Part shown: positions 1 to 64,000 of the stretch, piece after piece
Position numbering within the stretch: position 1 is the first letter of the stretch
How the letters are laid out: each line of letters opens with the position of its first letter
DNA from: Candidatus Latescibacterota bacterium
GTDB lineage: Bacteria > Latescibacterota > UBA2968 > GCA-2709665
Direction of reading: 5' to 3'
Assembly: GCA_965116875.1 (NCBI GenBank)
Contig: OZ220733.1
Coordinates: forward strand, 1,376,001 to 1,440,000
DNA: 64,000 bases
Notes under the pieces: generated by a model
Databases searched by the model: none
Told to the model about the DNA's origin: nothing
The model's input: the letters and a program-made list of their open reading frames with translations, nothing else
Position numbers and translations under genes: made by a program

Positions 1-186
1 ATGTTCCTCGTTTCCGTCTTCTCGTTCCGGGTGGTCGTCGAATTCGTCAAAGTCCGTCAGGCCGCTTACGGCCACGGCTTCCCTCTCAGCGTGGGACAAT
101 GGCTCAGCATCCCCCTTGTCATCCTGGGCATCGTCCTGCTCGTCAACGCTTCACGAAAAAATCGCTCGTCAGCCTCGACGACGTAA
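1..186 (+). CDS. lgt: Prolipoprotein diacylglyceryl transferase, C-terminal part (truncated by window edge)
   Basis: FRVVVEFVK...LSVGQWLSIPLVILG matches the Lgt C-terminal 'RFxxEFxR...xGQxLS' pattern. Confidence 0.8.
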   Translation: MFLVSVFSFRVVVEFVKVRQAAYGHGFPLSVGQWLSIPLVILGIVLLVNASRKNRSSASTT

Positions 187-240
187 GTACGGAGAGGCAG
201 ACACGGCTGTTCCCATAAAAACACAGAAAGGCGGGATCCC

Positions 241-996
241 ATGAACTCGTATGCGGCCGTTGCCGGCGCACTGCAGGAATCACTCAACCTCGTACTCCCT
301 CCCATTGCCGTCTGCATATCGGACGATGTACCCGAGGGTGTGCCCGACTACGACGGTCGGGCGCCCGCCGGCTGCCTGTTCTGGCAGGAAGCGGCGAAGG
401 GGCCCTTTACCACGCGGACCACGCACCACGAACTGTGCGCCATCGGCGTTCATACACACCATATGGCCAACCCTCCCGATTCGTACGAAGCGGAACTGGG
501 CAACGTCCTGAAAACAATGGCGGGCATGGATTACGTTCGTGAGCAGGACGTCCTCGAGATCCCGGTGCTGGAGAACGAAACCAGATGTGTAATTTACGCC
601 CCGCTGGATAAAACGCCACTCGAACCGACCGTGGTTCTGCTCTTCGCGCATTCCGCGCAGAGCCTGATCATTACCGAAGCCGTCCAGCAGGTGGAACCCG
701 CCGTTCCTCCCGCAATGGGCAGACCGGCGTGCGCCGTGGTTCCCCAGGCCGTAGGAACAGGAAGAGCCGCGCTCAGCCTGGGATGCTGTGGCGCGCGGGC
801 ATACCTGGATACCCTCACGGATGACGTTGCGATATGGGCGCTTCCCGGCAACAAGTTGAACCAGTACGCAGCACGCATCGACATTCTTGCCAGAGCCAAC
901 GCCGTTTTGGGCGAATTCCATTCCCTGCGTAGAAAAGACGTCGAAGCAGGTCTTGAACCCACGGTTGCAGAGTCTCTAGCCAGGCTGGAAAACTGA
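241..996 (+). CDS. DUF169-family protein (Cys-rich)
   Basis: 251 aa ORF; GCLFWQEA, ELCAIG, RPACA, SLGCCGAR motifs typical of DUF169. Confidence 0.7.
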   Translation: MNSYAAVAGALQESLNLVLPPIAVCISDDVPEGVPDYDGRAPAGCLFWQEAAKGPFTTRTTHHELCAIGVHTHHMANPPDSYEAELGNVLKTMAGMDYVREQDVLEIPVLENETRCVIYAPLDKTPLEPTVVLLFAHSAQSLIITEAVQQVEPAVPPAMGRPACAVVPQAVGTGRAALSLGCCGARAYLDTLTDDVAIWALPGNKLNQYAARIDILARANAVLGEFHSLRRKDVEAGLEPTVAESLARLEN

Positions 997-1002
997 CTCT
1001 TG

Positions 1003-1043
1003 GAAACTGTCTTAAAATTCCCAGCGGTCTTCGCACGGCTGCA
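1003..1043 (+). repeat. Truncated left end of MITE family B
   Basis: gaaactgtcttaaaattcccagcggtcttcgcacggctgca is near-identical to 35935-35975. Confidence 0.75.
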
Positions 1044-1117
1044 TCGTATATTAATAAGCTGTCCTAAAGAAAACGCGGCCGTCCGCATACCCATCTTCAC
1101 ATCAGCCGGAATCCTCG

Positions 1118-1840
1118 ATGCGTGCCACTTCAAAAGAACAGACTCTGGACCTGCGTGAAAAAGGCAAACCCATTAACGGACAGATTCAGGCCAGCAACCG
1201 ACGGCTCTTCATGCAGTTGCACGTCTATGAAAACTGCCCGCGCACGGACACGCTTGCGGACGCGCTTTGCGAATCCGGGGTCGACGCCGTCCTTTACGTG
1301 GACCTGAACGACCCGTCCGGCGTTGGCATTCTTACGCTGTCCGAATCTCCCGATGCGTTCACGGGGGAAATCCGCACATTGCTGAACGCCCCCCCGTTCA
1401 CCGGACTTCGACGCATTCCCGACCTCACCATGTTCGGAAGAACCTATGCTCACGGATACGAGCCCGATCTTGAAGAAACATTGTTGCAAAAGCCTCGCCG
1501 TAAGGTCCTTAACCCGGAATGGCCGTGGGCCGTATGGTATCCGTTGCGCCGCAAGCCCGAGTTCGGACAGCTTTCTGGCGAGGATCTGCGCGGGATTCTG
1601 GGTGAACATGCCAGAATCGGGCGGGCCTACGCCGAGGCAGGTTTTGCCCAGGACATCCGCCTGGCCTGTTATGGCCTGGACCGCAACGACAACGACTTCG
1701 TCATCGGACTGCTGGGGCCCGAGTTGCACCCGCTCTCGCACGTTGTGCAGGAAATGCGAAAAACCCGGCAGACCGCGCAATACGTGCAATCTCTCGGGCC
1801 GTTTTTCGTTGGCAAAGCCGTCTGGCAGTCGCCTCTCTAA
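1118..1840 (+). CDS. Chlorite dismutase/HemQ-superfamily heme protein
   Basis: WYPLRRKPEF..L..E...ILGEHARIG and YGLD..D.DFVIG...EMRK...GPFFVG are Cld/HemQ C-terminal domain motifs. Confidence 0.75.
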   Translation: MRATSKEQTLDLREKGKPINGQIQASNRRLFMQLHVYENCPRTDTLADALCESGVDAVLYVDLNDPSGVGILTLSESPDAFTGEIRTLLNAPPFTGLRRIPDLTMFGRTYAHGYEPDLEETLLQKPRRKVLNPEWPWAVWYPLRRKPEFGQLSGEDLRGILGEHARIGRAYAEAGFAQDIRLACYGLDRNDNDFVIGLLGPELHPLSHVVQEMRKTRQTAQYVQSLGPFFVGKAVWQSPL

Positions 1841-2000
1841 CAGCCCGTTGAAAAAGTCCATCCGGGCTGCGGCCGGCCCTTGCGGTCGAAATACTGCGTT
1901 GCGCTCCCTCGCCGAATCGAAGGATGGGACTCGGTCGCGCGCCTTGTCTTCGACCACAATGGCTCGGCCTCGCCTGCAGAGCGACTTTATCAACGGACTG
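1841..2000 (+). mobile_element. MITE family A, full 160-bp copy
   Basis: Terminal IRs cagcccgttgaaaaagtc / gactttatcaacggactg; flanked both sides by CTAA (1837-1840, 2001-2004); near-identical copies at 27491 and 36689. Confidence 0.85.
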
Positions 2001-2052
2001 CTAACGCCTGGGAAGAAGGACAGCCAGGTTACCCGATATACGGGACGCGCCA

Positions 2053-3306
2053 ATGATTCGTAAAGTCGAAGCCCTCCGCTACGGCTGTCTGCGCTTCATC
2101 AGCCGACCGCTGGATGCGTTCCACATTCTGGTTGGACCGAATGCGAGCGGAAAGACGACACTTCTGGACGCCATCGCCTTTCTCGGCGACCTCGTTTCCA
2201 ACGGCCTGGAGGAGGCCGTTGGAAAACGCGCCGCGGATCTGCGGGATCTGGTCTGGCGCCGCACGTTCGACCCCTTCGAAATCGCCATCGAACTGAGCAT
2301 ACCGTCGCAGAAGGCAGACCTCTTCGAAAACCGGCAATACGTTCGATGCCGGTACGAAGTCACCATCGGGACGACACCCGATACCAATGAGACCGCCATT
2401 CTCGCCGAGCGTGTTCTGCTTCTTCCGGACGATTCCCGGAGAGACCCGGTGTGCGAACAGCAGACGCTCTTCCCCATGGACCGCCCCATGCCGGACACGC
2501 TCGCCCTGCCCCGCATCAGGGGCGCCCGGACCATCGTACACAAGGTTCACGGGAGCAACGACAACTTCTATTACGAAACCGGCACCGGATGGGACCACTC
2601 GTTCAGGCTGGGTCCCCGGCGGTCCGCTCTGGCCAATCTGCCCGAAGACGAAACCCGATATCCGGTAGCGACCTGGCTGAAGGGTATACTCAACAACGGA
2701 ATCCAGCGCCTGATACTGAACAGCGCCACCATGCGCCGTCCCAGCCCGCCCGGTCTTCCCGCCGCGTTTCAGCCCGACGGTTCCAATCTGCCCTGGGTCA
2801 TCTCCTCGCTGCAGTCCGGTGCGCCCGATCGATTCGCGGCCTGGGTCAGGTGCCTGGAATCTGTCCTGCCCGACCTGAAATCCATCCGCACGGTGGAACG
2901 ACCTGAAGACCGCCACTGTTATCTGGTTTACCAGGACCGAAACGGACTGGAAGCGCCCTCCTGGAAGATTTCAGACGGAACCCTCCGCCTTATGGCGCTT
3001 ACTCTCCCGGCATACCTGCCTGAGTTCGGAGGCGCTTATCTCGTTGAAGAGCCTGAAAACGGAATCCATCCCCGGGCCGTCGAAACGGTTTTCAGGGCAC
3101 TCTCGTCCATTGAAGGCGCGCAGATCCTCGTAACCACGCACTCGCCCGTCATTGTGAGCCTGGCGGAAGGCAGTCAGGTCATCTGCTTTTCCAGGACCGA
3201 AACCGGCGCCACCGACGTCGTCCTCAGCACCGAAAACCCCGCGTTGCGCGAATGGCAGGGTGAAACCGATCTGGGTTCGCTGTTTGCCGACGGGGTATTG
3301 GGATAG
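2053..3306 (+). CDS. AAA_21/AAA_15 (ABC-like) ATPase, defence-associated type
   Basis: Walker A GPNASGKT, signature-like SDGTLR, Walker B LVEEPENGIHP, H-loop TTHSP. Confidence 0.8.
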   Translation: MIRKVEALRYGCLRFISRPLDAFHILVGPNASGKTTLLDAIAFLGDLVSNGLEEAVGKRAADLRDLVWRRTFDPFEIAIELSIPSQKADLFENRQYVRCRYEVTIGTTPDTNETAILAERVLLLPDDSRRDPVCEQQTLFPMDRPMPDTLALPRIRGARTIVHKVHGSNDNFYYETGTGWDHSFRLGPRRSALANLPEDETRYPVATWLKGILNNGIQRLILNSATMRRPSPPGLPAAFQPDGSNLPWVISSLQSGAPDRFAAWVRCLESVLPDLKSIRTVERPEDRHCYLVYQDRNGLEAPSWKISDGTLRLMALTLPAYLPEFGGAYLVEEPENGIHPRAVETVFRALSSIEGAQILVTTHSPVIVSLAEGSQVICFSRTETGATDVVLSTENPALREWQGETDLGSLFADGVLG

Positions 3307-3367
3307 AACCGGGCCGGTCGCAGCGAGGCGTCCGCTCGAAACGCCGCAGAACGTGGGGACGTTCCTC

Positions 3368-4537
3368 ATGATTGAACTCGCTCTGAAATACGGATGCAAC
3401 CCGCACCAGAAACCCGCAAGAATATTCAACCGCCACGGCCCGCTTCCCTTCAGCGTCCTCAACGGAGCGCCCGGCTACATCAATCTGCTCGATGCGCTCA
3501 ACTCCTGGCAGCTCGTGAAGGAACTGAGGGAGACGCTCGACACACCCGCCGCTGCTTCATTCAAACACGTCAGTCCCGCGGGCGCCGCCGTAGGTGTGCC
3601 GCTGAACGACGATCTGAAGAAGGCATATTTTGTCGAGGGCATGGACCTTTCGCCCCTGGCCGTCGCGTACGCCCGCGCCAGGGGCGCCGACCGGCTTTCG
3701 TCGTATGGGGATTGGGCGGCCCTGAGCGACCCGGTTGACGTCCCCACGGCCAGGCTCCTTCGCCGCGAGGTATCCGATGGCGTCATTGCGCCGGGCTATC
3801 ATCCGGAAGCGCTGGATATTCTGAAAAAGAAAAAAGGCGGCGCCTACCCCGTCCTTCAAGTCGATCCCGATTACAAGCCCGTGGAAACGGAGTGTCGGGA
3901 GGTATTCGGACTCACCTTTGAGCAGCAATGCAACGACCTGATCGCCGGCCCCGATTTGCTCGGGAACGTCGTTACCCGGAGAAAGGAAATCCCCCCGGAC
4001 AAAGCCAGGGATCTGCTCGTGGCCACGATAACGCTGAAGTTCACCCAGTCGAACTCCATCTGCTTTGCATTGCAGGGCCAGGCCATCGGCGTGGGCGCCG
4101 GGCAGCAGAATCGCCTTGCGTGTACGGATATTGCCGCTCGCAAAGCCGAAGCCTGGTTTCTGCGCCAGCACCCCGACGTACTGGATCTGGATTTCAGAAA
4201 GGGCGCGAGGCGGCCTGAGAAGATAAACGCCATCGAACTGTATCTCAAAGGAGACATGACTCCCGAAGAAAAACGCGCCTGGCGCGGTTCGTTCCGCAAG
4301 GCGCCGCCGCCCTTCGGCGATGCGCCCAGAAGGGAATGGCTGCGGCGTCTCGGGGGTGTGACACTGGGCTCCGACGCGTATATCCCCTTCCGCGACAACA
4401 TCGACCGCGCGGCCCGTTCCGGCGTGGAATACGTTATCCAGACCGGCGGTTCCGTACAGGACGATGCCGTGACCGCGGCCGCCGATGAATACGGCATGGT
4501 CATGGTCAATACCGGGATCAGGCTCTTTCATCATTAG
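3368..4537 (+). CDS. purH: AICAR transformylase (PurH-like, lacking the N-terminal IMP cyclohydrolase domain)
   Basis: LKYGCNPHQ, SFKHVSPAGAA, EVSDGVIAPGY, TQSNS, GAGQQNR, SDAYIPFRDNI, GIRLFHH; start placed at ATG 3368. Confidence 0.88.
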   Translation: MIELALKYGCNPHQKPARIFNRHGPLPFSVLNGAPGYINLLDALNSWQLVKELRETLDTPAAASFKHVSPAGAAVGVPLNDDLKKAYFVEGMDLSPLAVAYARARGADRLSSYGDWAALSDPVDVPTARLLRREVSDGVIAPGYHPEALDILKKKKGGAYPVLQVDPDYKPVETECREVFGLTFEQQCNDLIAGPDLLGNVVTRRKEIPPDKARDLLVATITLKFTQSNSICFALQGQAIGVGAGQQNRLACTDIAARKAEAWFLRQHPDVLDLDFRKGARRPEKINAIELYLKGDMTPEEKRAWRGSFRKAPPPFGDAPRREWLRRLGGVTLGSDAYIPFRDNIDRAARSGVEYVIQTGGSVQDDAVTAAADEYGMVMVNTGIRLFHH

Positions 4538-4672
4538 ATCGGTGAAAAGCAGCAAAAACAGCTATCAGCTTGAATCAAGAACAAAAGACAAACAGCAAAG
4601 AACAGCAGACGGAACTACCGCGAATCCATCGAGTTGATCTACCGGAAATTCCTTTCGCCCGTTCGGTTGTGA

Positions 4673-4834
4673 GAAGCCGTTTTAAAATTACCGGTGAGTT
4701 CCCGAGCGCGAGCGAAAAAGTGGCGGTCAAGGCGGGAAAACCCGCCCATATTTGTCTATACGGGTGGGTTTGACCAACGCTGACCGTCGCTTTTGCAGCC
4801 GCGCGAAGACCGCTGGGAATTTTAAGACGGCTTC
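4673..4834 (-). mobile_element. MITE family B, full 162-bp copy
   Basis: Terminal IRs gaagccgttttaaaatt / aattttaagacggcttc; TGA on both flanks; reverse complement of 35935-36096. Confidence 0.85.
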
Positions 4835-4957
4835 TGAGGATGGGGCTGTTGTTCGCGGAGAATTGTATCTATTTCCTGGTGCCTGACGGAAACCAGTCTA
4901 TCCGAAGGCGACTTCATCGTACAACGACAATGTGTCGCAAAATGCGACGATTTTTCA

Positions 4958-4986
4958 TTGACCGCAGCGCGAACCCACGTTATATT
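4958..4986 (+). promoter_or_regulatory. Sigma70-type promoter upstream of the sigma factor gene
   Basis: TTGACC-N17-TATATT. Confidence 0.6.
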
Positions 4987-5129
4987 AACCGCTCGACACG
5001 GTTGTTTCTTCGGTGGTTATAGACGCGGCCCATTCGTGGTCTCCGGGCGTCGAAAACCATCGACAGGCTTCCTGGTGAACAAACGGGTGTACCTGAGGCA
5101 CACACCATCGCATATGGAGATTTGGGGAC

Positions 5130-5957
5130 ATGAAAGCCAGGATTTCGCACAGCGACGCGGACATCTATCTGCGCGATATCCGAAAATTCACGCCGCTGAG
5201 CAAAGAAGACGAAGCGGACGTGATCGCGGACGCTCAGAGGGGTAACCGCAGAGCCCTCGATCGTCTCATCACCGCCAACCTGCGATTCGTGGTCCGAATC
5301 GCCAGGGAATACAGCGGACGGGGACTTCCGCTGTCCGACCTGATTGCGGAGGGCAATCTGGGCCTGATTCGAGCCACGCGGACATTCGATCTGGCACGCG
5401 GGCACAAATTCATCACGTACGCGGTCTGGTGGATCCGTCAGGCCATCCTGTCCGCGCTCAACCGGTGTGTACATCCGGTTGTGTTCCCTGTAAATCAAAT
5501 CGACGACCTTGACGTGATCAACAGGGCCAAAAACGCCCTTTCGCAGTCGCTGGGCCGGATTCCCGACCTGGGCGAACTGGTTGAAAAGACCGGCATGCCC
5601 CTCAGGAGGCTGCGCCGCGCCCTCGAAGCCAACCGAACCACCGTGTCTCTCGACAGTCCCACGCATGACGGTTCCTCGGGAGTATACGCCGATACACTGC
5701 CGGCGCAGGACGCCCGGCCGGACGAGCAGTTTGAGGATGCCCGGATCAAGAAGCTGCTCAGGGAATGCCTGAACCGGCTGCCCCAGCGCGAAGCGAGGAT
5801 ATTGAGTCTGTATTTCGGCCTGGACTCGGATAAACCGGAGCCACTCGAGCGTATCGGGAAACGCCTGCAGATCAGCCGGGAGCGGGTGCGGCAACTCAAA
5901 GACAGGGCGCTTGGCAGACTTCGGCTCAATTTTGCGCAGGAAAAAATGATTTCGTAG
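5130..5957 (+). CDS. RpoD/RpoS-family sigma-70 factor without region 1.1
   Basis: [53 protein letters not shown]. Confidence 0.92.
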
Positions 5958-5974
5958 ACATGAGAGAAGCAGCA

Positions 5975-6023
5975 CGTACAGACAAAGCGGGCGGCCTGCA
6001 TGGCCGCCCGCTTTGTCTGTACG
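5975..6023. terminator. Perfect 22-bp hairpin between convergent genes (probable bidirectional terminator)
   Basis: cgtacagacaaagcgggcggcc-tgcat-ggccgcccgctttgtctgtacg. Confidence 0.75.
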
Positions 6024-6055
6024 GAATCCAACCGCTTACTCTCGCTGAATCCGGC

Positions 6056-7222
6056 TCATTTCTTTTGCTGTTTCAACAACTGAATCTCCCGCTGGAGACG
6101 AAGGAACTCCCGATACAGGACCTGGTTGCCTTCCTGCATGGATAGCTGCGACGTGACTGAAAACGCGTCATAGCCGGCCGCTGGAAATTGACCCGGCTCA
6201 ACCGTGAGTTTGCCCACCTCGACGCGCGGGGTGTCCGGTTGTTCACCTCGTTTGATCTTCATCCTGACCTCGGTTCCGGGAGTTGTGGAAAGGACCAGAC
6301 TCTGTAGATGCTCGGCGCTTTGAATCTGCTGCTCCTGGAACGAAATGATCAGATCCCCCCGTACGATCCCGCTGCTCGCCGCGGGGCCGTTCGGCGCAAT
6401 GCTATCGACCCGCACACCATGATAATCGGGATGGTACTCTCCGGTTACGCCCAGCCATCCGTATACCGTCTGTGAACCGTCCAGAAGGCGTTGGGCAACA
6501 CGAATTGCGCGATTGACAGGTACTACGAATACGAAGTTTGTCTCCTGCATCATTCGGGCGTCCGGAGTCCCTTCGGGAAGAATGCCGGACCATGGATCGA
6601 GCAGCGCCCAGACCAGGCCAAGAATCTTACCAGTACTGCAGAATACCGGTGCGCCGCCAAAACTGAGTTGTACAGGCGCCGCAACGTGTATCAGATCCTG
6701 CGCGCGGTCAACCTTGTAAACAACACCAAACGAAGGCGTCAGGTTTCCGAAACTGTTGCCCAGGATAAACGCATAGTGGCCCATGCGGACCCTGTCGGAA
6801 TCGCCGATTGCAATCGGCTCCAGGCCCTCTGCTTCAACGCGGATTACCGCCACCTCGGATACCGGATCCGATGCGACGAAACGGGCAGGGAGACGACGTC
6901 CCGTATCCAGGGTCACCCAGATTTCCTCGGCATCTTTTACGGCACGATGGACGGTTACAATGGTGCCCCTGCTATCCAGGATGAATCCGGTGCCGTGCAT
7001 GAATCCCTTGCCGTACTGAAGCCCCTCCACGGCCCCTGTCTGGGTATGGCTGGCATGAATGCGGACAACGCCTGCCCGGTTCTTTTCCAGAATTTCGGCT
7101 CTTTCTTCTTCAATTCCCTTGAGTACGCTGCCTGGGCGACAATACGCCGCACCCGGAACGGACAACAGTATTCCCACTACTATGGGAAGCGTCCACAGCA
7201 TGTTAAACCGTTTTGCTTTCAT
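6056..7222 (-). CDS. HtrA/DegP-like trypsin-fold + PDZ protein with signal peptide; catalytic triad appears degenerate
   Basis: GTGFILD, IGDSDRVRMG..LGNSFG, FVVPVN, YGWLGV, PDZ GPAASSGIVRGDLII; start placed at MKAKRF (ATG 7222). Confidence 0.8.
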   Translation of the reverse strand: MKAKRFNMLWTLPIVVGILLSVPGAAYCRPGSVLKGIEEERAEILEKNRAGVVRIHASHTQTGAVEGLQYGKGFMHGTGFILDSRGTIVTVHRAVKDAEEIWVTLDTGRRLPARFVASDPVSEVAVIRVEAEGLEPIAIGDSDRVRMGHYAFILGNSFGNLTPSFGVVYKVDRAQDLIHVAAPVQLSFGGAPVFCSTGKILGLVWALLDPWSGILPEGTPDARMMQETNFVFVVPVNRAIRVAQRLLDGSQTVYGWLGVTGEYHPDYHGVRVDSIAPNGPAASSGIVRGDLIISFQEQQIQSAEHLQSLVLSTTPGTEVRMKIKRGEQPDTPRVEVGKLTVEPGQFPAAGYDAFSVTSQLSMQEGNQVLYREFLRLQREIQLLKQQKK

Positions 7223-7257
7223 TGTTCTCGTAGGCTTTCTCTCTCCCGCAATATTCA

Positions 7258-7860
7258 CTAAAAAGAAACCCGGCGCACGTTGGCCATGCGCCGGCCCGGC
7301 CGCACGCGGACCATCGACGCCGCCTTTGCGGAATCCGCCCGTCCGGCCCGATAGGCCTGGTGCGAAACCGGATAGGACGGTTTCCGGGGCAGCATTTTCA
7401 GCGCCCCGCGCAGGTCCGCGGCAGGAAACGTCGATGAAGCCGGCGCAACCAGCGTCATCTGATGTACACGGTCCGTGTTGACCGGGCGTGTTGTCAACGC
7501 CTCGTCCAGCCCCGAGGTCATGCCCAGCGCGATCAGCACGACTGCCGCGCACGTTGCCAGCGCCCTTGGCAGAGTTGGGACAAACACGTCCGGCAGCCGG
7601 TTCCAGAACGAAGTCTTTTGCGCCGCTTCCATCATCAGGCGGCTGCGAAGCGCAAAATCGAATCCTGCGGACGGCCGTACACGCGACATCCGCGCCAACC
7701 GCCCCGTAAGGTTCCTGACCCCTTCCAGCGAACCGGCGCAGGTGGAGCATTCTACCATGTGGCGATCCATCTGCGCCTTCTTTGCGCCTGCTATCTCGTC
7801 TTCGAGATAGGCCGATAATCGGGCCGCAAACTCGCCGCAAGTGATGTGACCCTTACCCAT
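7258..7860 (-). CDS. Anti-sigma factor with zf-HC2 zinc finger and one TM helix
   Basis: C..F..RLSAYLEDE.......HMVECSTC motif; hydrophobic ALATCAAVVLIALGM; directly after an ECF sigma. Confidence 0.85.
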   Translation of the reverse strand: MGKGHITCGEFAARLSAYLEDEIAGAKKAQMDRHMVECSTCAGSLEGVRNLTGRLARMSRVRPSAGFDFALRSRLMMEAAQKTSFWNRLPDVFVPTLPRALATCAAVVLIALGMTSGLDEALTTRPVNTDRVHQMTLVAPASSTFPAADLRGALKMLPRKPSYPVSHQAYRAGRADSAKAASMVRVRPGRRMANVRRVSF

Positions 7861-7927
7861 GAATCTCCTCCGTTGGTCCCATATCTATTTCGCATTCCCG
7901 TGTGATCGGGAAGACGGCGTAACGCTG

Positions 7928-8533
7928 TCAGATCGCCAGCCCCACGTCTCTTCCCTCATTCTTCAGCTTCTGCTGCAGTTTCAGACGGGCCCTGTTCACC
8001 CGAGACTTGACCGTACCCACCGGACACCGGCTGATCTCTGCAATCTCTTGATAGGACAGCCCTTCAACGTCTCGAAGCAGGATGACCTGCCGGTAGTTTT
8101 CCGACAGCGACATGATCGCCTGATGAATCTGTACATCCGCGATAGAGGATTCCGTAATTTTATCGGGCCGGTAGGACTCGTCCGGCAGTTCCAGCCCCGT
8201 ATCGCTCTCCTCATCCCGGTGAAGCGGAAACAGCCGCCAGCGTTTACGACGCCTTAACTCGCTTTTTGCCAGGTTGCCGGCAATTGTAAACAGCCAGGTG
8301 GAGAAATTCGCGATTGCCCGATATTCATTCCGCTTTCTGTAAGCCCTGAGAAATGCCTCCTGAACGATATCCTCGGCTGTTTCCCTGTCTCCGACAAATC
8401 GGAAGACGAAGTTGTAAAGCCTTCCTCTGTAACGATTTACAATCTTTCCATAAGCTTCGATGTCGCCGTTGGCAACCTCAGTCAGAATATCGACATCCGA
8501 CGCTGCTCCGTTTTCCGTGTTCACCATGAGCAT
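7928..8533 (-). CDS. ECF RNA polymerase sigma factor (RpoE-like)
   Basis: AEDIVQEAFLRAY, FSTWLFTIAGN, GLSYQEIAE..CPVGTVKSRVNRAR. Confidence 0.92.
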   Translation of the reverse strand: MLMVNTENGAASDVDILTEVANGDIEAYGKIVNRYRGRLYNFVFRFVGDRETAEDIVQEAFLRAYRKRNEYRAIANFSTWLFTIAGNLAKSELRRRKRWRLFPLHRDEESDTGLELPDESYRPDKITESSIADVQIHQAIMSLSENYRQVILLRDVEGLSYQEIAEISRCPVGTVKSRVNRARLKLQQKLKNEGRDVGLAI

Positions 8534-8614
8534 GGTCTTTCCCCCCTTTCACCTGCTACATCCTCGGGAATGGGGCATACAAAACCCGCAATCCGGACAA
8601 CCTCCTTACGCCAT

Positions 8615-8641
8615 TTAACACTCAGGATCAGGAAAAGTTCC
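8615..8641 (-). promoter_or_regulatory. Possible ECF autoregulatory promoter
   Basis: Minus strand GGAACTT-N15-GTTAA about 80 nt upstream of the ECF gene; GAACTT is the sigmaE-type -35. Confidence 0.45.
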
Positions 8642-8695
8642 CGAAAAGCGAGAAATCAGCTAACCGTAACCACGCTTTCGAACCGGTTTCTCCGC

Positions 8696-8723
8696 TTGAC
8701 ATCCGCTTTGGATGTGGTATAAT
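8696..8723 (+). promoter_or_regulatory. Consensus sigma70 promoter with an internal palindrome
   Basis: TTGACA-N16-TATAAT with TG extended -10; acatcc-gcttt-ggatgt inverted repeat over the spacer. Confidence 0.7.
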
Positions 8724-9229
8724 TATAGCCGCTCCATCCGGGAATTGCAAGACCTGCTTTTAGATGCCGTCTTAAAATTTATAGCGTCGAGCCTGCCGTT
8801 TCAACCGTTTAACCTCAAGTTCGAAAGAAGACAATAGTCAAATCGGCCATAAAGAGCCTGAATGCGGGTAGAGGGTAGACGAAATGCGGGGAGACGGTAG
8901 AGGTGAGAAAATCGGGTAGACCCAAGACGGGAGAAGATATCTTTGCCCGATACAATATTCCTTCTTGCCTCCGGCAAAAAAGGAATCCTCAAAAGGCAGG
9001 CAATCTCTCCCGTCTAACGTCTTCCTTCTCACCAGGTGGTAGGGTGGGGTGTGGTTCTCTCCCCTCTCCCTTCTCGCGTCTACCCGCTTCTGGGGGGCCG
9101 GGGGGAGAGGTCCTATTCACGTACAGCGACCTGGTGTATCCTGGGTATCCGCCGTCCAATCGCCTTTATTCACTTGCACAACTTTGAATTAACGCTCACG
9201 AAAACTTACGAATCAAGGTTACATTCCGA

Positions 9230-11245
<2,016 letters not shown>

Positions 11246-11270
11246 CGGCCCGGATCAATTGTGCTAAGTC

Positions 11271-11296
11271 AAGAGGGAGCCTTCCGGCTCCCTCTT
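11271..11296 (+). terminator. Hairpin after acs
   Basis: aagagggagcc-ttcc-ggctccctctt. Confidence 0.55.
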
Positions 11297-11324
11297 GGCG
11301 TTTATACAGGAAAGGTCCCGCCCG

Positions 11325-12023
11325 ATGACCGCCCTGCCCCGGAAATCCGTGCTCCTGCTCTCCGGAGGGATGGATTCCACCACACTGCTCTGGTGGATGC
11401 GAGACCGTGAACATTCAGAGATCCATACCGTTTCCATCGATTATGGCCAGCGCCACGCGGTTGAACTCGAATCCAGCTCAAGGCTATCCAGGTTGGCGGG
11501 CGCCGACTCCCACCGCTGCATCAAAATCGATCTCCGGCAGATCGGCGGTAATCCGCTCACGGAGATCGGGCGCCCCGTTCCGGCGGCGGAACAGGACCGG
11601 CAGGCACTGACCGTTGTGCCCTTCCGCAACATGCTGTTCGTCACCCTGGCAGCCGCCTGGGCGGAGACGAGGGGTTGCACCGATCTCTTTCTCTCGCCTG
11701 TGCGGGACGACTTTCAGATCTACCGAGACTGTCGCCGAGAGTTTTACGACATGCTGGAGAAAGCCCTGTTCCTTGGCGCCTCACGCCAGACCGACTACCG
11801 TATCCATACCCCGTTTGTGGAGAATTGGAAAGTCGAAATTGTGAGCATGGGCCTGGACCTTGGTGTGCCCTACGCCGAGACCCACACCTGCTATGAAGGC
11901 AAACGCCCCGCCTGCGGCCGTTGCGACGCATGCGTGGAACGTATCAACGCCTTCCGCGCCAATCGCGCCGTGGATCCGCTGGCCTACGAGATCGAAATTG
12001 ACTGGACAACATCGCCTCGCTAG
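11325..12023 (+). CDS. queC: 7-cyano-7-deazaguanine synthase
   Basis: LLSGGMDST, DYGQRH, VPFRN, YRDCR, THTCY...CGRCDAC. Confidence 0.92.
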   Translation: MTALPRKSVLLLSGGMDSTTLLWWMRDREHSEIHTVSIDYGQRHAVELESSSRLSRLAGADSHRCIKIDLRQIGGNPLTEIGRPVPAAEQDRQALTVVPFRNMLFVTLAAAWAETRGCTDLFLSPVRDDFQIYRDCRREFYDMLEKALFLGASRQTDYRIHTPFVENWKVEIVSMGLDLGVPYAETHTCYEGKRPACGRCDACVERINAFRANRAVDPLAYEIEIDWTTSPR

Positions 12024-13054
12024 GCATTTTTCAATGCGTTCACGGTGTCGATGAGACGCCGGTCCGCATTGTATCGAAGTTCGAGAATCTGACCGAGTTT
12101 CTCAGGACTCGCGCCCTTCGACGTTATCCGATAGACTTCAAGCCTGTCCGCCAGCGCGTTCATTACCATATCGAGCAGGATAAGATCCGATGCATCGTCC
12201 TCCACCATACACTCATCCGCCAGAACACGGCGGACCACCTTCAGGCGTTCCTGCAGCGCCTCCTCGTCTATCTCCTCGACCTTTCCCCGGGTGACCAGTC
12301 GGGTGGATAGCGTTGCAAGGAATCCTTCGCTGAGGTATTTGCGGGCTTTTTCTTCCGTCCAGGAGTCCGATAGAACGTCCGCAACGGAATACGGGACCTT
12401 GTCGGCCCTCCCCCGTTTATCGGCCGAACCCCCGCCGTCGTTCTGGCGGCGGGGCTGCCGGCGCCGCCTCGTTCGGCGATGTTCCTGTGAAGTGCCCCTG
12501 GCGGGAGTTTCCTGCGTCTTTTCAGCCGCGGCTTCCGATGGCGCTCCCGCCGCCGAATCGGGTGGTGAAGCCGTTGCGGCTTCCGTGGTCTCCGCAACGG
12601 GTTCCGCAGTGGATTCACTGGCGTTCGCCGGCTCAGGCGCTGCCGTCGTTGACGGATCCGCGGTTTTTTCAGCCTCTTTCCCGGTTTGATTCTCCTTCTT
12701 GTCTCCTGCTTTAGCGCGTGTTGTGCGCTTCGCGGGCTTTGTAGATGCCCGCGACCGTTTCGCGGGCCGTCGCGAAATCACGCGCTTTTCCGGGACCTCC
12801 GCTGTTTTTTCGGTTGGCTCACCCGCGTCTTCCGTGGCGGCGGCTTCGGGTTTCTCCTTCTTGTCATCCACCGATGCAGCCCGGCTTCGCGTTGTCCCTG
12901 CCGGTTTCCGGGTGGCCGTCCGGGTTCGCCTGGCGGGCCGCCGAGACACCACGCGCCTTTCCGAATCCCGGGCTTCTTCCTTCTTCTCCCCGCCCGAGGC
13001 ATCGGAAACGGGCTGATCGTTCTCCTCGGATGGGGAATCCAGAATAACGTCCAT
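12020..13054 (-). CDS. Hypothetical protein: long disordered Lys/Arg/Glu/Ala-rich N-terminus plus helical C-terminal domain
   Basis: ORF with GGAGG RBS before ATG 13054; duplicated (R/K)RV(V/I)SRRPA motif. Confidence 0.7.
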   Translation of the reverse strand: MDVILDSPSEENDQPVSDASGGEKKEEARDSERRVVSRRPARRTRTATRKPAGTTRSRAASVDDKKEKPEAAATEDAGEPTEKTAEVPEKRVISRRPAKRSRASTKPAKRTTRAKAGDKKENQTGKEAEKTADPSTTAAPEPANASESTAEPVAETTEAATASPPDSAAGAPSEAAAEKTQETPARGTSQEHRRTRRRRQPRRQNDGGGSADKRGRADKVPYSVADVLSDSWTEEKARKYLSEGFLATLSTRLVTRGKVEEIDEEALQERLKVVRRVLADECMVEDDASDLILLDMVMNALADRLEVYRITSKGASPEKLGQILELRYNADRRLIDTVNALKNA

Positions 13055-13184
13055 ATACCTCCCTTCGAGCCGCAGACGAAACACGACCGGCCGTTTCGTC
13101 TCCAACCCGCGTCAACATTGATCTGACCGAAAACATCAAAACGACGCACCAATATAAGCAAATATGATGGTGGTTTGCCAGACG

Positions 13185-13214
13185 AAAAAAGGCCGGCCAG
13201 TAAAGGCCGACCTC
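13185..13214 (-). terminator. Rho-independent terminator of groESL
   Basis: Minus strand aggtcggcc-tttact-ggccggcc-tttttt. Confidence 0.7.
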
Positions 13215-13240
13215 TGTACGCCTGCCCGATGTTTCGGACG

Positions 13241-14872
13241 CTAATAATGGTCGTGACCGTGGCCGTGACCCTGCGGCTCTTTTTCCTCTTCCGGTACTTC
13301 GGTTACCAGCGTCTCCGTTGTCAGCAGAAGCCCGGCAATGCTGGCCGCGTTCTCAACCGCGGAACGCACGACCTTCGTGGGATCCGCCACACCCGCTTCG
13401 ATCAGATCTTCGTAGGTTTCGGTAAGCGCGTTGAAGCCGAATGCGCCGTCTCCCTCTTTCACCCGCTGAACAACCAGGCTGCCTTCGTGACCCGCGTTAT
13501 CGGCAATTTTCCTCAGGGGCGCCTCAAGGGCCTTGTTCAGAAGGTCCACGCCGGTCTTCTGATCTCCGCGAACCCTGCCGCGAACCGTGTCCAGCGACGA
13601 CCTACACCGCACGAGGGCCACGCCTCCGCCGGGAACGATGCCTTCCTCCACGGCCGCGCGGGTCGCGTGCAGGGCATCTTCCACCCTCGCCTTCTTCTCC
13701 TTCATTTCTGTTTCGGTTGCGGCGCCGACGTTCACCACGGCCACGCCGCCGGCCAGCTTTGCAAGCCGTTCCTGGAGTTTCTCCCCGTCGTAATCCGAGG
13801 TCGTTTCCTCGATCTGCATGCGAATCTGGCTGACGCGTCCCTGTATGTCGTGGGTTGCGCCGGCGCCTTCGACGATTGTCGTATTGTCCTTATCGATGAC
13901 GATCCGCTTGGCCTGTCCAAGGTCGCCGAGCTGAATGTTCTCCAGTTTTATGCCCAGATCTTCCGAAATCACCCTGCCCCCGGTGAGAATGGCGATATCC
14001 TCAAGCATCTCTTTCCGACGGTCTCCGTAACCGGGAGCCTTCACCGCCGCCGCTTTTATGGTCCCCCGGACTTTGTTTACCACAAATGTCGCCAGCGCCT
14101 CACCCTCAACGTCTTCAGCGATCACCAGCAGCGCCTTTCCCGTCTGCGCCGTCTTCTCAAGCAACGGGAGTAGATCCTTCATGTTAGCCAGTTTCTTCTC
14201 GTGGATGAGGAGATAGGCATCTTCCAGAACCGCTTCCATGTCGTCCTGGTCGGTCACGAAGTATGGTGAAATATATCCCCGGTCGAACTGCATGCCTTCC
14301 ACAACGTCGAGCGTCGTCTCAATCGACTTGGCCTCCTCGACGGTAATGGTGCCGTCCTTCCCCACCTTCTCCATGGAGTCTGCGATTATGTCGCCAATCC
14401 CGCTGTCGTTGTTGGCCGAGATTGCCGCTACCTGTGCGATCTCCTTGCGACCTGTGACCTCCTGCGACTGTTTCTTCAGAGCCGCGGTCACGGCGGACAC
14501 ACCCTGATCGATGCCCCGCTTGATATCCATGGGATTGGCGCCGGCGGTTACATTCTTCAGGCCTTCGCGGTAAATGGCCTCCGCCAGTACCGTTGCGGTG
14601 GTTGTGCCGTCGCCGGCCACGTCGGAGGTCTTGGAGGCGACCTCCTTCACCATCTGGGCGCCCATATTCTCATATGGATCGGGCAGTTCGATCTCCTTGG
14701 CCACCGTTACCCCGTCCTTGGTTACGGTAGGCGAACCCCATTTCTTGCCCAGAACGACATTTCGCCCGCGCGGCCCAAGTGTCGCCTTGACCGCCTTGCT
14801 CAGAATGTCCACGCCGTCCAGAACCTTTGACCGGGCGTCTATCCCGTAGCTCAATTGCTTGGCTGGCATCAT
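13241..14872 (-). CDS. groEL: Chaperonin GroEL with His-rich C-terminal tail
   Basis: [41 protein letters not shown]; ends GHGHGHDHY. Confidence 0.98.
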
Positions 14873-14999
14873 TGTCCTCCTGTAAACCCCAGTGAATGAA
14901 AACCCGTTGGATCCAGATCTCCGGGCGATGCTTCTGATTCGCTATCGCCCATCCCTGCAATGGGACTGAATCGCGACTTCCATCTGTACCGTATGTACT

Positions 15000-15290
15000 T
15001 TATTCAAGAATACCCAGAATGTCGTCTTCAGAAGCAATCACCATTTCGTCTCCATCGACCTCGACCTCGGTGCCCGCGTACTGGCCGATCAGAACGCGGT
15101 CGCCCGCATTTACAGACACCGGTACGGGATCGCCCGTTTTGTCGTTGACCTTCCCGGGGCCCACTGCGACGACTTCGGCTTCGAGCGGTTTTTCTTTGGC
15201 CGTATCGGGGATGATGATGCCGCCATGGACCTGTTCGTTGGCTTCAATCCGCCGGAGAAGCACCCGGTCGGCCAGAGGCTTCACCGTCAT
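15000..15290 (-). CDS. groES: Co-chaperonin GroES
   Basis: VKPLADRVL, GGIIIPDTAKEKP, VAVGPG, EDDILG. Confidence 0.97.
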   Translation of the reverse strand: MTVKPLADRVLLRRIEANEQVHGGIIIPDTAKEKPLEAEVVAVGPGKVNDKTGDPVPVSVNAGDRVLIGQYAGTEVEVDGDEMVIASEDDILGILE

Positions 15291-15356
15291 AAGCCCCTCC
15301 TTCGAAAGAATGGATTGTACGTTAACCCATTAAATAATAAATATTTTTCCCGACAA

Positions 15357-15383
15357 TTAGCACTCGTTGCAATCGAGTGCTAA
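15357..15383. promoter_or_regulatory. CIRCE element (HrcA operator)
   Basis: Perfect TTAGCACTC-N9-GAGTGCTAA upstream of groES. Confidence 0.97.
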
Positions 15384-15440
15384 CCGGACAAATATAAACG
15401 CTTTGGCCTCCTGGCGCAAGGACAAATTCCGGCATTCGAC

Positions 15441-15471
15441 AAAAAAGCGCATTACGAATCGTAATGCGCTT
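15441..15471 (-). terminator. Rho-independent terminator of the rib-secA-rhodanese cluster
   Basis: Minus strand aagcgcattacg-att-cgtaatgcgc-tttttt. Confidence 0.8.
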
Positions 15472-15506
15472 CCGGCTATATCAGCCGCGTTGGCGAATGC
15501 CTTTCT

Positions 15507-15983
15507 CTATTGCTTCATACGCTTCAACTGTTGTTTCTTCCGCGTGATCCGATTCTCCAGGTGCTCTATCTCCGCTTCCAACAGTTCAGGACGATCCAGG
15601 TCGTCGGCTTCCTCAGGCGGCGGCGGTTGTTCCGAAGGCAGGCTCGCGTCCGCCCAGTCTTCGTACCCGCCGGCCATCGAAATCACCCGCTCATAACCCA
15701 ATTCCTTCAACGAGTCCGCAGCCAGCAGCGAACGTACACCGCCCGCGCAATAGACCACCACTTCCCGGGACTTGTCCGGAACGCGGGATTCAGCCTCGGC
15801 TTCGAGGCGGCCGCGTGGAACGTGAACCGCTCCCCGCAGATGTCCCGACTCCCATTCTTCCTGTTCGCGCACATCCAGAAGGACCGGGCTCGCGCCGCTT
15901 TCCAAATGGTCGTGTACTTCCTGCACGCTCATCTCCGGAATCTCGCTGCGGGCCTCATTCAGCAGGTCATCTCGGGATTTCAT
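15507..15983 (-). CDS. Rhodanese-domain protein with short C-terminal coiled coil
   Basis: LLDVREQEEWESGHLRGA, VVYCAGGVRS, MAGGY..W. Confidence 0.88.
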   Translation of the reverse strand: MKSRDDLLNEARSEIPEMSVQEVHDHLESGASPVLLDVREQEEWESGHLRGAVHVPRGRLEAEAESRVPDKSREVVVYCAGGVRSLLAADSLKELGYERVISMAGGYEDWADASLPSEQPPPPEEADDLDRPELLEAEIEHLENRITRKKQQLKRMKQ

Positions 15984-16049
15984 CAGCGTATCGCTCCTTT
16001 TCGTCGCGTCGCCAGGGTTTCGCAATGGACGGATCGACCCGACCGCTTT

Positions 16050-19000
16050 TCACGCCGGCACCCGGCCCGCAAGGCCATGACATTTCTTGTACTTTTTACC
16101 GCTTCCGCACGGACACGGGTCGTTTCTGCCCACCTTCTGCACCCGAATCGGGCGCTGCCGGGGCGGCCCCCCTTCCGAAGTGGCGGCGACCGGTTCCGAC
16201 GTCGGCGACGCCCCGGCGCCGGTGGCGAACCCCATGCCGGTTGCATCCTGATGCGTGAGCGAGACCCGCTGAGGCTGCCGACCTCGTTGGCTGGACAGGT
16301 CCTCTTCCACCGGAATGCGAAAAAGGGTTTTCAATGTTTCACGGTTGATTTCGTCGAGCAGGTCGACGAACATCTGAAATCCTTCACGCTTGTACTCGAT
16401 CAGCGGATCCTTTTGCCCATATCCCCGCAGGCCGATGCCCTCCTTGAGATCATCCATCTCCCGGAGATGGTCCTTCCACTTCTCGTCGGTTACCCCCAGA
16501 TAGACCATTCGCTCGATCTCCCGCATCCTTCCCGCGCCAATCAGGCTTTCCCGGCGCCTGTAGGCCGATCTGATTCCATCGAACAACTCATCCCGGAATC
16601 CATCCTCCTTCAGTTCGGGCAGCGACTCGGGGGGCACTTCAGGAACCTGGAGGAAGATCTGTCGCAGGTCGCGGTAGAGTCCGTCCAGGTTCCAGTCCTC
16701 CTGGGTGCCTTCTTCGGGAAGGTGGCTCTGGAACGTAGCGTTCACCACTTCCTCCATCTCTTCTTCAATCTGTTCGTAGATATTGTGCTGTTCCAGGGCG
16801 TGGCGTCGCCGGTCGTATACGACTTCCCGCTGCTGGTTCATCACGTCGTCGTATTCAAGCAGGTGTTTCCGCACCTCGAAATTCCGGGCTTCCACGCGTT
16901 TCTGCGCCCGCTCGATCGATCGGGTTACCATCCGGTGTTCAATCACCTCGCCCTCTTCGGCGCCCAGACGATCCATAATCCGGGCAATCCTCTCGGAGCC
17001 GAAGAGCCGCATGAGATCGTCTTCCAGTGAGATGAAAAACCGGGAATTTCCCGGGTCGCCCTGCCGGCCGGCCCGTCCGCGAAGCTGCCGGTCAATCCGC
17101 CTTGCCTCGTGCCGCTCGGTACCAATGATATGCAATCCGCATGGCACCTCTTCCATGCAATGGTATTCCTCCAGGTGCGGGCACTGCGGGCGCCCGCCGT
17201 TGGCGCCGGGTATCAGCGCGCATTGATGGTCCGGCGGCGCCTTGACCACACCGTCCCCCAGCTTGATATCCGTACCTCGACCCGCCATATTGGTGGCAAT
17301 GGTCACGGCGCCCGGTTGTCCGGCCCTGGCAACGATCTGGGCTTCCTGCTGGTTGTGACGCGCGTTGAGCACGGAGTGTTTAATTCCCTTCCGCTTCAGC
17401 ATACGGGACAGCAATTCCGACATTTCCACGCTGATGGTACCGACGAGTACCGGCAGGCTGCTGTCGTTCAACCGTTCGATCTCGTCCACGATGGCGTTAT
17501 ATTTCTCCCGCTTGGTCCTGAAGATCAGGTCCTCCGAATCGATCCGCCGCACCGGTTCGTTCGTAGGCATTACGACGACGTCCAGCTTGTAGATCTGGAA
17601 CAGTTCCGCCGCCTCGGTTTCGGCGGTTCCCGTCATCCCTGCCAGCTTGTGATACAATCGGAAGTAATTCTGCAGCGTAATCGTGGCGATCGTCTGGGTG
17701 TCCCGTTCCACCTTGACGCGTTCTTTCGCTTCCAGAGCCTGGTGCAGCCCGTCCGCAAATCGCCGACCCGGCTGCGGACGCCCCGTGAACTCGTCGACGA
17801 TAATCACCTGGCCGCCGTCCACGATATACCTTACGTCCTTCTCATAGAGCGTGTAGGCAACCAGAAGCTGTTGTACGCTGTGAATCGCCTCGCTCTTGCG
17901 GGCGTAGTCCTGGTACGCGTCATCCTGGGCTCTGGCCTTTTCGTCCGGCGCCAGCGCATCGTCCGCGTCGATTTCGTGCAGGACTTCATCCAGGTCCTGC
18001 AGCACGAAATCGTCCGGCATCCGGCTGATCTCAACCCGCCCTTTGTCGGTCAGATCGATAACATGGCTCTTCTCATCCACGCTGAAGTAGAGGTCTTCGT
18101 CAATCTCGCCCATTCGTTTGTCGCGCAGGTAGTCGGCCTCAACCCGGCCGATCAGACGCTTGGTCCCCTCTTCCTGCAGCAATTTCATGAACCGCCGGTT
18201 CTTGGGCATCCCCCGCTGAACCTGAAGCAGCCGGATGCCCGCCTCGTATTCGTCCTCGTCGAGGAGTTCCTCCGCTTCATTCAAAGTCCCGGTTACCACC
18301 CGGGTCTGCGCCCTGACCAACCGCTCCACCAGCGGCCGCATCTCATCGTACCGCTGATTATCGGCCTCCGCCACCGCGCCGGATATGATCAGGGGCGTCC
18401 TCGCCTCGTCGATCAGTATGCTGTCGGCCTCGTCGATGATCGCAAAATAGTGTTCGCGCTGCATGAGGTCGTCCGGACGGACCGCCATATTGTCGTAGAG
18501 ATAATCGAACCCGAACTGGTCCTTCGTGCCATAGACGACGTCGGCCCTGTATGCCTCATGATGATCGCACTCCCGCAAACGGTACCCGCCCTCCCCATCC
18601 TCCTCCATGCGATACGCCTCCGCCTCCATGGACCGGTCCTGGATGATGCCGACGCTCATCCCGAGAAAGAGATAGACGGGCCCCAGCCACATGGCGTCCC
18701 GCTTTGCGAGATAGGAATTCACGGTGACGAGGTGTACGCCCCGTCCCGTCAGTCCGTTCAGATAAAGGGGCATTCCCGCCACCAGGGTCTTGCCCTCTCC
18801 GGTGGCCATCTCTGCGATTTTTCCCTGGTGAAGCACGATGCCGCCGAGCAGCTGCACGTCGTAGGGCACCATATCCCATACAATGGACTCACCGGCCCGC
18901 TCCCACTGCTTCCCTTCCGCTTTGAACCGGCGGCAGGTCTCCTTGTAGACCGCGTATGCCTCGGGCAGTATCTCCTCCAGTGCCTCCGCCTCGATCTCCC

Positions 19001-19286
19001 TGACCTCACCCTCCAGTTCCGAGATTTCATCCAGCAGCGAAGAGCGGTCCATTTCCTCCTCGCTCTTCAACTCCTCCCGCATCCCGTCGAGCTGTTCCGT
19101 GTACTCCGCCGTCGCGTCCCTCAACCTCTGCCTGAATTCGGCCGTCTTGCCGCGAAGGTCCGCTTCGGAAAGCGGAGCAAGAGACGCGCATAGCCCGTTT
19201 ATTCCCTCGACCGTCGGCCAGAGTTTCTTCAGGTCCCGATCGTATTTGGTCCCGAATACTTTCTTGATCACACCCATCATAAGCAT
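16050..19286 (-). CDS. secA: Preprotein translocase SecA
   Basis: [80 protein letters not shown]; start placed at MLMMG. Confidence 0.97.
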
Positions 19287-19311
19287 ATATCCACCGGTAA
19301 TCGCCGAAACG

Positions 19312-19743
19312 TTAACAGTCCGCGGCTTCCGCCAGCATTCCCTTCTGTCTGGCCAGCGCATCCAGGATTCCGTTGATGAATGTCGGCGCCTTCTCCACGC
19401 TGTACCGCCTGGCGAGTTCAATCGCTTCGTTCATCGATACCTTGACCGGAATATTGTCGAATGCGAGCATTTCCGTAAGCGCCATCCACAACAGGATCCG
19501 GTCGATCCTGGAGATGCGTTCCAGCGCCCAATTCCTCGAAATCCCTTTTACCAGACCATCCAGTTCTTCTTTTCGCGCCCAGGTCTCCCGACCGAGCGCG
19601 TGGGCGAATTCCGCGGCGTCATCCGTCAACCCCGAGCGAATCGCCACGGCATGGAGCGTCTGCTGTACGGGGTCTCCCGAACTTTCGCTCCAATACAGCG
19701 CCTGCAGCGCAACTTCGCGGGCTTTTCGTCGCGAACCCGTCAT
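19312..19743 (-). CDS. nusB: Transcription antitermination factor NusB
   Basis: [42 protein letters not shown]. Confidence 0.93.
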
Positions 19744-20219
19744 GCCTCTTCCGCGTCCAGGGATGCCACAAGATTCACCATCTCGACAGCGGCAAGGGCG
19801 ACCTCCCATCCTTTGTTTCCGGCCTTGGCTCCCGCCCTTTCGATCGCCTGTTCGATTGTATCGGTTGTCAATACGCCGAACAGGCACGGCACACCCGAGT
19901 CAAGTCCGACCGATGCAATCCCCTTGGAGACTTCGTTGGCCACATAGTCAAAATGGGGCGTACTTCCGCGAATCACCGCGCCCAGGCAGATCACCGCGTC
20001 GTAACGGCCGCTGCGCGCCATTTTCCCGGCCACCAGCGGAATCTCGAACGAACCCGGTACCCAGGCCACGTCGACGTCCTCCGGTTCGCCTCCATGTCGT
20101 TTCAGGCAATCCTCGGCGCCATCAAGCAACTGCTTGCTGACTGAACTGTTGAATCGACTTACCACAATACCGAAGCGTTTGCCTTCCGCGCGCAATCCGC
20201 CTTCAATCACTCTGGCCAT
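19740..20219 (-). CDS. ribH: 6,7-dimethyl-8-ribityllumazine synthase
   Basis: [44 protein letters not shown]. Confidence 0.96.
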
Positions 20220-21477
20220 ACGTTTCCTCCGGGGAGCCATCCACCAGCTTCAGATCTTCCTCGTCGAAAATATGTCCCAACTTCTCCTGTTTGGTACGCA
20301 GATACCGGATGTTCCACGGCGTCGGTACAATCTTGACTGGAACCCGCTCCACAATTTCGATTCCGTACGCCTCAAGCCCCACGCGCTTTGCGGGGTTGTT
20401 GGTGATCAGACGGGCCTTTCTGACGCCGAGGTCCAACAGGATCTGCGCGCCGATACCGTAATCGCGCTCGTCCATCTTGAATCCGAGCTTCAGATTCGCT
20501 TCCACCGTATCGTAGCCTTCTTCCTGAAGCTGGTAGGCGTTGATCTTTGCGCGCAAGCCGATGCCGCGGCCCTCCTGCCGCATGTAGACAACCGCGCCGC
20601 GCCCCTCCCGCTCGATCATCTCGATCGCCGAATGCAGATTCGTGCTGCAGTCGCACCTCAGCGACCCGAATGCATCGCCGGTGAGACATTCGGAGTGCAT
20701 CCGCACCAACACCGGATCGCCGGCCGTGAGGTCTCCCTTGGTCAGCGCCACGTGATCCCGCCTGTCGACTTCGCTCTCGTAGAGATGAAGCTTGAACTCC
20801 CCGAACCGGGTGGGGAGGCGCACCGTCTCCAGACACTCGACCAGCTTTTCCGAACGGCGCCGGTACGCAATCAGATCGCGGATCGTTATGATCCTCAGAC
20901 TGAACTGCCGCGCCATTTCCATGAGTTGCGGCAGCCGCGCCATCGTCCCGTCGGGATTCAATATCTCGCAAAGGACACCTGCCGGATAGAGGCCCGCGAG
21001 CCGCGCGAGATCCACTGTCGCCTCCGTGTGCCCGGCCCGACGCAACACACCTCCCGGACGGGCGGATAGAGGAAAGACGTGGCCGGGCCTGGCAAAATCG
21101 GGGGGACGGGCGTCCGGATCCGCAAATCGCTGAATTGTAACCGCACGGTCCTGCGCCGAGATTCCTGTTGTTGTGCCCTCAACCGCGTCGATGCTGACCG
21201 TGAACGGCGTTCCATGCAACGCGGTGTTCCTGCCCACCATCATGTCCAGCTCCAACTCCTGCAACCGCTCCGGCGTTGCCGGCAGGCAGACCAGCCCGCG
21301 CCCGTGAAGGGCCATGAAATTGATGATCTCAGGCGTGACTTTCTCGGCCGCCGTGATCAGATCCCCCTCGTTCTCCCTGTCCTCATCGTCCACGACAATC
21401 ACAAGCCTGCCGGCCCGGATGTCGTCCAGCGCTTCCTCGATGGACGCAATACGGAATCCGTCGTCGGCTTCAGACAT
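20203..21477 (-). CDS. ribBA: DHBP synthase / GTP cyclohydrolase II
   Basis: [51 protein letters not shown]. Confidence 0.96.
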
Positions 21478-21537
21478 GAAATACCGCTCCCGGGTAAATT
21501 AGGGTTTGAGATGTACAGATCCCGGCTGCCGCGATCC

Positions 21538-22194
21538 TCACGAATCCCCTTCTCTTTCACTTCCAATCCCGACGTTCCGCGACGTTGCCGGATCTCCGTT
21601 TTCCGCGCGGCGGCCCGTCAGCCTTTCCAGGTACCGCGCCACCAGATCGACCTCCAGATTGACCACGTCGCCGACCCGCCGTTCTCCAATCGTCGTGGCT
21701 TCCATCGTATGCGGAATGACCGTTACCGTAAAGTGTCTTGCGCCCGCAGCCACAATCGTAAGGCTGATCCCGTCCACCGCGATCGATCCCTTGTTGGCCA
21801 GATACGCGGCGAGATCTTCCGGCATCCCTATCCGGAACGTCATGTTGTCAGCCCATCGCCTGCGTTCCATCACCGTGCCCATCCCATCCACGTGACCGGC
21901 CACCAGATGGCCGCCCAGCCGGTCGGACAGCTTCAGCGAACGTTCCAGATTCACCCTGTCTCCAGTTTTCAGCCTCCCAAGGGTGGTTCGTTCAAGGGTC
22001 TCCGAGACGGACTCGAAGGAGAACGCATGACGCTTCGCTTCGACAACGGTATGGCAAGCGCCGTCGATCGATATGCTGTCGCCAATTGAGACATCCTCCA
22101 GCACGCGCTTTGCTTCAACCGTCGTTCGCTGATACCCTGTCCGCCTCTGAATCGCGCGCACCAGCCCCACTTCCTCGACAATCCCCGTAAACAT
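21538..22194 (-). CDS. ribE: Riboflavin synthase (alpha chain)
   Basis: N-terminal MFTGIVEE, GGHLVAGHVDG, KGSIAVDGISLT, VNLEVD. Confidence 0.95.
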   Translation of the reverse strand: MFTGIVEEVGLVRAIQRRTGYQRTTVEAKRVLEDVSIGDSISIDGACHTVVEAKRHAFSFESVSETLERTTLGRLKTGDRVNLERSLKLSDRLGGHLVAGHVDGMGTVMERRRWADNMTFRIGMPEDLAAYLANKGSIAVDGISLTIVAAGARHFTVTVIPHTMEATTIGERRVGDVVNLEVDLVARYLERLTGRRAENGDPATSRNVGIGSEREGDS

Positions 22195-23275
22195 CAAGAC
22201 CGTCCTTCATCCGTGCCGTGTAGAACAAGTCGGGGCCGGTCCAGTCCACGTCGGCCTGGCTCAGAAGAATCGCATCGGCCATTCTGGTTATTCCGAGGTC
22301 GCCAATCGAGGCAATCCCGTTTCCCAGAATCACCGGCGCGATAAACACCGCCAGCCGGTCGACCAACCGCTCGCGCATCGCGGAAGCAGCCACCGCACCC
22401 CCGCCTTCGATCAACACATGGGTAAACCCTTCGGCGCCCGCCCGGGCAAGCACCTCCCGGAGCATGGGCCTTCCATCTTCAGGCGGACAGACCCACACGC
22501 GCGCGCCGCGCGCCTCCATCGCTTCGACTCTTTTTCTTGAAACGCCTTGCGCCGCGGCGAGAATCAACACCGCCCCGTCGAATACCCTTGCGTCCCTTGA
22601 AATCTCAAGGCGACTGTCCAGCACGATTTTGGCCGGGTCGGGACCGTCCAGATGCCGAACCGTGAGTGCGGGATCGTCCGCGTCCACAGTCCCCCGTCCA
22701 ACCATAACCGCAGAAGCTTCAGCACGCAGCCGGTGCGCCTTGCTTCTGGATGCGCGCGAGGAAATCCATCTCGACTCGCCCGAAGCCGTCGCGATGCGAC
22801 CATCGAGGGTCTGCGCCAGCTTCAGGGTGACAAATGGAAGGCCCGTTGTGCGGTGCTTTACGAAAACTTCGTTCAGTCGACGCGCCTCTTCCTCGAGTAC
22901 GCCAACCTCCACCTGCACACCTGCCTCCCGCAACCGTTGGATGCCTCTACCGGAAACCCGTCTGTCCGGGTCCATCATACCGCATACGACCCGGGCAACT
23001 CCTTTTTTAATCAATAAATCCACACACGGCGGCGTACGGCCGGTGTGGGCGCACGGTTCGAGGGTCACGTACAACGTTACGCCGGGGGTTCCGTCGGCCA
23101 TTCCTTCAAGCGCGTAAACCTCCGCGTGCGGCATTCCGGATTCAGGGTAGTATCCCTTTCCGATCACCTGCCCTTCCCGAACCGCCACCGCACCCACCAG
23201 CGCACCGTCCCGTACCCGACCGCGTCCTTTCTCGGCCAGCGACAACGCCAGCCGCATATAGTCCACATCCGTCAT
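22115..23275 (-). CDS. ribD: Riboflavin biosynthesis deaminase/reductase
   Basis: PHAEV, YVTLEPCAH.GRTPPC, KLAQTLDG, LIEGGG. Confidence 0.94.
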   Translation of the reverse strand: MTDVDYMRLALSLAEKGRGRVRDGALVGAVAVREGQVIGKGYYPESGMPHAEVYALEGMADGTPGVTLYVTLEPCAHTGRTPPCVDLLIKKGVARVVCGMMDPDRRVSGRGIQRLREAGVQVEVGVLEEEARRLNEVFVKHRTTGLPFVTLKLAQTLDGRIATASGESRWISSRASRSKAHRLRAEASAVMVGRGTVDADDPALTVRHLDGPDPAKIVLDSRLEISRDARVFDGAVLILAAAQGVSRKRVEAMEARGARVWVCPPEDGRPMLREVLARAGAEGFTHVLIEGGGAVAASAMRERLVDRLAVFIAPVILGNGIASIGDLGITRMADAILLSQADVDWTGPDLFYTARMKDGLDVYGDCRGSGAGARDSEADRVSANDG

Positions 23276-23324
23276 AAACCACCCTGTGTCGCCGGGAAGA
23301 TGAATGGCCAGGCGTGGACGAGAC

Positions 23325-25397
23325 TTACTTGAGGTTGACCGTCGCCGTGCCTACCCCCACGTTGCCCAGCGCATCGGACGCACGGACGACGACCGTATAT
23401 TCTCCCGCCGCCAGATCCTGAATTTCGAAACGCAACGATTCCGTTCTGGAGTCGAAAATACGATCGACAGGAAAGACCACCCTCCACTCTCCTGAATTCA
23501 CCGCATAGGCCGCCTTCCAGAGCGGGCTCGCGGCGTCGTTCAGCGATCCCTCAACCTGTACCCCGCCCGCAATCTGCCGTATTTGCAGCGCGACGGCGGG
23601 TGGTGTGTGGTCAAGATCGAATGGCTGGCTGACCATCTCGCCTGCCAGCGCGATTTCCTTCGGATTGGTCAATCTGTCCGACGCCACCACCCGGACAAGC
23701 ATCGTACCCTCGGGCGCGGACTCCGTATGCCAATCGTAGGAATTCGAACGGAGGTTTTCTTCGAGGAGTTTCCATCTTTTCTCGGACAGACCCCGGTAGT
23801 ACAATGCATACACCAGCCCGTCGTTATTCGCGTCTTCGGCTTTCCATGAGATCCGCCAGACGCCTCTCGGGTTTCCCTGCGCCTTTCGGCCCTTTCCGGA
23901 GTCCTTCGGCGCAGCGCCGTTGCCCTGCGCCTCGACGGGCGTGACGACGAGCGCGAGGACCCGCGGGCCCAGATTTTCCTGGAGTCCCACCAGACTCACT
24001 TCGCGAATCGTCTGTGTGGTCGTACCCGCCACGGATCTCAACTCGGCCCGATACTGAAGGAATCGCGCCGGCGGACTGGAAATCTGTCCTCCCTGAGACA
24101 CTGAAGACCATTCACTCCAGGTGTTGTCCGGTTTCTCGCTGTTTCCCGAACGGGTCTGGAATTGAACGGACGCGCCCGGGGCAGGTTGGGCATTCCACCT
24201 GATTCTACCCCAACTGGAAACGAGGCGGAAATCTGTCACCCTGGATTCCAGCCTGCCTTTGCGCGCGTACGCCTTGCCCAACCGATACACTTTTCCGGAT
24301 CCCGCGGTTCCCAGCCAGAAGTCTCCGGAGCTCGATCTGCAGAACGCCCATGGTTGCAGGTCTTTCAGACGGGTCAGCAGCGTCGACCGGCCGGACAGAT
24401 CCACGCGATAGATGCTCCCCTCGTCTCCAGTCAGCACCGTAATCTCCCGATCGTCCGCATGCAATGCCAGAAGCATCGGCTCGTTCACCGCCCATAGACG
24501 AACCGCCGCACCCGAAGGGCGTACCGCATACAGCACGGACGCCTGCCGGGAGGAAGCGGATCCCTGGCCCTTGGCGGATTGTTGAGATGCACCTTTTCCG
24601 CCTCCCTTGGATTGTTTGGACATTGCACCCGCGAACAGGATACCGTCCGGTCCCATCGCCAGGGCGTGGATTTCATCTTCCGCGGCGTCGTACAGTACTT
24701 CGACTTCTCCCGTTGCGTTGACACGGTAGACCAGTCCGCTCTGGTCCGTGCCGGCATACACCCTGCCGTCAGCGTCCCGGATCAGCGACACCACGTTGTG
24801 GTCTTCGCTCTGATACACCTCGGCGACCTCTCCGTCCGCGGAGACGCGCAGGATTCGTCCGTTTCTGCCGCCGGTAGCCGCGTACAGGCCTCCCTTTCCA
24901 TCCACAACCATCGCCCAGACGTGTTCGTCTCCGGTTCGACAAAACGTTTCGGGTTCTTTACCCTGAACGATCCGGTATACAATACCGTCCGGGGAGGAGC
25001 CGGCATAGAGTGTCCCGTCCGTTCCCACGGCGAGACTGAAAATGGCCACTTCGGGAGAATCGAAGAGGAGCGTCGGCTCTCCCGCGCCATCCAGGGCAAA
25101 AACCTTCCCGCCGTTGCCCGTAGCAATATACAATCGACCGCCTCGCCCCTCAGCGAGCGCCCAGACGAATTCCTCTCCCGTATTCGCCACGGCCTGCAAC
25201 TCGGGCGCCAGCAACACGGCGCCGTCTCTGGTGATTGAGACACCGTCGGCCTCGCCTCTAGCGAAGGCCTTCTGCGTGTGGTCGCGCCATACGACAGGCT
25301 CAACGCCGTCCGCTGGAATCGGAAGGCAGTTGAGCAGAAAGCAAAGGCCCATCAGCAAGACACGACAGACGGCATGCCGGTTTTCTCGATTCAACAC
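23325..25397 (-). CDS. Secreted beta-propeller protein with C-terminal beta-sandwich (FnIII-like) domains
   Basis: Signal-peptide-like N-terminus; repeated (W/F)AL...G.LY.(A/G)TG..G.VY blades. Confidence 0.7.
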   Translation of the reverse strand: MLNRENRHAVCRVLLMGLCFLLNCLPIPADGVEPVVWRDHTQKAFARGEADGVSITRDGAVLLAPELQAVANTGEEFVWALAEGRGGRLYIATGNGGKVFALDGAGEPTLLFDSPEVAIFSLAVGTDGTLYAGSSPDGIVYRIVQGKEPETFCRTGDEHVWAMVVDGKGGLYAATGGRNGRILRVSADGEVAEVYQSEDHNVVSLIRDADGRVYAGTDQSGLVYRVNATGEVEVLYDAAEDEIHALAMGPDGILFAGAMSKQSKGGGKGASQQSAKGQGSASSRQASVLYAVRPSGAAVRLWAVNEPMLLALHADDREITVLTGDEGSIYRVDLSGRSTLLTRLKDLQPWAFCRSSSGDFWLGTAGSGKVYRLGKAYARKGRLESRVTDFRLVSSWGRIRWNAQPAPGASVQFQTRSGNSEKPDNTWSEWSSVSQGGQISSPPARFLQYRAELRSVAGTTTQTIREVSLVGLQENLGPRVLALVVTPVEAQGNGAAPKDSGKGRKAQGNPRGVWRISWKAEDANNDGLVYALYYRGLSEKRWKLLEENLRSNSYDWHTESAPEGTMLVRVVASDRLTNPKEIALAGEMVSQPFDLDHTPPAVALQIRQIAGGVQVEGSLNDAASPLWKAAYAVNSGEWRVVFPVDRIFDSRTESLRFEIQDLAAGEYTVVVRASDALGNVGVGTATVNLK

Positions 25398-25486
25398 CCC
25401 GATCTCCTATCAGTCCGGAACGTCCGCCGTTTCCACGACGTGTTCCCATGGCCCGAGAGGCCGAAGACGGCGTTGCCGGTGGCGAC

Positions 25487-27295
25487 TTATTTCCCTTTTC
25501 CGCTTGCGCTCCCACCCTCGGCGAAAATAACGCCGTTCCGTTTCCGGTTTACATTCAGTACAACGATCTGACTTCCCGACAGCACAAAGTCCGTGGGAAT
25601 ACGCGCCCTCTGCACGACTGTCTGCCGAACCTGTTTTACCGCATCCGACGAGCGTGAATACCGAAGCGCCGAAAGCACCGACGACGGCAGTCTTGACACC
25701 TCCCGTCCCTCAATCGTCACGCCCTGGGCGCCGGACAGCAGTTCAACAACCATTTCGTTGTTCCGGCCGGAGCGCCCCAACAGGCGAATGAGATGATCCA
25801 GATCTCTGGCGTTGTATTCGCCGGGCGCCCGCTTGGCCTCCTGTTTCACGTGGTCGGATGCGCTGGATACCCTGAGAATCAGCCGGCCGCCCGGCGTTTG
25901 ATTTGGTATGACCATGGCTTCTTCCACCTGCCGCAGTCCCCCCCGGTAGGTCCGTAATGAAACCGTGACGCGCACCGTATCGCCCGGCTGGAACGATGTC
26001 TTCTGCAAACCGACGGACTTGATGTGGGCGGTGTGCGCCCGCTCGGCTTCCACGTCCAGGTCGAAGGTGACCTTCTCGATCCTGATCGGCTGGAACGGAT
26101 TCCGGATCAGGCTCGCAAACGGCGTGGTGACACCCAGTACCGCACTACCCAGCCCAAGCGCGCCGGCATAGACGTTTTCCGCCTCCACCGATGGACGTCC
26201 GTTCAGGTCGATTCTCACACGGGACTTCACCGTTACCTCTCCCGTCAGTTTCTCGGACGAGACCATCGCGTTGAAAACCGCGATCCGCAGGAGCGTGGGG
26301 CTGAGGTCGCGGTCTCGCAGGACCTCCATACCGAAGTGCGCCTCCTTCCCCGGAGAACGCAAGTTGATCCGCACCGGAATCATGTCAACGTCCATACCGA
26401 TCGTGCCGGCAATGCCGGGGGCACGGTCCTGAACGATGGCGCCCACGGTCTGCCCGGCGACACCCAGCTTGAACGACGCAAATTGACTTGGCAGGACTTC
26501 GTGAATGTAGGCTCCCGTCATCGGCAGCACGGTAGCACCGCCAAAAATCATGGAATGCCCGAACCCGACCACCCGATCCCCATCGCGATGGGTCAGCGTT
26601 CCGATACCCGTAACGCTGAGGTCGCCGCGGACCAGTTGCACGCCAAGCGCGGCGCCCGGTTCGAACGCGCCGACAGGCAGGCCCGGGGCCTCGCCACCAC
26701 CGCCCTGGACCGGCGTCCATCCTGTATTGGAAAACGCCTGTCGGAAATCAGCGACCGCCTGCGGCGCAAAACCGGAAATCACGATCGGCAGGCTGATCGG
26801 CGTCAGCTCAGCCGCATCCATCCCCGTGAGATCGATCAGACGGCGTGCGCCGGTTTGCGTCAGACGGACCGCCGAACCGACCCCTTCCGGCGCCGACGGC
26901 CGGTTGAAGAGATCAACCATTGCCGCAATTGGCGTAATCCCGGCGATGGGTTCCTTGGCAAAAGCGCCAATGCGATACGATACGGCGCCGATCAGCTTGC
27001 CATCGACATAGACCGGACTTCCGCTCATCCCCGAAATCACGCCAGTGCTGGACAGGGGACCTCCGGACAGCCTGGCCAGAATCAGGTCGCTCCCCGGACC
27101 GATCGCGTTGTGCAGTACACCCAGGATTTCGACGTGAAACGTATCGATTCGCGTACCCTGGAAGACCGTCCTGCCGATGCCCCGCATCCCTCTCCGGACT
27201 TCCTCGACAGGCATTGTCTCCACGGTTGCCCGGGCATTGCCGGCAACAGCGCAGCACAACAAAGTGGTCAGTGAGATTTCCAGCAGACGAATCAC
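25487..27295 (-). CDS. SpoIVB peptidase S55-domain protein
   Basis: GVISGMSGSPVYVDGKLIGAVSY, GITPI..M, GTLT....VVGFGH; signal peptide. Confidence 0.85.
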   Translation of the reverse strand: MIRLLEISLTTLLCCAVAGNARATVETMPVEEVRRGMRGIGRTVFQGTRIDTFHVEILGVLHNAIGPGSDLILARLSGGPLSSTGVISGMSGSPVYVDGKLIGAVSYRIGAFAKEPIAGITPIAAMVDLFNRPSAPEGVGSAVRLTQTGARRLIDLTGMDAAELTPISLPIVISGFAPQAVADFRQAFSNTGWTPVQGGGGEAPGLPVGAFEPGAALGVQLVRGDLSVTGIGTLTHRDGDRVVGFGHSMIFGGATVLPMTGAYIHEVLPSQFASFKLGVAGQTVGAIVQDRAPGIAGTIGMDVDMIPVRINLRSPGKEAHFGMEVLRDRDLSPTLLRIAVFNAMVSSEKLTGEVTVKSRVRIDLNGRPSVEAENVYAGALGLGSAVLGVTTPFASLIRNPFQPIRIEKVTFDLDVEAERAHTAHIKSVGLQKTSFQPGDTVRVTVSLRTYRGGLRQVEEAMVIPNQTPGGRLILRVSSASDHVKQEAKRAPGEYNARDLDHLIRLLGRSGRNNEMVVELLSGAQGVTIEGREVSRLPSSVLSALRYSRSSDAVKQVRQTVVQRARIPTDFVLSGSQIVVLNVNRKRNGVIFAEGGSASGKGK

Positions 27296-27490
27296 AACGC
27301 TGGCCCTTTCTCGTCAATCGGCACGGGAGCCACGAAATCTACTGCGCGACCTCGGAAAAGTCAAGCTCTGCAACGTTCTAAGTACTTGCAAATCAACATC
27401 AGACCTTGTTTCATTTACCCAACGTATTATACCCGTTTTCGCAGGTTGGAACAAGCCCCTTGTGCAAATCCGATCTTGTCCTTATCATAA

Positions 27491-27650
27491 CAGCCCGTTG
27501 AAAAAGCCCATCCGGGCTGCGGCCGGCCCTTGCGGTCGAAAACCTGCGTTGCGCTTCCTCGCCGAATCGCAGGATGGGACTCGGTCGCGCGCCTTGTCTT
27601 CGACCACAATCACTCGGCCTCGCCTGCAGAGCGACTTTATCAACGGACTG
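27491..27650 (+). mobile_element. MITE family A, full 160-bp copy
   Basis: Same IRs as 1841-2000; ATAA on both flanks. Confidence 0.85.
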
Positions 27651-27658
27651 ATAACCCA

Positions 27659-27800
27659 ATGCAAATCACGCGGCCGGCGGTTGGCAAATGCCGAAAGCCG
27701 TACCTGAGGGAAGGGGTGGCGGACTACATCGGTCGCATCCGGAGATACGCCAGACTGGAGCATATCGAAGTCAGAGAGGAACCCGCGCCACGCAACACCC
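27659..27800 (+). pseudogene. rlmH: 5' relic of 23S rRNA m3Psi1915 methyltransferase
   Basis: MQITRPAVGKCRKPYLREGVADYIGRIRRYARLEHIEVREE resembles the RlmH N-terminus; similarity stops after about 45 codons and no SPOUT C-terminal motifs follow. Confidence 0.6.
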
Positions 27801-28269
27801 GGGCCGCCTTTGAAAGCGCCCTTGTCCGGCGGCCCGGCGGAAGAAAAAGCCCGGAAAACAGGTTCACGCGACAGCCGTGGAGAGATGATTCCGCCACTGG
27901 AATCCGGCTGCCGGGCACGTCTCCTGTTTCCGGGCTTTTAAAATGCGGACCGAAATGTCAGGATATACAGTTTCGGGGGAACGGAGGATATCCGAATCCG
28001 GCGGCCCCGGAGAACGGCCGGAGGGGTATCGGCCACGGGGTTCCGGAAGAAGGGATGTCTCAATCGCATGTGTGTTGAGAGCAATTGAAAGATAAGCCAA
28101 TGTTTTTTTTTAGTCAAGGGGAAGTTTGCTCTAATATACTGTTTTACATTATCTTGTGGTCCATCGTTCAGGTTATACCTTATATAGATTTGCGTGATGC
28201 GACCCATCGGAAACGACGTCTCCTGCCATCCGCCGCGCGCCGTTTTGCCATCTCCGACGGTATCGACCC

Positions 28270-29622
28270 ATGCCGCATACCCTTACCATAACGCAGGCGG
28301 CGGAACAGATCCGGTCCGGCCGTCTCTCTCCCGTGGAACTTCTGCACGCCTGTTTTTCGCAGATCGAAGCCCTCGACGGCGGCCTTCACGCCTGGGTTCA
28401 CGTAGACAGGGAAGGCGCCGAGCGATCCGCTCGGAGTCTCCAGGAGGAACTCGCCCGCGGACGGTACCGCGGCCCCCTGCACGGAATCCCGGTGGGGATA
28501 AAGGACATCATCGACGTGAAGGGCCTGCCCACCGCCGCCGGAGCAAGAATTCTCTACAGCCGGATGCCGGATGAAGATGCAGCGGTGGTCGCGCGGCTTC
28601 GGAGGTCCGGAGCGGTCATCCCCGGCAAAACGGTTACAACACCGTTTGCGTGTTTCGATCCGGCGGAAACCAGGAACCCCTGGAACCCCGACCATACGCC
28701 CGGCGGCTCCAGCAGCGGTTCGGCGGCCGCCGTCGCGGCGCGGATGTGTCCCGCGGCCCTGGGATCCCAGACAGGCGGGTCCATCAGCAGGCCCGCGGCG
28801 TATTGCGGCCTGGTGGGTCTCAAACCCACGTTCGGCCGGATCAGCCTGCGCGGGATCCTGCCCGTCAGCTACGAACTGGATCATCCGGGTCCGTTCACCC
28901 GTTCAGTCGCCGATGCAGCCGTCATTCTCCGGTGCCTGGCGGGTCACGACCCGCTGGACCCGCTAAGCGCGGACGTTCCTGAAGATACCTACCGGATCGA
29001 ACCGCCGGCACATGCCCCCCGCGTCGGCGTCATTCGCACGTACTTTCCTGACAACGCCGACGAAACCATGCGTGAGGCAACCGACGACGCCATCGAGCGC
29101 CTTGGCTCAGCGGGCGCTGAATTCACCGATGTGCGCCTGCCCGGATCCTTTGCGGAACTTCACGAAAATCACGCGTTGCTGCTCGCCGTCGGTGCGGCAA
29201 ACGTCCACGGGGAACGATATAGCGCCCGCCGTGACGCCTTCCCTCCGGGCCTTCGCGAAATCCTGAAAAGGGGGCTTGCCGCAAGCGCGGTCGACTACGC
29301 CAGGGCGCGACGCCACCAGATTGCGTTCAAGGCGGAGGTCCTGGCCGCATTCGAGGGTGTGGATCTGCTCCTCACCCCTGCGACGCCAACTCCGGCGCCT
29401 TCGGGTCTGACCTCCACCGGCAATCCCGCCTTCAACAGCCCCTGGAGCTACGCCGGCCTTCCCACGTCCGTCCTGCCGGCCGCCAGTAGCGTCGACGGAC
29501 TGCCCGCCGGCATCCAGCTCGTTGCTCGCCCTTTCGCCGAAAACCAGCTGCTCTCCATCTCCGCATGGTGCGAATCCCGTCTTGAGTGGGACCGCATCCC
29601 GTCGATCCTTTCCGGCGGTTAG
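28270..29622 (+). CDS. Amidase-signature family protein (GatA-like)
   Basis: GPLHGIPVGIKD, TPGGSSSGSAAAVA, GSQTGGSISRPA. Confidence 0.92.
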   Translation: MPHTLTITQAAEQIRSGRLSPVELLHACFSQIEALDGGLHAWVHVDREGAERSARSLQEELARGRYRGPLHGIPVGIKDIIDVKGLPTAAGARILYSRMPDEDAAVVARLRRSGAVIPGKTVTTPFACFDPAETRNPWNPDHTPGGSSSGSAAAVAARMCPAALGSQTGGSISRPAAYCGLVGLKPTFGRISLRGILPVSYELDHPGPFTRSVADAAVILRCLAGHDPLDPLSADVPEDTYRIEPPAHAPRVGVIRTYFPDNADETMREATDDAIERLGSAGAEFTDVRLPGSFAELHENHALLLAVGAANVHGERYSARRDAFPPGLREILKRGLAASAVDYARARRHQIAFKAEVLAAFEGVDLLLTPATPTPAPSGLTSTGNPAFNSPWSYAGLPTSVLPAASSVDGLPAGIQLVARPFAENQLLSISAWCESRLEWDRIPSILSGG

Positions 29623-29626
29623 AGCC

Positions 29627-30844
29627 ATGTATCCGCACCGGTTCCTGAAGCAACTCACGTGGTTGATACTCGTTTTCCACTTTTCCGGTGTCGTCCACGC
29701 TTCCCGCGGGCATACCCCCAGGCAGCACGCCGTCCGGCAGGGTATCGACTACATGCTCGACGAACGCTATGCCCGCTCCCACGCCGTATTCGATTCGCTG
29801 ATCGCCGCCGAGCCGGAACGACCCGAAGGCTATCTGGGAAAGGCACTTTCGTACTGGAACGAAAGCATGCTTCTGGCGGACGGCGAACGCTTTGTCGACC
29901 CGGTCGACCACCTGACCGGACGCGCCATCAAACTCTCCGAACGTGCTCTCAAGATCGACAACAACGACGCAGAGATGGTCTTCCTTCTCGGAAAAGCCTA
30001 TGGCCTTCGCGCGGGCCTGGCGCTCATCCACGGCAGTCCCATAGACGGCGTACTCCACGGCCTGAAATGCCGGGACTTCCTCGAGGAAACCATCCGATTG
30101 AATCCGGACCTCGCCGACGCCCAGTTCGGACTGGGCCTCGCAGAGTACGTGGCCGCCCGCCAGCCCCGTTTCCTCAGGATGGTGAGCCGGCTTCTTTCGC
30201 TCCCCGACGGCGACCGGAAAAGCGGTCTCGAACGCCTGGAGCGTGTTGCCCGTGAGGGCATCTATACCCAACGGCATGCCGTCTCCAGCCGTGCCTACAT
30301 CGCCCTCTATTACGAGAAGGACTATGAAGACGCGCGGCGTCGTTTTACAGATCTGCACCTGCGCTACCCCCACAGCCTGGACTACCGCATCCGTTACCTG
30401 GACGCGCTCTTCGGGCTCACCATCCAGGGCAGGAAGGATCACCGCCAGGCCCTGATCGACTCCGCGCGGTCGATCCGTTTCCTGGCAGAGGAACGAAACT
30501 GGAACCTGAACCGCTGGTCCCACACCAAGCTGGACTTTATCGAGGGCTATGGCCACTATCTCACCGGCAACGCGGACGCCGCGGTCGAACGTCTGGAAAT
30601 CTACACCGCGGAAGCGGAAAAAAAGAGCTGGCTGCTTGGCCCCGCACATCTCATTCTGGGCAAACTGGCCGACCTGCGCAACGACCGCGAGGGCGCAGTC
30701 CGCCATTACCGCCGCGTGCGAAGATATGAAAACGTATGGGGCGTCCACGAAGAGGCAGACGCCTATCTCGGCCAACCGTTCACCGGTGAGGAGCCCGTCC
30801 GGCGCCCTCCGGACACGGTGCGGCGTTATCCGGAGAAACCTTGA
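29627..30844 (+). CDS. Secreted TPR-like helical repeat protein
   Basis: Signal-like N-terminus; ALKIDNNDAEMVFLLGKAYG, IRLNPDLADAQFGLG, AHLILGKLAD. Confidence 0.7.
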   Translation: MYPHRFLKQLTWLILVFHFSGVVHASRGHTPRQHAVRQGIDYMLDERYARSHAVFDSLIAAEPERPEGYLGKALSYWNESMLLADGERFVDPVDHLTGRAIKLSERALKIDNNDAEMVFLLGKAYGLRAGLALIHGSPIDGVLHGLKCRDFLEETIRLNPDLADAQFGLGLAEYVAARQPRFLRMVSRLLSLPDGDRKSGLERLERVAREGIYTQRHAVSSRAYIALYYEKDYEDARRRFTDLHLRYPHSLDYRIRYLDALFGLTIQGRKDHRQALIDSARSIRFLAEERNWNLNRWSHTKLDFIEGYGHYLTGNADAAVERLEIYTAEAEKKSWLLGPAHLILGKLADLRNDREGAVRHYRRVRRYENVWGVHEEADAYLGQPFTGEEPVRRPPDTVRRYPEKP

Positions 30845-30992
30845 CGCCCCTCAGGAAATGCGCGTTATTTTATCGGATGGAACGTCGCAATACGTCTCAG
30901 GCGGGACGGCCCGTGGAAGCACGACCAACAGGAAAATCCCGGCCGCATTCCGTTCACGAAGATGCCGGGATTCATTCTCTTGAGAAATCGGA

Positions 30993-31799
30993 ATGGCGAC
31001 TGCGTCCTCAATATCCGTGGGCCGCTCGAGACTCGGTCATCTCCTGGAGCGTATCCGTTATCCGGCCCCGTCCGCGCCGCCATGGATCGTCCCCACCGTG
31101 GTCCGTTTCAAAAACCCGGACGCAGACCTGAAACACGACTATCCGAAGATACTCGGCGTTTCGGTTGTGCTCTCCTCAATACTCCTCACCCTGATCTGCG
31201 TTCTCTTCCCGGGATTCGAGTCTCGCAGGTATCCATCCTACACCACGCCGGTGATTATTTCGCTGGAAGACATTCCCGAAACCCGGCAGGCGCCTGTGCC
31301 TGAAACCGAAGAAGTGATCCTGGGCGCAGGCGAGCCGGACGGCGTAGCAGTTATCGACACCGTGGAAGACGAGGAGTCCGACATTGACTTTCTCGCCAAT
31401 CTTCAAATCGATGACACGCTTGGCAATATGGACAGGAAGCTTGACGAGGAAGCCGTAGATTTCTGGGCCGTCTCGAAGGAACCCGTACTGGTGCGCGAGA
31501 TCCTGCCCATCTATCCCCGTGACGCACACGAATCAGGCCTGGAAGGGGTTGTGTTCGTCAAATTCGCGGTCGGTACGGACGGACGGGTCAAGGAGGCCTC
31601 CGTTCAGAAAGGCCCCCGGATCTTTCACGCGTCCGCACTGGGAGCCGTCTACCAGTTCGTCTTCAAGCCCGCACTCCAGAACGACAAGCCCGTCGCGGTC
31701 TGGATGACCCTTCCCATACGCTTTCGCATTGTGGACAATCTGCTCGAAGCACGACCCGTACCGCACATTGAGAACCTGCCTTCGCGGAAATCACCCTGA
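30993..31799 (+). CDS. TonB-family protein (TM anchor + TonB_C domain)
   Basis: TM ILGVSVVLSSILLTLICVLF; PIYP..A...GLEGVVFVKFAVGTDG.V, FKPALQNDKPV.VW..LPIRF; start uncertain. Confidence 0.8.
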   Translation: MATASSISVGRSRLGHLLERIRYPAPSAPPWIVPTVVRFKNPDADLKHDYPKILGVSVVLSSILLTLICVLFPGFESRRYPSYTTPVIISLEDIPETRQAPVPETEEVILGAGEPDGVAVIDTVEDEESDIDFLANLQIDDTLGNMDRKLDEEAVDFWAVSKEPVLVREILPIYPRDAHESGLEGVVFVKFAVGTDGRVKEASVQKGPRIFHASALGAVYQFVFKPALQNDKPVAVWMTLPIRFRIVDNLLEARPVPHIENLPSRKSP

Positions 31800-31812
31800 A
31801 CGATCCCGTTCC

Positions 31813-32817
31813 TCAATCCCTCCGTTCGCGATTGACCGCCCCGCCCGAATAGATCACTTCCTTCAATCGATGCTGCTCGTCAAATTGAACCCGAAGGGTA
31901 AACGAACGCCTGTTCAGAAATTGCGGATTGTGATCGAGCGCCGTTTGCAGGGCCAGCGAACCCAGCCATCCCAGCGCGTCGGCCCGAATCCCGAACCGCA
32001 GATCGTGAACCAGAAACGTCCGCACGCCCTCCCCGGATTTCTCCAGCGCGGGAAACCGCGCGAACCAGCGATAGATCCGCCCGTCCCGCCGTTCCCACAC
32101 GCGGTCAAGAAGGGGTTCGGCAAGGGCCGAACGGTAGGTTTTCGGCGAGTCTGCAACCCCCGAAAACAACGACACGGGCACCTCGTACCACTCTTCCTCC
32201 CCGACCGCGATTCCACGCCGGTGCAGAGGCGAAAAAGGCACAGGAACCGCCGCTGCAGCCGTCAATCCCCGTTCGGCTGACCAGCGGTCCAGTTTCAGGT
32301 AGGCGATGCCCGAAACGGCGACATTGAAAGCCATATAAGCCGCAAGCGCCGCCACACCCACGCGGTACCCGTCCGGACGCCATACCTTCCAGCCAAGTAC
32401 CAGTCCGCCGACAAGTATGAGAACCAGGTACGGGTCGATAACAAACAGAACGTCGAACAACGCCCGGTACCTGGAAAACGGCATGAGGACCATCGTACCG
32501 TAAGAGGTTACCAGATCGAACAGAATGTGCAACAACAGCCCCGAAAAGGCGACCGTATACAGCTTTGTGAACGGGACGTCCTTGAGTATGAATCGCCGGA
32601 CGACCCACGCCACTGCCACGGCGCCAATTGCGGCGCCGAAAAACGAATGTGTCATTCCACGGTGCGTCTGCAGGCTGTCCAGCGCGTCACCGGGCAGGAA
32701 CACGTCCAGGTCCGGCAATACACTGGTAACGGTCATCAGATTCACAAAGCCCCGGTTCCGCGGCCACACGGACCGCGCGACCAGACGGCCAACCAGGCCG
32801 TGCGTCGGGGTATCCAT
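31813..32817 (-). CDS. YdjM/LexA-binding-type membrane metal-dependent hydrolase
   Basis: MDTPTHG, LPDLD, HRGMTHS, LHILFDLVTSYGT, IDP. Confidence 0.85.
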   Translation of the reverse strand: MDTPTHGLVGRLVARSVWPRNRGFVNLMTVTSVLPDLDVFLPGDALDSLQTHRGMTHSFFGAAIGAVAVAWVVRRFILKDVPFTKLYTVAFSGLLLHILFDLVTSYGTMVLMPFSRYRALFDVLFVIDPYLVLILVGGLVLGWKVWRPDGYRVGVAALAAYMAFNVAVSGIAYLKLDRWSAERGLTAAAAVPVPFSPLHRRGIAVGEEEWYEVPVSLFSGVADSPKTYRSALAEPLLDRVWERRDGRIYRWFARFPALEKSGEGVRTFLVHDLRFGIRADALGWLGSLALQTALDHNPQFLNRRSFTLRVQFDEQHRLKEVIYSGGAVNRERRD

Positions 32818-33095
32818 ACCTTTCTCCCACTTCGAACACGAATGAGACCGCAACCGGCGGAAGTGAGTGGAACCGGTCCCTTCCCGCACCGTCACGGGTG
32901 ATCCGATGCCTCCTCGCGCGGTCAGCTTCATCGTTGTGTGACACACAGAATATACGGAAAGCTCCGGCTGAATCAACCCCGCGCAATCGCAACTTGACAT
33001 AACGGCGTTCCGTCCCATAAATTTCCCACCACTCTTGCGCCGATGGAACACGGGAACCCATTTCCGGGGCAGGAGGCCAATCTCCGTTCCATTAT

Positions 33096-33194
33096 CAGCC
33101 CGTTGAAAAAGTCCATCCGGACTACGGCCGGCCCTTGCGGTCGAAAACCTGCGTTGCTCGGCCTCGCCTGCAGAGCGACTTTCTCAACGGACTG
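33096..33194 (+). mobile_element. MITE family A, internally deleted 99-bp copy
   Basis: Both IRs kept; TTAT on both flanks; central ~61 bp missing. Confidence 0.8.
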
Positions 33195-33226
33195 TTATGG
33201 GAACGGGTTGCCGGGAGGGTTTGGAT

Positions 33227-33958
33227 ATGTCGAGGCTCGAAGGGAAAGTCGCGGTGGTAACCGGCGGGAACCAGGGCATCGGGAAGGGAATTGCGCGCGC
33301 GCTGGCCAAAGAGGGCGCGAATCTGGTGTTGACGGCCAGAACGGTGGAAAAACTCGAATCGGCTGCCGAAGAAATGAGGGCCGAGGGCGTGGAGGCGGTT
33401 GCCGCTCCCGCAGACGTTACCGACGAATCGCAGGTGCAGGCGGTGTTTGCGAAAACGATGGAGCGATACGGGAGGGTGGATGTGCTGGTGAATAACGCGG
33501 CGGCCTTTGACGGGGGACGAATCGACGAACTCTCCCTGTCTGCATGGGACTGGGCGATGGCAGTAAACCTGCGCGGACCCTTTCTGTGCACGCGGGAGGC
33601 GTTCCGCATCATGAAGGAACAGGGAGGCGGCCGGATCATCAACATCGGCAGTATTTCCGCACAGCGCGTCCGCCCGAATTCCGCACCTTACAGCACCAGC
33701 AAATTCGGGATTACCGGCCTGACACATGCCACCGCGCTGGACGGCCGGGACTACGGAATTGTCTGCTCCTGCCTGCACCCCGGTAACACGCTGGTGGAAC
33801 GACGCGAGGAATCCGACGCGCCCACGGACGACGAACCGATGATGACGGTGGATGAGCTGGCCCAGGCGGCGGTAACCATGGCGACACTGCCGCTCCACGT
33901 GAATATGCTGGAGGCGATCGTGTTGCCCGTGGGACAGCTGTATGTTGGCAGAGGTTGA
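33227..33958 (+). CDS. Short-chain dehydrogenase/reductase
   Basis: TGGNQGIG, LVNNAA, INIGS, YSTSK. Confidence 0.92.
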   Translation: MSRLEGKVAVVTGGNQGIGKGIARALAKEGANLVLTARTVEKLESAAEEMRAEGVEAVAAPADVTDESQVQAVFAKTMERYGRVDVLVNNAAAFDGGRIDELSLSAWDWAMAVNLRGPFLCTREAFRIMKEQGGGRIINIGSISAQRVRPNSAPYSTSKFGITGLTHATALDGRDYGIVCSCLHPGNTLVERREESDAPTDDEPMMTVDELAQAAVTMATLPLHVNMLEAIVLPVGQLYVGRG

Positions 33959-34085
33959 ATCGATACCTGTGTGTTTCCGGTCAAGTCCGGATCCTGGAAC
34001 GGGATCCGGCCAGAGGCGTTCCGGATCTTATCCTGCCCATTCTGTTTATCCATAGTCTTTGAGTGAATCCGGATATGGAATTTCC

Positions 34086-34114
34086 TTGACTCTCTCGATG
34101 TGATTGTTTAATGT
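34086..34114 (+). promoter_or_regulatory. Sigma70 promoter of the trp/aro cluster
   Basis: TTGACT-N17-TAATGT. Confidence 0.6.
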
Positions 34115-34193
34115 TAGACCGTTCCTGCCGAAGCGGTTGTTTGCCGTTGCGCGGCACGAAACCGGCAGGACACCGGATCGTGGAGGATTGAAC

Positions 34194-34301
34194 GTGACCG
34201 ATCGGAATCGAAACGGGTTTTCCTGGCGTGGGTATTTTTATCGCTCCTACCGGAGGTATTACCGGGAGGCCTCGGATTGTTGTGTCTGCCCACGCGAGTA
34301 A
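34194..34301 (+). CDS. Putative attenuator leader peptide (35 aa, Trp/Tyr/Phe-rich)
   Basis: GGAGGA at 34182-34187, GTG start; MTDRNRNGFSWRGYFYRSYRRYYREASDCCVCPRE; followed by a terminator, then trpE. Confidence 0.75.
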   Translation: MTDRNRNGFSWRGYFYRSYRRYYREASDCCVCPRE

Positions 34302-34326
34302 ACTGCTGAAAGAGACGTAAACCGGG

Positions 34327-34355
34327 CCGTGGGCATCTGCTCACGGTTTTTTTTT
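34327..34355 (+). terminator. Attenuator terminator hairpin (3:4) upstream of trpE
   Basis: ccgtgggc-atct-gctcacgg followed by 9 T. Confidence 0.85.
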
Positions 34356-34423
34356 GATACGGACAACACAGGACGCCGGTGCCGCGAAACAGCGGCACAA
34401 CCGGCCGACTGCCTGGTGAACTC

Positions 34424-35905
34424 GTGAACACACCCGATTTGGAGACGCTGAAGACATTGGCCAGGGGCCGGGGTATCGTTCCAATCTCCCGCGAAATCCT
34501 AGGGGATACGGAAACGCCGGTTTCCGCCTATTTGAAGCTGCGGACCGGAAGTCCCTACAGCTTTCTCTTCGAAAGCGTGGAGGGAGGGGAAAAGATCGGC
34601 CGTTATTCCTTCCTGGGCGTGGAGCCGTTTCTTGCGTTTCGGTCGTGGAAATCCCGGATTGAGATTGAAGATCTGAAGCGGGGCGGCGTAAGGGCATATG
34701 AGGGATCGCCCATCGCCGAGCTCAGGCGCCTGTTGGGAAAATACCGCTCGGCGCAGTTGGAGGGGCTGCCCCGGTTTACCGGCGGAGCCGTGGGATACGT
34801 GGCCTACGATGCAATCCGTCTGGTCGAAAATATCCCGGACCGAACGCGAGACGACCACGGTTTGCCCGACGTCGTGTTGCTCTTCTACGATACGCTTCTT
34901 GGCTTTGACAACGTACGGCAGAAGATCCATCTGATCTCCAATGTACATACCGCGGGAGATATCGAGCGGAATTACCGGGAGGCGGAAGCGCGAATCGATG
35001 CGATGGAAACGGCATTGCGCGGACCGATTCCCGCCAACGGTGTCCCGGCCGGAACGCCGCGCAACCGGGCGAGCGAAATCCGGTCGAACACGGAACGGTC
35101 GGTTTTTCTGGACAAGGTGCGTCGCTGCAAGGAATATATCGTGGCGGGCGATATTTTCCAGGTTGTACTCTCGCAGCGTTTCGAAACCGAGGTCACCGTG
35201 GGATCTCTGGACGTCTACCGCGCGCTGCGCACGGTGAATCCGTCGCCTTATATGTTTCATCTGGACTTCAGTGACGTGCAACTCGTAGGCGCGTCGCCGG
35301 AGCTGCTGGTTCGTGTTGAGAACGGCGTCGTGCAGGTTCGTCCCATTGCGGGCACGCGCTGGAGAGGGGCTACGGAAGAGGAGGATTCCACCCTCGAGGC
35401 GGACCTGCTGGCGGACGAGAAGGAACGTGCGGAGCATATTATGCTACTGGACCTGGGCCGGAACGACGTTGGCCGTGTGTCCCGTTACGATTCCGTACGT
35501 GTAACCGAACAGATGGCGGTTGAGCGCTATTCTCACGTGATGCATATCGTCTCGAACGTTCAGGGGCATCTCAGGGACGGCGTGGATGCGCTGGATGCGC
35601 TGTATGCGTGTTACCCGGCAGGTACCGTTTCCGGCGCGCCCAAGATCCGGGCGATGGAAATTATCGACGAACTGGAGCCGACTCGCCGTGGACCGTACTC
35701 GGGGGCAGTGGGATATATTGATTTTTCGGGCAATATGGACACGTGCATCGCCATACGTACGATGGTGCTTCAGGGGCGCAAGGCGTACGTTCAGGCCGGC
35801 GGAGGGATTGTGTTCGATTCCGTGCCGGAAAACGAACACCTGGAAACGGTAAACAAGGCGAAGGCGCTGTTCAGGGCAGTGGAGCTGGCGGAGGGTGCGG
35901 ATTAG
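34424..35905 (+). CDS. trpE: Anthranilate synthase component I
   Basis: DTETPVSAY, FLFESVEGGEKIGRYSF, GDIFQVVLSQR, NPSPYM, KERAEHIMLLDLGRND; start uncertain. Confidence 0.95.
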   Translation: MNTPDLETLKTLARGRGIVPISREILGDTETPVSAYLKLRTGSPYSFLFESVEGGEKIGRYSFLGVEPFLAFRSWKSRIEIEDLKRGGVRAYEGSPIAELRRLLGKYRSAQLEGLPRFTGGAVGYVAYDAIRLVENIPDRTRDDHGLPDVVLLFYDTLLGFDNVRQKIHLISNVHTAGDIERNYREAEARIDAMETALRGPIPANGVPAGTPRNRASEIRSNTERSVFLDKVRRCKEYIVAGDIFQVVLSQRFETEVTVGSLDVYRALRTVNPSPYMFHLDFSDVQLVGASPELLVRVENGVVQVRPIAGTRWRGATEEEDSTLEADLLADEKERAEHIMLLDLGRNDVGRVSRYDSVRVTEQMAVERYSHVMHIVSNVQGHLRDGVDALDALYACYPAGTVSGAPKIRAMEIIDELEPTRRGPYSGAVGYIDFSGNMDTCIAIRTMVLQGRKAYVQAGGGIVFDSVPENEHLETVNKAKALFRAVELAEGAD

Positions 35906-35934
35906 CATTGGCGATGTACACTACGATTCTCTAA

Positions 35935-36096
35935 GAAGCTGTCTTAGAATTCCCAGCGGTCTTCGCGCGGCTGCAAGAGCGCCGGTCGGCGTTGGTCAAA
36001 TCCACCCGTATAGACAAATATGGGCGAATTTTCCCGCCTTGACCGCCACTCTTTCGCTCGCGCTCGGGAACTCGCCGGTAATTTTAAAACAGCTTC
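35935..36096 (+). mobile_element. MITE family B, full 162-bp copy between trpE and trpG
   Basis: IRs gaagctgtcttagaatt / aattttaaaacagcttc; TAA on both flanks. Confidence 0.85.
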
Positions 36097-36119
36097 TAAC
36101 AATCAGACCTGATTGATCT

Positions 36120-36683
36120 ATGATCCTGGTAATCGACAATTACGATTCGTTCACGTACAATCTGGTCCAGTATCTGGGCGAGTTGGGCGCCCGGATGGAG
36201 GTGTATCGGAACGATCAGATTGAACTTGACCGGATTGACGCGACTCTACCGGAGAAGGTGGTGATTTCGCCCGGCCCCTGCACGCCGAACGAGGCGGGAG
36301 TCAGCGTGGACCTGATCCGGCGATTTGCCGGGCGGATTCCGATGCTGGGGGTCTGTCTCGGGCACCAGTGCATCGGACAGGCCTTTGGCGGCAAGGTCGT
36401 GGGGGCGCCGGCAATTTTCCACGGGAAAGTGTCCGAGATTCATCACGACGGTCGTACGGTTTTCCGGGATATGTCCCAACCCTTCATCGCAACGCGATAC
36501 CATTCGCTGATGGTCGAGCGGGAGAGCCTGCCGGACTGCCTCGAAGTGTCCGCGCAGACGCACAACGGAATCATCATGGGTTTACGGCACAGGAAATATC
36601 CGGTTGAGGGCGTGCAGTTTCATCCCGAGTCCATATTGACGGCCGAGGGAAAAGTGTTGTTGAGGAATTTTCTGGAAGGCTGA
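36120..36683 (+). CDS. trpG: Anthranilate synthase component II (glutamine amidotransferase)
   Basis: [34 protein letters not shown]. Confidence 0.95.
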
Positions 36684-36688
36684 ACTAG

Positions 36689-36848
36689 CAGCCCGTTGAA
36701 AAAGCCCATCCGGGCTGCGGCCGGCCCTTGCGGTCGAAATACTGCGTTGCGCTCCCTCGCCGAATCAAGGGATGGGACTCGGTCGCGCGCCTTGTCTTCG
36801 ACCACAATGACTCGGCCTCGCCTGCAGAGCGACTTTATCAACGGACTG
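36689..36848 (+). mobile_element. MITE family A, full 160-bp copy between trpG and trpD
   Basis: Same IRs; flanks CTAG / TTAG (one mismatch). Confidence 0.85.
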
Positions 36849-36901
36849 TTAGGGGACCGGAAGCCGGTTCCGTTCTCTTCTCGCATTTCAGGGAGACGGC
36901 T

Positions 36902-37915
36902 ATGGCGATACAGGATGCGATCGCGAAACTGATCGAGGGGCAGGACCTCGCGCGTGAACGGATGATCGGGGCGATGAACCGGATCATGTCGGGTGGGGCC
37001 ACGGACGCGCAGATCGGCGCTTTCCTGGTGGCTCTCCGGGTCAAGGGCGAAACAGTCGAGGAAATTGCCGGCGCCGCCAGGGTGATGAGGGAGAAGGCGA
37101 CACGGGTCGACACGCGGCACGCGACCGTGGTCGATACATGCGGTACCGGAGGCGACGGTTCGGGAACGTTCAATATCTCCACGGCGGCGGCGTTTGTCGT
37201 GGCCGGCGCGGGATTGTGTGTCGCCAAACATGGCAACCGCGCCGCATCCAGCCTCTGTGGCAGCGCCGACGTTCTGAAGGAACTGGGGGTGAACATCGAA
37301 GCGTCGCCGGAGACGATGGGGCGGTGTCTGGACGAGGCGGGAATCGGGTTTCTCTTTGCTCCGGCCTTGCACGGCGCCATGAAATTTGCGATCGGACCCA
37401 GGCGGGAACTCGGGGTGCGCACGATTTTCAACGCCCTGGGACCGCTGACGAATCCGGCAGGCGCCACCCGGCACCTGATCGGGGTATACAGCCGGTCTCT
37501 GACCGACACGCTGGCGGAGGTATTGCGAACACTGGAATCGGAACGCGCGTTTGTGGTACACGGGCTGGACGGACTTGACGAGATCACCACGACCGGACCG
37601 ACGCAGGTGAGCGAGTTGAATGACGGGACCGTCTCCACGTACGAAATCACGCCCGAGGACCTGGGCATCTCAAGGGCTTCGCCGGGCGACCTGGCGGGAG
37701 GCAGCGCCGAGACCAATGCGGCGATCCTGCGCAGGGTGCTGCATGGCGAGCCCGGTCCGCGGCTTGACGTCGTTCTGCTGAACGCGGCGGCCGCAATTGT
37801 AGCGGGCGCCGCCGCGGATGATCTGCCGGCGGCTATTGAGCTGGCCAGGGAGACCGTGGATTCGGGGCGGGCGATCGAAAAACTGGAAAAACTCAAGCTG
37901 GTTTCGGCCGGATAA
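36902..37915 (+). CDS. trpD: Anthranilate phosphoribosyltransferase
   Basis: DTCGTGGDG..TFNIST, AKHGNR, GSADVL, RTIFN.LGPLTNP, DGLDE. Confidence 0.96.
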   Translation: MAIQDAIAKLIEGQDLARERMIGAMNRIMSGGATDAQIGAFLVALRVKGETVEEIAGAARVMREKATRVDTRHATVVDTCGTGGDGSGTFNISTAAAFVVAGAGLCVAKHGNRAASSLCGSADVLKELGVNIEASPETMGRCLDEAGIGFLFAPALHGAMKFAIGPRRELGVRTIFNALGPLTNPAGATRHLIGVYSRSLTDTLAEVLRTLESERAFVVHGLDGLDEITTTGPTQVSELNDGTVSTYEITPEDLGISRASPGDLAGGSAETNAAILRRVLHGEPGPRLDVVLLNAAAAIVAGAAADDLPAAIELARETVDSGRAIEKLEKLKLVSAG

Positions 37916-37916
37916 A

Positions 37917-38708
37917 ATGGCTACCATCCTGGATGAGATCATCGCATACAAAAGACGCGTTGTGGCCGAGGCAAAACAGCGGATTTCGCCTGAGGACTTG
38001 CGTACACAGGCCGGCCGGACGCGGAAGCCGGGCTCCCTGACGGAATGCCTGACCGCCGTTGAGGATATCGCGCTCATAGCCGAAATAAAAAAGGCATCCC
38101 CATCGAAAGGGGTGATCAGGAAAGACTTCGATCCGGTTGCAATCGGCCGGGCCTACGAGAAAAACGGCGCGGCGGCAATTTCCGTGCTTACGGACGAGAA
38201 GTATTTTCAGGGCTCCAACGCGGGCCTGAGTGCCGTAAGCGAAGCCGTTCAATTGCCGATACTCCGCAAGGATTTCGTGATCGATCCGTATCAGATTCTC
38301 GAAGCCAGGACAATCGGTGCGGCCGCGGTTCTGCTGATTGTCTCGGCGCTCTCGAAACCTGCACTGTCGGAGATGCTCTCAGTCTGCAGAGATTTGGAAC
38401 TGGACGCCCTGGTGGAAGTACATACCAGGGAGGAAGCGAGTATGGCGCTGGATGCCGGCGCGGATCTTGTGGGGGTGAACAACCGCGACCTGAAGACGTT
38501 CGAGACCGATCTGCGAACCACGTTCGACCTGATTGAACATTTTCAGGGAAATCCGGTTATTGTAAGCGAGAGCGGGATCGAGACCAGAAACGACGTCGTC
38601 CGGTTGAGGGATGCCGGCGTGGATGCGGTGCTGGTCGGGGAACATCTGATGCGTCATCCCGACGTCGGCCGGAAGCTTCGGGCGCTGCTGGGCAAGGAAG
38701 GCGGGTGA
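37917..38708 (+). CDS. trpC: Indole-3-glycerol phosphate synthase
   Basis: LIAEIKKASPSKG, ISVLTD, LRKDF, GVNNRDL, SESGI. Confidence 0.96.
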   Translation: MATILDEIIAYKRRVVAEAKQRISPEDLRTQAGRTRKPGSLTECLTAVEDIALIAEIKKASPSKGVIRKDFDPVAIGRAYEKNGAAAISVLTDEKYFQGSNAGLSAVSEAVQLPILRKDFVIDPYQILEARTIGAAAVLLIVSALSKPALSEMLSVCRDLELDALVEVHTREEASMALDAGADLVGVNNRDLKTFETDLRTTFDLIEHFQGNPVIVSESGIETRNDVVRLRDAGVDAVLVGEHLMRHPDVGRKLRALLGKEGG

Positions 38709-39349
38709 CCGGACTCATGGTTCGTGTGAAGATTTGCGGGATCACAAATCCGGAGGATGCTCTCTTTTCGGTCGCACACGGTGTGGACGCGCTCGGGTTC
38801 ATCTTCTACGAGCACAGCCCGCGATACGTACCCCCGGAACGCGTGAGCGATATTGTTTCGGCGTTGCCGCCGTTCGTGACTCCGGTAGGGGTTTTCGTGA
38901 ATACGGACAGGGCGGAGATCCTGAAAACCGTGCGGTCAACCGGAATACGGGCGGTCCAGTTGCACGGCGACGAAACGCCGGCCGACTGTCTGGGATATCC
39001 GTTTCCGGTCATCCGCGCATTGCGGGTTGGTGACGGATTCGATCCTGCTTCCCTGAGCGACTATCCGGTAAACACGTTTTTGCTGGATACGGCCAGGAAG
39101 GGATGGTACGGCGGCACCGGAGAGACCTTTGACTGGCGGTTGGCAAGGGCGGCAACCGCACACGGGCGGATCATCCTCTCGGGAGGAATGGATCCGTCGA
39201 ACGTGGCAGAAGCGGTCCGAACGGTGAATCCGTACGCCGTAGACTGCGGCAGCGGTGTTGAAGCCGCGCCGGGCCGGAAAGACCATGCCAGAATCCGGGA
39301 ATTCCTGGGTGCGCTCCGCCTTGTGAACCGCCACAATCAGCCTGCATGA
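38705..39349 (+). CDS. trpF: Phosphoribosylanthranilate isomerase
   Basis: VKICGIT, SPRYV, QLHGDE, GGTGETFDW, GVEAAPGRKD. Confidence 0.95.
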   Translation: MTGLMVRVKICGITNPEDALFSVAHGVDALGFIFYEHSPRYVPPERVSDIVSALPPFVTPVGVFVNTDRAEILKTVRSTGIRAVQLHGDETPADCLGYPFPVIRALRVGDGFDPASLSDYPVNTFLLDTARKGWYGGTGETFDWRLARAATAHGRIILSGGMDPSNVAEAVRTVNPYAVDCGSGVEAAPGRKDHARIREFLGALRLVNRHNQPA

Positions 39350-39384
39350 ATCCACTATTGCGAATTTGACCGGAGCCCAATTCC

Positions 39385-40647
39385 GTGGATATATTGAAAG
39401 ATCTGGACCATCGGGGGTACCTCTTTCAGGTAACGGACCCCGATGGACTCAAGTCGCGGCTGACCGATGGGCCCATAACGCTCTATTCAGGGTTCGACCC
39501 CACGGCCGACAGCCTGCACGTGGGCAATCTGATACCCATTCTCGGATTGCGGCGGTTTCAGTTGGCCGGGCATCATCCAATCGGGCTTATCGGGGGAGGC
39601 ACGGGGCTGATAGGCGATCCGAGCGGCAGCAAGGAAGAACGTCCGTTGAACCCGCCCGAATTGATCGCGGAATATACCGGAAAACTTACAGAACAACTCG
39701 CCAGGTTCCTCGATTTCGAGACGGGAACCAATCCCGCCCGTGTGGTCAGCAATCTGGGATGGCTCTCCGAACTGAAGGCGATTGATTTCCTGAGGGACAC
39801 GGGCAAGCACTTCTCCATGGGCTATATGCTGGCGAAAGAGTCCGTGGCTTCCCGGCTGGAGACCGGGATTTCATTCACCGAGTTCAGCTATATGGTCATT
39901 CAGGCCTATGATTTCATGGAGTTGTATCAGACGCGCGGATGCGAACTTCAGATTGGCGGGAGCGATCAATGGGGCAACATCACAGCGGGCATCGAGCTGA
40001 TCCGGCGCCGGATGGGCAAACAGGCGCACGGCCTGACGTTTCCACTGCTTGAAAAGGCCGACGGCTCCAAGTTCGGAAAGACGGCATCCGGCACCGTCTG
40101 GCTCGACGCGGAAAAAACGACGCCCTACCAGTTCTACCAGCACTGGATCAATACGGACGACCGGGACGTCGTGAAGTTTCTGAAGCTGTTTACCTTTCTT
40201 GCCGGGAGTGACATTGAAAATCTGGAAATGGAGGCGGCACAACACCCCGGGAAGCGAGAGGCACAGCGGGTGCTGGCGGAGGAAGTCACCACGCTCGTAC
40301 ACGACAGGTCGGCCGCGGAAAGGGCGCGGCGGATTTCCAACGCGCTGTTTTACGGGGACCTGAAAGACCTGAGTGCCAGAGAGATCGAGGAAGGGTTCAG
40401 CGACGTGCCGTCTCAGACGCTCAATGGCATTTCAGGCGTGGAACTGATGAATCTGCTGGTCGACGTTGGCATTTCATCCTCCATGCGCCAGGCGCGGGAA
40501 GATATCCGGTCCGGCGCGATATCCGTCAATGGCCGGCGATGCGCCGATACGGGCATGATGCTTGAACCCTCGGACAGAATCGCAGGGAGGTACGTGGTCG
40601 TGCGCCGGGGCAAACGGCGCTACTTTCTCGTGCGCTGGAATCTCTGA
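39385..40647 (+). CDS. tyrS: Tyrosine--tRNA ligase
   Basis: GFDPTADSLHVGN, IGDPSG, QIGGSDQWGNI, KFGKT, C-terminal S4-like RRGKR. Confidence 0.97.
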   Translation: MDILKDLDHRGYLFQVTDPDGLKSRLTDGPITLYSGFDPTADSLHVGNLIPILGLRRFQLAGHHPIGLIGGGTGLIGDPSGSKEERPLNPPELIAEYTGKLTEQLARFLDFETGTNPARVVSNLGWLSELKAIDFLRDTGKHFSMGYMLAKESVASRLETGISFTEFSYMVIQAYDFMELYQTRGCELQIGGSDQWGNITAGIELIRRRMGKQAHGLTFPLLEKADGSKFGKTASGTVWLDAEKTTPYQFYQHWINTDDRDVVKFLKLFTFLAGSDIENLEMEAAQHPGKREAQRVLAEEVTTLVHDRSAAERARRISNALFYGDLKDLSAREIEEGFSDVPSQTLNGISGVELMNLLVDVGISSSMRQAREDIRSGAISVNGRRCADTGMMLEPSDRIAGRYVVVRRGKRRYFLVRWNL

Positions 40648-40743
40648 CGGGAGGAAGCCGGACCGCGGTTGCGTACCAGGCCGCAATGCATGATATGAAG
40701 ACCCGAAAACCAGCATGGATAACTTCAGGAGAGGATCCCTTCA

Positions 40744-41721
40744 ATGAAAGCACCCTGGATTACCTATCGGCCGGAACTCAAGGTACTGGACTGTACGATT
40801 CGAGACGGCGGATTGATGAACGACCACCAGTTTCCCAATGATTTCGTAAAGGCGGTCTATGAGACCTGCGTCGACGCGGGCGTCGACTATATGGAAATCG
40901 GATACCGGAACTCCAAGGAGATGTTTCCGAAAAAACAATTCGGAGCCTTCCGGCACAGCGACGAAGAAGATATCCGCAGGATCACGGGGGACCACGACTC
41001 TGAAGCAACCGGCCTGAAGCTCGCCATCATGGCCGATGCAGGCAAGAGCGACTGGGCGGAAGATATCCTGCCGGCCAGCGAAAGCGTGGTCAGCATGGTT
41101 CGGGTGGCCTGCTACGTCGAGCAGATTCCCGAGACAGTTGAAATGCTCTGCGACGCCCACGAGAAGGGATATGAAACCAGTTGCAACATCATGGCCATAT
41201 CGACCGTGCAGGAAGTCGAGATCGATCAGGCGCTGGAGGTCCTCGTACAGACGCCTGTCGGAACGATCTGCGTTGTAGACAGCTTCGGCGCATTGTACCG
41301 CGAGCAGGTGGATATGCTCATCCGGAAGTATATGGATGCCGTGGAAGGAACGGGAAAGGAAGTGGGCATTCACGCGCACAACAACCAGCAGCTGGCATTC
41401 GCCAATACCATCGAAGCGCTTATTCTGGGCGCCAACCGCGTTGATGCCACGGTGGACGGACTTGGCCGCGGCGCAGGGAATTGCCCGCTTGAACTGCTGC
41501 TCGGTTTCCTGCGCAATCCGAAATTCAGGATTCGACCCGTCTACAAGCTGCTGGAAGACCATTTTGTCGGATTGCGCGAGCAATTGACGTGGGGACCCCT
41601 TGTACCGTACAACATCACAGGGCAGCACAACCAGCATCCCCGTTCGGCGATGGCGCTTCTGGACGGGGACGACCGCGACTGCTATCTGGCGTTCTACGAT
41701 CAGGTGATGAGGGACATCTAG
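40744..41721 (+). CDS. HMGL-like (DRE-TIM) aldolase/lyase-family protein
   Basis: [37 protein letters not shown]. Confidence 0.85.
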
Positions 41722-42926
41722 TGCTCAACAGAGACGAAGCCGCACGGACCTGGCCGGACGCCGGTGGGCACTTCGGACCCTACGGCGGGCGCTATGTGCC
41801 GGAAACGTTGATGCCGTTGCTCGAGGACCTGGAGGCCGCCTACCGCGATGCGAGGGACCGTCCGGATTTTCGCGAGGAACTGGACCGGTATCTCAGGGAA
41901 TTTATCGGAAGGCCCACGCCACTCTATTTCGCGCAGCGACTTTCCGAAGAACTGGGCGGGGCCAGGATCTATCTGAAACGGGAGGACCTCGCCCACACCG
42001 GCGCGCACAAGATCAACAACACGATGGGGCAGATTCTGCTTGCCAGACGCATGGGCAAAACACGGATCATTGCCGAAACGGGCGCCGGGCAGCACGGCGT
42101 AGCGACCGCAACCGTAGCTGCGATGTTCGGACTGAAGTGCGAGATTTACATGGGCACCGAGGACATGGACCGGCAGGCGTTGAACGTGTTCCGGATGCAA
42201 CTCCTGGGAGCAAAAGTAACCGGCGTGGATTCGGGAAGCAGGACGCTCAAGGATGCGATCAACGAAGCAATCCGGGACTGGGTGACGAATGTGGACGATA
42301 CGTTCTATATTTTCGGATCCGTCCTGGGACCACACCCGTATCCAATGATCGTACGGGATTTTCAACGGGTGATCGGGGTGGAGACGCGCGCGCAGATCCT
42401 GTGCGCCGAAGGCCGGTTGCCGGACTGTCTGATTGCATGCGTCGGCGGCGGCAGCAATTCAATGGGTCTGTTTCACGCGTTTCTGGACGATACGGACGTG
42501 CGTATGATCGGCGTCGAAGCAGGAGGCCATGGCATTGACTCGGGTGACCACGCCGCCCGGTTTCAGGGAGGAGATCTGGGCGTACTGCACGGTGCCAGGA
42601 TATACCTCCTGCAGGACGAGGACGGGCAGATCGCACTGACCCATTCGGTATCGGCAGGCCTGGACTATTCCGGCGTGGGACCCGAGCACTGTCTCCTGCG
42701 GGATGAGGGTCGGATCGAGTATGCGTATGCAACCGACGACGAAGCCCTGAAGGGGTTCCAGCAGTTGAGTCGCACGGAGGGGATCATTCCCGCGCTGGAA
42801 AGCGCGCACGCGATCGCGCACGTGTCGAAGGCGGCGCCCGGAATGGAAAAGGACGCCGTAATCGTGGCGAATCTTTCCGGCCGCGGCGACAAAGACGTAC
42901 AGCAGGCGGCGAAGCACCTGGAGTAG
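41721..42926 (+). CDS. trpB: Tryptophan synthase beta chain
   Basis: [53 protein letters not shown]; GTG start overlaps the upstream stop. Confidence 0.97.
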
Positions 42927-42948
42927 TGCGTAGCACGGAGTTGCCCTG

Positions 42949-43761
42949 ATGACAAGGATCGGGAGACGGTTCGAAGCGTTGAAGAAAGCGGGAAAGACCG
43001 GATTTGTCGCCTATATTACGGTGGGAGACCCGGATATGGCTACCACCCGGAAACTCGTACCGGAGCTGGAACGGCGCGGGGTGGACATACTCGAGCTGGG
43101 CGTGCCGTTCTCCGATCCGCTGGCTGACGGTCCGGAAATCCAGGCGGCCTCGCAGCGGGCACTGAAGCATCGGGTTTCAATCGGCGACGTATTGGATCTG
43201 GTGGCGGACCTGCGGCTGGAGTCCGAGATACCCATTGTCCTGTTTACCTATTTCAATCCGATGCACCGCTACGGTCTTGAACGGCTCGTCTCCAGAGCGG
43301 CCGAAGCGGGGGTGGACGGCATTCTGGCGCTGGATCTTCCACCGGAAGAGGCGGGAGAGTACAAGGCTCTGATGGAAAAGCGGGGACTGGATACGATCTT
43401 TCTGATCGCGCCCACCAGCCGCGAGGACCGCATTCGACGGATTGCGTCTCACACCAGCGGATTTGTGTATTACGTGTCGCGCACGGGCGTAACCGGGGAG
43501 CGGGACAGTCTGGAGGAGACGCTTGGCGACCGGGTGACGGCAATCCGTCGGCATACCTCGCAACCGGTAGCTGTCGGATTCGGGATTTCGACACCCGAAC
43601 AGTCTGGGGAAGTTGCAGGTTATGCGGATGCCGTCGTCGTCGGCAGCGCCATCGTTCGGCGAATTGCGCAACGGCAGACCGACCCGGACCTCGTTTCGCA
43701 CATCGGGGAATTCGTCGAAGAACTGGTGCAACCGCTGAAGGGAGCATCCGATGGATCTTGA
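42949..43761 (+). CDS. trpA: Tryptophan synthase alpha chain
   Basis: ELGVPFSDPLADGP.IQ, DLPPEE, VSRTGVTG, GFGIS, VVGSA. Confidence 0.97.
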   Translation: MTRIGRRFEALKKAGKTGFVAYITVGDPDMATTRKLVPELERRGVDILELGVPFSDPLADGPEIQAASQRALKHRVSIGDVLDLVADLRLESEIPIVLFTYFNPMHRYGLERLVSRAAEAGVDGILALDLPPEEAGEYKALMEKRGLDTIFLIAPTSREDRIRRIASHTSGFVYYVSRTGVTGERDSLEETLGDRVTAIRRHTSQPVAVGFGISTPEQSGEVAGYADAVVVGSAIVRRIAQRQTDPDLVSHIGEFVEELVQPLKGASDGS

Positions 43762-44014
43762 AGACTGGCGTAAGGAAATCGACGTGCTGGACGCAAAGCT
43801 GCTGAAGCTGCTGAATCGAAGGGCCGAATGCGCCATTGAAATCGGCAGGATCAAACGGACAATCGAACAACCGATCTACGTGCCGGAACGGGAGATTTCG
43901 ATCCTGAAACGATTGCTCGAACAGAATAAAGGGCCCATGGACGACGAGGCGGTGCGACGGATCTTTCGGCAGATCATCGACGAGTCCAGGAGGCAGGAGC
44001 AGGATGAACGGTAA
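43751..44014 (+). CDS. Chorismate mutase (AroQ type II, monofunctional)
   Basis: LEDWRKEIDVLD.KLL.LLNRR....EIG.IK...IY.PERE...F.QII.ESR. Confidence 0.9.
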   Translation: MDLEDWRKEIDVLDAKLLKLLNRRAECAIEIGRIKRTIEQPIYVPEREISILKRLLEQNKGPMDDEAVRRIFRQIIDESRRQEQDER

Positions 44015-44123
44015 ACCGGAGGCGCGAAACACCTCTAGCAGTCCGTCTTGAGACATTACGCGAAAACGGCCTGGCAATTCACCAGGGATTGAAGGTCGCT
44101 ATCTGCCACGGAGTCGAAACCAC

Positions 44124-45152
44124 ATGGCGTTCACGAAACACATGAAGACACCCACGCCTGAAGCTGTGCTGGAGAAGGTGTCGCTGCCGACAGGACTGAA
44201 GAAGATAAAGGAGGAACGCGACACCGAGATCAGGGAAATATTCGAGCGCGTGAGCGATAAATTCCTGCTGGTAATCGGCCCCTGCTCAGCGCACAATGAA
44301 GACGCCGTTTGTGAATACGTCTCCAGGTTGGCGAAGCTGCAGGAGGCCGTCCGGGAACGGCTGGTTCTGGTTCCCCGCATCTATACCAACAAACCGCGAA
44401 CGACCGGCGAGGGGTACAAAGGCATGGGACATCAGCCGGACCCGCGGAAGGCGCCGGATATGGCCGAAGGGATCTACGCGGTGCGTCAGATGCACATCCG
44501 CGCAGTCCGGGAGTCCCACCTGACAGCGGCCGACGAAATGCTGTATCCGGGCAATCTCCCTTATGTCGAAGACCTGCTGAGCTATATAGCCGTGGGCGCG
44601 CGATCCGTGGAAAACCAGCAGCACCGTTTGACCTGCAGCGGCGTTGACGTCCCGGTTGGCATGAAGAACCCGACGGGCGGAGATCTTTCGGTAATGCTGA
44701 ACGCGATTCACGCCTCGCAGATCCCGCACGTCTTCATCTATAACGGTTGGGAGGTCGGCACCGGCGGCAATCCCCTTGCGCACGCCGTGCTCAGGGGCGC
44801 GGTGGACCTGACCGGACGAAGTAATCCGAACTATCACTACGAAGACTTGATGTACGCGGCGGAACTGTATCGACAGCGGTCGCTTGCCAATCCAACAATC
44901 GTCGTGGATACGAATCACAACAACTCCGGCAAGCAGTTCAGCGAACAGCCGCGGATCGGGTTGGAAGTGATACGCAGCCGGCAGAGTTCGGCGTTTTTGA
45001 ACGATATGATCCGCGGGTTGATGGTGGAGAGTTATCTGGTTGAGGGGGCACAAGACGTTAATAACGGCGTGTACGGCAAATCCATTACCGATCCGTGCCT
45101 GGGGTGGAAAGATACCGAGGCGTTCGTAAGGGAACTGGCGGAGGGGATATGA
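44124..45152 (+). CDS. 3-deoxy-7-phosphoheptulonate (DAHP) synthase, class I
   Basis: IGPCS, KPRTTGEGYKG, VGARSVE.Q.HR, VGMKN, LRG, GKSITDPCLGW. Confidence 0.93.
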   Translation: MAFTKHMKTPTPEAVLEKVSLPTGLKKIKEERDTEIREIFERVSDKFLLVIGPCSAHNEDAVCEYVSRLAKLQEAVRERLVLVPRIYTNKPRTTGEGYKGMGHQPDPRKAPDMAEGIYAVRQMHIRAVRESHLTAADEMLYPGNLPYVEDLLSYIAVGARSVENQQHRLTCSGVDVPVGMKNPTGGDLSVMLNAIHASQIPHVFIYNGWEVGTGGNPLAHAVLRGAVDLTGRSNPNYHYEDLMYAAELYRQRSLANPTIVVDTNHNNSGKQFSEQPRIGLEVIRSRQSSAFLNDMIRGLMVESYLVEGAQDVNNGVYGKSITDPCLGWKDTEAFVRELAEGI

Positions 45153-45230
45153 TCGCGAACGGGATCGGAACCGGGAAGCCGATGGCAACCTGCTGCCGGC
45201 GCTTTTGCCTGTTCTTCCGAGGATGACGGC

Positions 45231-46343
45231 ATGGCCAACGATCCTCCTTTTGCGCGCGATACGATTGCCGTTGTCGGGGTGGGGCTGATCGGCGGCTCGC
45301 TTGGTCTGGCGCTCAAGGGTCTGGGCATCGGTCGACGCGTCGTCGGCGTGAGCAGGCAGGAGACCCTGGATGCCGCCATCGGGCTGGAGGTGATCGACGC
45401 GGGTTATCGCTATGAAGACCTCGAAACCGGGATTCGCGATGCAGCGCTGGTTTTCCTGTGTACGCCCATCGTCCGTATTCTGGACATGCTTCCCGCGGTG
45501 CTGGGAGCGGCGCGGCAGGATGCGCTCGTGACCGACGTGGGCAGCACCAAGCACGCGATTGTCTCCACGGCGGCGGCCCATGCACGGGATGACGTGCATT
45601 TTGTCGGTGGGCACCCGATGGCCGGTTCGGAGCATCGGGGGGTGCGCGCGGCGGATCCGTTTCTTTTTCAGAATGCGATTTACGTGTTGACGCCGTCGCC
45701 GGACACGCCCGATTTCGTGGTCGAAACGCTCGCTCGTCTCGTAAAGGCGTTCGGGGCCAGGCCGATGAGGATGACGCCCCGTGAACACGACCGGGCCGCG
45801 GCAGCGGTGAGCCACCTGCCGCAGATGATGGCCACCAGCCTGGTTTCCATGATCGGAAGGATGACGGAAGACGACGGGTTGCCCATACGAATGGCGGCGG
45901 GGGGGTTTCGGGACCTGACTCGCATTGCTTCCAGTCCGTATGAGATGTGGCGGGACATCTGCCACACGAACGCGACCCCGATCCGCGAGATGATCGATCT
46001 TTATATAGAGTCGCTTTCGGCGATTCGCTCGGCCGTGGACCGCGACGGTCTGGAACAGGCATTTGCCTATGCGAATCGAATACGCGGACAGATCCCGAAG
46101 GACTCCAAGGGATTCCTGCATCCATTGCACGAGATCCTTCTCCTGGCGGAAGACAGCCCGGGTGTGATTGCGCACGTCGCCCGGACACTGGCCGGAGAGA
46201 ATATCAACATCAACGACATCGAGGTGATGAATGTGCGCGAGGGGGAAGGGGGCACAATTCGAATGGGGTTCGATTCGCGTCCCTGCGCGGAACTGGCTGT
46301 AGAAGTGCTGGGAAGGGCGGGGTACAGCGTCAGAATGAGGTAG
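45231..46343 (+). CDS. tyrA: Prephenate/arogenate dehydrogenase with C-terminal ACT domain
   Basis: GVGLIGGS, TDVGSTK, GGHPMAGSE, HD...A.VSHLP, GGFRDLTRIA; ACT DSPGVIA....NINDIE. Confidence 0.92.
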   Translation: MANDPPFARDTIAVVGVGLIGGSLGLALKGLGIGRRVVGVSRQETLDAAIGLEVIDAGYRYEDLETGIRDAALVFLCTPIVRILDMLPAVLGAARQDALVTDVGSTKHAIVSTAAAHARDDVHFVGGHPMAGSEHRGVRAADPFLFQNAIYVLTPSPDTPDFVVETLARLVKAFGARPMRMTPREHDRAAAAVSHLPQMMATSLVSMIGRMTEDDGLPIRMAAGGFRDLTRIASSPYEMWRDICHTNATPIREMIDLYIESLSAIRSAVDRDGLEQAFAYANRIRGQIPKDSKGFLHPLHEILLLAEDSPGVIAHVARTLAGENININDIEVMNVREGEGGTIRMGFDSRPCAELAVEVLGRAGYSVRMR

Positions 46344-46347
46344 GAAG

Positions 46348-47688
46348 TTGTCCGTGCATCGGGGACTCCATTTTGAAGAAGGCGTGGATTTGGAACTCGC
46401 GGGTCCGATCATTTCCGAAGACACCATCAAGCCGTCGCCGGGGCTTGCCGGAGTCTGCGACCTCCCCGGCGATGCTCAAATCTCGATAATTGCCCTCGCC
46501 CTCGCGTCCACTGCCGACGGAGTTTCCAAAATTCGCAGGTGTTCGCGAAGCCGCGACGTTAGGCGCGCCGGTGAATTGCTGTCGAAAATCGGGATTGGGG
46601 TCGCGTGGGACGGTGAGACCGCAACGGTAACCGGCGGCCCGTTCCGGGAAACGTGCGACGTGCTCGACGTGGACGGTTCCCTTATTCTGTTTTCCTGTCT
46701 GACCGGATTGTTGTCGAGCGCCTCCTACGTAACGAGACTCTCCGGAGTTCACACCAACACCGGCGTCGACCGGGTGTCCGAGGCGCTTCGATCGCTGGGC
46801 GCCCACGTGAAACTTTCGGTCGGAGACGGGATATCGGCCTGTGTTGGAAGGTCAAGGTTGACGTCCGGTACCTTCCATGCGGGACGTCCCGACCCGGCGG
46901 TGAAATGCGGCGTCCTGTTGGCCGGGCTGGGTGTGGACGGGCCGGTCGAACTCCTGCAGGACGCCGTCGGGGATGACGACCTGGAAGTGTTGCTTCGGGC
47001 CGCGGGATGCGAACTGAAGAAGAGGCGGATCACGGGCGCCGGAGGTTGTCAGCTGTTGCTGGACGGACCCGTTCGGCCCCGCGCCGTTACCCATGAACTG
47101 CCGGGCAGTTCCGACGCCGGGCTGTTTCTTGCCCTGGCTGCGGCGATGCGGAAACAGTCCGATCTGACGCTGAGCCATTTCGGAATGGACTTGAAAAGCC
47201 GCCGGATCGTGGACATACTGCGCAGGATGAACGTGGCCATGGACGTGGAGCACACCCGGACGGATTCCGGTTTCCCTGCCCGGAACGTCCGGATCAGGGG
47301 GTCCGACCTGCGCGGAATAAGGATTGCAGGCGCGAACGCGCGGCTTTTGGGGGACCTGCTCCCGCTCATGGCGGTCGCGGGCGCCGTTTCCCGGGGCGAG
47401 ACCATAATACGGGATGCCGAGGCATTGAGGAAGGGTCCGGTTGACTGTATTTCGGTCCTGGTGGAAAACCTGAGGAAGATGCACATTCAGATGGGAGAGA
47501 TGCCGGACGGGCTGATTGTGAAGGGGGGAAGACCTCAAGGCGCCGAACTGGATGCCGCCGGCGACGCCCGCGTGTCCATGGCGCTCCGGCTTGCAGCGCT
47601 TGCCGGCGAGGGGGACACAGTCGTCAGGAACCCGGGGCCCGCGGATCAGGGGTTGATGGACCGGCTGGCGTCGGTACAAAAAGCTTAG
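46348..47688 (+). CDS. EPSP synthase (AroA)-fold protein with degenerate active-site motifs
   Basis: Length and motif order follow AroA (LPGDxxIS, VKCGVLLAGL, GETIIRDA.AL, MPDGLIV.GG, GDxRVSMA); sits between tyrA and aroE. Confidence 0.75.
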   Translation: MSVHRGLHFEEGVDLELAGPIISEDTIKPSPGLAGVCDLPGDAQISIIALALASTADGVSKIRRCSRSRDVRRAGELLSKIGIGVAWDGETATVTGGPFRETCDVLDVDGSLILFSCLTGLLSSASYVTRLSGVHTNTGVDRVSEALRSLGAHVKLSVGDGISACVGRSRLTSGTFHAGRPDPAVKCGVLLAGLGVDGPVELLQDAVGDDDLEVLLRAAGCELKKRRITGAGGCQLLLDGPVRPRAVTHELPGSSDAGLFLALAAAMRKQSDLTLSHFGMDLKSRRIVDILRRMNVAMDVEHTRTDSGFPARNVRIRGSDLRGIRIAGANARLLGDLLPLMAVAGAVSRGETIIRDAEALRKGPVDCISVLVENLRKMHIQMGEMPDGLIVKGGRPQGAELDAAGDARVSMALRLAALAGEGDTVVRNPGPADQGLMDRLASVQKA

Positions 47689-47792
47689 AATCTGTCTTGG
47701 AACGTGGGTATCATTCGGGTGCCCGCCATGTGCTGCGGCGGCAGCGGTCGCTGCAGGCAGCGTGGGTCAATCTTCGGTACGAGGAGAGCCTT

Positions 47793-47933
47793 ATGAGACT
47801 GGTTGTCAGGTTATTCCTTCTGGCGTTGCTGGTGTTCCTGGGAGGCGTGGTCTTCATTCGGTACACCTACAACTGTTCCTGGAAAGAGAGTTTCGCCATT
47901 GCCGACCAGTTTGTGTCGGACCTGACCCGTTAA
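47793..47933 (+). CDS. Small single-TM hypothetical protein (46 aa)
   Basis: GAGGAG RBS; MRLVVRLFLLALLVFLGGVVFIRYTY... Confidence 0.6.
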   Translation: MRLVVRLFLLALLVFLGGVVFIRYTYNCSWKESFAIADQFVSDLTR

Positions 47934-47980
47934 CAGTCCGTTCATAAACGCGAGGCAGGACGGACTTTTCCAACGGGCTG
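47934..47980 (-). repeat. Minimal 47-bp remnant of MITE family A (IR ends only)
   Basis: cagtccgttcataaa...ggacttttccaacgggctg; starts immediately after a TAA stop. Confidence 0.65.
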
Positions 47981-48071
47981 TCAGGCAACGCGATGCCGGC
48001 TGCGGTTTGGTGGAACTCCAGCTGGAGGGACGCGATCGGCGGATCAGAACACATGGCCGGGAGAGTCTGTT

Positions 48072-48938
48072 TTGGGAATTGTCTCGACCACGCGATTGCT
48101 GGGGGTGATCGGCGATCCCATCGCCCACTCGTTATCGCCGGACATGCACAACGCGGCCATAGGCGCGCTTGAAGTCAATTACTGTTACGTCGCCTTTCAC
48201 GTATTGCCGGACGGGATTGAATCGGCGCTTGACGGTATGCGCGCATTGCAGATCACGGGATTGAACGTTACCCTTCCCCACAAATCCGCGGTGATGCCGC
48301 ACCTGGACCGGATTTCGGAAGAAGCAATGGCCGTGGGCGCGGCGAACACGATTTCTCTCAGGGACGGCGAACTGGTCGGTGAGAATACCGACGTGTACGG
48401 ATTGGTCACGGCCCTGGAGCGCACCGCGGGTCTCGCCGTGCTGCCAGAGCATTGCGTGATCCTCGGAGCGGGCGGCGTTGCGCGGGCGGCGGTTTACGCG
48501 CTGGCGTCGCGAAAAGAGGTGAGGCGGGTGAGCATTCTCAACCGAACCGTCGCCCGGGCTGAGGCTCTCGCGCGCGATATGCAACGCATAACGGGTAAGG
48601 CGATCGACGCGGGTGATCTGACGAAGGACACGCAAATGAGGCGGTTCGCGGACGCGGGCCTCGTTGTGAACGGAACGTCGCTGGGGATGGTTCCTGAAGT
48701 GGACCGGACGCCCCTGGCGGATGGGGACGCGGTACACCCGCAGCTGGTACTCTACGATACGGTTTTCAATCCGCTGGATACGCTCCTGATGCGTCAGTTC
48801 CGATCCGCCGGAGCGCGGGCGTTCGGCGGGCTGGATATGCTTGTGCACCAGGGTGCGCGATCGTTTGCCATCTGGACCGGCATCGAGCCGCCCGTCGACG
48901 TAATGAAGAGGGCGATTATCGGCCGGTTTCGGACGTAA
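48072..48938 (+). CDS. aroE: Shikimate dehydrogenase
   Basis: GDPIAHSLSP.MHN, GLNVTLPHK, GAANT, NTD, GAGG, NRT, GLDMLVHQG. Confidence 0.94.
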   Translation: MGIVSTTRLLGVIGDPIAHSLSPDMHNAAIGALEVNYCYVAFHVLPDGIESALDGMRALQITGLNVTLPHKSAVMPHLDRISEEAMAVGAANTISLRDGELVGENTDVYGLVTALERTAGLAVLPEHCVILGAGGVARAAVYALASRKEVRRVSILNRTVARAEALARDMQRITGKAIDAGDLTKDTQMRRFADAGLVVNGTSLGMVPEVDRTPLADGDAVHPQLVLYDTVFNPLDTLLMRQFRSAGARAFGGLDMLVHQGARSFAIWTGIEPPVDVMKRAIIGRFRT

Positions 48939-48940
48939 CC

Positions 48941-49660
48941 GTGGCGACTTCCAACCATCAGGAACGCAATGGCCGGCGGACCTTCGTGCGTCAGATGTTC
49001 GACGGTATTGCCGGCACGTACGATCTGCTGAACCACCTGTTGAGCGCCGGCGTGGATATTCTCTGGCGGCGCTGGACAGTCGACGCGCTGGATCTGAAAG
49101 CGGGCTGGTGGGTCCTGGATCTGGCAACCGGAACGGCCGATCTGGGTCTCGAGGCGGCTGCGCGCGACCCGGGGGTCCGGGTTGTGGGCGCCGATCTTTC
49201 CCTGCCTATGCTTCGGATCGGGAACAGAAAGCGAAAGAAAAAACCCGGCCGGCTGTACCTGCTTCGGGGAGACGCACAACGGCTGCCGTTTCCGGATGCA
49301 CGGTTTCACGCGGTAACGATTGGCTTCGGAGTCCGGAACTTTTCGGACCTGAACGCCGGCCTTCTCGAGATACTCCGTGTCCTGCGCCCGGGGGGCCGGC
49401 TGGCGATTCTGGAGTTTTCCCGCCCCAGGGCGTTTCTGTTGAGCAGGGTGTATCTCTTCTATTTCAGATTCATCCTTCCCGGAATCGGTCGCCTTGTTTC
49501 CCGGAATCCTCTGGCGTATCGGTATCTCTATGAGTCCGTAATGCGGTTTCCGGAGGGTGAGGCGTTTCGAATGCGTCTGGCAGATTCGGGATTTCTGGAG
49601 CCGGTGGAACGCAGGCTGACCCTGGGTATCGCCACGCTCTACCTGGCGTCAAAACCGTAG
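48941..49660 (+). CDS. ubiE: UbiE/MenG-family quinone C-methyltransferase
   Basis: MFDGIAGTYDLLN..LSAG, LDLATGTAD, FGVRN, RVLRPGG..ILEFS, YRYL.ES. Confidence 0.9.
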   Translation: MATSNHQERNGRRTFVRQMFDGIAGTYDLLNHLLSAGVDILWRRWTVDALDLKAGWWVLDLATGTADLGLEAAARDPGVRVVGADLSLPMLRIGNRKRKKKPGRLYLLRGDAQRLPFPDARFHAVTIGFGVRNFSDLNAGLLEILRVLRPGGRLAILEFSRPRAFLLSRVYLFYFRFILPGIGRLVSRNPLAYRYLYESVMRFPEGEAFRMRLADSGFLEPVERRLTLGIATLYLASKP

Positions 49661-49680
49661 AAGCGGGGAGACGGACCTAC

Positions 49681-49928
49681 CCCCTTACCCCCTTCCTGAA
49701 GGAAGGGGGAACGGTGACCGGTGGATGAACCGGGTTTGTGACGTGCCGGGATGGCGTTTTCCTTTCCATCAGAGTGTCTATCAAAGACCGGCACGCGACG
49801 TGTGCCTTTCCTCCCTCTCTCCCGGTGGGAGAGAGGGCCGGGGAGAGAGGTCTGCGGGGTGGTGAGGGGTTGCTTTTGCCTTTCGCCTTTGGCTGACGGC
49901 TGATCGCTGAGAGCTGAAAACTGAAAGC
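49681..49928. repeat. Intergenic cluster of REP-like hairpins and a degenerate 7-mer tandem repeat
   Basis: cccccttcc-tgaa-ggaaggggg; ccctctctccc-ggt-gggagagaggg; ggctgac ggctgat cgctgag agctgaa aactgaa. Confidence 0.6.
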
Positions 49929-49965
49929 CTTTTTGAGGGGCTCTGGGGTGGAGAGGTCCTGCCAT

Positions 49966-51669
49966 ATGGCCAATCCTTTTATTGAAGAAATCGTATCGCG
50001 TGTATCAGCGGCAACCCGCATGCCCCCGGATGAGGTGAGAACCCTGGTCGAGGTTCCTCCAAAACCCGAGATGGGGGATTTCGCGCTTCCGTGCTTCAGA
50101 TTTGCAAGAACACTGCGTAAAGCGCCGAATCAGATCGCCAGGGACCTTGGGGAAAGGATACAACCCGCCGGACGAATCGCCCGGGTGCATGCGGCGGGGC
50201 CGTATCTCAATTTCTACGTGAGCCAGACCGAATTCGTAAAGGAGACGCTTTCGGAAATCCTCGCCAGGGGCGGGGAATTCGGCCGGAGCGACGTGGGCGC
50301 AGGAAAGACGGTCGTGATCGATTTCTCCTCGCCGGATGTCTCCAAGCCGTTCACGATCGCGCACATCCGATCGACTGCAATCGGGAACTCGCTCTGCAGG
50401 CTGTACAGGGCGACGGGGTGGAACGTGATCGGCATCAACCACCTTGGGGACTGGGGCGCCAAGCACGGAATGAGCATCGCCGCGTACAAGCGCTGGGGAA
50501 ACGACGACGCAATCCGTGAAAATCCGCCCTACGAGCTCTTCAATCTTTACGTAAAATACAATGCGGAGATGGAAAAGGACCCGTCCCTCGGAAACGACGT
50601 GAAATACTGGACGAAGAAACTGGAGGCGGGCGACTCCGAAGCGCTTCGGCTATGGAGCTGGTTCAGAGACGAGACGGTCAGGGACTTCAAACGGATTTAC
50701 GGACTGCTGGACGTCGGGTTCGCGGAATATACAGGTGAGAGTTTCTTCCACGACAAGGTCGGGCCCGTCATCGACGAACTGAAGGCCGGGGGAATTGCCG
50801 TGGAAAGCGAGGGCGCCCTCGTGGTGATGCTCGACGATGAGGACATGCCGCCTGCCATCATCCAGACCGGGCATGATACCAGCGTTTATCTCACACGGGA
50901 CCTGGCGGCGGCAATCTACCGGAAGCAGACCTACGATTTCGACAAATTGATCTATACGACGGACGCCGGGCAGTCCCTGCACTTCCGGCAACTCTTCAAG
51001 GTATTGGAACGGATGGGCCATGAATGGGCGAAGGACTGTGTCCACGTCCCGTTCGGAATTATTTCCTTCAAAGAGGGAAGGATGTCGACCCGCAGGGGAA
51101 ACGTGATCTTCCTGGAGGACGTGTTGAACCGCGCAATTGAGCTGACGCGGGAAATTGTAGAAAGCAAGAATCCGGATCTTCCGGAAAAGGATGCGATCGC
51201 CCGGGACGTGGGCATCGGCGCGGTCGTCTATGCGGACCTGGATTCCCGCCGGACGCGGGACGTCGTGTTCGACTGGGATGAGATCCTGAACTTCAACGGC
51301 GAGACCGGCCCGTACGTTCAATACACCCATGCCCGATATTGCAGTGTGTTGCGCAGGTTCGGGGGCGCGGTGCCGCCCCCCGGCGCGGACCTTTCTCTTT
51401 TAACCGAACCCGAGACCGTGGCGGTGGTCAAGTGCATGGAGCGGTTTCCCGAGCGAATCCGGAACGCGGCCGAAACCTGTGAGCCCTCACTGATTGCCGG
51501 GTTCCTGATCGAACTCTGCGCCGAGGCGAACCGGTTCTACAACGCCCACAGGGTCATTTCGGACGACGTTCCCCTGACCCGGGCGCGCATCGCGCTCGTC
51601 TATTCGATTACCGCGGTGCTGGCAGCCGGACTCCATCTGCTGGGCATGAAGGCGCCGGAGGAAATGTGA
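49966..51669 (+). CDS. argS: Arginine--tRNA ligase
   Basis: DFSSPDVSKPFTIAHIRSTAIG, NHLGDWG, YLTRDLA, MSTRRG, GETGPYVQYTHAR. Confidence 0.96.
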   Translation: MANPFIEEIVSRVSAATRMPPDEVRTLVEVPPKPEMGDFALPCFRFARTLRKAPNQIARDLGERIQPAGRIARVHAAGPYLNFYVSQTEFVKETLSEILARGGEFGRSDVGAGKTVVIDFSSPDVSKPFTIAHIRSTAIGNSLCRLYRATGWNVIGINHLGDWGAKHGMSIAAYKRWGNDDAIRENPPYELFNLYVKYNAEMEKDPSLGNDVKYWTKKLEAGDSEALRLWSWFRDETVRDFKRIYGLLDVGFAEYTGESFFHDKVGPVIDELKAGGIAVESEGALVVMLDDEDMPPAIIQTGHDTSVYLTRDLAAAIYRKQTYDFDKLIYTTDAGQSLHFRQLFKVLERMGHEWAKDCVHVPFGIISFKEGRMSTRRGNVIFLEDVLNRAIELTREIVESKNPDLPEKDAIARDVGIGAVVYADLDSRRTRDVVFDWDEILNFNGETGPYVQYTHARYCSVLRRFGGAVPPPGADLSLLTEPETVAVVKCMERFPERIRNAAETCEPSLIAGFLIELCAEANRFYNAHRVISDDVPLTRARIALVYSITAVLAAGLHLLGMKAPEEM

Positions 51670-52229
51670 GCCAGACCGCCCACCTCTCTGCGCTGAGGGG
51701 CAGACAGATTTTCCTCACCGGTTTCATGGCAACCGGCAAGAGCAAGATCGGCCCCATTCTGGCGCGGCGCCTGTACCGGATGTTTGTGGATACGGACGAG
51801 TTGATCGTGGAGTCGGCCGGGAAATCGATCCCCCGGATCTTCGCGGAAGACGGGGAGGCGGCATTCCGCCGAATCGAGCGCGGCAGTGTCAGGAAGGCGG
51901 CCGGAATGCGCGATGCCGTGATCGCATTGGGTGGCGGCGCCGTGACGCAGAAGGGCAACTGGGACACGATTCGCGCATCCGGCGTGTGCCTTTGTTTGAA
52001 AGCATCGCCGGAGACCATCTTCGCGCGCCTGTGCAGGACCGAGAGCGAACGGCCGCTGATGGCCGGACTGAATGACGAAGAACGGATGGAGAAGATCCGG
52101 TCGATGCTCGCCGCCCGTGCTCCGTTTTACGACCGGGCGGACGCATTCGTGGAGTCGACGGAGTATCGCACGCCGGAGGATACGGTCCAACTGGCCCTAA
52201 CGGCATTGAGAGGCATTGAAGAGCGATAG
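51666..52229 (+). CDS. aroK: Shikimate kinase
   Basis: GFMATGKS, DTD, IF..DGEAAFR..E, ALGGG, RPL, R.PFY. Confidence 0.94.
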   Translation: MSQTAHLSALRGRQIFLTGFMATGKSKIGPILARRLYRMFVDTDELIVESAGKSIPRIFAEDGEAAFRRIERGSVRKAAGMRDAVIALGGGAVTQKGNWDTIRASGVCLCLKASPETIFARLCRTESERPLMAGLNDEERMEKIRSMLAARAPFYDRADAFVESTEYRTPEDTVQLALTALRGIEER

Positions 52230-52252
52230 GGCAACGGAAGACGCCACTGCTT

Positions 52253-53389
52253 ATGGACTCTCCAGTCATACACAGCGGTTTGGAAACCGTGCAGGTCGAT
52301 CTGGGCAGCCGCAGCTATCCGATCCGGATCGGACATGGGATACTGTCCGGATTCGGCCAGGCGTACGCCGCGGAAGGCCTGGGTTCGACCGCGGCGATCG
52401 TGACCAATCCCACGGTGGCGCGCCTCTACCTGGACCCGGTCAGGTCCGGTCTGGAGGCGCAGGGTGTGAAGGCAATTGTGGTTGAGATTCCGGATGGAGA
52501 GGAATTCAAGACGCTGGCCACAGCGGGCAGGATCTACGGCGAACTGATACGGGCGGGTATGGAACGGCGCTGCTGCATCGTCGCACTGGGAGGCGGTGTC
52601 GTGGGCGATACCGCCGGATTCGTCGCGGCCACCTATCTTCGCGGCGTCGATTTCGTGCAGGTCCCGACCACCCTGGAGGCACAGGTCGACGCCAGCGTGG
52701 GCGGAAAGACCGGGGTCGATCACCCGCTCGGCAAGAATATGATTGGCGCGTTCTATCAGCCGAAGATGGTATACGTTGACACGGAAACGCTGGTGACCCT
52801 GCCCAGGCGGGAGGTGGTTGCAGGGATGGCCGAGGTGATCAAGCACGGATTGATCCGGGACGAAACACTCGTGCAATTCCTCGAGACCAGGATTGAGAAC
52901 GTAGCGGACCTGGCGATCGAACCGGATCAACTGGTCGGTCTGATTGCGCGAAACTGCCGAATAAAGGCGGGCGTTGTGGCGGCGGATGAGACCGAGGCGG
53001 GATTGAGGGAGATTCTGAACTACGGTCACACGGTGGGACACGCCATAGAGGCGGTGACGGACTACACGGTGTACAGACACGGTGAGGCTGTCATGCTTGG
53101 CATGCTGGCCGCGGGCAGAATCGGCGTCATCAAGGGATTTTGGAATCCGGCGGAATTGCAACGCCAGAACGCGCTGATCGAAAGAATCGGGATACCGGGC
53201 GGCGCCCGCGTGCTTGAATCAGGCAGACTGATCGCGCGCATGGCCAGCGACAAGAAAGCACGGGATGGGGTGATCCGGTTCGTCCTTCCCACGGCGATAG
53301 GCCGCGCGGTTACGTGCGACACCGTGAAGAAAGAGGAGATCGAGGAGGGCATCCGGTATATGCAGGAATGCTCTCCCGAACCGGTATGA
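52253..53389 (+). CDS. aroB: 3-dehydroquinate synthase
   Basis: DGE..K, ALGGGVVGD, RG...QVPTTL.AQVDASVGGKT, KNMIGAF.QP, LNYGHT.GHA, HGEAV. Confidence 0.96.
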   Translation: MDSPVIHSGLETVQVDLGSRSYPIRIGHGILSGFGQAYAAEGLGSTAAIVTNPTVARLYLDPVRSGLEAQGVKAIVVEIPDGEEFKTLATAGRIYGELIRAGMERRCCIVALGGGVVGDTAGFVAATYLRGVDFVQVPTTLEAQVDASVGGKTGVDHPLGKNMIGAFYQPKMVYVDTETLVTLPRREVVAGMAEVIKHGLIRDETLVQFLETRIENVADLAIEPDQLVGLIARNCRIKAGVVAADETEAGLREILNYGHTVGHAIEAVTDYTVYRHGEAVMLGMLAAGRIGVIKGFWNPAELQRQNALIERIGIPGGARVLESGRLIARMASDKKARDGVIRFVLPTAIGRAVTCDTVKKEEIEEGIRYMQECSPEPV

Positions 53390-53418
53390 AGACCGCCTCC
53401 GCCGGGCGACTGTCCGCT

Positions 53419-53931
53419 TCAGCGGGTCAACCGTTCGATAACGCAGCGGTGACCGGGAAAGCTCCGCATCAGGTCCGCACGGTTTGCCAACTCAAAGTCC
53501 TCGAATTCGAAACCGGGAGCGACGGTGCCGCCCATGAGGGCGTATGAGTGGGGATCATCCAGCGTCGCGCCGTACCAGCAGCCGGCGGTAATGACTGCCG
53601 TCAAGGACTGGTCGTTTTCAGGGTTGTTGCCAAGCAGGGTGCGTACGTATACGCCGCTTTGGTCGATCGTATGGATGGTGACGGGCGATCCGGCATAAAA
53701 GTGCCAGATCTCGTCGGACCTGATGCGGTGAAGGGCGGAATAGTCATTGCCTTCGAGCAGGTAGTAGATCGCGGTTGAGAATGTCCTGGGACCGCCGAAC
53801 CGCTTTGGAAGAGCCCTCGCCTGGACGGTCTCACAGGAGCGGTATATTTCCCGATAGTAGCCGCCTTCCGGGTGCTCTCTGAGATTCAACTCCGAGATCC
53901 AGTACTCGGCATTCCGGTTCATGGCAAACAA
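53419..53931 (-). CDS. Cupin domain protein (DUF985/Cupin_5)
   Basis: HPEGGYY.E, TAIYYLL, HRIRSDEIWHFY.G, TVAPGFEFEDFEL. Confidence 0.9.
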   Translation of the reverse strand: MFAMNRNAEYWISELNLREHPEGGYYREIYRSCETVQARALPKRFGGPRTFSTAIYYLLEGNDYSALHRIRSDEIWHFYAGSPVTIHTIDQSGVYVRTLLGNNPENDQSLTAVITAGCWYGATLDDPHSYALMGGTVAPGFEFEDFELANRADLMRSFPGHRCVIERLTR

Positions 53932-53939
53932 GTAACCCT

Positions 53940-53980
53940 GAGGAACAGGGGCGTGGAATCCTTGCCCCTGTTCCTCTTTT
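53940..53980. terminator. 13-bp hairpin between mnmA and the cupin gene
   Basis: gaggaacaggggc...gcccctgttcctc-tttt. Confidence 0.5.
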
Positions 53981-54020
53981 CATGAAGGATACGCACTCGG
54001 CTTCAGAGACGGAAATGGCA

Positions 54021-55094
54021 TCACGACGTACTGAATTGCGCCTGCGAAATCTCACCGCCCCCCAGGCAGATTTCGCCATCGTAGAAGACGGCTGATTGTC
54101 CCGGGGCCACGCCCGGGTCGGCTTCCGCCATCTGAACGTTCAGTCCGGCATTGCCGCCGGATTCGATGCGGCACCCCACGAGCCGGGGGCCGTGCCGGAT
54201 TTTGACAAGAAGGTCGCGCCGCCCGGGGACTCCCGAGATCCAGTGCGGACTTGAGACCCGGAAGCGGCTCATCGCCCGTTCGGCGCGGTGTCTCTTGTGG
54301 GACACGTGGACGACGTTGTCTCTGATGTCTTTCCTGACCACGTACCAGGGTCCCGCGGCAAGGCCCAGTCCTTCGCGCTGTCCGATGGTGTAGAACCAGT
54401 ACCCGCGGTGGCGGCCGAGCCGGGCGCCGGTTTCCACGTCGACGATGTCCCCGGCCTTTTCTCCCAGGTGCGCCCTGACGAAGTCGGGGTAGCTGATTTT
54501 GCCCAGAAAACAGATGCCCTGGCTGTCTTTGCGGTCCTGGTTCGGCAGGTCGAAATCCCGCGCGTATTTCCGCACATGCTGTTTGGTGAGGTGCCCGACC
54601 GGGAAAAGCGCGCGTTTGAGTTGCGCCTGGCTGAGTCCGGAAAGAAAGTAGGTCTGGTCCTTGACCGGATCCGGCGCTCGCTTCAGGTAGCAGGTGCCAT
54701 TGGCTTCTTCGATTTGTGCATAGTGCCCGGATGCGAGTTTGTGGAAGCTGCCGTCGATACGGGCCGCGAACTCTCCGAATTTGATCCGCCGGTTGCAGAC
54801 AATGTCCGGGCTGGGAGTTCGTCCGGCCCTGAGTTCGGACACGGCGCGCGAGACCACCCGGTCCAGGTATTCGGCCTGTAGAGGGACGATGCGAAGCGGT
54901 ACCCCGGCCTGTTCGCAGACGGCGCGCGCGTATTTGAGGTCTTCCTCCCACGGGCAGTCGCCCAGGAAGGCAAGTTCGTCTTCCAGCCAGACCTTGAGAT
55001 AGAAGGCGGTGACGTCGTGGCGTCCCTCGCTGCATATCAGATTGAGCGCCACGGAACTGTCAACGCCGCCGGAGAGCAGAAGGGCGATTTTCAT
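54021..55094 (-). CDS. mnmA: tRNA 2-thiouridine synthase
   Basis: LSGGVDSSV, GRTPSPD..CN..IKF, SGHYA, KDQTYFL, DSQGICF, YTIGQR, PGQSAVFY. Confidence 0.96.
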   Translation of the reverse strand: MKIALLLSGGVDSSVALNLICSEGRHDVTAFYLKVWLEDELAFLGDCPWEEDLKYARAVCEQAGVPLRIVPLQAEYLDRVVSRAVSELRAGRTPSPDIVCNRRIKFGEFAARIDGSFHKLASGHYAQIEEANGTCYLKRAPDPVKDQTYFLSGLSQAQLKRALFPVGHLTKQHVRKYARDFDLPNQDRKDSQGICFLGKISYPDFVRAHLGEKAGDIVDVETGARLGRHRGYWFYTIGQREGLGLAAGPWYVVRKDIRDNVVHVSHKRHRAERAMSRFRVSSPHWISGVPGRRDLLVKIRHGPRLVGCRIESGGNAGLNVQMAEADPGVAPGQSAVFYDGEICLGGGEISQAQFSTS

Positions 55095-55098
55095 GGAT

Positions 55099-55560
55099 CT
55101 ATCCGAATCCGAAGAGGCACTCGGCCAGTGGTTCGATCGTTGTCAATTCTGCACATTCCAATACGGTCTCGACCAGACGCCGTGTGTGGGATCTGCCCGC
55201 AACACCATCGACGAGACGATGCGCTTTGGAAACGAGGTCGTCAAAGGTGACGCCGCTGTCCGGATCCCCCGGGGCGGGCAGCGGTCCGGTACCGTGGGCC
55301 CGTCCGCCTGTGGTGGTGACGGTCACCCGCGCCAGGGCGTCATCGGGGAAACGGGCTTCGATGGCGGGGTCGACGGACATTTCGATTCGGTCCGAGAGGG
55401 CGAGAACCGCTTCATCGTTCAGACCGTCGCCTTCAATTTCAGGAACGCCAACCCGTCCGTGAACAAAGGCGCAGGCCACGGGAAAGGGCAGGCTGTATTG
55501 CGCCTCTTCGGTATGGGTCGGGCGCCGGGTGCCAGGTTGGGTGGCCGCCTCGATTGATCG
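55099..55560 (-). pseudogene. C-terminal relic of an MmgE/PrpD-family protein
   Basis: In-frame PTHTEEAQYSLPFPVACAFVHG...RIEMSVDP...FP...ARVTV...PGDP matches the PrpD C-domain; N-terminal two thirds absent. Confidence 0.7.
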
Positions 55561-55572
55561 GGGCTGCCCGCT

Positions 55573-56487
55573 TCAATCGCTGAGGATCTGTTTCTCGATG
55601 TCAAGCCCGACCCGGCCACTCCAGGCAGTCAGCAGTTCTTTATACATCGGGCCGGGTTTGCCGCTTCCGACCGGTATGTTGTTGAACCGGGTACACGGGG
55701 CGATGCAATATGGCGTGGTCGTCAGCCAGGCCTCGTCGGCGTTGGCCACGTCGTACGGCTGAAGGTCCTTTTCGATCCAGTCGAGGCCGCGTTCAGCCGC
55801 AAGTTCCCTGACGGTGAGGAGGCTGACGCCCTGGAGTATGTTGCGCGTGGTTGGGGAGTAGACTGTGCGGCCCACAACGATCACGAAGTTGGAACCCGCG
55901 CATTCCGTGACGTTGCCGTCCAGGTCCAGAAGCAGCGTAATCGCTTCAGGGTCGACCGCGTGGGTCTGCTGATCGGCCAGCCACCAGTGCAGGCGGGACC
56001 GGTTCTTGGACTTCGGATCCAGGCACTGGGGCGGGATGTGACGCAAGGCGGGTGTGACCACGTGCGCGCCGGCTTCGAAGAGGTGACGCCAGACGCGAAA
56101 GGGCAGCGGGAAAGTGTGAATGCAGACAGTAGGGGTCAGACGGGCGCTTCCCGCCGCGCTGCCGGCGTAGATCTCGTTTTCTCCCGGTGTGATGAAGTGT
56201 ACGATGCCCAGGTCGGCCCCGGGCTCGATCCATTCCCGGTTCGCCCGTATGAGTTCCAGGGTCCTGTCGCGCATCCGGCTTTGAGAGAGCGGCGGTTGAA
56301 TCCCCGCGTATTTGCACGACCGGTAGAGCCGGTCCAGGTGATCGTCCATGCGAAACGGCGCGTGGGCGAACGTTCGGGTCATTTCGGTGAGCGTGGCGCC
56401 CAGAATGATGCCCAGGTCGTAAATCCTGATTGCGGCCTGAGAGGCAGGCACGAATTCTCCGCTGAGATAGACGATGGGTTCCTTCAT
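55573..56487 (-). CDS. Class IV PLP aminotransferase (BCAT/D-amino-acid type)
   Basis: YL.GEFVP, HLDRLYRS, K..SR, LDLDGNVTEC.GSNF, ILQGVS, ADEAWLT. Confidence 0.88.
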   Translation of the reverse strand: MKEPIVYLSGEFVPASQAAIRIYDLGIILGATLTEMTRTFAHAPFRMDDHLDRLYRSCKYAGIQPPLSQSRMRDRTLELIRANREWIEPGADLGIVHFITPGENEIYAGSAAGSARLTPTVCIHTFPLPFRVWRHLFEAGAHVVTPALRHIPPQCLDPKSKNRSRLHWWLADQQTHAVDPEAITLLLDLDGNVTECAGSNFVIVVGRTVYSPTTRNILQGVSLLTVRELAAERGLDWIEKDLQPYDVANADEAWLTTTPYCIAPCTRFNNIPVGSGKPGPMYKELLTAWSGRVGLDIEKQILSD

Positions 56488-56749
56488 ACACTCGCTCCAA
56501 CCGCCGGATTACCGGAAAGACGTCAGAATCGGGCAACCATACCTCCATAATATAGCCGATGGGTGAATTCAAGACAAACGGAAAGGAATTTTCCGAGGCC
56601 GCATGGGAATATCAGGCTTCTTGATAGGGAGCTCTCTTGCCCGCGCCGCGGAAAAAGACCCTGCGTCCTGTAACAATAATGCCTCAGCTTTAAAGGGATT
56701 AAAGGCCTGAGGCATCGATGGGTAAAGACTACGGCTGTGCAGGACGTCT

Positions 56750-57160
56750 CTATCTCTGTCTCCCTTCCGCGTCTTGCAGCATTTCGGATATCTTCTCCCT
56801 TCGGGCTCGCTCTTCTTTCTGATTTTTCTCCAATTCCTCCATGAGCGCACTCATTTTTTCTTCTCGCCTTATGCTGGAAGCTTCCAACTCCTTCAGCGCC
56901 TTTATTGCTCTTGCTCTTGTTTTGGCCTCGCTCTCCGCGATCCACTTATCGGCAAACTTCATCATTGCGCCCATGAAGTCAACTCCCTCTATGATGATAA
57001 AGGATAGTGTTACGGAGAATATACTCGCCTCATACAGATTTTCGACCAGGTCCTTTTCAGGTGGCCTGTATCGATCAGTCAGGGTGAGCAAGAAAATGAG
57101 CAGATTCAACGCCCCAAATAGAGCGCGGTCACTTACGCTCCAAATGGGCTCCCGTTCCAT
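56750..57160 (-). CDS. Hypothetical protein (two hydrophobic segments + charged coiled coil) in a lower-GC patch
   Basis: 136 aa ORF; no recognisable family. Confidence 0.55.
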   Translation of the reverse strand: MEREPIWSVSDRALFGALNLLIFLLTLTDRYRPPEKDLVENLYEASIFSVTLSFIIIEGVDFMGAMMKFADKWIAESEAKTRARAIKALKELEASSIRREEKMSALMEELEKNQKEERARREKISEMLQDAEGRQR

Positions 57161-57414
57161 TAATTCTTGATTCTCGTGCGGGCGTTGAATTCATCGTATA
57201 CAAAAAAAATAAAGTGCATTTGCAAACCTGAAGTCAAGGGGTTTTTGACATCCTTCAGCGAAACGAAAGACCGTGTGACAACCGGTTCTTCGATTATTGT
57301 TGGCCTGGAACTGCTTGCCTGTGGTGCGACAGCGCCTCTCTGAAATGCGAATAACCATAACAACTGAACAATGAGGTATTGCATAGAGGGCATCTGCACG
57401 TCCCTCGGCGGGAC

Positions 57415-58950
57415 TTACATCCAGAGATTCCGGTCCAGGCTGCGGTACTGGATGGCCTCTCCGACGTGCTGGGGTTTGATTTCCTGTTCCTCTTCCAGGT
57501 CCGCGATGGTGCGGCTGACTTTCAGAATGCGGTCGTAGGCGCGCGCCGACAGGCCGAGCTTCGTGATCGCCATTTTGAGAAGTTCCTCGCCCTTGCCGTC
57601 GATCCGGCAGTAATCGCGAATCTCCGCGGGTCCCATGTGGGCATTGCAGAACAGGTGTTGTTTTTCCCTGAAACGGTGAAGTTGCACCTGGCGCGCCGCG
57701 TTCACGCCTTCGCGGATGGCATCGGACGATTCGCCTCCGGGTTCATCGGCGAGTTCGGTGTATTCCACCCCCGGGACTTCAATGTGAATGTCGATGCGGT
57801 CGAGAAGTGGACCCGAAATCCGGGACATATACCGCTGGATGATCGGCGGAGAACACGTGCATTCATTCTTCGGATCGCCGAAGTATCCGCACGGGCACGG
57901 ATTCAGGGCGCAGGCAAGCATGAACTGTGCGGGATAGGTCAGAGAGACCATGGCCCGGGCAATGGTGACGAAACCGTCCTCGAGCGGTTGGCGCAGGACC
58001 TCGAGGACGTGCTTCTTGAATTCGGGCAACTCGTCCAGAAAGAGAACGCCGTGGTGTGCAAGCGAGACCTCGCCAGGCCGCGGGTGGGGTCCGCCGCCGA
58101 TCAGGCCGGCATCCGAGATGGTGTGGTGCGGGGAACGAAAGGGCCGTATCGCCACCAGGGTGGTCTCCGGGGGCAGCAGTCCGGCCACAGAGTGGATTTT
58201 GGTGGCTTCGATGGCTTCGTCAAGCGTCAGGTCGGGCAAAATGGTGGGCAGGCGGCGGGTGAGCATCGTTTTTCCGGAACCGGGCGGGCCGATCATGATG
58301 ATGTTGTGGCCGCCGCTTGCAGCCACTTCGAGTGCTCGCTTGGCGTGAACCTGACCCCGTACATCACGGAAGTCGATGCGGTAGTTCAGGGCCTGACTGA
58401 AGATACGGTCGATATCGACCTGGAGCGAAGGCACGTCCCGAAAGCCCTCGAGAAAGTCCAGCGTCTCCATCAGGTCGCCCACAGGATGCACGTCGATCCC
58501 GCCCGCGATGGCTGCCTCGCGGGCATTCTCCCGCGGGAGGATCATGCCCTTGCAACCTGCCTGCCGGGCCTCCACAGCCATCGGCAGAACGCCCCGGACC
58601 GGCCGGACGGCGCCGTCGAGGGCAAGCTCACCGAGAACGATGTATTGTGAGAGGGTCTCGGGCGAAATGTCTCCGGAAGCGGCCAGGATGCCCACCGCAA
58701 TCGGCAGGTCGAAGGCCGAGCCTTCCTTGCGGATATCCGCGGGCGCGAGATTGACGGTCACGCGGCGATTCGGAAAGGCCCTGCCGGAGTTTTTTATTGC
58801 TGCGGTTACGCGATCCCGGCTCTCCTTGACGGCGTTGTCCGGCAGGCCGACCACCGAGAATGCGGGAAGCTGATAATCCAGATCGGTCTCGATGCGTACG
58901 ACATAGGCGTCTATGCCCAGGGTGGCGCAGCTCAGCACACGGGACATCAT
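57415..58950 (-). CDS. YifB/ComM Mg-chelatase-like AAA+ ATPase
   Basis: [61 protein letters not shown]. Confidence 0.95.
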
Positions 58951-59204
58951 ACGGGCCTCCTCGGAGATTGTCAGGAAAGCGACTGAACTCCACGGAAGCG
59001 TACCTTTCTGCAAGGAGTCCGGTGTGAGTGAATCCCAACGTCCTCTGAGAACGCAAAGGATGTGCCAGAGGAACCGGATACACCTAAACCGTTGTCAGGA
59101 AGAGAATTGAGACTGACACAAGGAGCATCAACAGCGACATCGGGAAAGGGACGTTCAATTGTCCGTGGGAGAATTGAACGATTCGTCGCTGGACAGGCTG
59201 ACGC

Positions 59205-60383
59205 CTAGAGAGGCTGGTCCGGGTCAACGTCCGCCGCATAGTCGACCGAAGGGAGGCCGAAACCGAAGAGCTTCAGGAATTCCTCGCGGAAACCCCGCAC
59301 ATCTGAAATCGACTCCAGGTTTTGGGTATTGACGGACTGCCAGAGGGAATCGATGCGCGTCTGCACATCCTCCCTCAACTCCAGTTCATCGATGCGGATG
59401 CGCCCGCTCTCGTCGGTAGGTACGGTCGGTCCGGCATAGAGTCGATCCTTCAGAAGCCGGTACATTTGTTCTATACATCCTTCGTGAATTCGCTTCTCCT
59501 TCATGACCTTGTATAACAGCGAAATATAGAGGGAAACCACCGGTACCGCCGCGCTGGACTGGGTGACCACGGCCTTGTTCGCGGAGATGTAGGCGCGTCC
59601 GTTTCTCTGCCTGAGCCGTCCGTCCAGTTCCCGGGCCGTGGCCTCGAGGTGTACTTTCGCTTTCCCAATGGTGCCGTCGCCGTAGACCGGCCGGGTCAGT
59701 TCCGGCCCAACGTAGGTAAACGCGACCGTGCGGGCGCCCTCGGCAAGCACGTCCGCCGCTTCGAGCGCCTGAATCCACAGATCCCAGTCCTCGCCGCCCA
59801 TGACGGCGACAGTATTGTCGATTTCGTCGGCGGCGGCCGGTTCGATGGTGACCTCCGAGACGACGCCCGTGTGGATATCGACGGTCTTTCCCGTGTACGG
59901 TTCGCCCACGGTTTTCAATACCGATGTATACTGCGCCCCCGTTCGGGGATGGGTGCGCCGCGGCGAGGCCAGGCTGTACACGACCAGATCCACCTCTCCC
60001 AGGTCTTTCCTGATAGCCGCGATGGTCTGTTCCTTGATTTCATCGGAAAACGCGTCGCCATTGATACTCTTTGAGGTATGGCCCGCCTCTTTCGCGGCCT
60101 TTTCGAAGGCAACCGAGTTGTACCATCCCGCCGAGGCCGTACGATTCCTGAGGGCCGGTCGTTCAAAAAAGACCCCCACCGTCCGGGCGCCGCCGCCGAA
60201 GCAGGCTGCGATTCGAGTGGCCAGCCCGTAGCCAGTCGAGGCGCCAACGACGAGCACACTCCGGAAGCCGGTCAGCGGCGGCTGTTTTCTGACCCAGTCG
60301 ATCTGTTCGAGTACCCCGTGCGCGCAGCCGACGGGGTGCGCCGTCGTACAGATGAATCCCCGGATTCTGGGTTTGATAATCAT
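59205..60383 (-). CDS. fabV: Trans-2-enoyl-CoA/ACP reductase
   Basis: MIIKPRIRGFICTTAHPVGC, GASTGYGLA, AGWYN, GDAFS, YSLASP.R, VMGGEDW, VVTQSS. Confidence 0.95.
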   Translation of the reverse strand: MIIKPRIRGFICTTAHPVGCAHGVLEQIDWVRKQPPLTGFRSVLVVGASTGYGLATRIAACFGGGARTVGVFFERPALRNRTASAGWYNSVAFEKAAKEAGHTSKSINGDAFSDEIKEQTIAAIRKDLGEVDLVVYSLASPRRTHPRTGAQYTSVLKTVGEPYTGKTVDIHTGVVSEVTIEPAAADEIDNTVAVMGGEDWDLWIQALEAADVLAEGARTVAFTYVGPELTRPVYGDGTIGKAKVHLEATARELDGRLRQRNGRAYISANKAVVTQSSAAVPVVSLYISLLYKVMKEKRIHEGCIEQMYRLLKDRLYAGPTVPTDESGRIRIDELELREDVQTRIDSLWQSVNTQNLESISDVRGFREEFLKLFGFGLPSVDYAADVDPDQPL

Positions 60384-60460
60384 CGGAACGTCCTTTCCCG
60401 GTAGTCAGGTCCTCTTGCCCGGTTTTCTCGGTTCGCCGCCGTTTCGAAAGCGTCGTGGCG

Positions 60461-61879
60461 TTATGCTTTCTCCTGTGTTTCGGCGGGCGGTGGCTTTGTG
60501 TTCCAGGGTGCGAGCGATTCAAAGGCCGCGGAGGCGCGCAGCACGCCCGCGTCGTCACGCCAGCGCCCGACAATCTGCAGACCAACCGGCAATCCGTCAC
60601 CTGAAAATCCGGCCGGAACCGTGGCCGCCGGCTGCCCGGTGATGTTGAACGGGTACGTAAAGGCGGTCCAGCCGAGATAGCTGGTTGGTTGGCCCGTGAT
60701 TTCGCCCGGATGGTCGTGACCGGCTGCAAATGCGGTTACGGGAAGTGTCGGACATAGAAACAGGTCGTAGACGCTCATGAATTCACGCCATCCGTGGTAG
60801 TAGTCATTGCGACGCGCGTACGCGGTGGCAAGCTGTGCCCCGGAGACGGATTTCCCCCTTTCAATCACGCCGACGAGGCCGGTGTCCAGGAGATCCCTGA
60901 CGTCGTCCAGGTTGTCCTCGAATACGCCCGCAAACGATGCGGACCAGATCGTGTCGGCAATATCCCAGGGATCGGGCAGTCCGGGATGGGCCTCTTCGAC
61001 GAGGCAGCCGAGTTCCTGAAACCGGGCAGCCGCAGACGCCGCGATCGAAAGGACTTCGGGATCGCTCCGGACGTAACCCAGATCGGGAGACCAGGCAACG
61101 CGCAGACCGGTGATATCGCCTTCCATCTCACGGAGGTAATCGGTGGAATCGGGCAGCGAAAGACGGTCCAGGGGATGGGCGCCGGCCATGGCCGTGAGCA
61201 TCAGCGCGGCATCCTCCACGGTGCGGGTGACGGGCCCGGCATGAGAGAGCAGTTCAACCACGCTGGCGGGGTACTGGGGAACACGACCCCAGGACGGCTT
61301 GAGTCCGAACAGGCCGCAAAAACCGCACGGGATGCGAATGGACCCTGCTCCGTCCGTTCCCTGGGCGACGGGTCCCATGCCCAGCGCAACGGCGGCAGCG
61401 GCGCCTCCACTGGACCCGCCGGCTGTACGGCCGTACCTCCAGGGGTTGTGAACCGGCCCGTTGACCCGGTTTCCCGAGTCGCCCTTCCAGCCGAGTTCGG
61501 GGGTGGTGGTTTTGCCGACCAGGACCATGCCGGTGTCTGCCAGACGTTCGGCAAGCGGCGCATCGTAGTCGGGCACCCAGTCCCTGTAGAGCAGGGATCC
61601 CCGGGCCGTACGGATGCCTTTGGTGGGGGTGAGATCCTTGAGTGAACCGGGGATGCCGGCCAGAATACCGGGTTCTCCACCCATATAGGCGCGTTCGGCG
61701 CGATTTGCCTGTGCCAGCGCGCGTTCGTGAGTGACCGTTATGAAGGGGTTGAATGCGGGATTCAGCCGTTCAATCCGGTTCAGCGCGGCTTTCGTAACCT
61801 CGACGGGCGAAAGTGCCCGCTCTTGGTACAGGCTGCGCAGCTCGACCGCCGGGAGATGGCAAAGATCGTCTGAATTCAT
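60461..61879 (-). CDS. Amidase-signature family protein
   Basis: GIP..LKD, GKTTTPELG, TAGGSSGGAAAAVA, GTDGAGSIRIP; start placed at MNSDD. Confidence 0.92.
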   Translation of the reverse strand: MNSDDLCHLPAVELRSLYQERALSPVEVTKAALNRIERLNPAFNPFITVTHERALAQANRAERAYMGGEPGILAGIPGSLKDLTPTKGIRTARGSLLYRDWVPDYDAPLAERLADTGMVLVGKTTTPELGWKGDSGNRVNGPVHNPWRYGRTAGGSSGGAAAAVALGMGPVAQGTDGAGSIRIPCGFCGLFGLKPSWGRVPQYPASVVELLSHAGPVTRTVEDAALMLTAMAGAHPLDRLSLPDSTDYLREMEGDITGLRVAWSPDLGYVRSDPEVLSIAASAAARFQELGCLVEEAHPGLPDPWDIADTIWSASFAGVFEDNLDDVRDLLDTGLVGVIERGKSVSGAQLATAYARRNDYYHGWREFMSVYDLFLCPTLPVTAFAAGHDHPGEITGQPTSYLGWTAFTYPFNITGQPAATVPAGFSGDGLPVGLQIVGRWRDDAGVLRASAAFESLAPWNTKPPPAETQEKA

Positions 61880-62505
61880 CCTTCCGCTCCGGGTTTGGGA
61901 CCTCGCGCGGCCTGGACAGGCGGCGATGAACACATCGGGCGGTCCGAAAGCGCCAGCAACTGCGCGACCAGTCGGTACGAAATGCCCCAGAGTACGCGAT
62001 GACGCGTTCCCGGCAGATCGATTGTGGAGAAACGACGTTCCACGTTGTCAATCCGAAAGCTGCGCTCGCGATGCCGTCCGGCATCGGCAAGATCGTTCAA
62101 CTTCACCCAGAAAGCGTCCGTGACTTCGTGGTTCGGTCGAAGCCGGTCCCTGATTTCGACGGAGTAGACGAAACCCGACACAAGAATGGGAAGGGTAGCG
62201 CCGGTAACGTCGTCGAGGCGACCGAGGTACTCAGCCATTCCGAGGTCCAGGCCGACTTCCTCTCGCGTCTCCCGCTTCGCGGCCTCTCGCGCGTTCCCGT
62301 CGCCGGGCTCCACCCTGCCCCCCGGGAACGCGACGTGGCCCGACCAGGGATCGCCGTCGCGCTGCGACCGTTCGATAAACAGCAGGTGAACCGCTTCCTG
62401 CTGCTGGTGCAGGACCATTGCAACGGCGGCGCGGATCCTGTCTCCGGATGCCAGACGCGGGTGATATCCGGCGAGACGACGGCGGATCTCTGCAATCGAG
62501 GTCAT
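61876..62505 (-). CDS. Nudix hydrolase (CoA pyrophosphatase type)
   Basis: AAV, R...DPWSGHVAFPGG, AAKRETREEVG, PNHEV..AF, LWGISY; start uncertain (62505 or 62556). Confidence 0.88.
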   Translation of the reverse strand: MTSIAEIRRRLAGYHPRLASGDRIRAAVAMVLHQQQEAVHLLFIERSQRDGDPWSGHVAFPGGRVEPGDGNAREAAKRETREEVGLDLGMAEYLGRLDDVTGATLPILVSGFVYSVEIRDRLRPNHEVTDAFWVKLNDLADAGRHRERSFRIDNVERRFSTIDLPGTRHRVLWGISYRLVAQLLALSDRPMCSSPPVQAARGPKPGAEG

Positions 62506-62552
62506 ATCAGTACGGGCTGACTGAATCCGTCTGCCAATGGTCCGGCCATGGA

Positions 62553-62990
62553 TCATCTGGCCGACCTGACTCTGCGAACCTGATCGTAGACGAGGAATCC
62601 CAGACCGAGACCCGCGTTGAGCAGCACGGGAATGCGGTAAACGCTGACGACTTCGTACCTGAAAACGGCTCCCGAGGCGCCCGCGGAGACAATCAGAAAC
62701 GAGAGGGCGATAAGGGGCCTGCAGATCGACGGCGGCGCAAACACGGCGGTACCGATCAACAGGAGAGCCGCGTGGAAGATGAAGAAGCCGGCGTAGCCGT
62801 TTCGGACGGCCATGGCGTACTGCCAATCGTACCTGAAAGCCCAGACCAGGTAGACGTGGGCGACCGCAACCAGCGCAACCAGGGCGATTGCCGGGCGGCT
62901 GAACGTGCCCCTGGCGCCAAGTACCAGATTCGCAGACAGCCCGACATAACCCAGAAAAGCCAGAAGAAAAGTGAAGTTTTCGAGCGTCAA
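62553..62990 (-). CDS. Hypothetical integral membrane protein
   Basis: About five hydrophobic segments; start uncertain. Confidence 0.65.
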   Translation of the reverse strand: MTLENFTFLLAFLGYVGLSANLVLGARGTFSRPAIALVALVAVAHVYLVWAFRYDWQYAMAVRNGYAGFFIFHAALLLIGTAVFAPPSICRPLIALSFLIVSAGASGAVFRYEVVSVYRIPVLLNAGLGLGFLVYDQVRRVRSAR

Positions 62991-63187
62991 GACGAGGTCG
63001 TTTTCCGCAGCGGTGAAGCCGGGCGAGGATACCAGGACCCGTGGAGAGCAGGCTGGTATCGTATGCAGAAGCCGTGAGAGGGAACTGGACACCGGGGCGG
63101 TTCGGTACGGGGTACGGGAAGGCAGCCGGCCCGGAGCCGACTGTTGGGACGTGATTTGGCAATTTCAGGAAATGGGATCGAATCCAG

Positions 63188-63272
63188 CAGCCCGTTGAAA
63201 AAGTCCATCCGGGCTCGCTTGCCTTCCGGGACTTCACTGGCAGGCCTGCAGAGCGACTTCATCAACGGACTG
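63188..63272 (+). repeat. MITE family A variant (85 bp, different core)
   Basis: Shares cagcccgttgaaaaagtccatccgggct and gcctgcagagcgact.catcaacggactg ends; no clear target duplication. Confidence 0.75.
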
Positions 63273-63326
63273 CTGCAAACGCGACGGCGCACGTGAATTG
63301 CCCGCGGGGTGTTCCGCTTCGTGTTG

Positions 63327-64000
63327 TTACTCTCCGGTGTCGACGGGGTTCTTGATGCGATCGATCTTGTCCTCGCAGTACTTCTTGAATTTGCGATCTC
63401 TGAGACCCCTGGAGTAGTTCTGTATCGCTTTTTCCTTCCATCCCTGGGGCCGCCACGCGTCGTACACGTCGCCCATGATGACGTACGCCGGCACGCCGAA
63501 TCTTCGGTCCCGCGCGGCTCTCCTGGCATAGTTGAGGGCGTTCTGGTATTGTTTGAGTTCAAAATAGGCGACCGCCGCCCGGTACCGGGCCTCGCTGTCT
63601 CTGGAATCCAGCGCGAGCGCCTGCTGATACGCGGACACGGCGCTTTTGTAATTCTTCCCCAACGCGTGGGAGTACCCCAGCGCCGTGTAGATTCTGACTT
63701 TGTCTCTCTTGGTGGGCGCCACCGCGACGCCCTTTCTGAGGATAGAGACCGCTTTTGAATGTTGTTTTGTCTGATTGTACACAACGGCCAGGCTGCGGTA
63801 GGCGTTGATGTTCTTCCTGTCTTTGCAATTCGGATCGCTGTCGATCGCCTTGCCGTAACTCCGGATCGCCCGGCTGCTTCTCTTGGTGAGCCGATACAGA
63901 TCACCCAGTTGTCGATGGGCCTTGGCGTACGTGGGATTGAGCTCGACGGCCGTTGTAAACGCGGTCTCGGCCTGCTTGATCTTGCGCGCGTTTCTGGCGG
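63327..64000 (-). CDS. TPR-repeat protein, C-terminal part (5' end beyond window)
   Basis: Frame open to the window edge: AFTTAVELNPTYAKAHRQLGDLY, AVSAYQQALALD..DSEARY, AYVIMGDVY. Confidence 0.85.
   Translation of the reverse strand, partial: ARNARKIKQAETAFTTAVELNPTYAKAHRQLGDLYRLTKRSSRAIRSYGKAIDSDPNCKDRKNINAYRSLAVVYNQTKQHSKAVSILRKGVAVAPTKRDKVRIYTALGYSHALGKNYKSAVSAYQQALALDSRDSEARYRAAVAYFELKQYQNALNYARRAARDRRFGVPAYVIMGDVYDAWRPQGWKEKAIQNYSRGLRDRKFKKYCEDKIDRIKNPVDTGE

Follow-up and report, generated by a model that had tools for sequence, protein, structure and literature searches.

A Candidate trpL-Kind Attenuator with Tyr-Dominated Aromatic Codons Ahead of a tyrS-Containing Aromatic Operon in Latescibacterota

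Introduction

How might a bacterium control a single gene cluster that serves the Trp branch, the Tyr/Phe branch and the shikimate pathway, and that also carries an aminoacyl-tRNA synthetase gene? This question is raised by a locus of a Latescibacterota genome, where a short open reading frame (ORF) and a terminator stand directly ahead of trpE. The first-pass annotation of the window (the whole 64-kb stretch of DNA analyzed here) had read this leader as a candidate ribosome-dependent attenuator responding to Trp, Tyr and Phe. We consider it probable that the leader is a classical ribosome-mediated transcription attenuator of the trpL kind, with mixed aromatic control codons that are dominated by Tyr and accompanied by Trp and Phe. 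Trivalent sensing, of all three amino acids, is a prediction from the codon content.

The Leader ORF Is Exceptionally Rich in Aromatic Codons

The features of the region upstream of the terminator are as follows.

34086 to 34114, + strand: putative promoter, read from the sequence (-35 TTGACT at 34086 to 34091, 17-nt spacer, -10 TAATGT at 34109 to 34114)
34123 to 34170, + strand: 5'-UTR hairpin, arms TCCTGCCG and CGGCAGGA (inverted repeat of 8 nt, 100%; present in the MFE fold)
34182 to 34187, + strand: Shine-Dalgarno motif GGAGGA, 6 nt ahead of the GTG
34194 to 34301, + strand: leader ORF of 35 codons, GTG start at 34194 to 34196, stop TAA at 34299 to 34301, translation MTDRNRNGFSWRGYFYRSYRRYYREASDCCVCPRE
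34218 to 34262, + strand: proposed control codons F9 to Y23 (FSWRGYFYRSYRRYY), 8 aromatic and 4 Arg codons

Residues 9 to 23 of the leader comprise one Trp, two Phe and five Tyr, and the whole leader contains eight Arg; the Shine-Dalgarno motif, the GTG start and this composition are exactly as first annotated. When all six frames of the 64-kb window were searched for 15-residue, stop-free segments with at least 8 W/F/Y residues, only 1 of 96,457 qualified, and this was the leader ORF itself. Tyr is clearly enriched (5 of 35 codons vs. a background of 2.7%), Phe (2 of 35) is barely above background, and the Trp codon is single and non-tandem.

The promoter claimed at 34086 to 34114 stood less well. 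A consensus promoter scan of the region returned no site, this one included, although by eye most of the 52 related leaders described below have a TTGACA -35 and a TAAT(C/G)T or TATCTT -10 at equal spacing upstream, so that the layout is kept in relatives. The 5'-UTR hairpin is specific to the genus, and other genera have a shorter 5' UTR lacking it.

Conservation of the Leader in Relatives

Covariance model R1 gave one match in its own genome (137 bits). Among 132 genomes of the class, it matched 21 of 21 in f1 and 30 of 31 in f2, the two families of the window's order, as well as 1 of 3 in f3 and 0 of 76 in f4. The matches occur in one copy per genome and adjoin trpE in every listed case. 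Among the matches listed for 80 TrpE-related loci, mostly of other phyla, the leader was present at one (L040). Of the weak second matches, two in g6 are an F-rich ORF ahead of a methyltransferase-like gene, and two others are plain terminators.

From the covariance-model matches, 52 leaders in 11 genera were collected. A start codon followed by an ORF of 25-35 codons was found in all 52, and a Shine-Dalgarno-like motif of at least 3 nt in 51. Aromatic residues account for 18-39% of the leader in each of the 11 genera, compared with 6.6% in 17 operon genes. The aromatic-rich upstream ORF that the first-pass annotation proposed to look for ahead of trpE in related genomes is therefore conserved throughout this set.

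Within the window's genus, 13 distinct leader sequences were compared. Codons 12-20 and 22-25 vary only synonymously or from Tyr to Phe; within codons 9-23, the exceptions are W11, replaced once by Leu, and position 21. The helix between segments 1 and 2 is weakened by two synonymous substitutions (CGT to CGC and GGG to GGA), which suggests that selection acts on the codons rather than on the RNA.

The Operon and Its Embedded Synthetase

The gene cluster downstream of the leader, which had been described as an aromatic supercluster, is conserved in relatives. It contains the following genes.

34424 to 35905, + strand: trpE, GTG start in frame, ORF open from 34379 (TIGR00564, 594 bits)
36120 to 39349, + strand: trpG, trpD, trpC and trpF (NCBIfam; starts of trpD and trpC uncertain)
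39385 to 40647, + strand: tyrS (TIGR00234, 398 bits), single copy and the only tyrS of the genome
40744 to 41721, + strand: HMGL/aldolase-like gene between tyrS and trpB (all NCBIfam matches below cut-offs)
41589 to 43761, + strand: trpB (start uncertain) and trpA (NCBIfam profile matches)
43751 to 47688, + strand: chorismate mutase (43751 to 44014), DAHP synthase, tyrA and aroA
48072 to 53389, + strand: aroE, menG/ubiE, argS, aroK and aroB, order kept in relatives

Among the nine loci of relatives that were searched, three (L035, L038 and L039) also have the HMGL/aldolase-like gene. Promoter-like sites exist inside the cluster, for example at 39366 to 39395 just ahead of tyrS. Attenuated read-through would cover trpEGDCF-tyrS-trpBA-chorismate mutase-DAHP synthase-tyrA-aroA, and possibly genes beyond.

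We found that the composition of the leader differs with the synthetase gene that the operon carries. In the leader's clade, tyrS lies within the operon in 11 genomes, and the 52 leaders have a median of five Tyr and two Trp; none has a WW pair, whereas 47 have a YY pair. In contrast, the sister family f4 has trpS in the operon position in 5 of 5 loci, and its 13 leaders are tandem-Trp and Tyr-poor (median three Trp and one Tyr; WW in 12, YY in 1). Within f3, the leader has WW and two Tyr in a genome whose operon lacks a synthetase gene, and four Tyr and one Trp in a genome with tyrS there. Across the sequences compared, leader codon make-up thus tracks the embedded synthetase; as the genomes are related and the contrast may reflect a single evolutionary event or two, it does not have the force of a statistical test. 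Chorismate mutase and tyrA are present in the f4 operon too, yet its leader remains Tyr-poor, which means that biosynthetic gene content alone fails to predict leader make-up. The location of tyrS inside the operon and its exchange for trpS in the sister family are a new aspect of this system, and the contrast between tyrS and trpS families makes the tuning of leader codons to an operon's synthetases directly testable.

These distributions bear on the foremost alternative, namely that only Trp, or mainly Trp, is sensed and that the Tyr and Phe codons are passengers of sequence or structure constraint. The operon does begin with trp genes, each of the 52 leaders has at least one Trp codon, with both W11 and W21 present in most species of the genus, and W-rich leaders (WWW, W-Y-W) occur in related families and in other classes of the phylum. 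However, the window's genome has a single, non-tandem Trp codon, and neither Trp position is fixed in the genus: W11 gives way to Leu in 1 of the 13 distinct 35-codon sequences and to Arg in another species, whose leader has 34 codons, and W21 is replaced by R, L or Y in 5 of the 13. The Tyr positions, on the other hand, change only to Phe or synonymously. Alongside the widespread YY pair, the bases T68, T71 and A72 of the Y22-Y23 codons are invariant in a 29-sequence alignment, and leaders are Tyr-rich where the operon includes tyrS. We therefore regard a Trp-only or Trp-dominant attenuator as improbable, though it is the best placed of the alternatives, and retain the mixed, Tyr-dominated leader.

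An extension of the preferred reading is that the leader's codons are matched to the synthetase genes under its control as well as to the biosynthetic pathway. It would then sense four amino acids (Tyr, Trp, Phe and Arg) and replace T-boxes for tyrS and argS. Codons 9-24 contain as many Arg codons as Tyr codons (five each), Arg accounts for 12-21% of leader residues in each of the 11 genera vs. a background of 8.4%, and argS is a conserved operon member in both the tyrS and the trpS clade; the change from Tyr-rich to Trp-rich leaders also accompanies that from tyrS to trpS. Against sensing of Arg, a W-W-R motif is also found in the trpS leader of the same genome (as read from that leader alone), and in E. 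coli trpL, too, the Trp codons are followed by Arg; the CGN codons may simply serve base pairing. This extension is accordingly a tentative one that we think rather unlikely, but the aside on Arg codons and argS in the first-pass annotation keeps some weight.

Terminator and Alternative Helices

Four mutually exclusive segments and a run of nine T are present in the window as first described.

34219 to 34234, + strand: segment 1, pairing with segment 2 (-20.9 kcal/mol)
34287 to 34302, + strand: segment 2, core TGCCCACG at 34287 to 34294, spanning the last four codons and the stop
34328 to 34335, + strand: segment 3, CGTGGGCA, pairing with segment 2 (antiterminator, -16.2 kcal/mol) or with segment 4
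34324 to 34355, + strand: intrinsic terminator, hairpin 34324 to 34349 (segments 3:4, -16.1 kcal/mol) and T9 at 34347 to 34355

According to a terminator scan, the hairpin has 11 pairs, 6 of them G-C, and a loop of 4; the terminator ends 69 nt ahead of trpE. A repeat search recovered the 1:2 arms (34219 to 34232 and 34289 to 34302; 14 nt, 86%) and the 2:3 arms (34287 to 34294 and 34328 to 34335; 8 nt, 100% complementary).

The stems were then followed in an alignment of 29 sequences, covariation in relatives being among the checks named in the first-pass annotation, and they fared unequally. The terminator was paired in 96.6% of cells with four pairs changed on both sides, and none of 500 shuffles scored as high. 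The core of helix 2:3 was paired in 88% of cells and showed no covariation, because both of its arms are nearly invariant; the UGCCC of the segment 2 core is invariant or nearly so. Helix 1:2, although strong in the window's genome, was paired in 70% of cells, which 142 of 500 shuffles equaled. In these alignments, helix 1:2 as drawn is confined to the window's genus and is unsupported across the order; other genera seem to pair this region differently or to lack such a helix. For the 5' arm of the terminator, the strongest complement is found at the end of the ORF in 48 of the 52 leaders, a count that includes two g10 leaders where it is just past the stop.

By energy alone, the 2:3 duplex is no better than shuffled sequence, being matched by 2-84% of mononucleotide shuffles. 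The whole leader folds with ordinary energy (z of -0.77 and -0.84; 45 and 36 of 200 shuffles fold as well), and terminator-like matches in the region are near shuffle expectation (2 found vs. 1.3 expected).

Could the element then be a structured RNA that acts whether or not it is translated, for example a riboswitch of unknown type or a leader bound by a protein, with the ORF incidental? Segments 2, 3 and 4 are conserved nearly letter for letter across two families, beyond the needs of pairing, and where covariation is lacking in 2:3, pairing and sequence constraint are inseparable. Such near-invariance is nevertheless expected if one stretch has to pair with two partners and also encode a peptide. 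Moreover, start codon, ORF length and stop position are kept in every leader and the Shine-Dalgarno-like motif in all but one, substitutions respect codons even when they weaken helix 1:2, and neither an Rfam match nor a TRAP gene was found. We judge this explanation very improbable. Slightly less probable still is a nascent-peptide arrest sensor of the TnaC kind, in which a conserved peptide and a free amino acid stall the ribosome. Residues W-R, R-Y-Y and, near the C-terminus, V-C-P are indeed conserved, but the residues flanking them are free to vary, and V-C-P is encoded by the RNA of segment 2 itself. A ribosome arrested close to the stop would cover segment 2 and so promote termination at high levels of the amino acid, an outcome that classical attenuation accounts for with no effect of the peptide. 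A RiPP precursor or other small functional peptide, suggested by the richness in Cys and aromatic residues, has only a very small chance of being right, because the ORF always lies between promoter and terminator directly ahead of trpE, has no modifying enzymes nearby, occurs in single copy per genome and varies in length and flanks.

Ribosome Position and the Proposed Mechanism

A ribosome-mask thermodynamic model was run on the nascent transcript, with the position of the A site varied codon by codon; ribosome-constrained folding had been among the checks proposed in the first-pass annotation. Helix 2:3 formed with a probability of 0.5-0.93 when the A site was placed on codons 9-11 and 15-18, and with a probability of 0 from codon 28 onward. 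The full ribosome-free transcript formed the terminator (P of 0.99). Modeling of the complete transcript gave the terminator at every ribosome position, so only the nascent version is informative. In this model, a stall at Y22/Y23 in the window's genome would let 1:2 re-form around the ribosome, provided that sterics allow it, and the probability of 2:3 is about 0.07. In several other genera, the model forms 2:3 whenever the ribosome sits upstream of segment 2, which implies a three-segment switch in which untranslated RNA would read through. Outside the genus, the pictures are mixed, and the model breaks down for g10, whose ORF stops earlier.

The attenuator reading is supported by the conserved upstream ORF, the covarying terminator, the invariant 2:3 core, the conserved cluster and the lack of a competing leader class. 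On this reading, transcription would start about 70 nt upstream and a ribosome would translate the 35-codon leader. When charged tRNA-Tyr, tRNA-Trp and tRNA-Phe are plentiful, the ribosome would arrive at the last codons and the stop; these overlie segment 2, leaving segment 3 free to pair with segment 4. The 3:4 hairpin and the U9 run would then end the transcript 69 nt ahead of trpE. A stall on an aromatic codon within codons 9-23 would instead leave segment 2 free and, in the window's genus, would mask segment 1 as well. By the time segment 4 is transcribed, segments 2 and 3 would already be paired, and RNA polymerase would continue into the operon.

The Tyr-dominated, mixed aromatic leader stands at the head of a predicted operon of some 19 kb, in which the cell has its sole tyrS gene. 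As tyrS has no copy elsewhere, the Tyr codons would place TyrRS, together with the Tyr/Phe branch, under charging-dependent control, which in other lineages is provided by T-boxes.

Comparison with Known Systems

In the whole 64-kb window, Rfam release 15 gave no match at the gathering score, including RF00513 and RF00230, and a permissive search of 33900 to 34500 (E up to 10) returned nothing relevant. No T-box (RF00230) was therefore found in the window; the sole T-box-like element of the genome stands ahead of pheS and scores 78.9 bits, below the cut-off of 93. A Bacillus-type TRAP-regulated trp leader is unlikely, as TRAP/mtrB (PF02081) has no match in the genome, which is 97.7% complete. 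No member of the Spo0A family was found in the genome. The leader belongs to an order-wide family without a match in Rfam release 15, for which a covariance model now exists.

Leader-peptide attenuators are textbook examples of control for Trp, Phe, His, Leu, Thr and Ile/Val. Our literature search found no description of a Tyr-responsive leader-peptide attenuator, nor of the Latescibacterota trpE leader element. The proposed mechanism is a textbook one, but the form it takes is unusual and uncatalogued.

The closest model is trpL of E. coli and Salmonella, as understood in the Yanofsky model. Both have a short ORF with control codons in or near segment 1, the alternatives 1:2 (here as drawn in the window's genus), 2:3 and 3:4, an intrinsic terminator ahead of trpE, and an ORF end that lets a finishing ribosome block segment 2. 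However, the Latescibacterota leader has no sequence or structure match to the trpL family RF00513, and it has one Trp codon, five Tyr and two Phe where trpL has a tandem Trp pair. It is also longer, with 35 codons vs. 14 in E. coli, and its operon additionally holds tyrS, Tyr/Phe-branch, shikimate and argS genes.

A second comparison, made by description only, is with aroR ahead of aroF in Corynebacterium glutamicum, an aromatic-pathway operon whose leader contains Phe-Tyr-Phe and acts by ribosome stalling; reportedly, Phe elicits a response and Tyr does not (Neshat et al. 2014, as summarized in PMC11802643). Both leaders have mixed aromatic codons in a peptide controlling an aromatic operon. 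The differences, as far as that summary goes, are that aroR belongs to another phylum, that its first gene is aroF rather than trpE, and that the summary reports no Trp codon and mentions no synthetase.

Synthetase genes behind leader peptides are also on record, with attenuators ahead of pheST in gamma-proteobacteria and of trpS and leuS in Streptomyces (PMC1262725). In these cases, as outlined there, the synthetase is under a leader rich in the codons of its own amino acid. The window's genome does the same for trpS, which is preceded by a tandem-Trp (WW) leader and a terminator. In contrast to the cases outlined, tyrS is the fifth to sixth gene of a biosynthetic operon, behind a leader in which codons of several amino acids are mixed.

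Finally, the Firmicutes T-boxes of tyrS, trpS, pheS and aromatic operons resemble the proposed attenuator in that expression rises when the cognate tRNA is uncharged; a T-box senses this by direct tRNA binding, whereas the Latescibacterota leader would sense it through the ribosome. This lineage would have three devices for its three aromatic synthetases, namely a T-box-like element for pheS, a tandem-Trp leader for trpS and a mixed, Tyr-dominated leader for tyrS.

Anatomy of the Leader

The 35-codon ORF upstream of trpE and the structures around it very probably constitute a leader-peptide transcription attenuator, and the feature itself is real and well conserved. The first-pass annotation had read from this ORF a peptide with eight aromatic codons (1 W, 2 F, and 5 Y in residues 9-23) and eight Arg codons, all of which were correct by translation. 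Its arms for the alternative helices 1:2 and 2:3 were recovered by repeat search, and its hairpin followed by nine T by a terminator scan.

Elements of the leader region (window positions)
34086-34091, plus strand: -35-like TTGACT, read from the sequence
34109-34114, plus strand: -10-like TAATGT, read from the sequence
34123-34170, plus strand: 5' UTR hairpin between promoter and SD, genus-specific
34182-34187, plus strand: SD GGAGGA, read from the sequence
34194-34301, plus strand: leader ORF of 35 codons, GTG at 34194 to TAA at 34299-34301, translation MTDRNRNGFSWRGYFYRSYRRYYREASDCCVCPRE
34219-34232 and 34289-34302, plus strand: 1:2 arms, repeat search
34287-34294 and 34328-34335, plus strand: 2:3 arms, repeat search
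34324-34349, plus strand: terminator hairpin, then nine T at 34347-34355, terminator scan
34424, plus strand: in-frame GTG start of trpE, 69 nt downstream of the T-run

A six-frame scan of the 64-kb window gave 96,457 stop-free 15-residue windows, of which only one, the leader itself, contained at least eight W, F, or Y. The background in 17 operon genes was 6.6% aromatic residues (Y 2.7%, F 3.3%, W 0.6%) and 8.4% Arg. The folding energy of the whole leader region was unremarkable (z -0.77 and -0.84), and terminator-like matches in the region were about as frequent in the terminator scan as expected from shuffles. No family of Rfam release 15 matched anywhere in the window at the gathering score, with just two chance-level matches around the leader, and neither a TRAP gene nor Spo0A was found in the window's genome.

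Conservation of the Leader

TrpE searches yielded trpE loci from 41 related genomes. An aromatic-rich small ORF was located upstream of trpE in all 29 loci with sufficient upstream DNA, and in 24 of these 29 its stop was followed, at most about 45-65 nt on, by at least six consecutive T. R1, a covariance model built from 29 aligned leaders, found exactly one copy in the window's genome (137 bits). When 132 genomes of the window's class were searched, R1 matched in 21 of 21 genomes of f1 and 30 of 31 of f2, the two families of the window's order (in the missing genome the contig is cut 140 nt before trpE), weakly in 1 of 3 genomes of f3, and in none of 76 genomes of the sister family f4. Leader ORFs were extracted from the 52 good matches; all had a start codon and 25-35 codons, 51 had an SD-like motif of at least 3 nt, and in every one of 11 genera the aromatic share of the leader was 18-39%. 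Thus, the aromatic-rich uORF for which a comparison of trpE upstream regions had been proposed is conserved in all 52. The promoter proposed by the first-pass annotation was rejected by a promoter scan; by eye, similar elements (TTGACA at -35 and TAAT(C/G)T or TATCTT at -10, 16-18 nt apart) occur upstream of most of the 52 leaders. The 5' UTR hairpin at 34123-34170 was absent in other genera, whose UTR is shorter. R1 also gave weak full-length matches of about 31-33 bits in two genomes of genus g6, L150 (G030:C1:4496359-4496506) and L151 (G028:C25:10189-10336). Their F-rich ORF of about 42 codons ends in ...RGDVCPG/C and is followed by two terminator-like hairpins and a methyltransferase-like gene; it may be a diverged second leader.

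Codons were compared among 13 distinct 35-codon leader sequences of the window's genus. At codons 12-20 and 22-25, the changes were only synonymous (CGT/CGC, GGG/GGA, TAT/TAC, CGC/CGT) or Tyr to Phe; at codons 3-10 and 26-30, the amino acid varied freely. Two synonymous changes sit in segment 1, where they disrupt pairs with segment 2. Over the whole ORF, the variable sites numbered 11, 13, and 17 at codon positions 1, 2, and 3, a mild third-position bias. This comparison gives evidence that the codons, besides the RNA, are under constraint, the support coming from the core codons and not from the whole ORF.

Helices and Proposed Mechanism

In the window, the energies of 1:2, 2:3, and 3:4 were -20.9, -16.2, and -16.1 kcal/mol. 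Covariation, suggested earlier as a check on all three stems, was found for the terminator 3:4, with 96.6% of cells paired, four pairs in which both bases changed, and none of 500 shuffles as high. The 2:3 core (UGCCC with GGGCA) was invariant or nearly so, with 88% of cells paired, and covariation was not found in it. The median 2:3 duplex energy in the 52 leaders was -16.25 kcal/mol, a value often equaled by shuffled upstream sequence; 2:3 gains its support from where it always lies, over the final ORF codons, rather than from its energy. In an alignment of 29 sequences, 1:2 in the form drawn for the window was paired in only 70% of cells, a level that shuffles matched (142 of 500 as high). 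It is a feature of the window's genus; in other genera the upstream partners seem to be different ones or to be missing.

Folding under a ribosome footprint, also proposed in the first-pass annotation, was modeled on a transcript ending before segment 4, with a 30-nt mask placed around the A-site codon, codon by codon. The antiterminator probability was 0.5-0.7 with the ribosome at F9-W11, 0.67-0.93 at F15-S18, and 0 from codon 28 onward, where segment 2 is covered. It was lower with the ribosome at codons 12-14 or at Y22/Y23 (about 0.07 for the latter), since 1:2 can close around the ribosome in the model; it is doubtful that such closing is sterically possible. The free full transcript folded as 1:2 plus terminator (P 0.99). 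By classical attenuation logic, a stall among the control codons would lead to the antiterminator, and a ribosome on segment 2 would lead to the terminator. In classical attenuation and in the window's leader alike, the terminator is favored at full-length equilibrium; therefore, the decision must be kinetic.

The Downstream Gene Cluster

Genes downstream of the leader (NCBIfam)
within 34424-53389, plus strand: trpE, trpG, trpD, trpC, trpF, tyrS, aldolase-like gene, trpB, trpA
within 34424-53389, plus strand: chorismate mutase, DAHP synthase, tyrA, aroA, aroE, menG/ubiE, argS, aroK, aroB

This gene order was kept in 7 of 9 relatives' loci; in L037 and L038, the 20-kb stretch ends early, with insertions behind trpG. 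No further convincing intrinsic terminator was found inside the cluster. Promoter-like sites occur within it, one directly upstream of tyrS at 39366-39395, as do gaps of 215-384 nt; the attenuated transcript may therefore extend over all or only part of the cluster.

Several other segments of the cluster were recorded. The trpE-trpG spacer (35906-36119) is unusually long, 214 nt versus 15-90 nt in other genera, and contains, at 36038-36023 (minus strand), a terminator-like hairpin. Between tyrS and trpB, an HMGL/aldolase-like insert (40744-41721) has its top matches to 4-hydroxy-2-oxovalerate aldolase, all below the cut-off; it is 88-93% identical in three relatives' loci (genera g1 and g6), and other genera are without it. 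The 384-nt aroA-aroE gap holds, by eye, a small ORF (47794-47933), about 46 codons long, whose N-terminal half is hydrophobic and which has an SD-like GGAGAG. The 273-nt spacer upstream of argS (49660-49933) is GC-rich, repeat-like, and hairpin-rich (e.g., cccccttcc...ggaaggggg), and had no Rfam match.

Leader Make-up and the Embedded Synthetase

The window's tyrS is the sole tyrS of the genome, and in 11 genomes from f1, f2, and f3 a tyrS was seen in the trpF-trpB interval. In genera g2, g5, and g13, a second TyrRS type occupies this slot (L032:5123-6346, L034:12180-13391, L172:5619-6825). Its identity to the window's TyrRS is no more than 27-34%, yet it is a full TIGR00234 match, and it is a non-orthologous replacement at the same operon position. 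The copy in genome G043 was split into two blast segments. In f4, the cluster was trpEGDC-trpS-CM-tyrA-aroA-aroE-argS-aroK-aroB in 5 of 5 loci, and all 13 f4 loci carried an ORF upstream whose motif was of the RRWWWRFW or RYWWRF type. A TrpE match at E <=1e-100 was obtained with this query in 13 of 41 sampled f4 genomes; whole genera (e.g., g25, g24, g17) had none and may be Trp auxotrophs or carriers of a divergent TrpE.

Aromatic residues in the last 26 residues of the leader
tyrS-clade leaders, n=52: W median 2 (1-2), F 3, Y 5 (2-6); WW in 0/52, YY in 47/52
f4 leaders, n=13: W median 3 (2-4), F 1, Y 1 (0-2); WW in 12/13, YY in 1/13

Within f3, the genome with tyrS had a leader with four Y and one W, and a genome without a synthetase in the stretch examined had a leader with WW and two Y. 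Among 140 genomes searched from other classes of the small phylum, some families had motifs of the F-W-Y-W-R or R-W-Y-W-R-R-F type upstream of trpE and other families had no mixed motif; these operons showed no synthetase. These contrasts, which trace back to one or two changes in the evolution of related genomes and do not amount to a statistical test, suggest that leader make-up is linked to the embedded synthetase.

The other aromatic synthetases of the same genome were also inspected. A separate tandem-Trp leader ORF, MAARCGNSGSWWRYDLNRTGQLTAC, serves its trpS and is followed by a GC hairpin and T7 terminator (L190:1343-1480 in G000:C1, about 140 nt upstream of trpS at 2999646; fold z -5.08). 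Among relatives, trpS was preceded by a W-x(0-1)-W leader ORF at 20 of the 21 f1 loci and at none of the 9 from genus g6. The sole T-box-like element of the genome, away from the trpE leader, is sub-threshold (L189:285-567, G000:C1:3824184-3824466; 78.9 bits, cut-off 93); its specifier is UUC by eye, and the gene downstream is pheS, an archaeal-type alpha subunit (NF003210, 525 bits). Thus, with the T-box-like element for pheS, the tandem-Trp leader for trpS, and the mixed leader for tyrS, three aromatic synthetases are under three different predicted charging-sensitive devices.

Arg was also frequent: five of the control codons are Arg, in every genus 12-21% of leader residues are Arg versus 8.4% in the background, and argS is inside the operon in both the tyrS clade and f4. 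In the mask model, a stall at a control-region Arg codon should antiterminate like one at the adjacent Tyr codon (P 0.93 at R17). A less likely but more novel reading is thus that the leader would sense Arg as well as the aromatic amino acids. W-W-R is present in the trpS leader too, so Arg after Trp need not relate to argS.

Comparison with Known Systems

What is new here is the set of Tyr-dominated mixed aromatic control codons, uncatalogued and order-wide, heading a supra-operon with the genome's only tyrS. In the literature covered, we found no description of a Trp/Tyr/Phe or Tyr leader like this one. Attenuators upstream of trpS, leuS, and pheST are mentioned (PMC1262725), and a uORF with Phe codons is reported upstream of aroF in Acholeplasma (PMC8632094). 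The nearest precedent is aroR of C. glutamicum, a Phe-Tyr-Phe leader before aroF that, according to a review, is reported to respond to Phe, not Tyr (PMC11802643).
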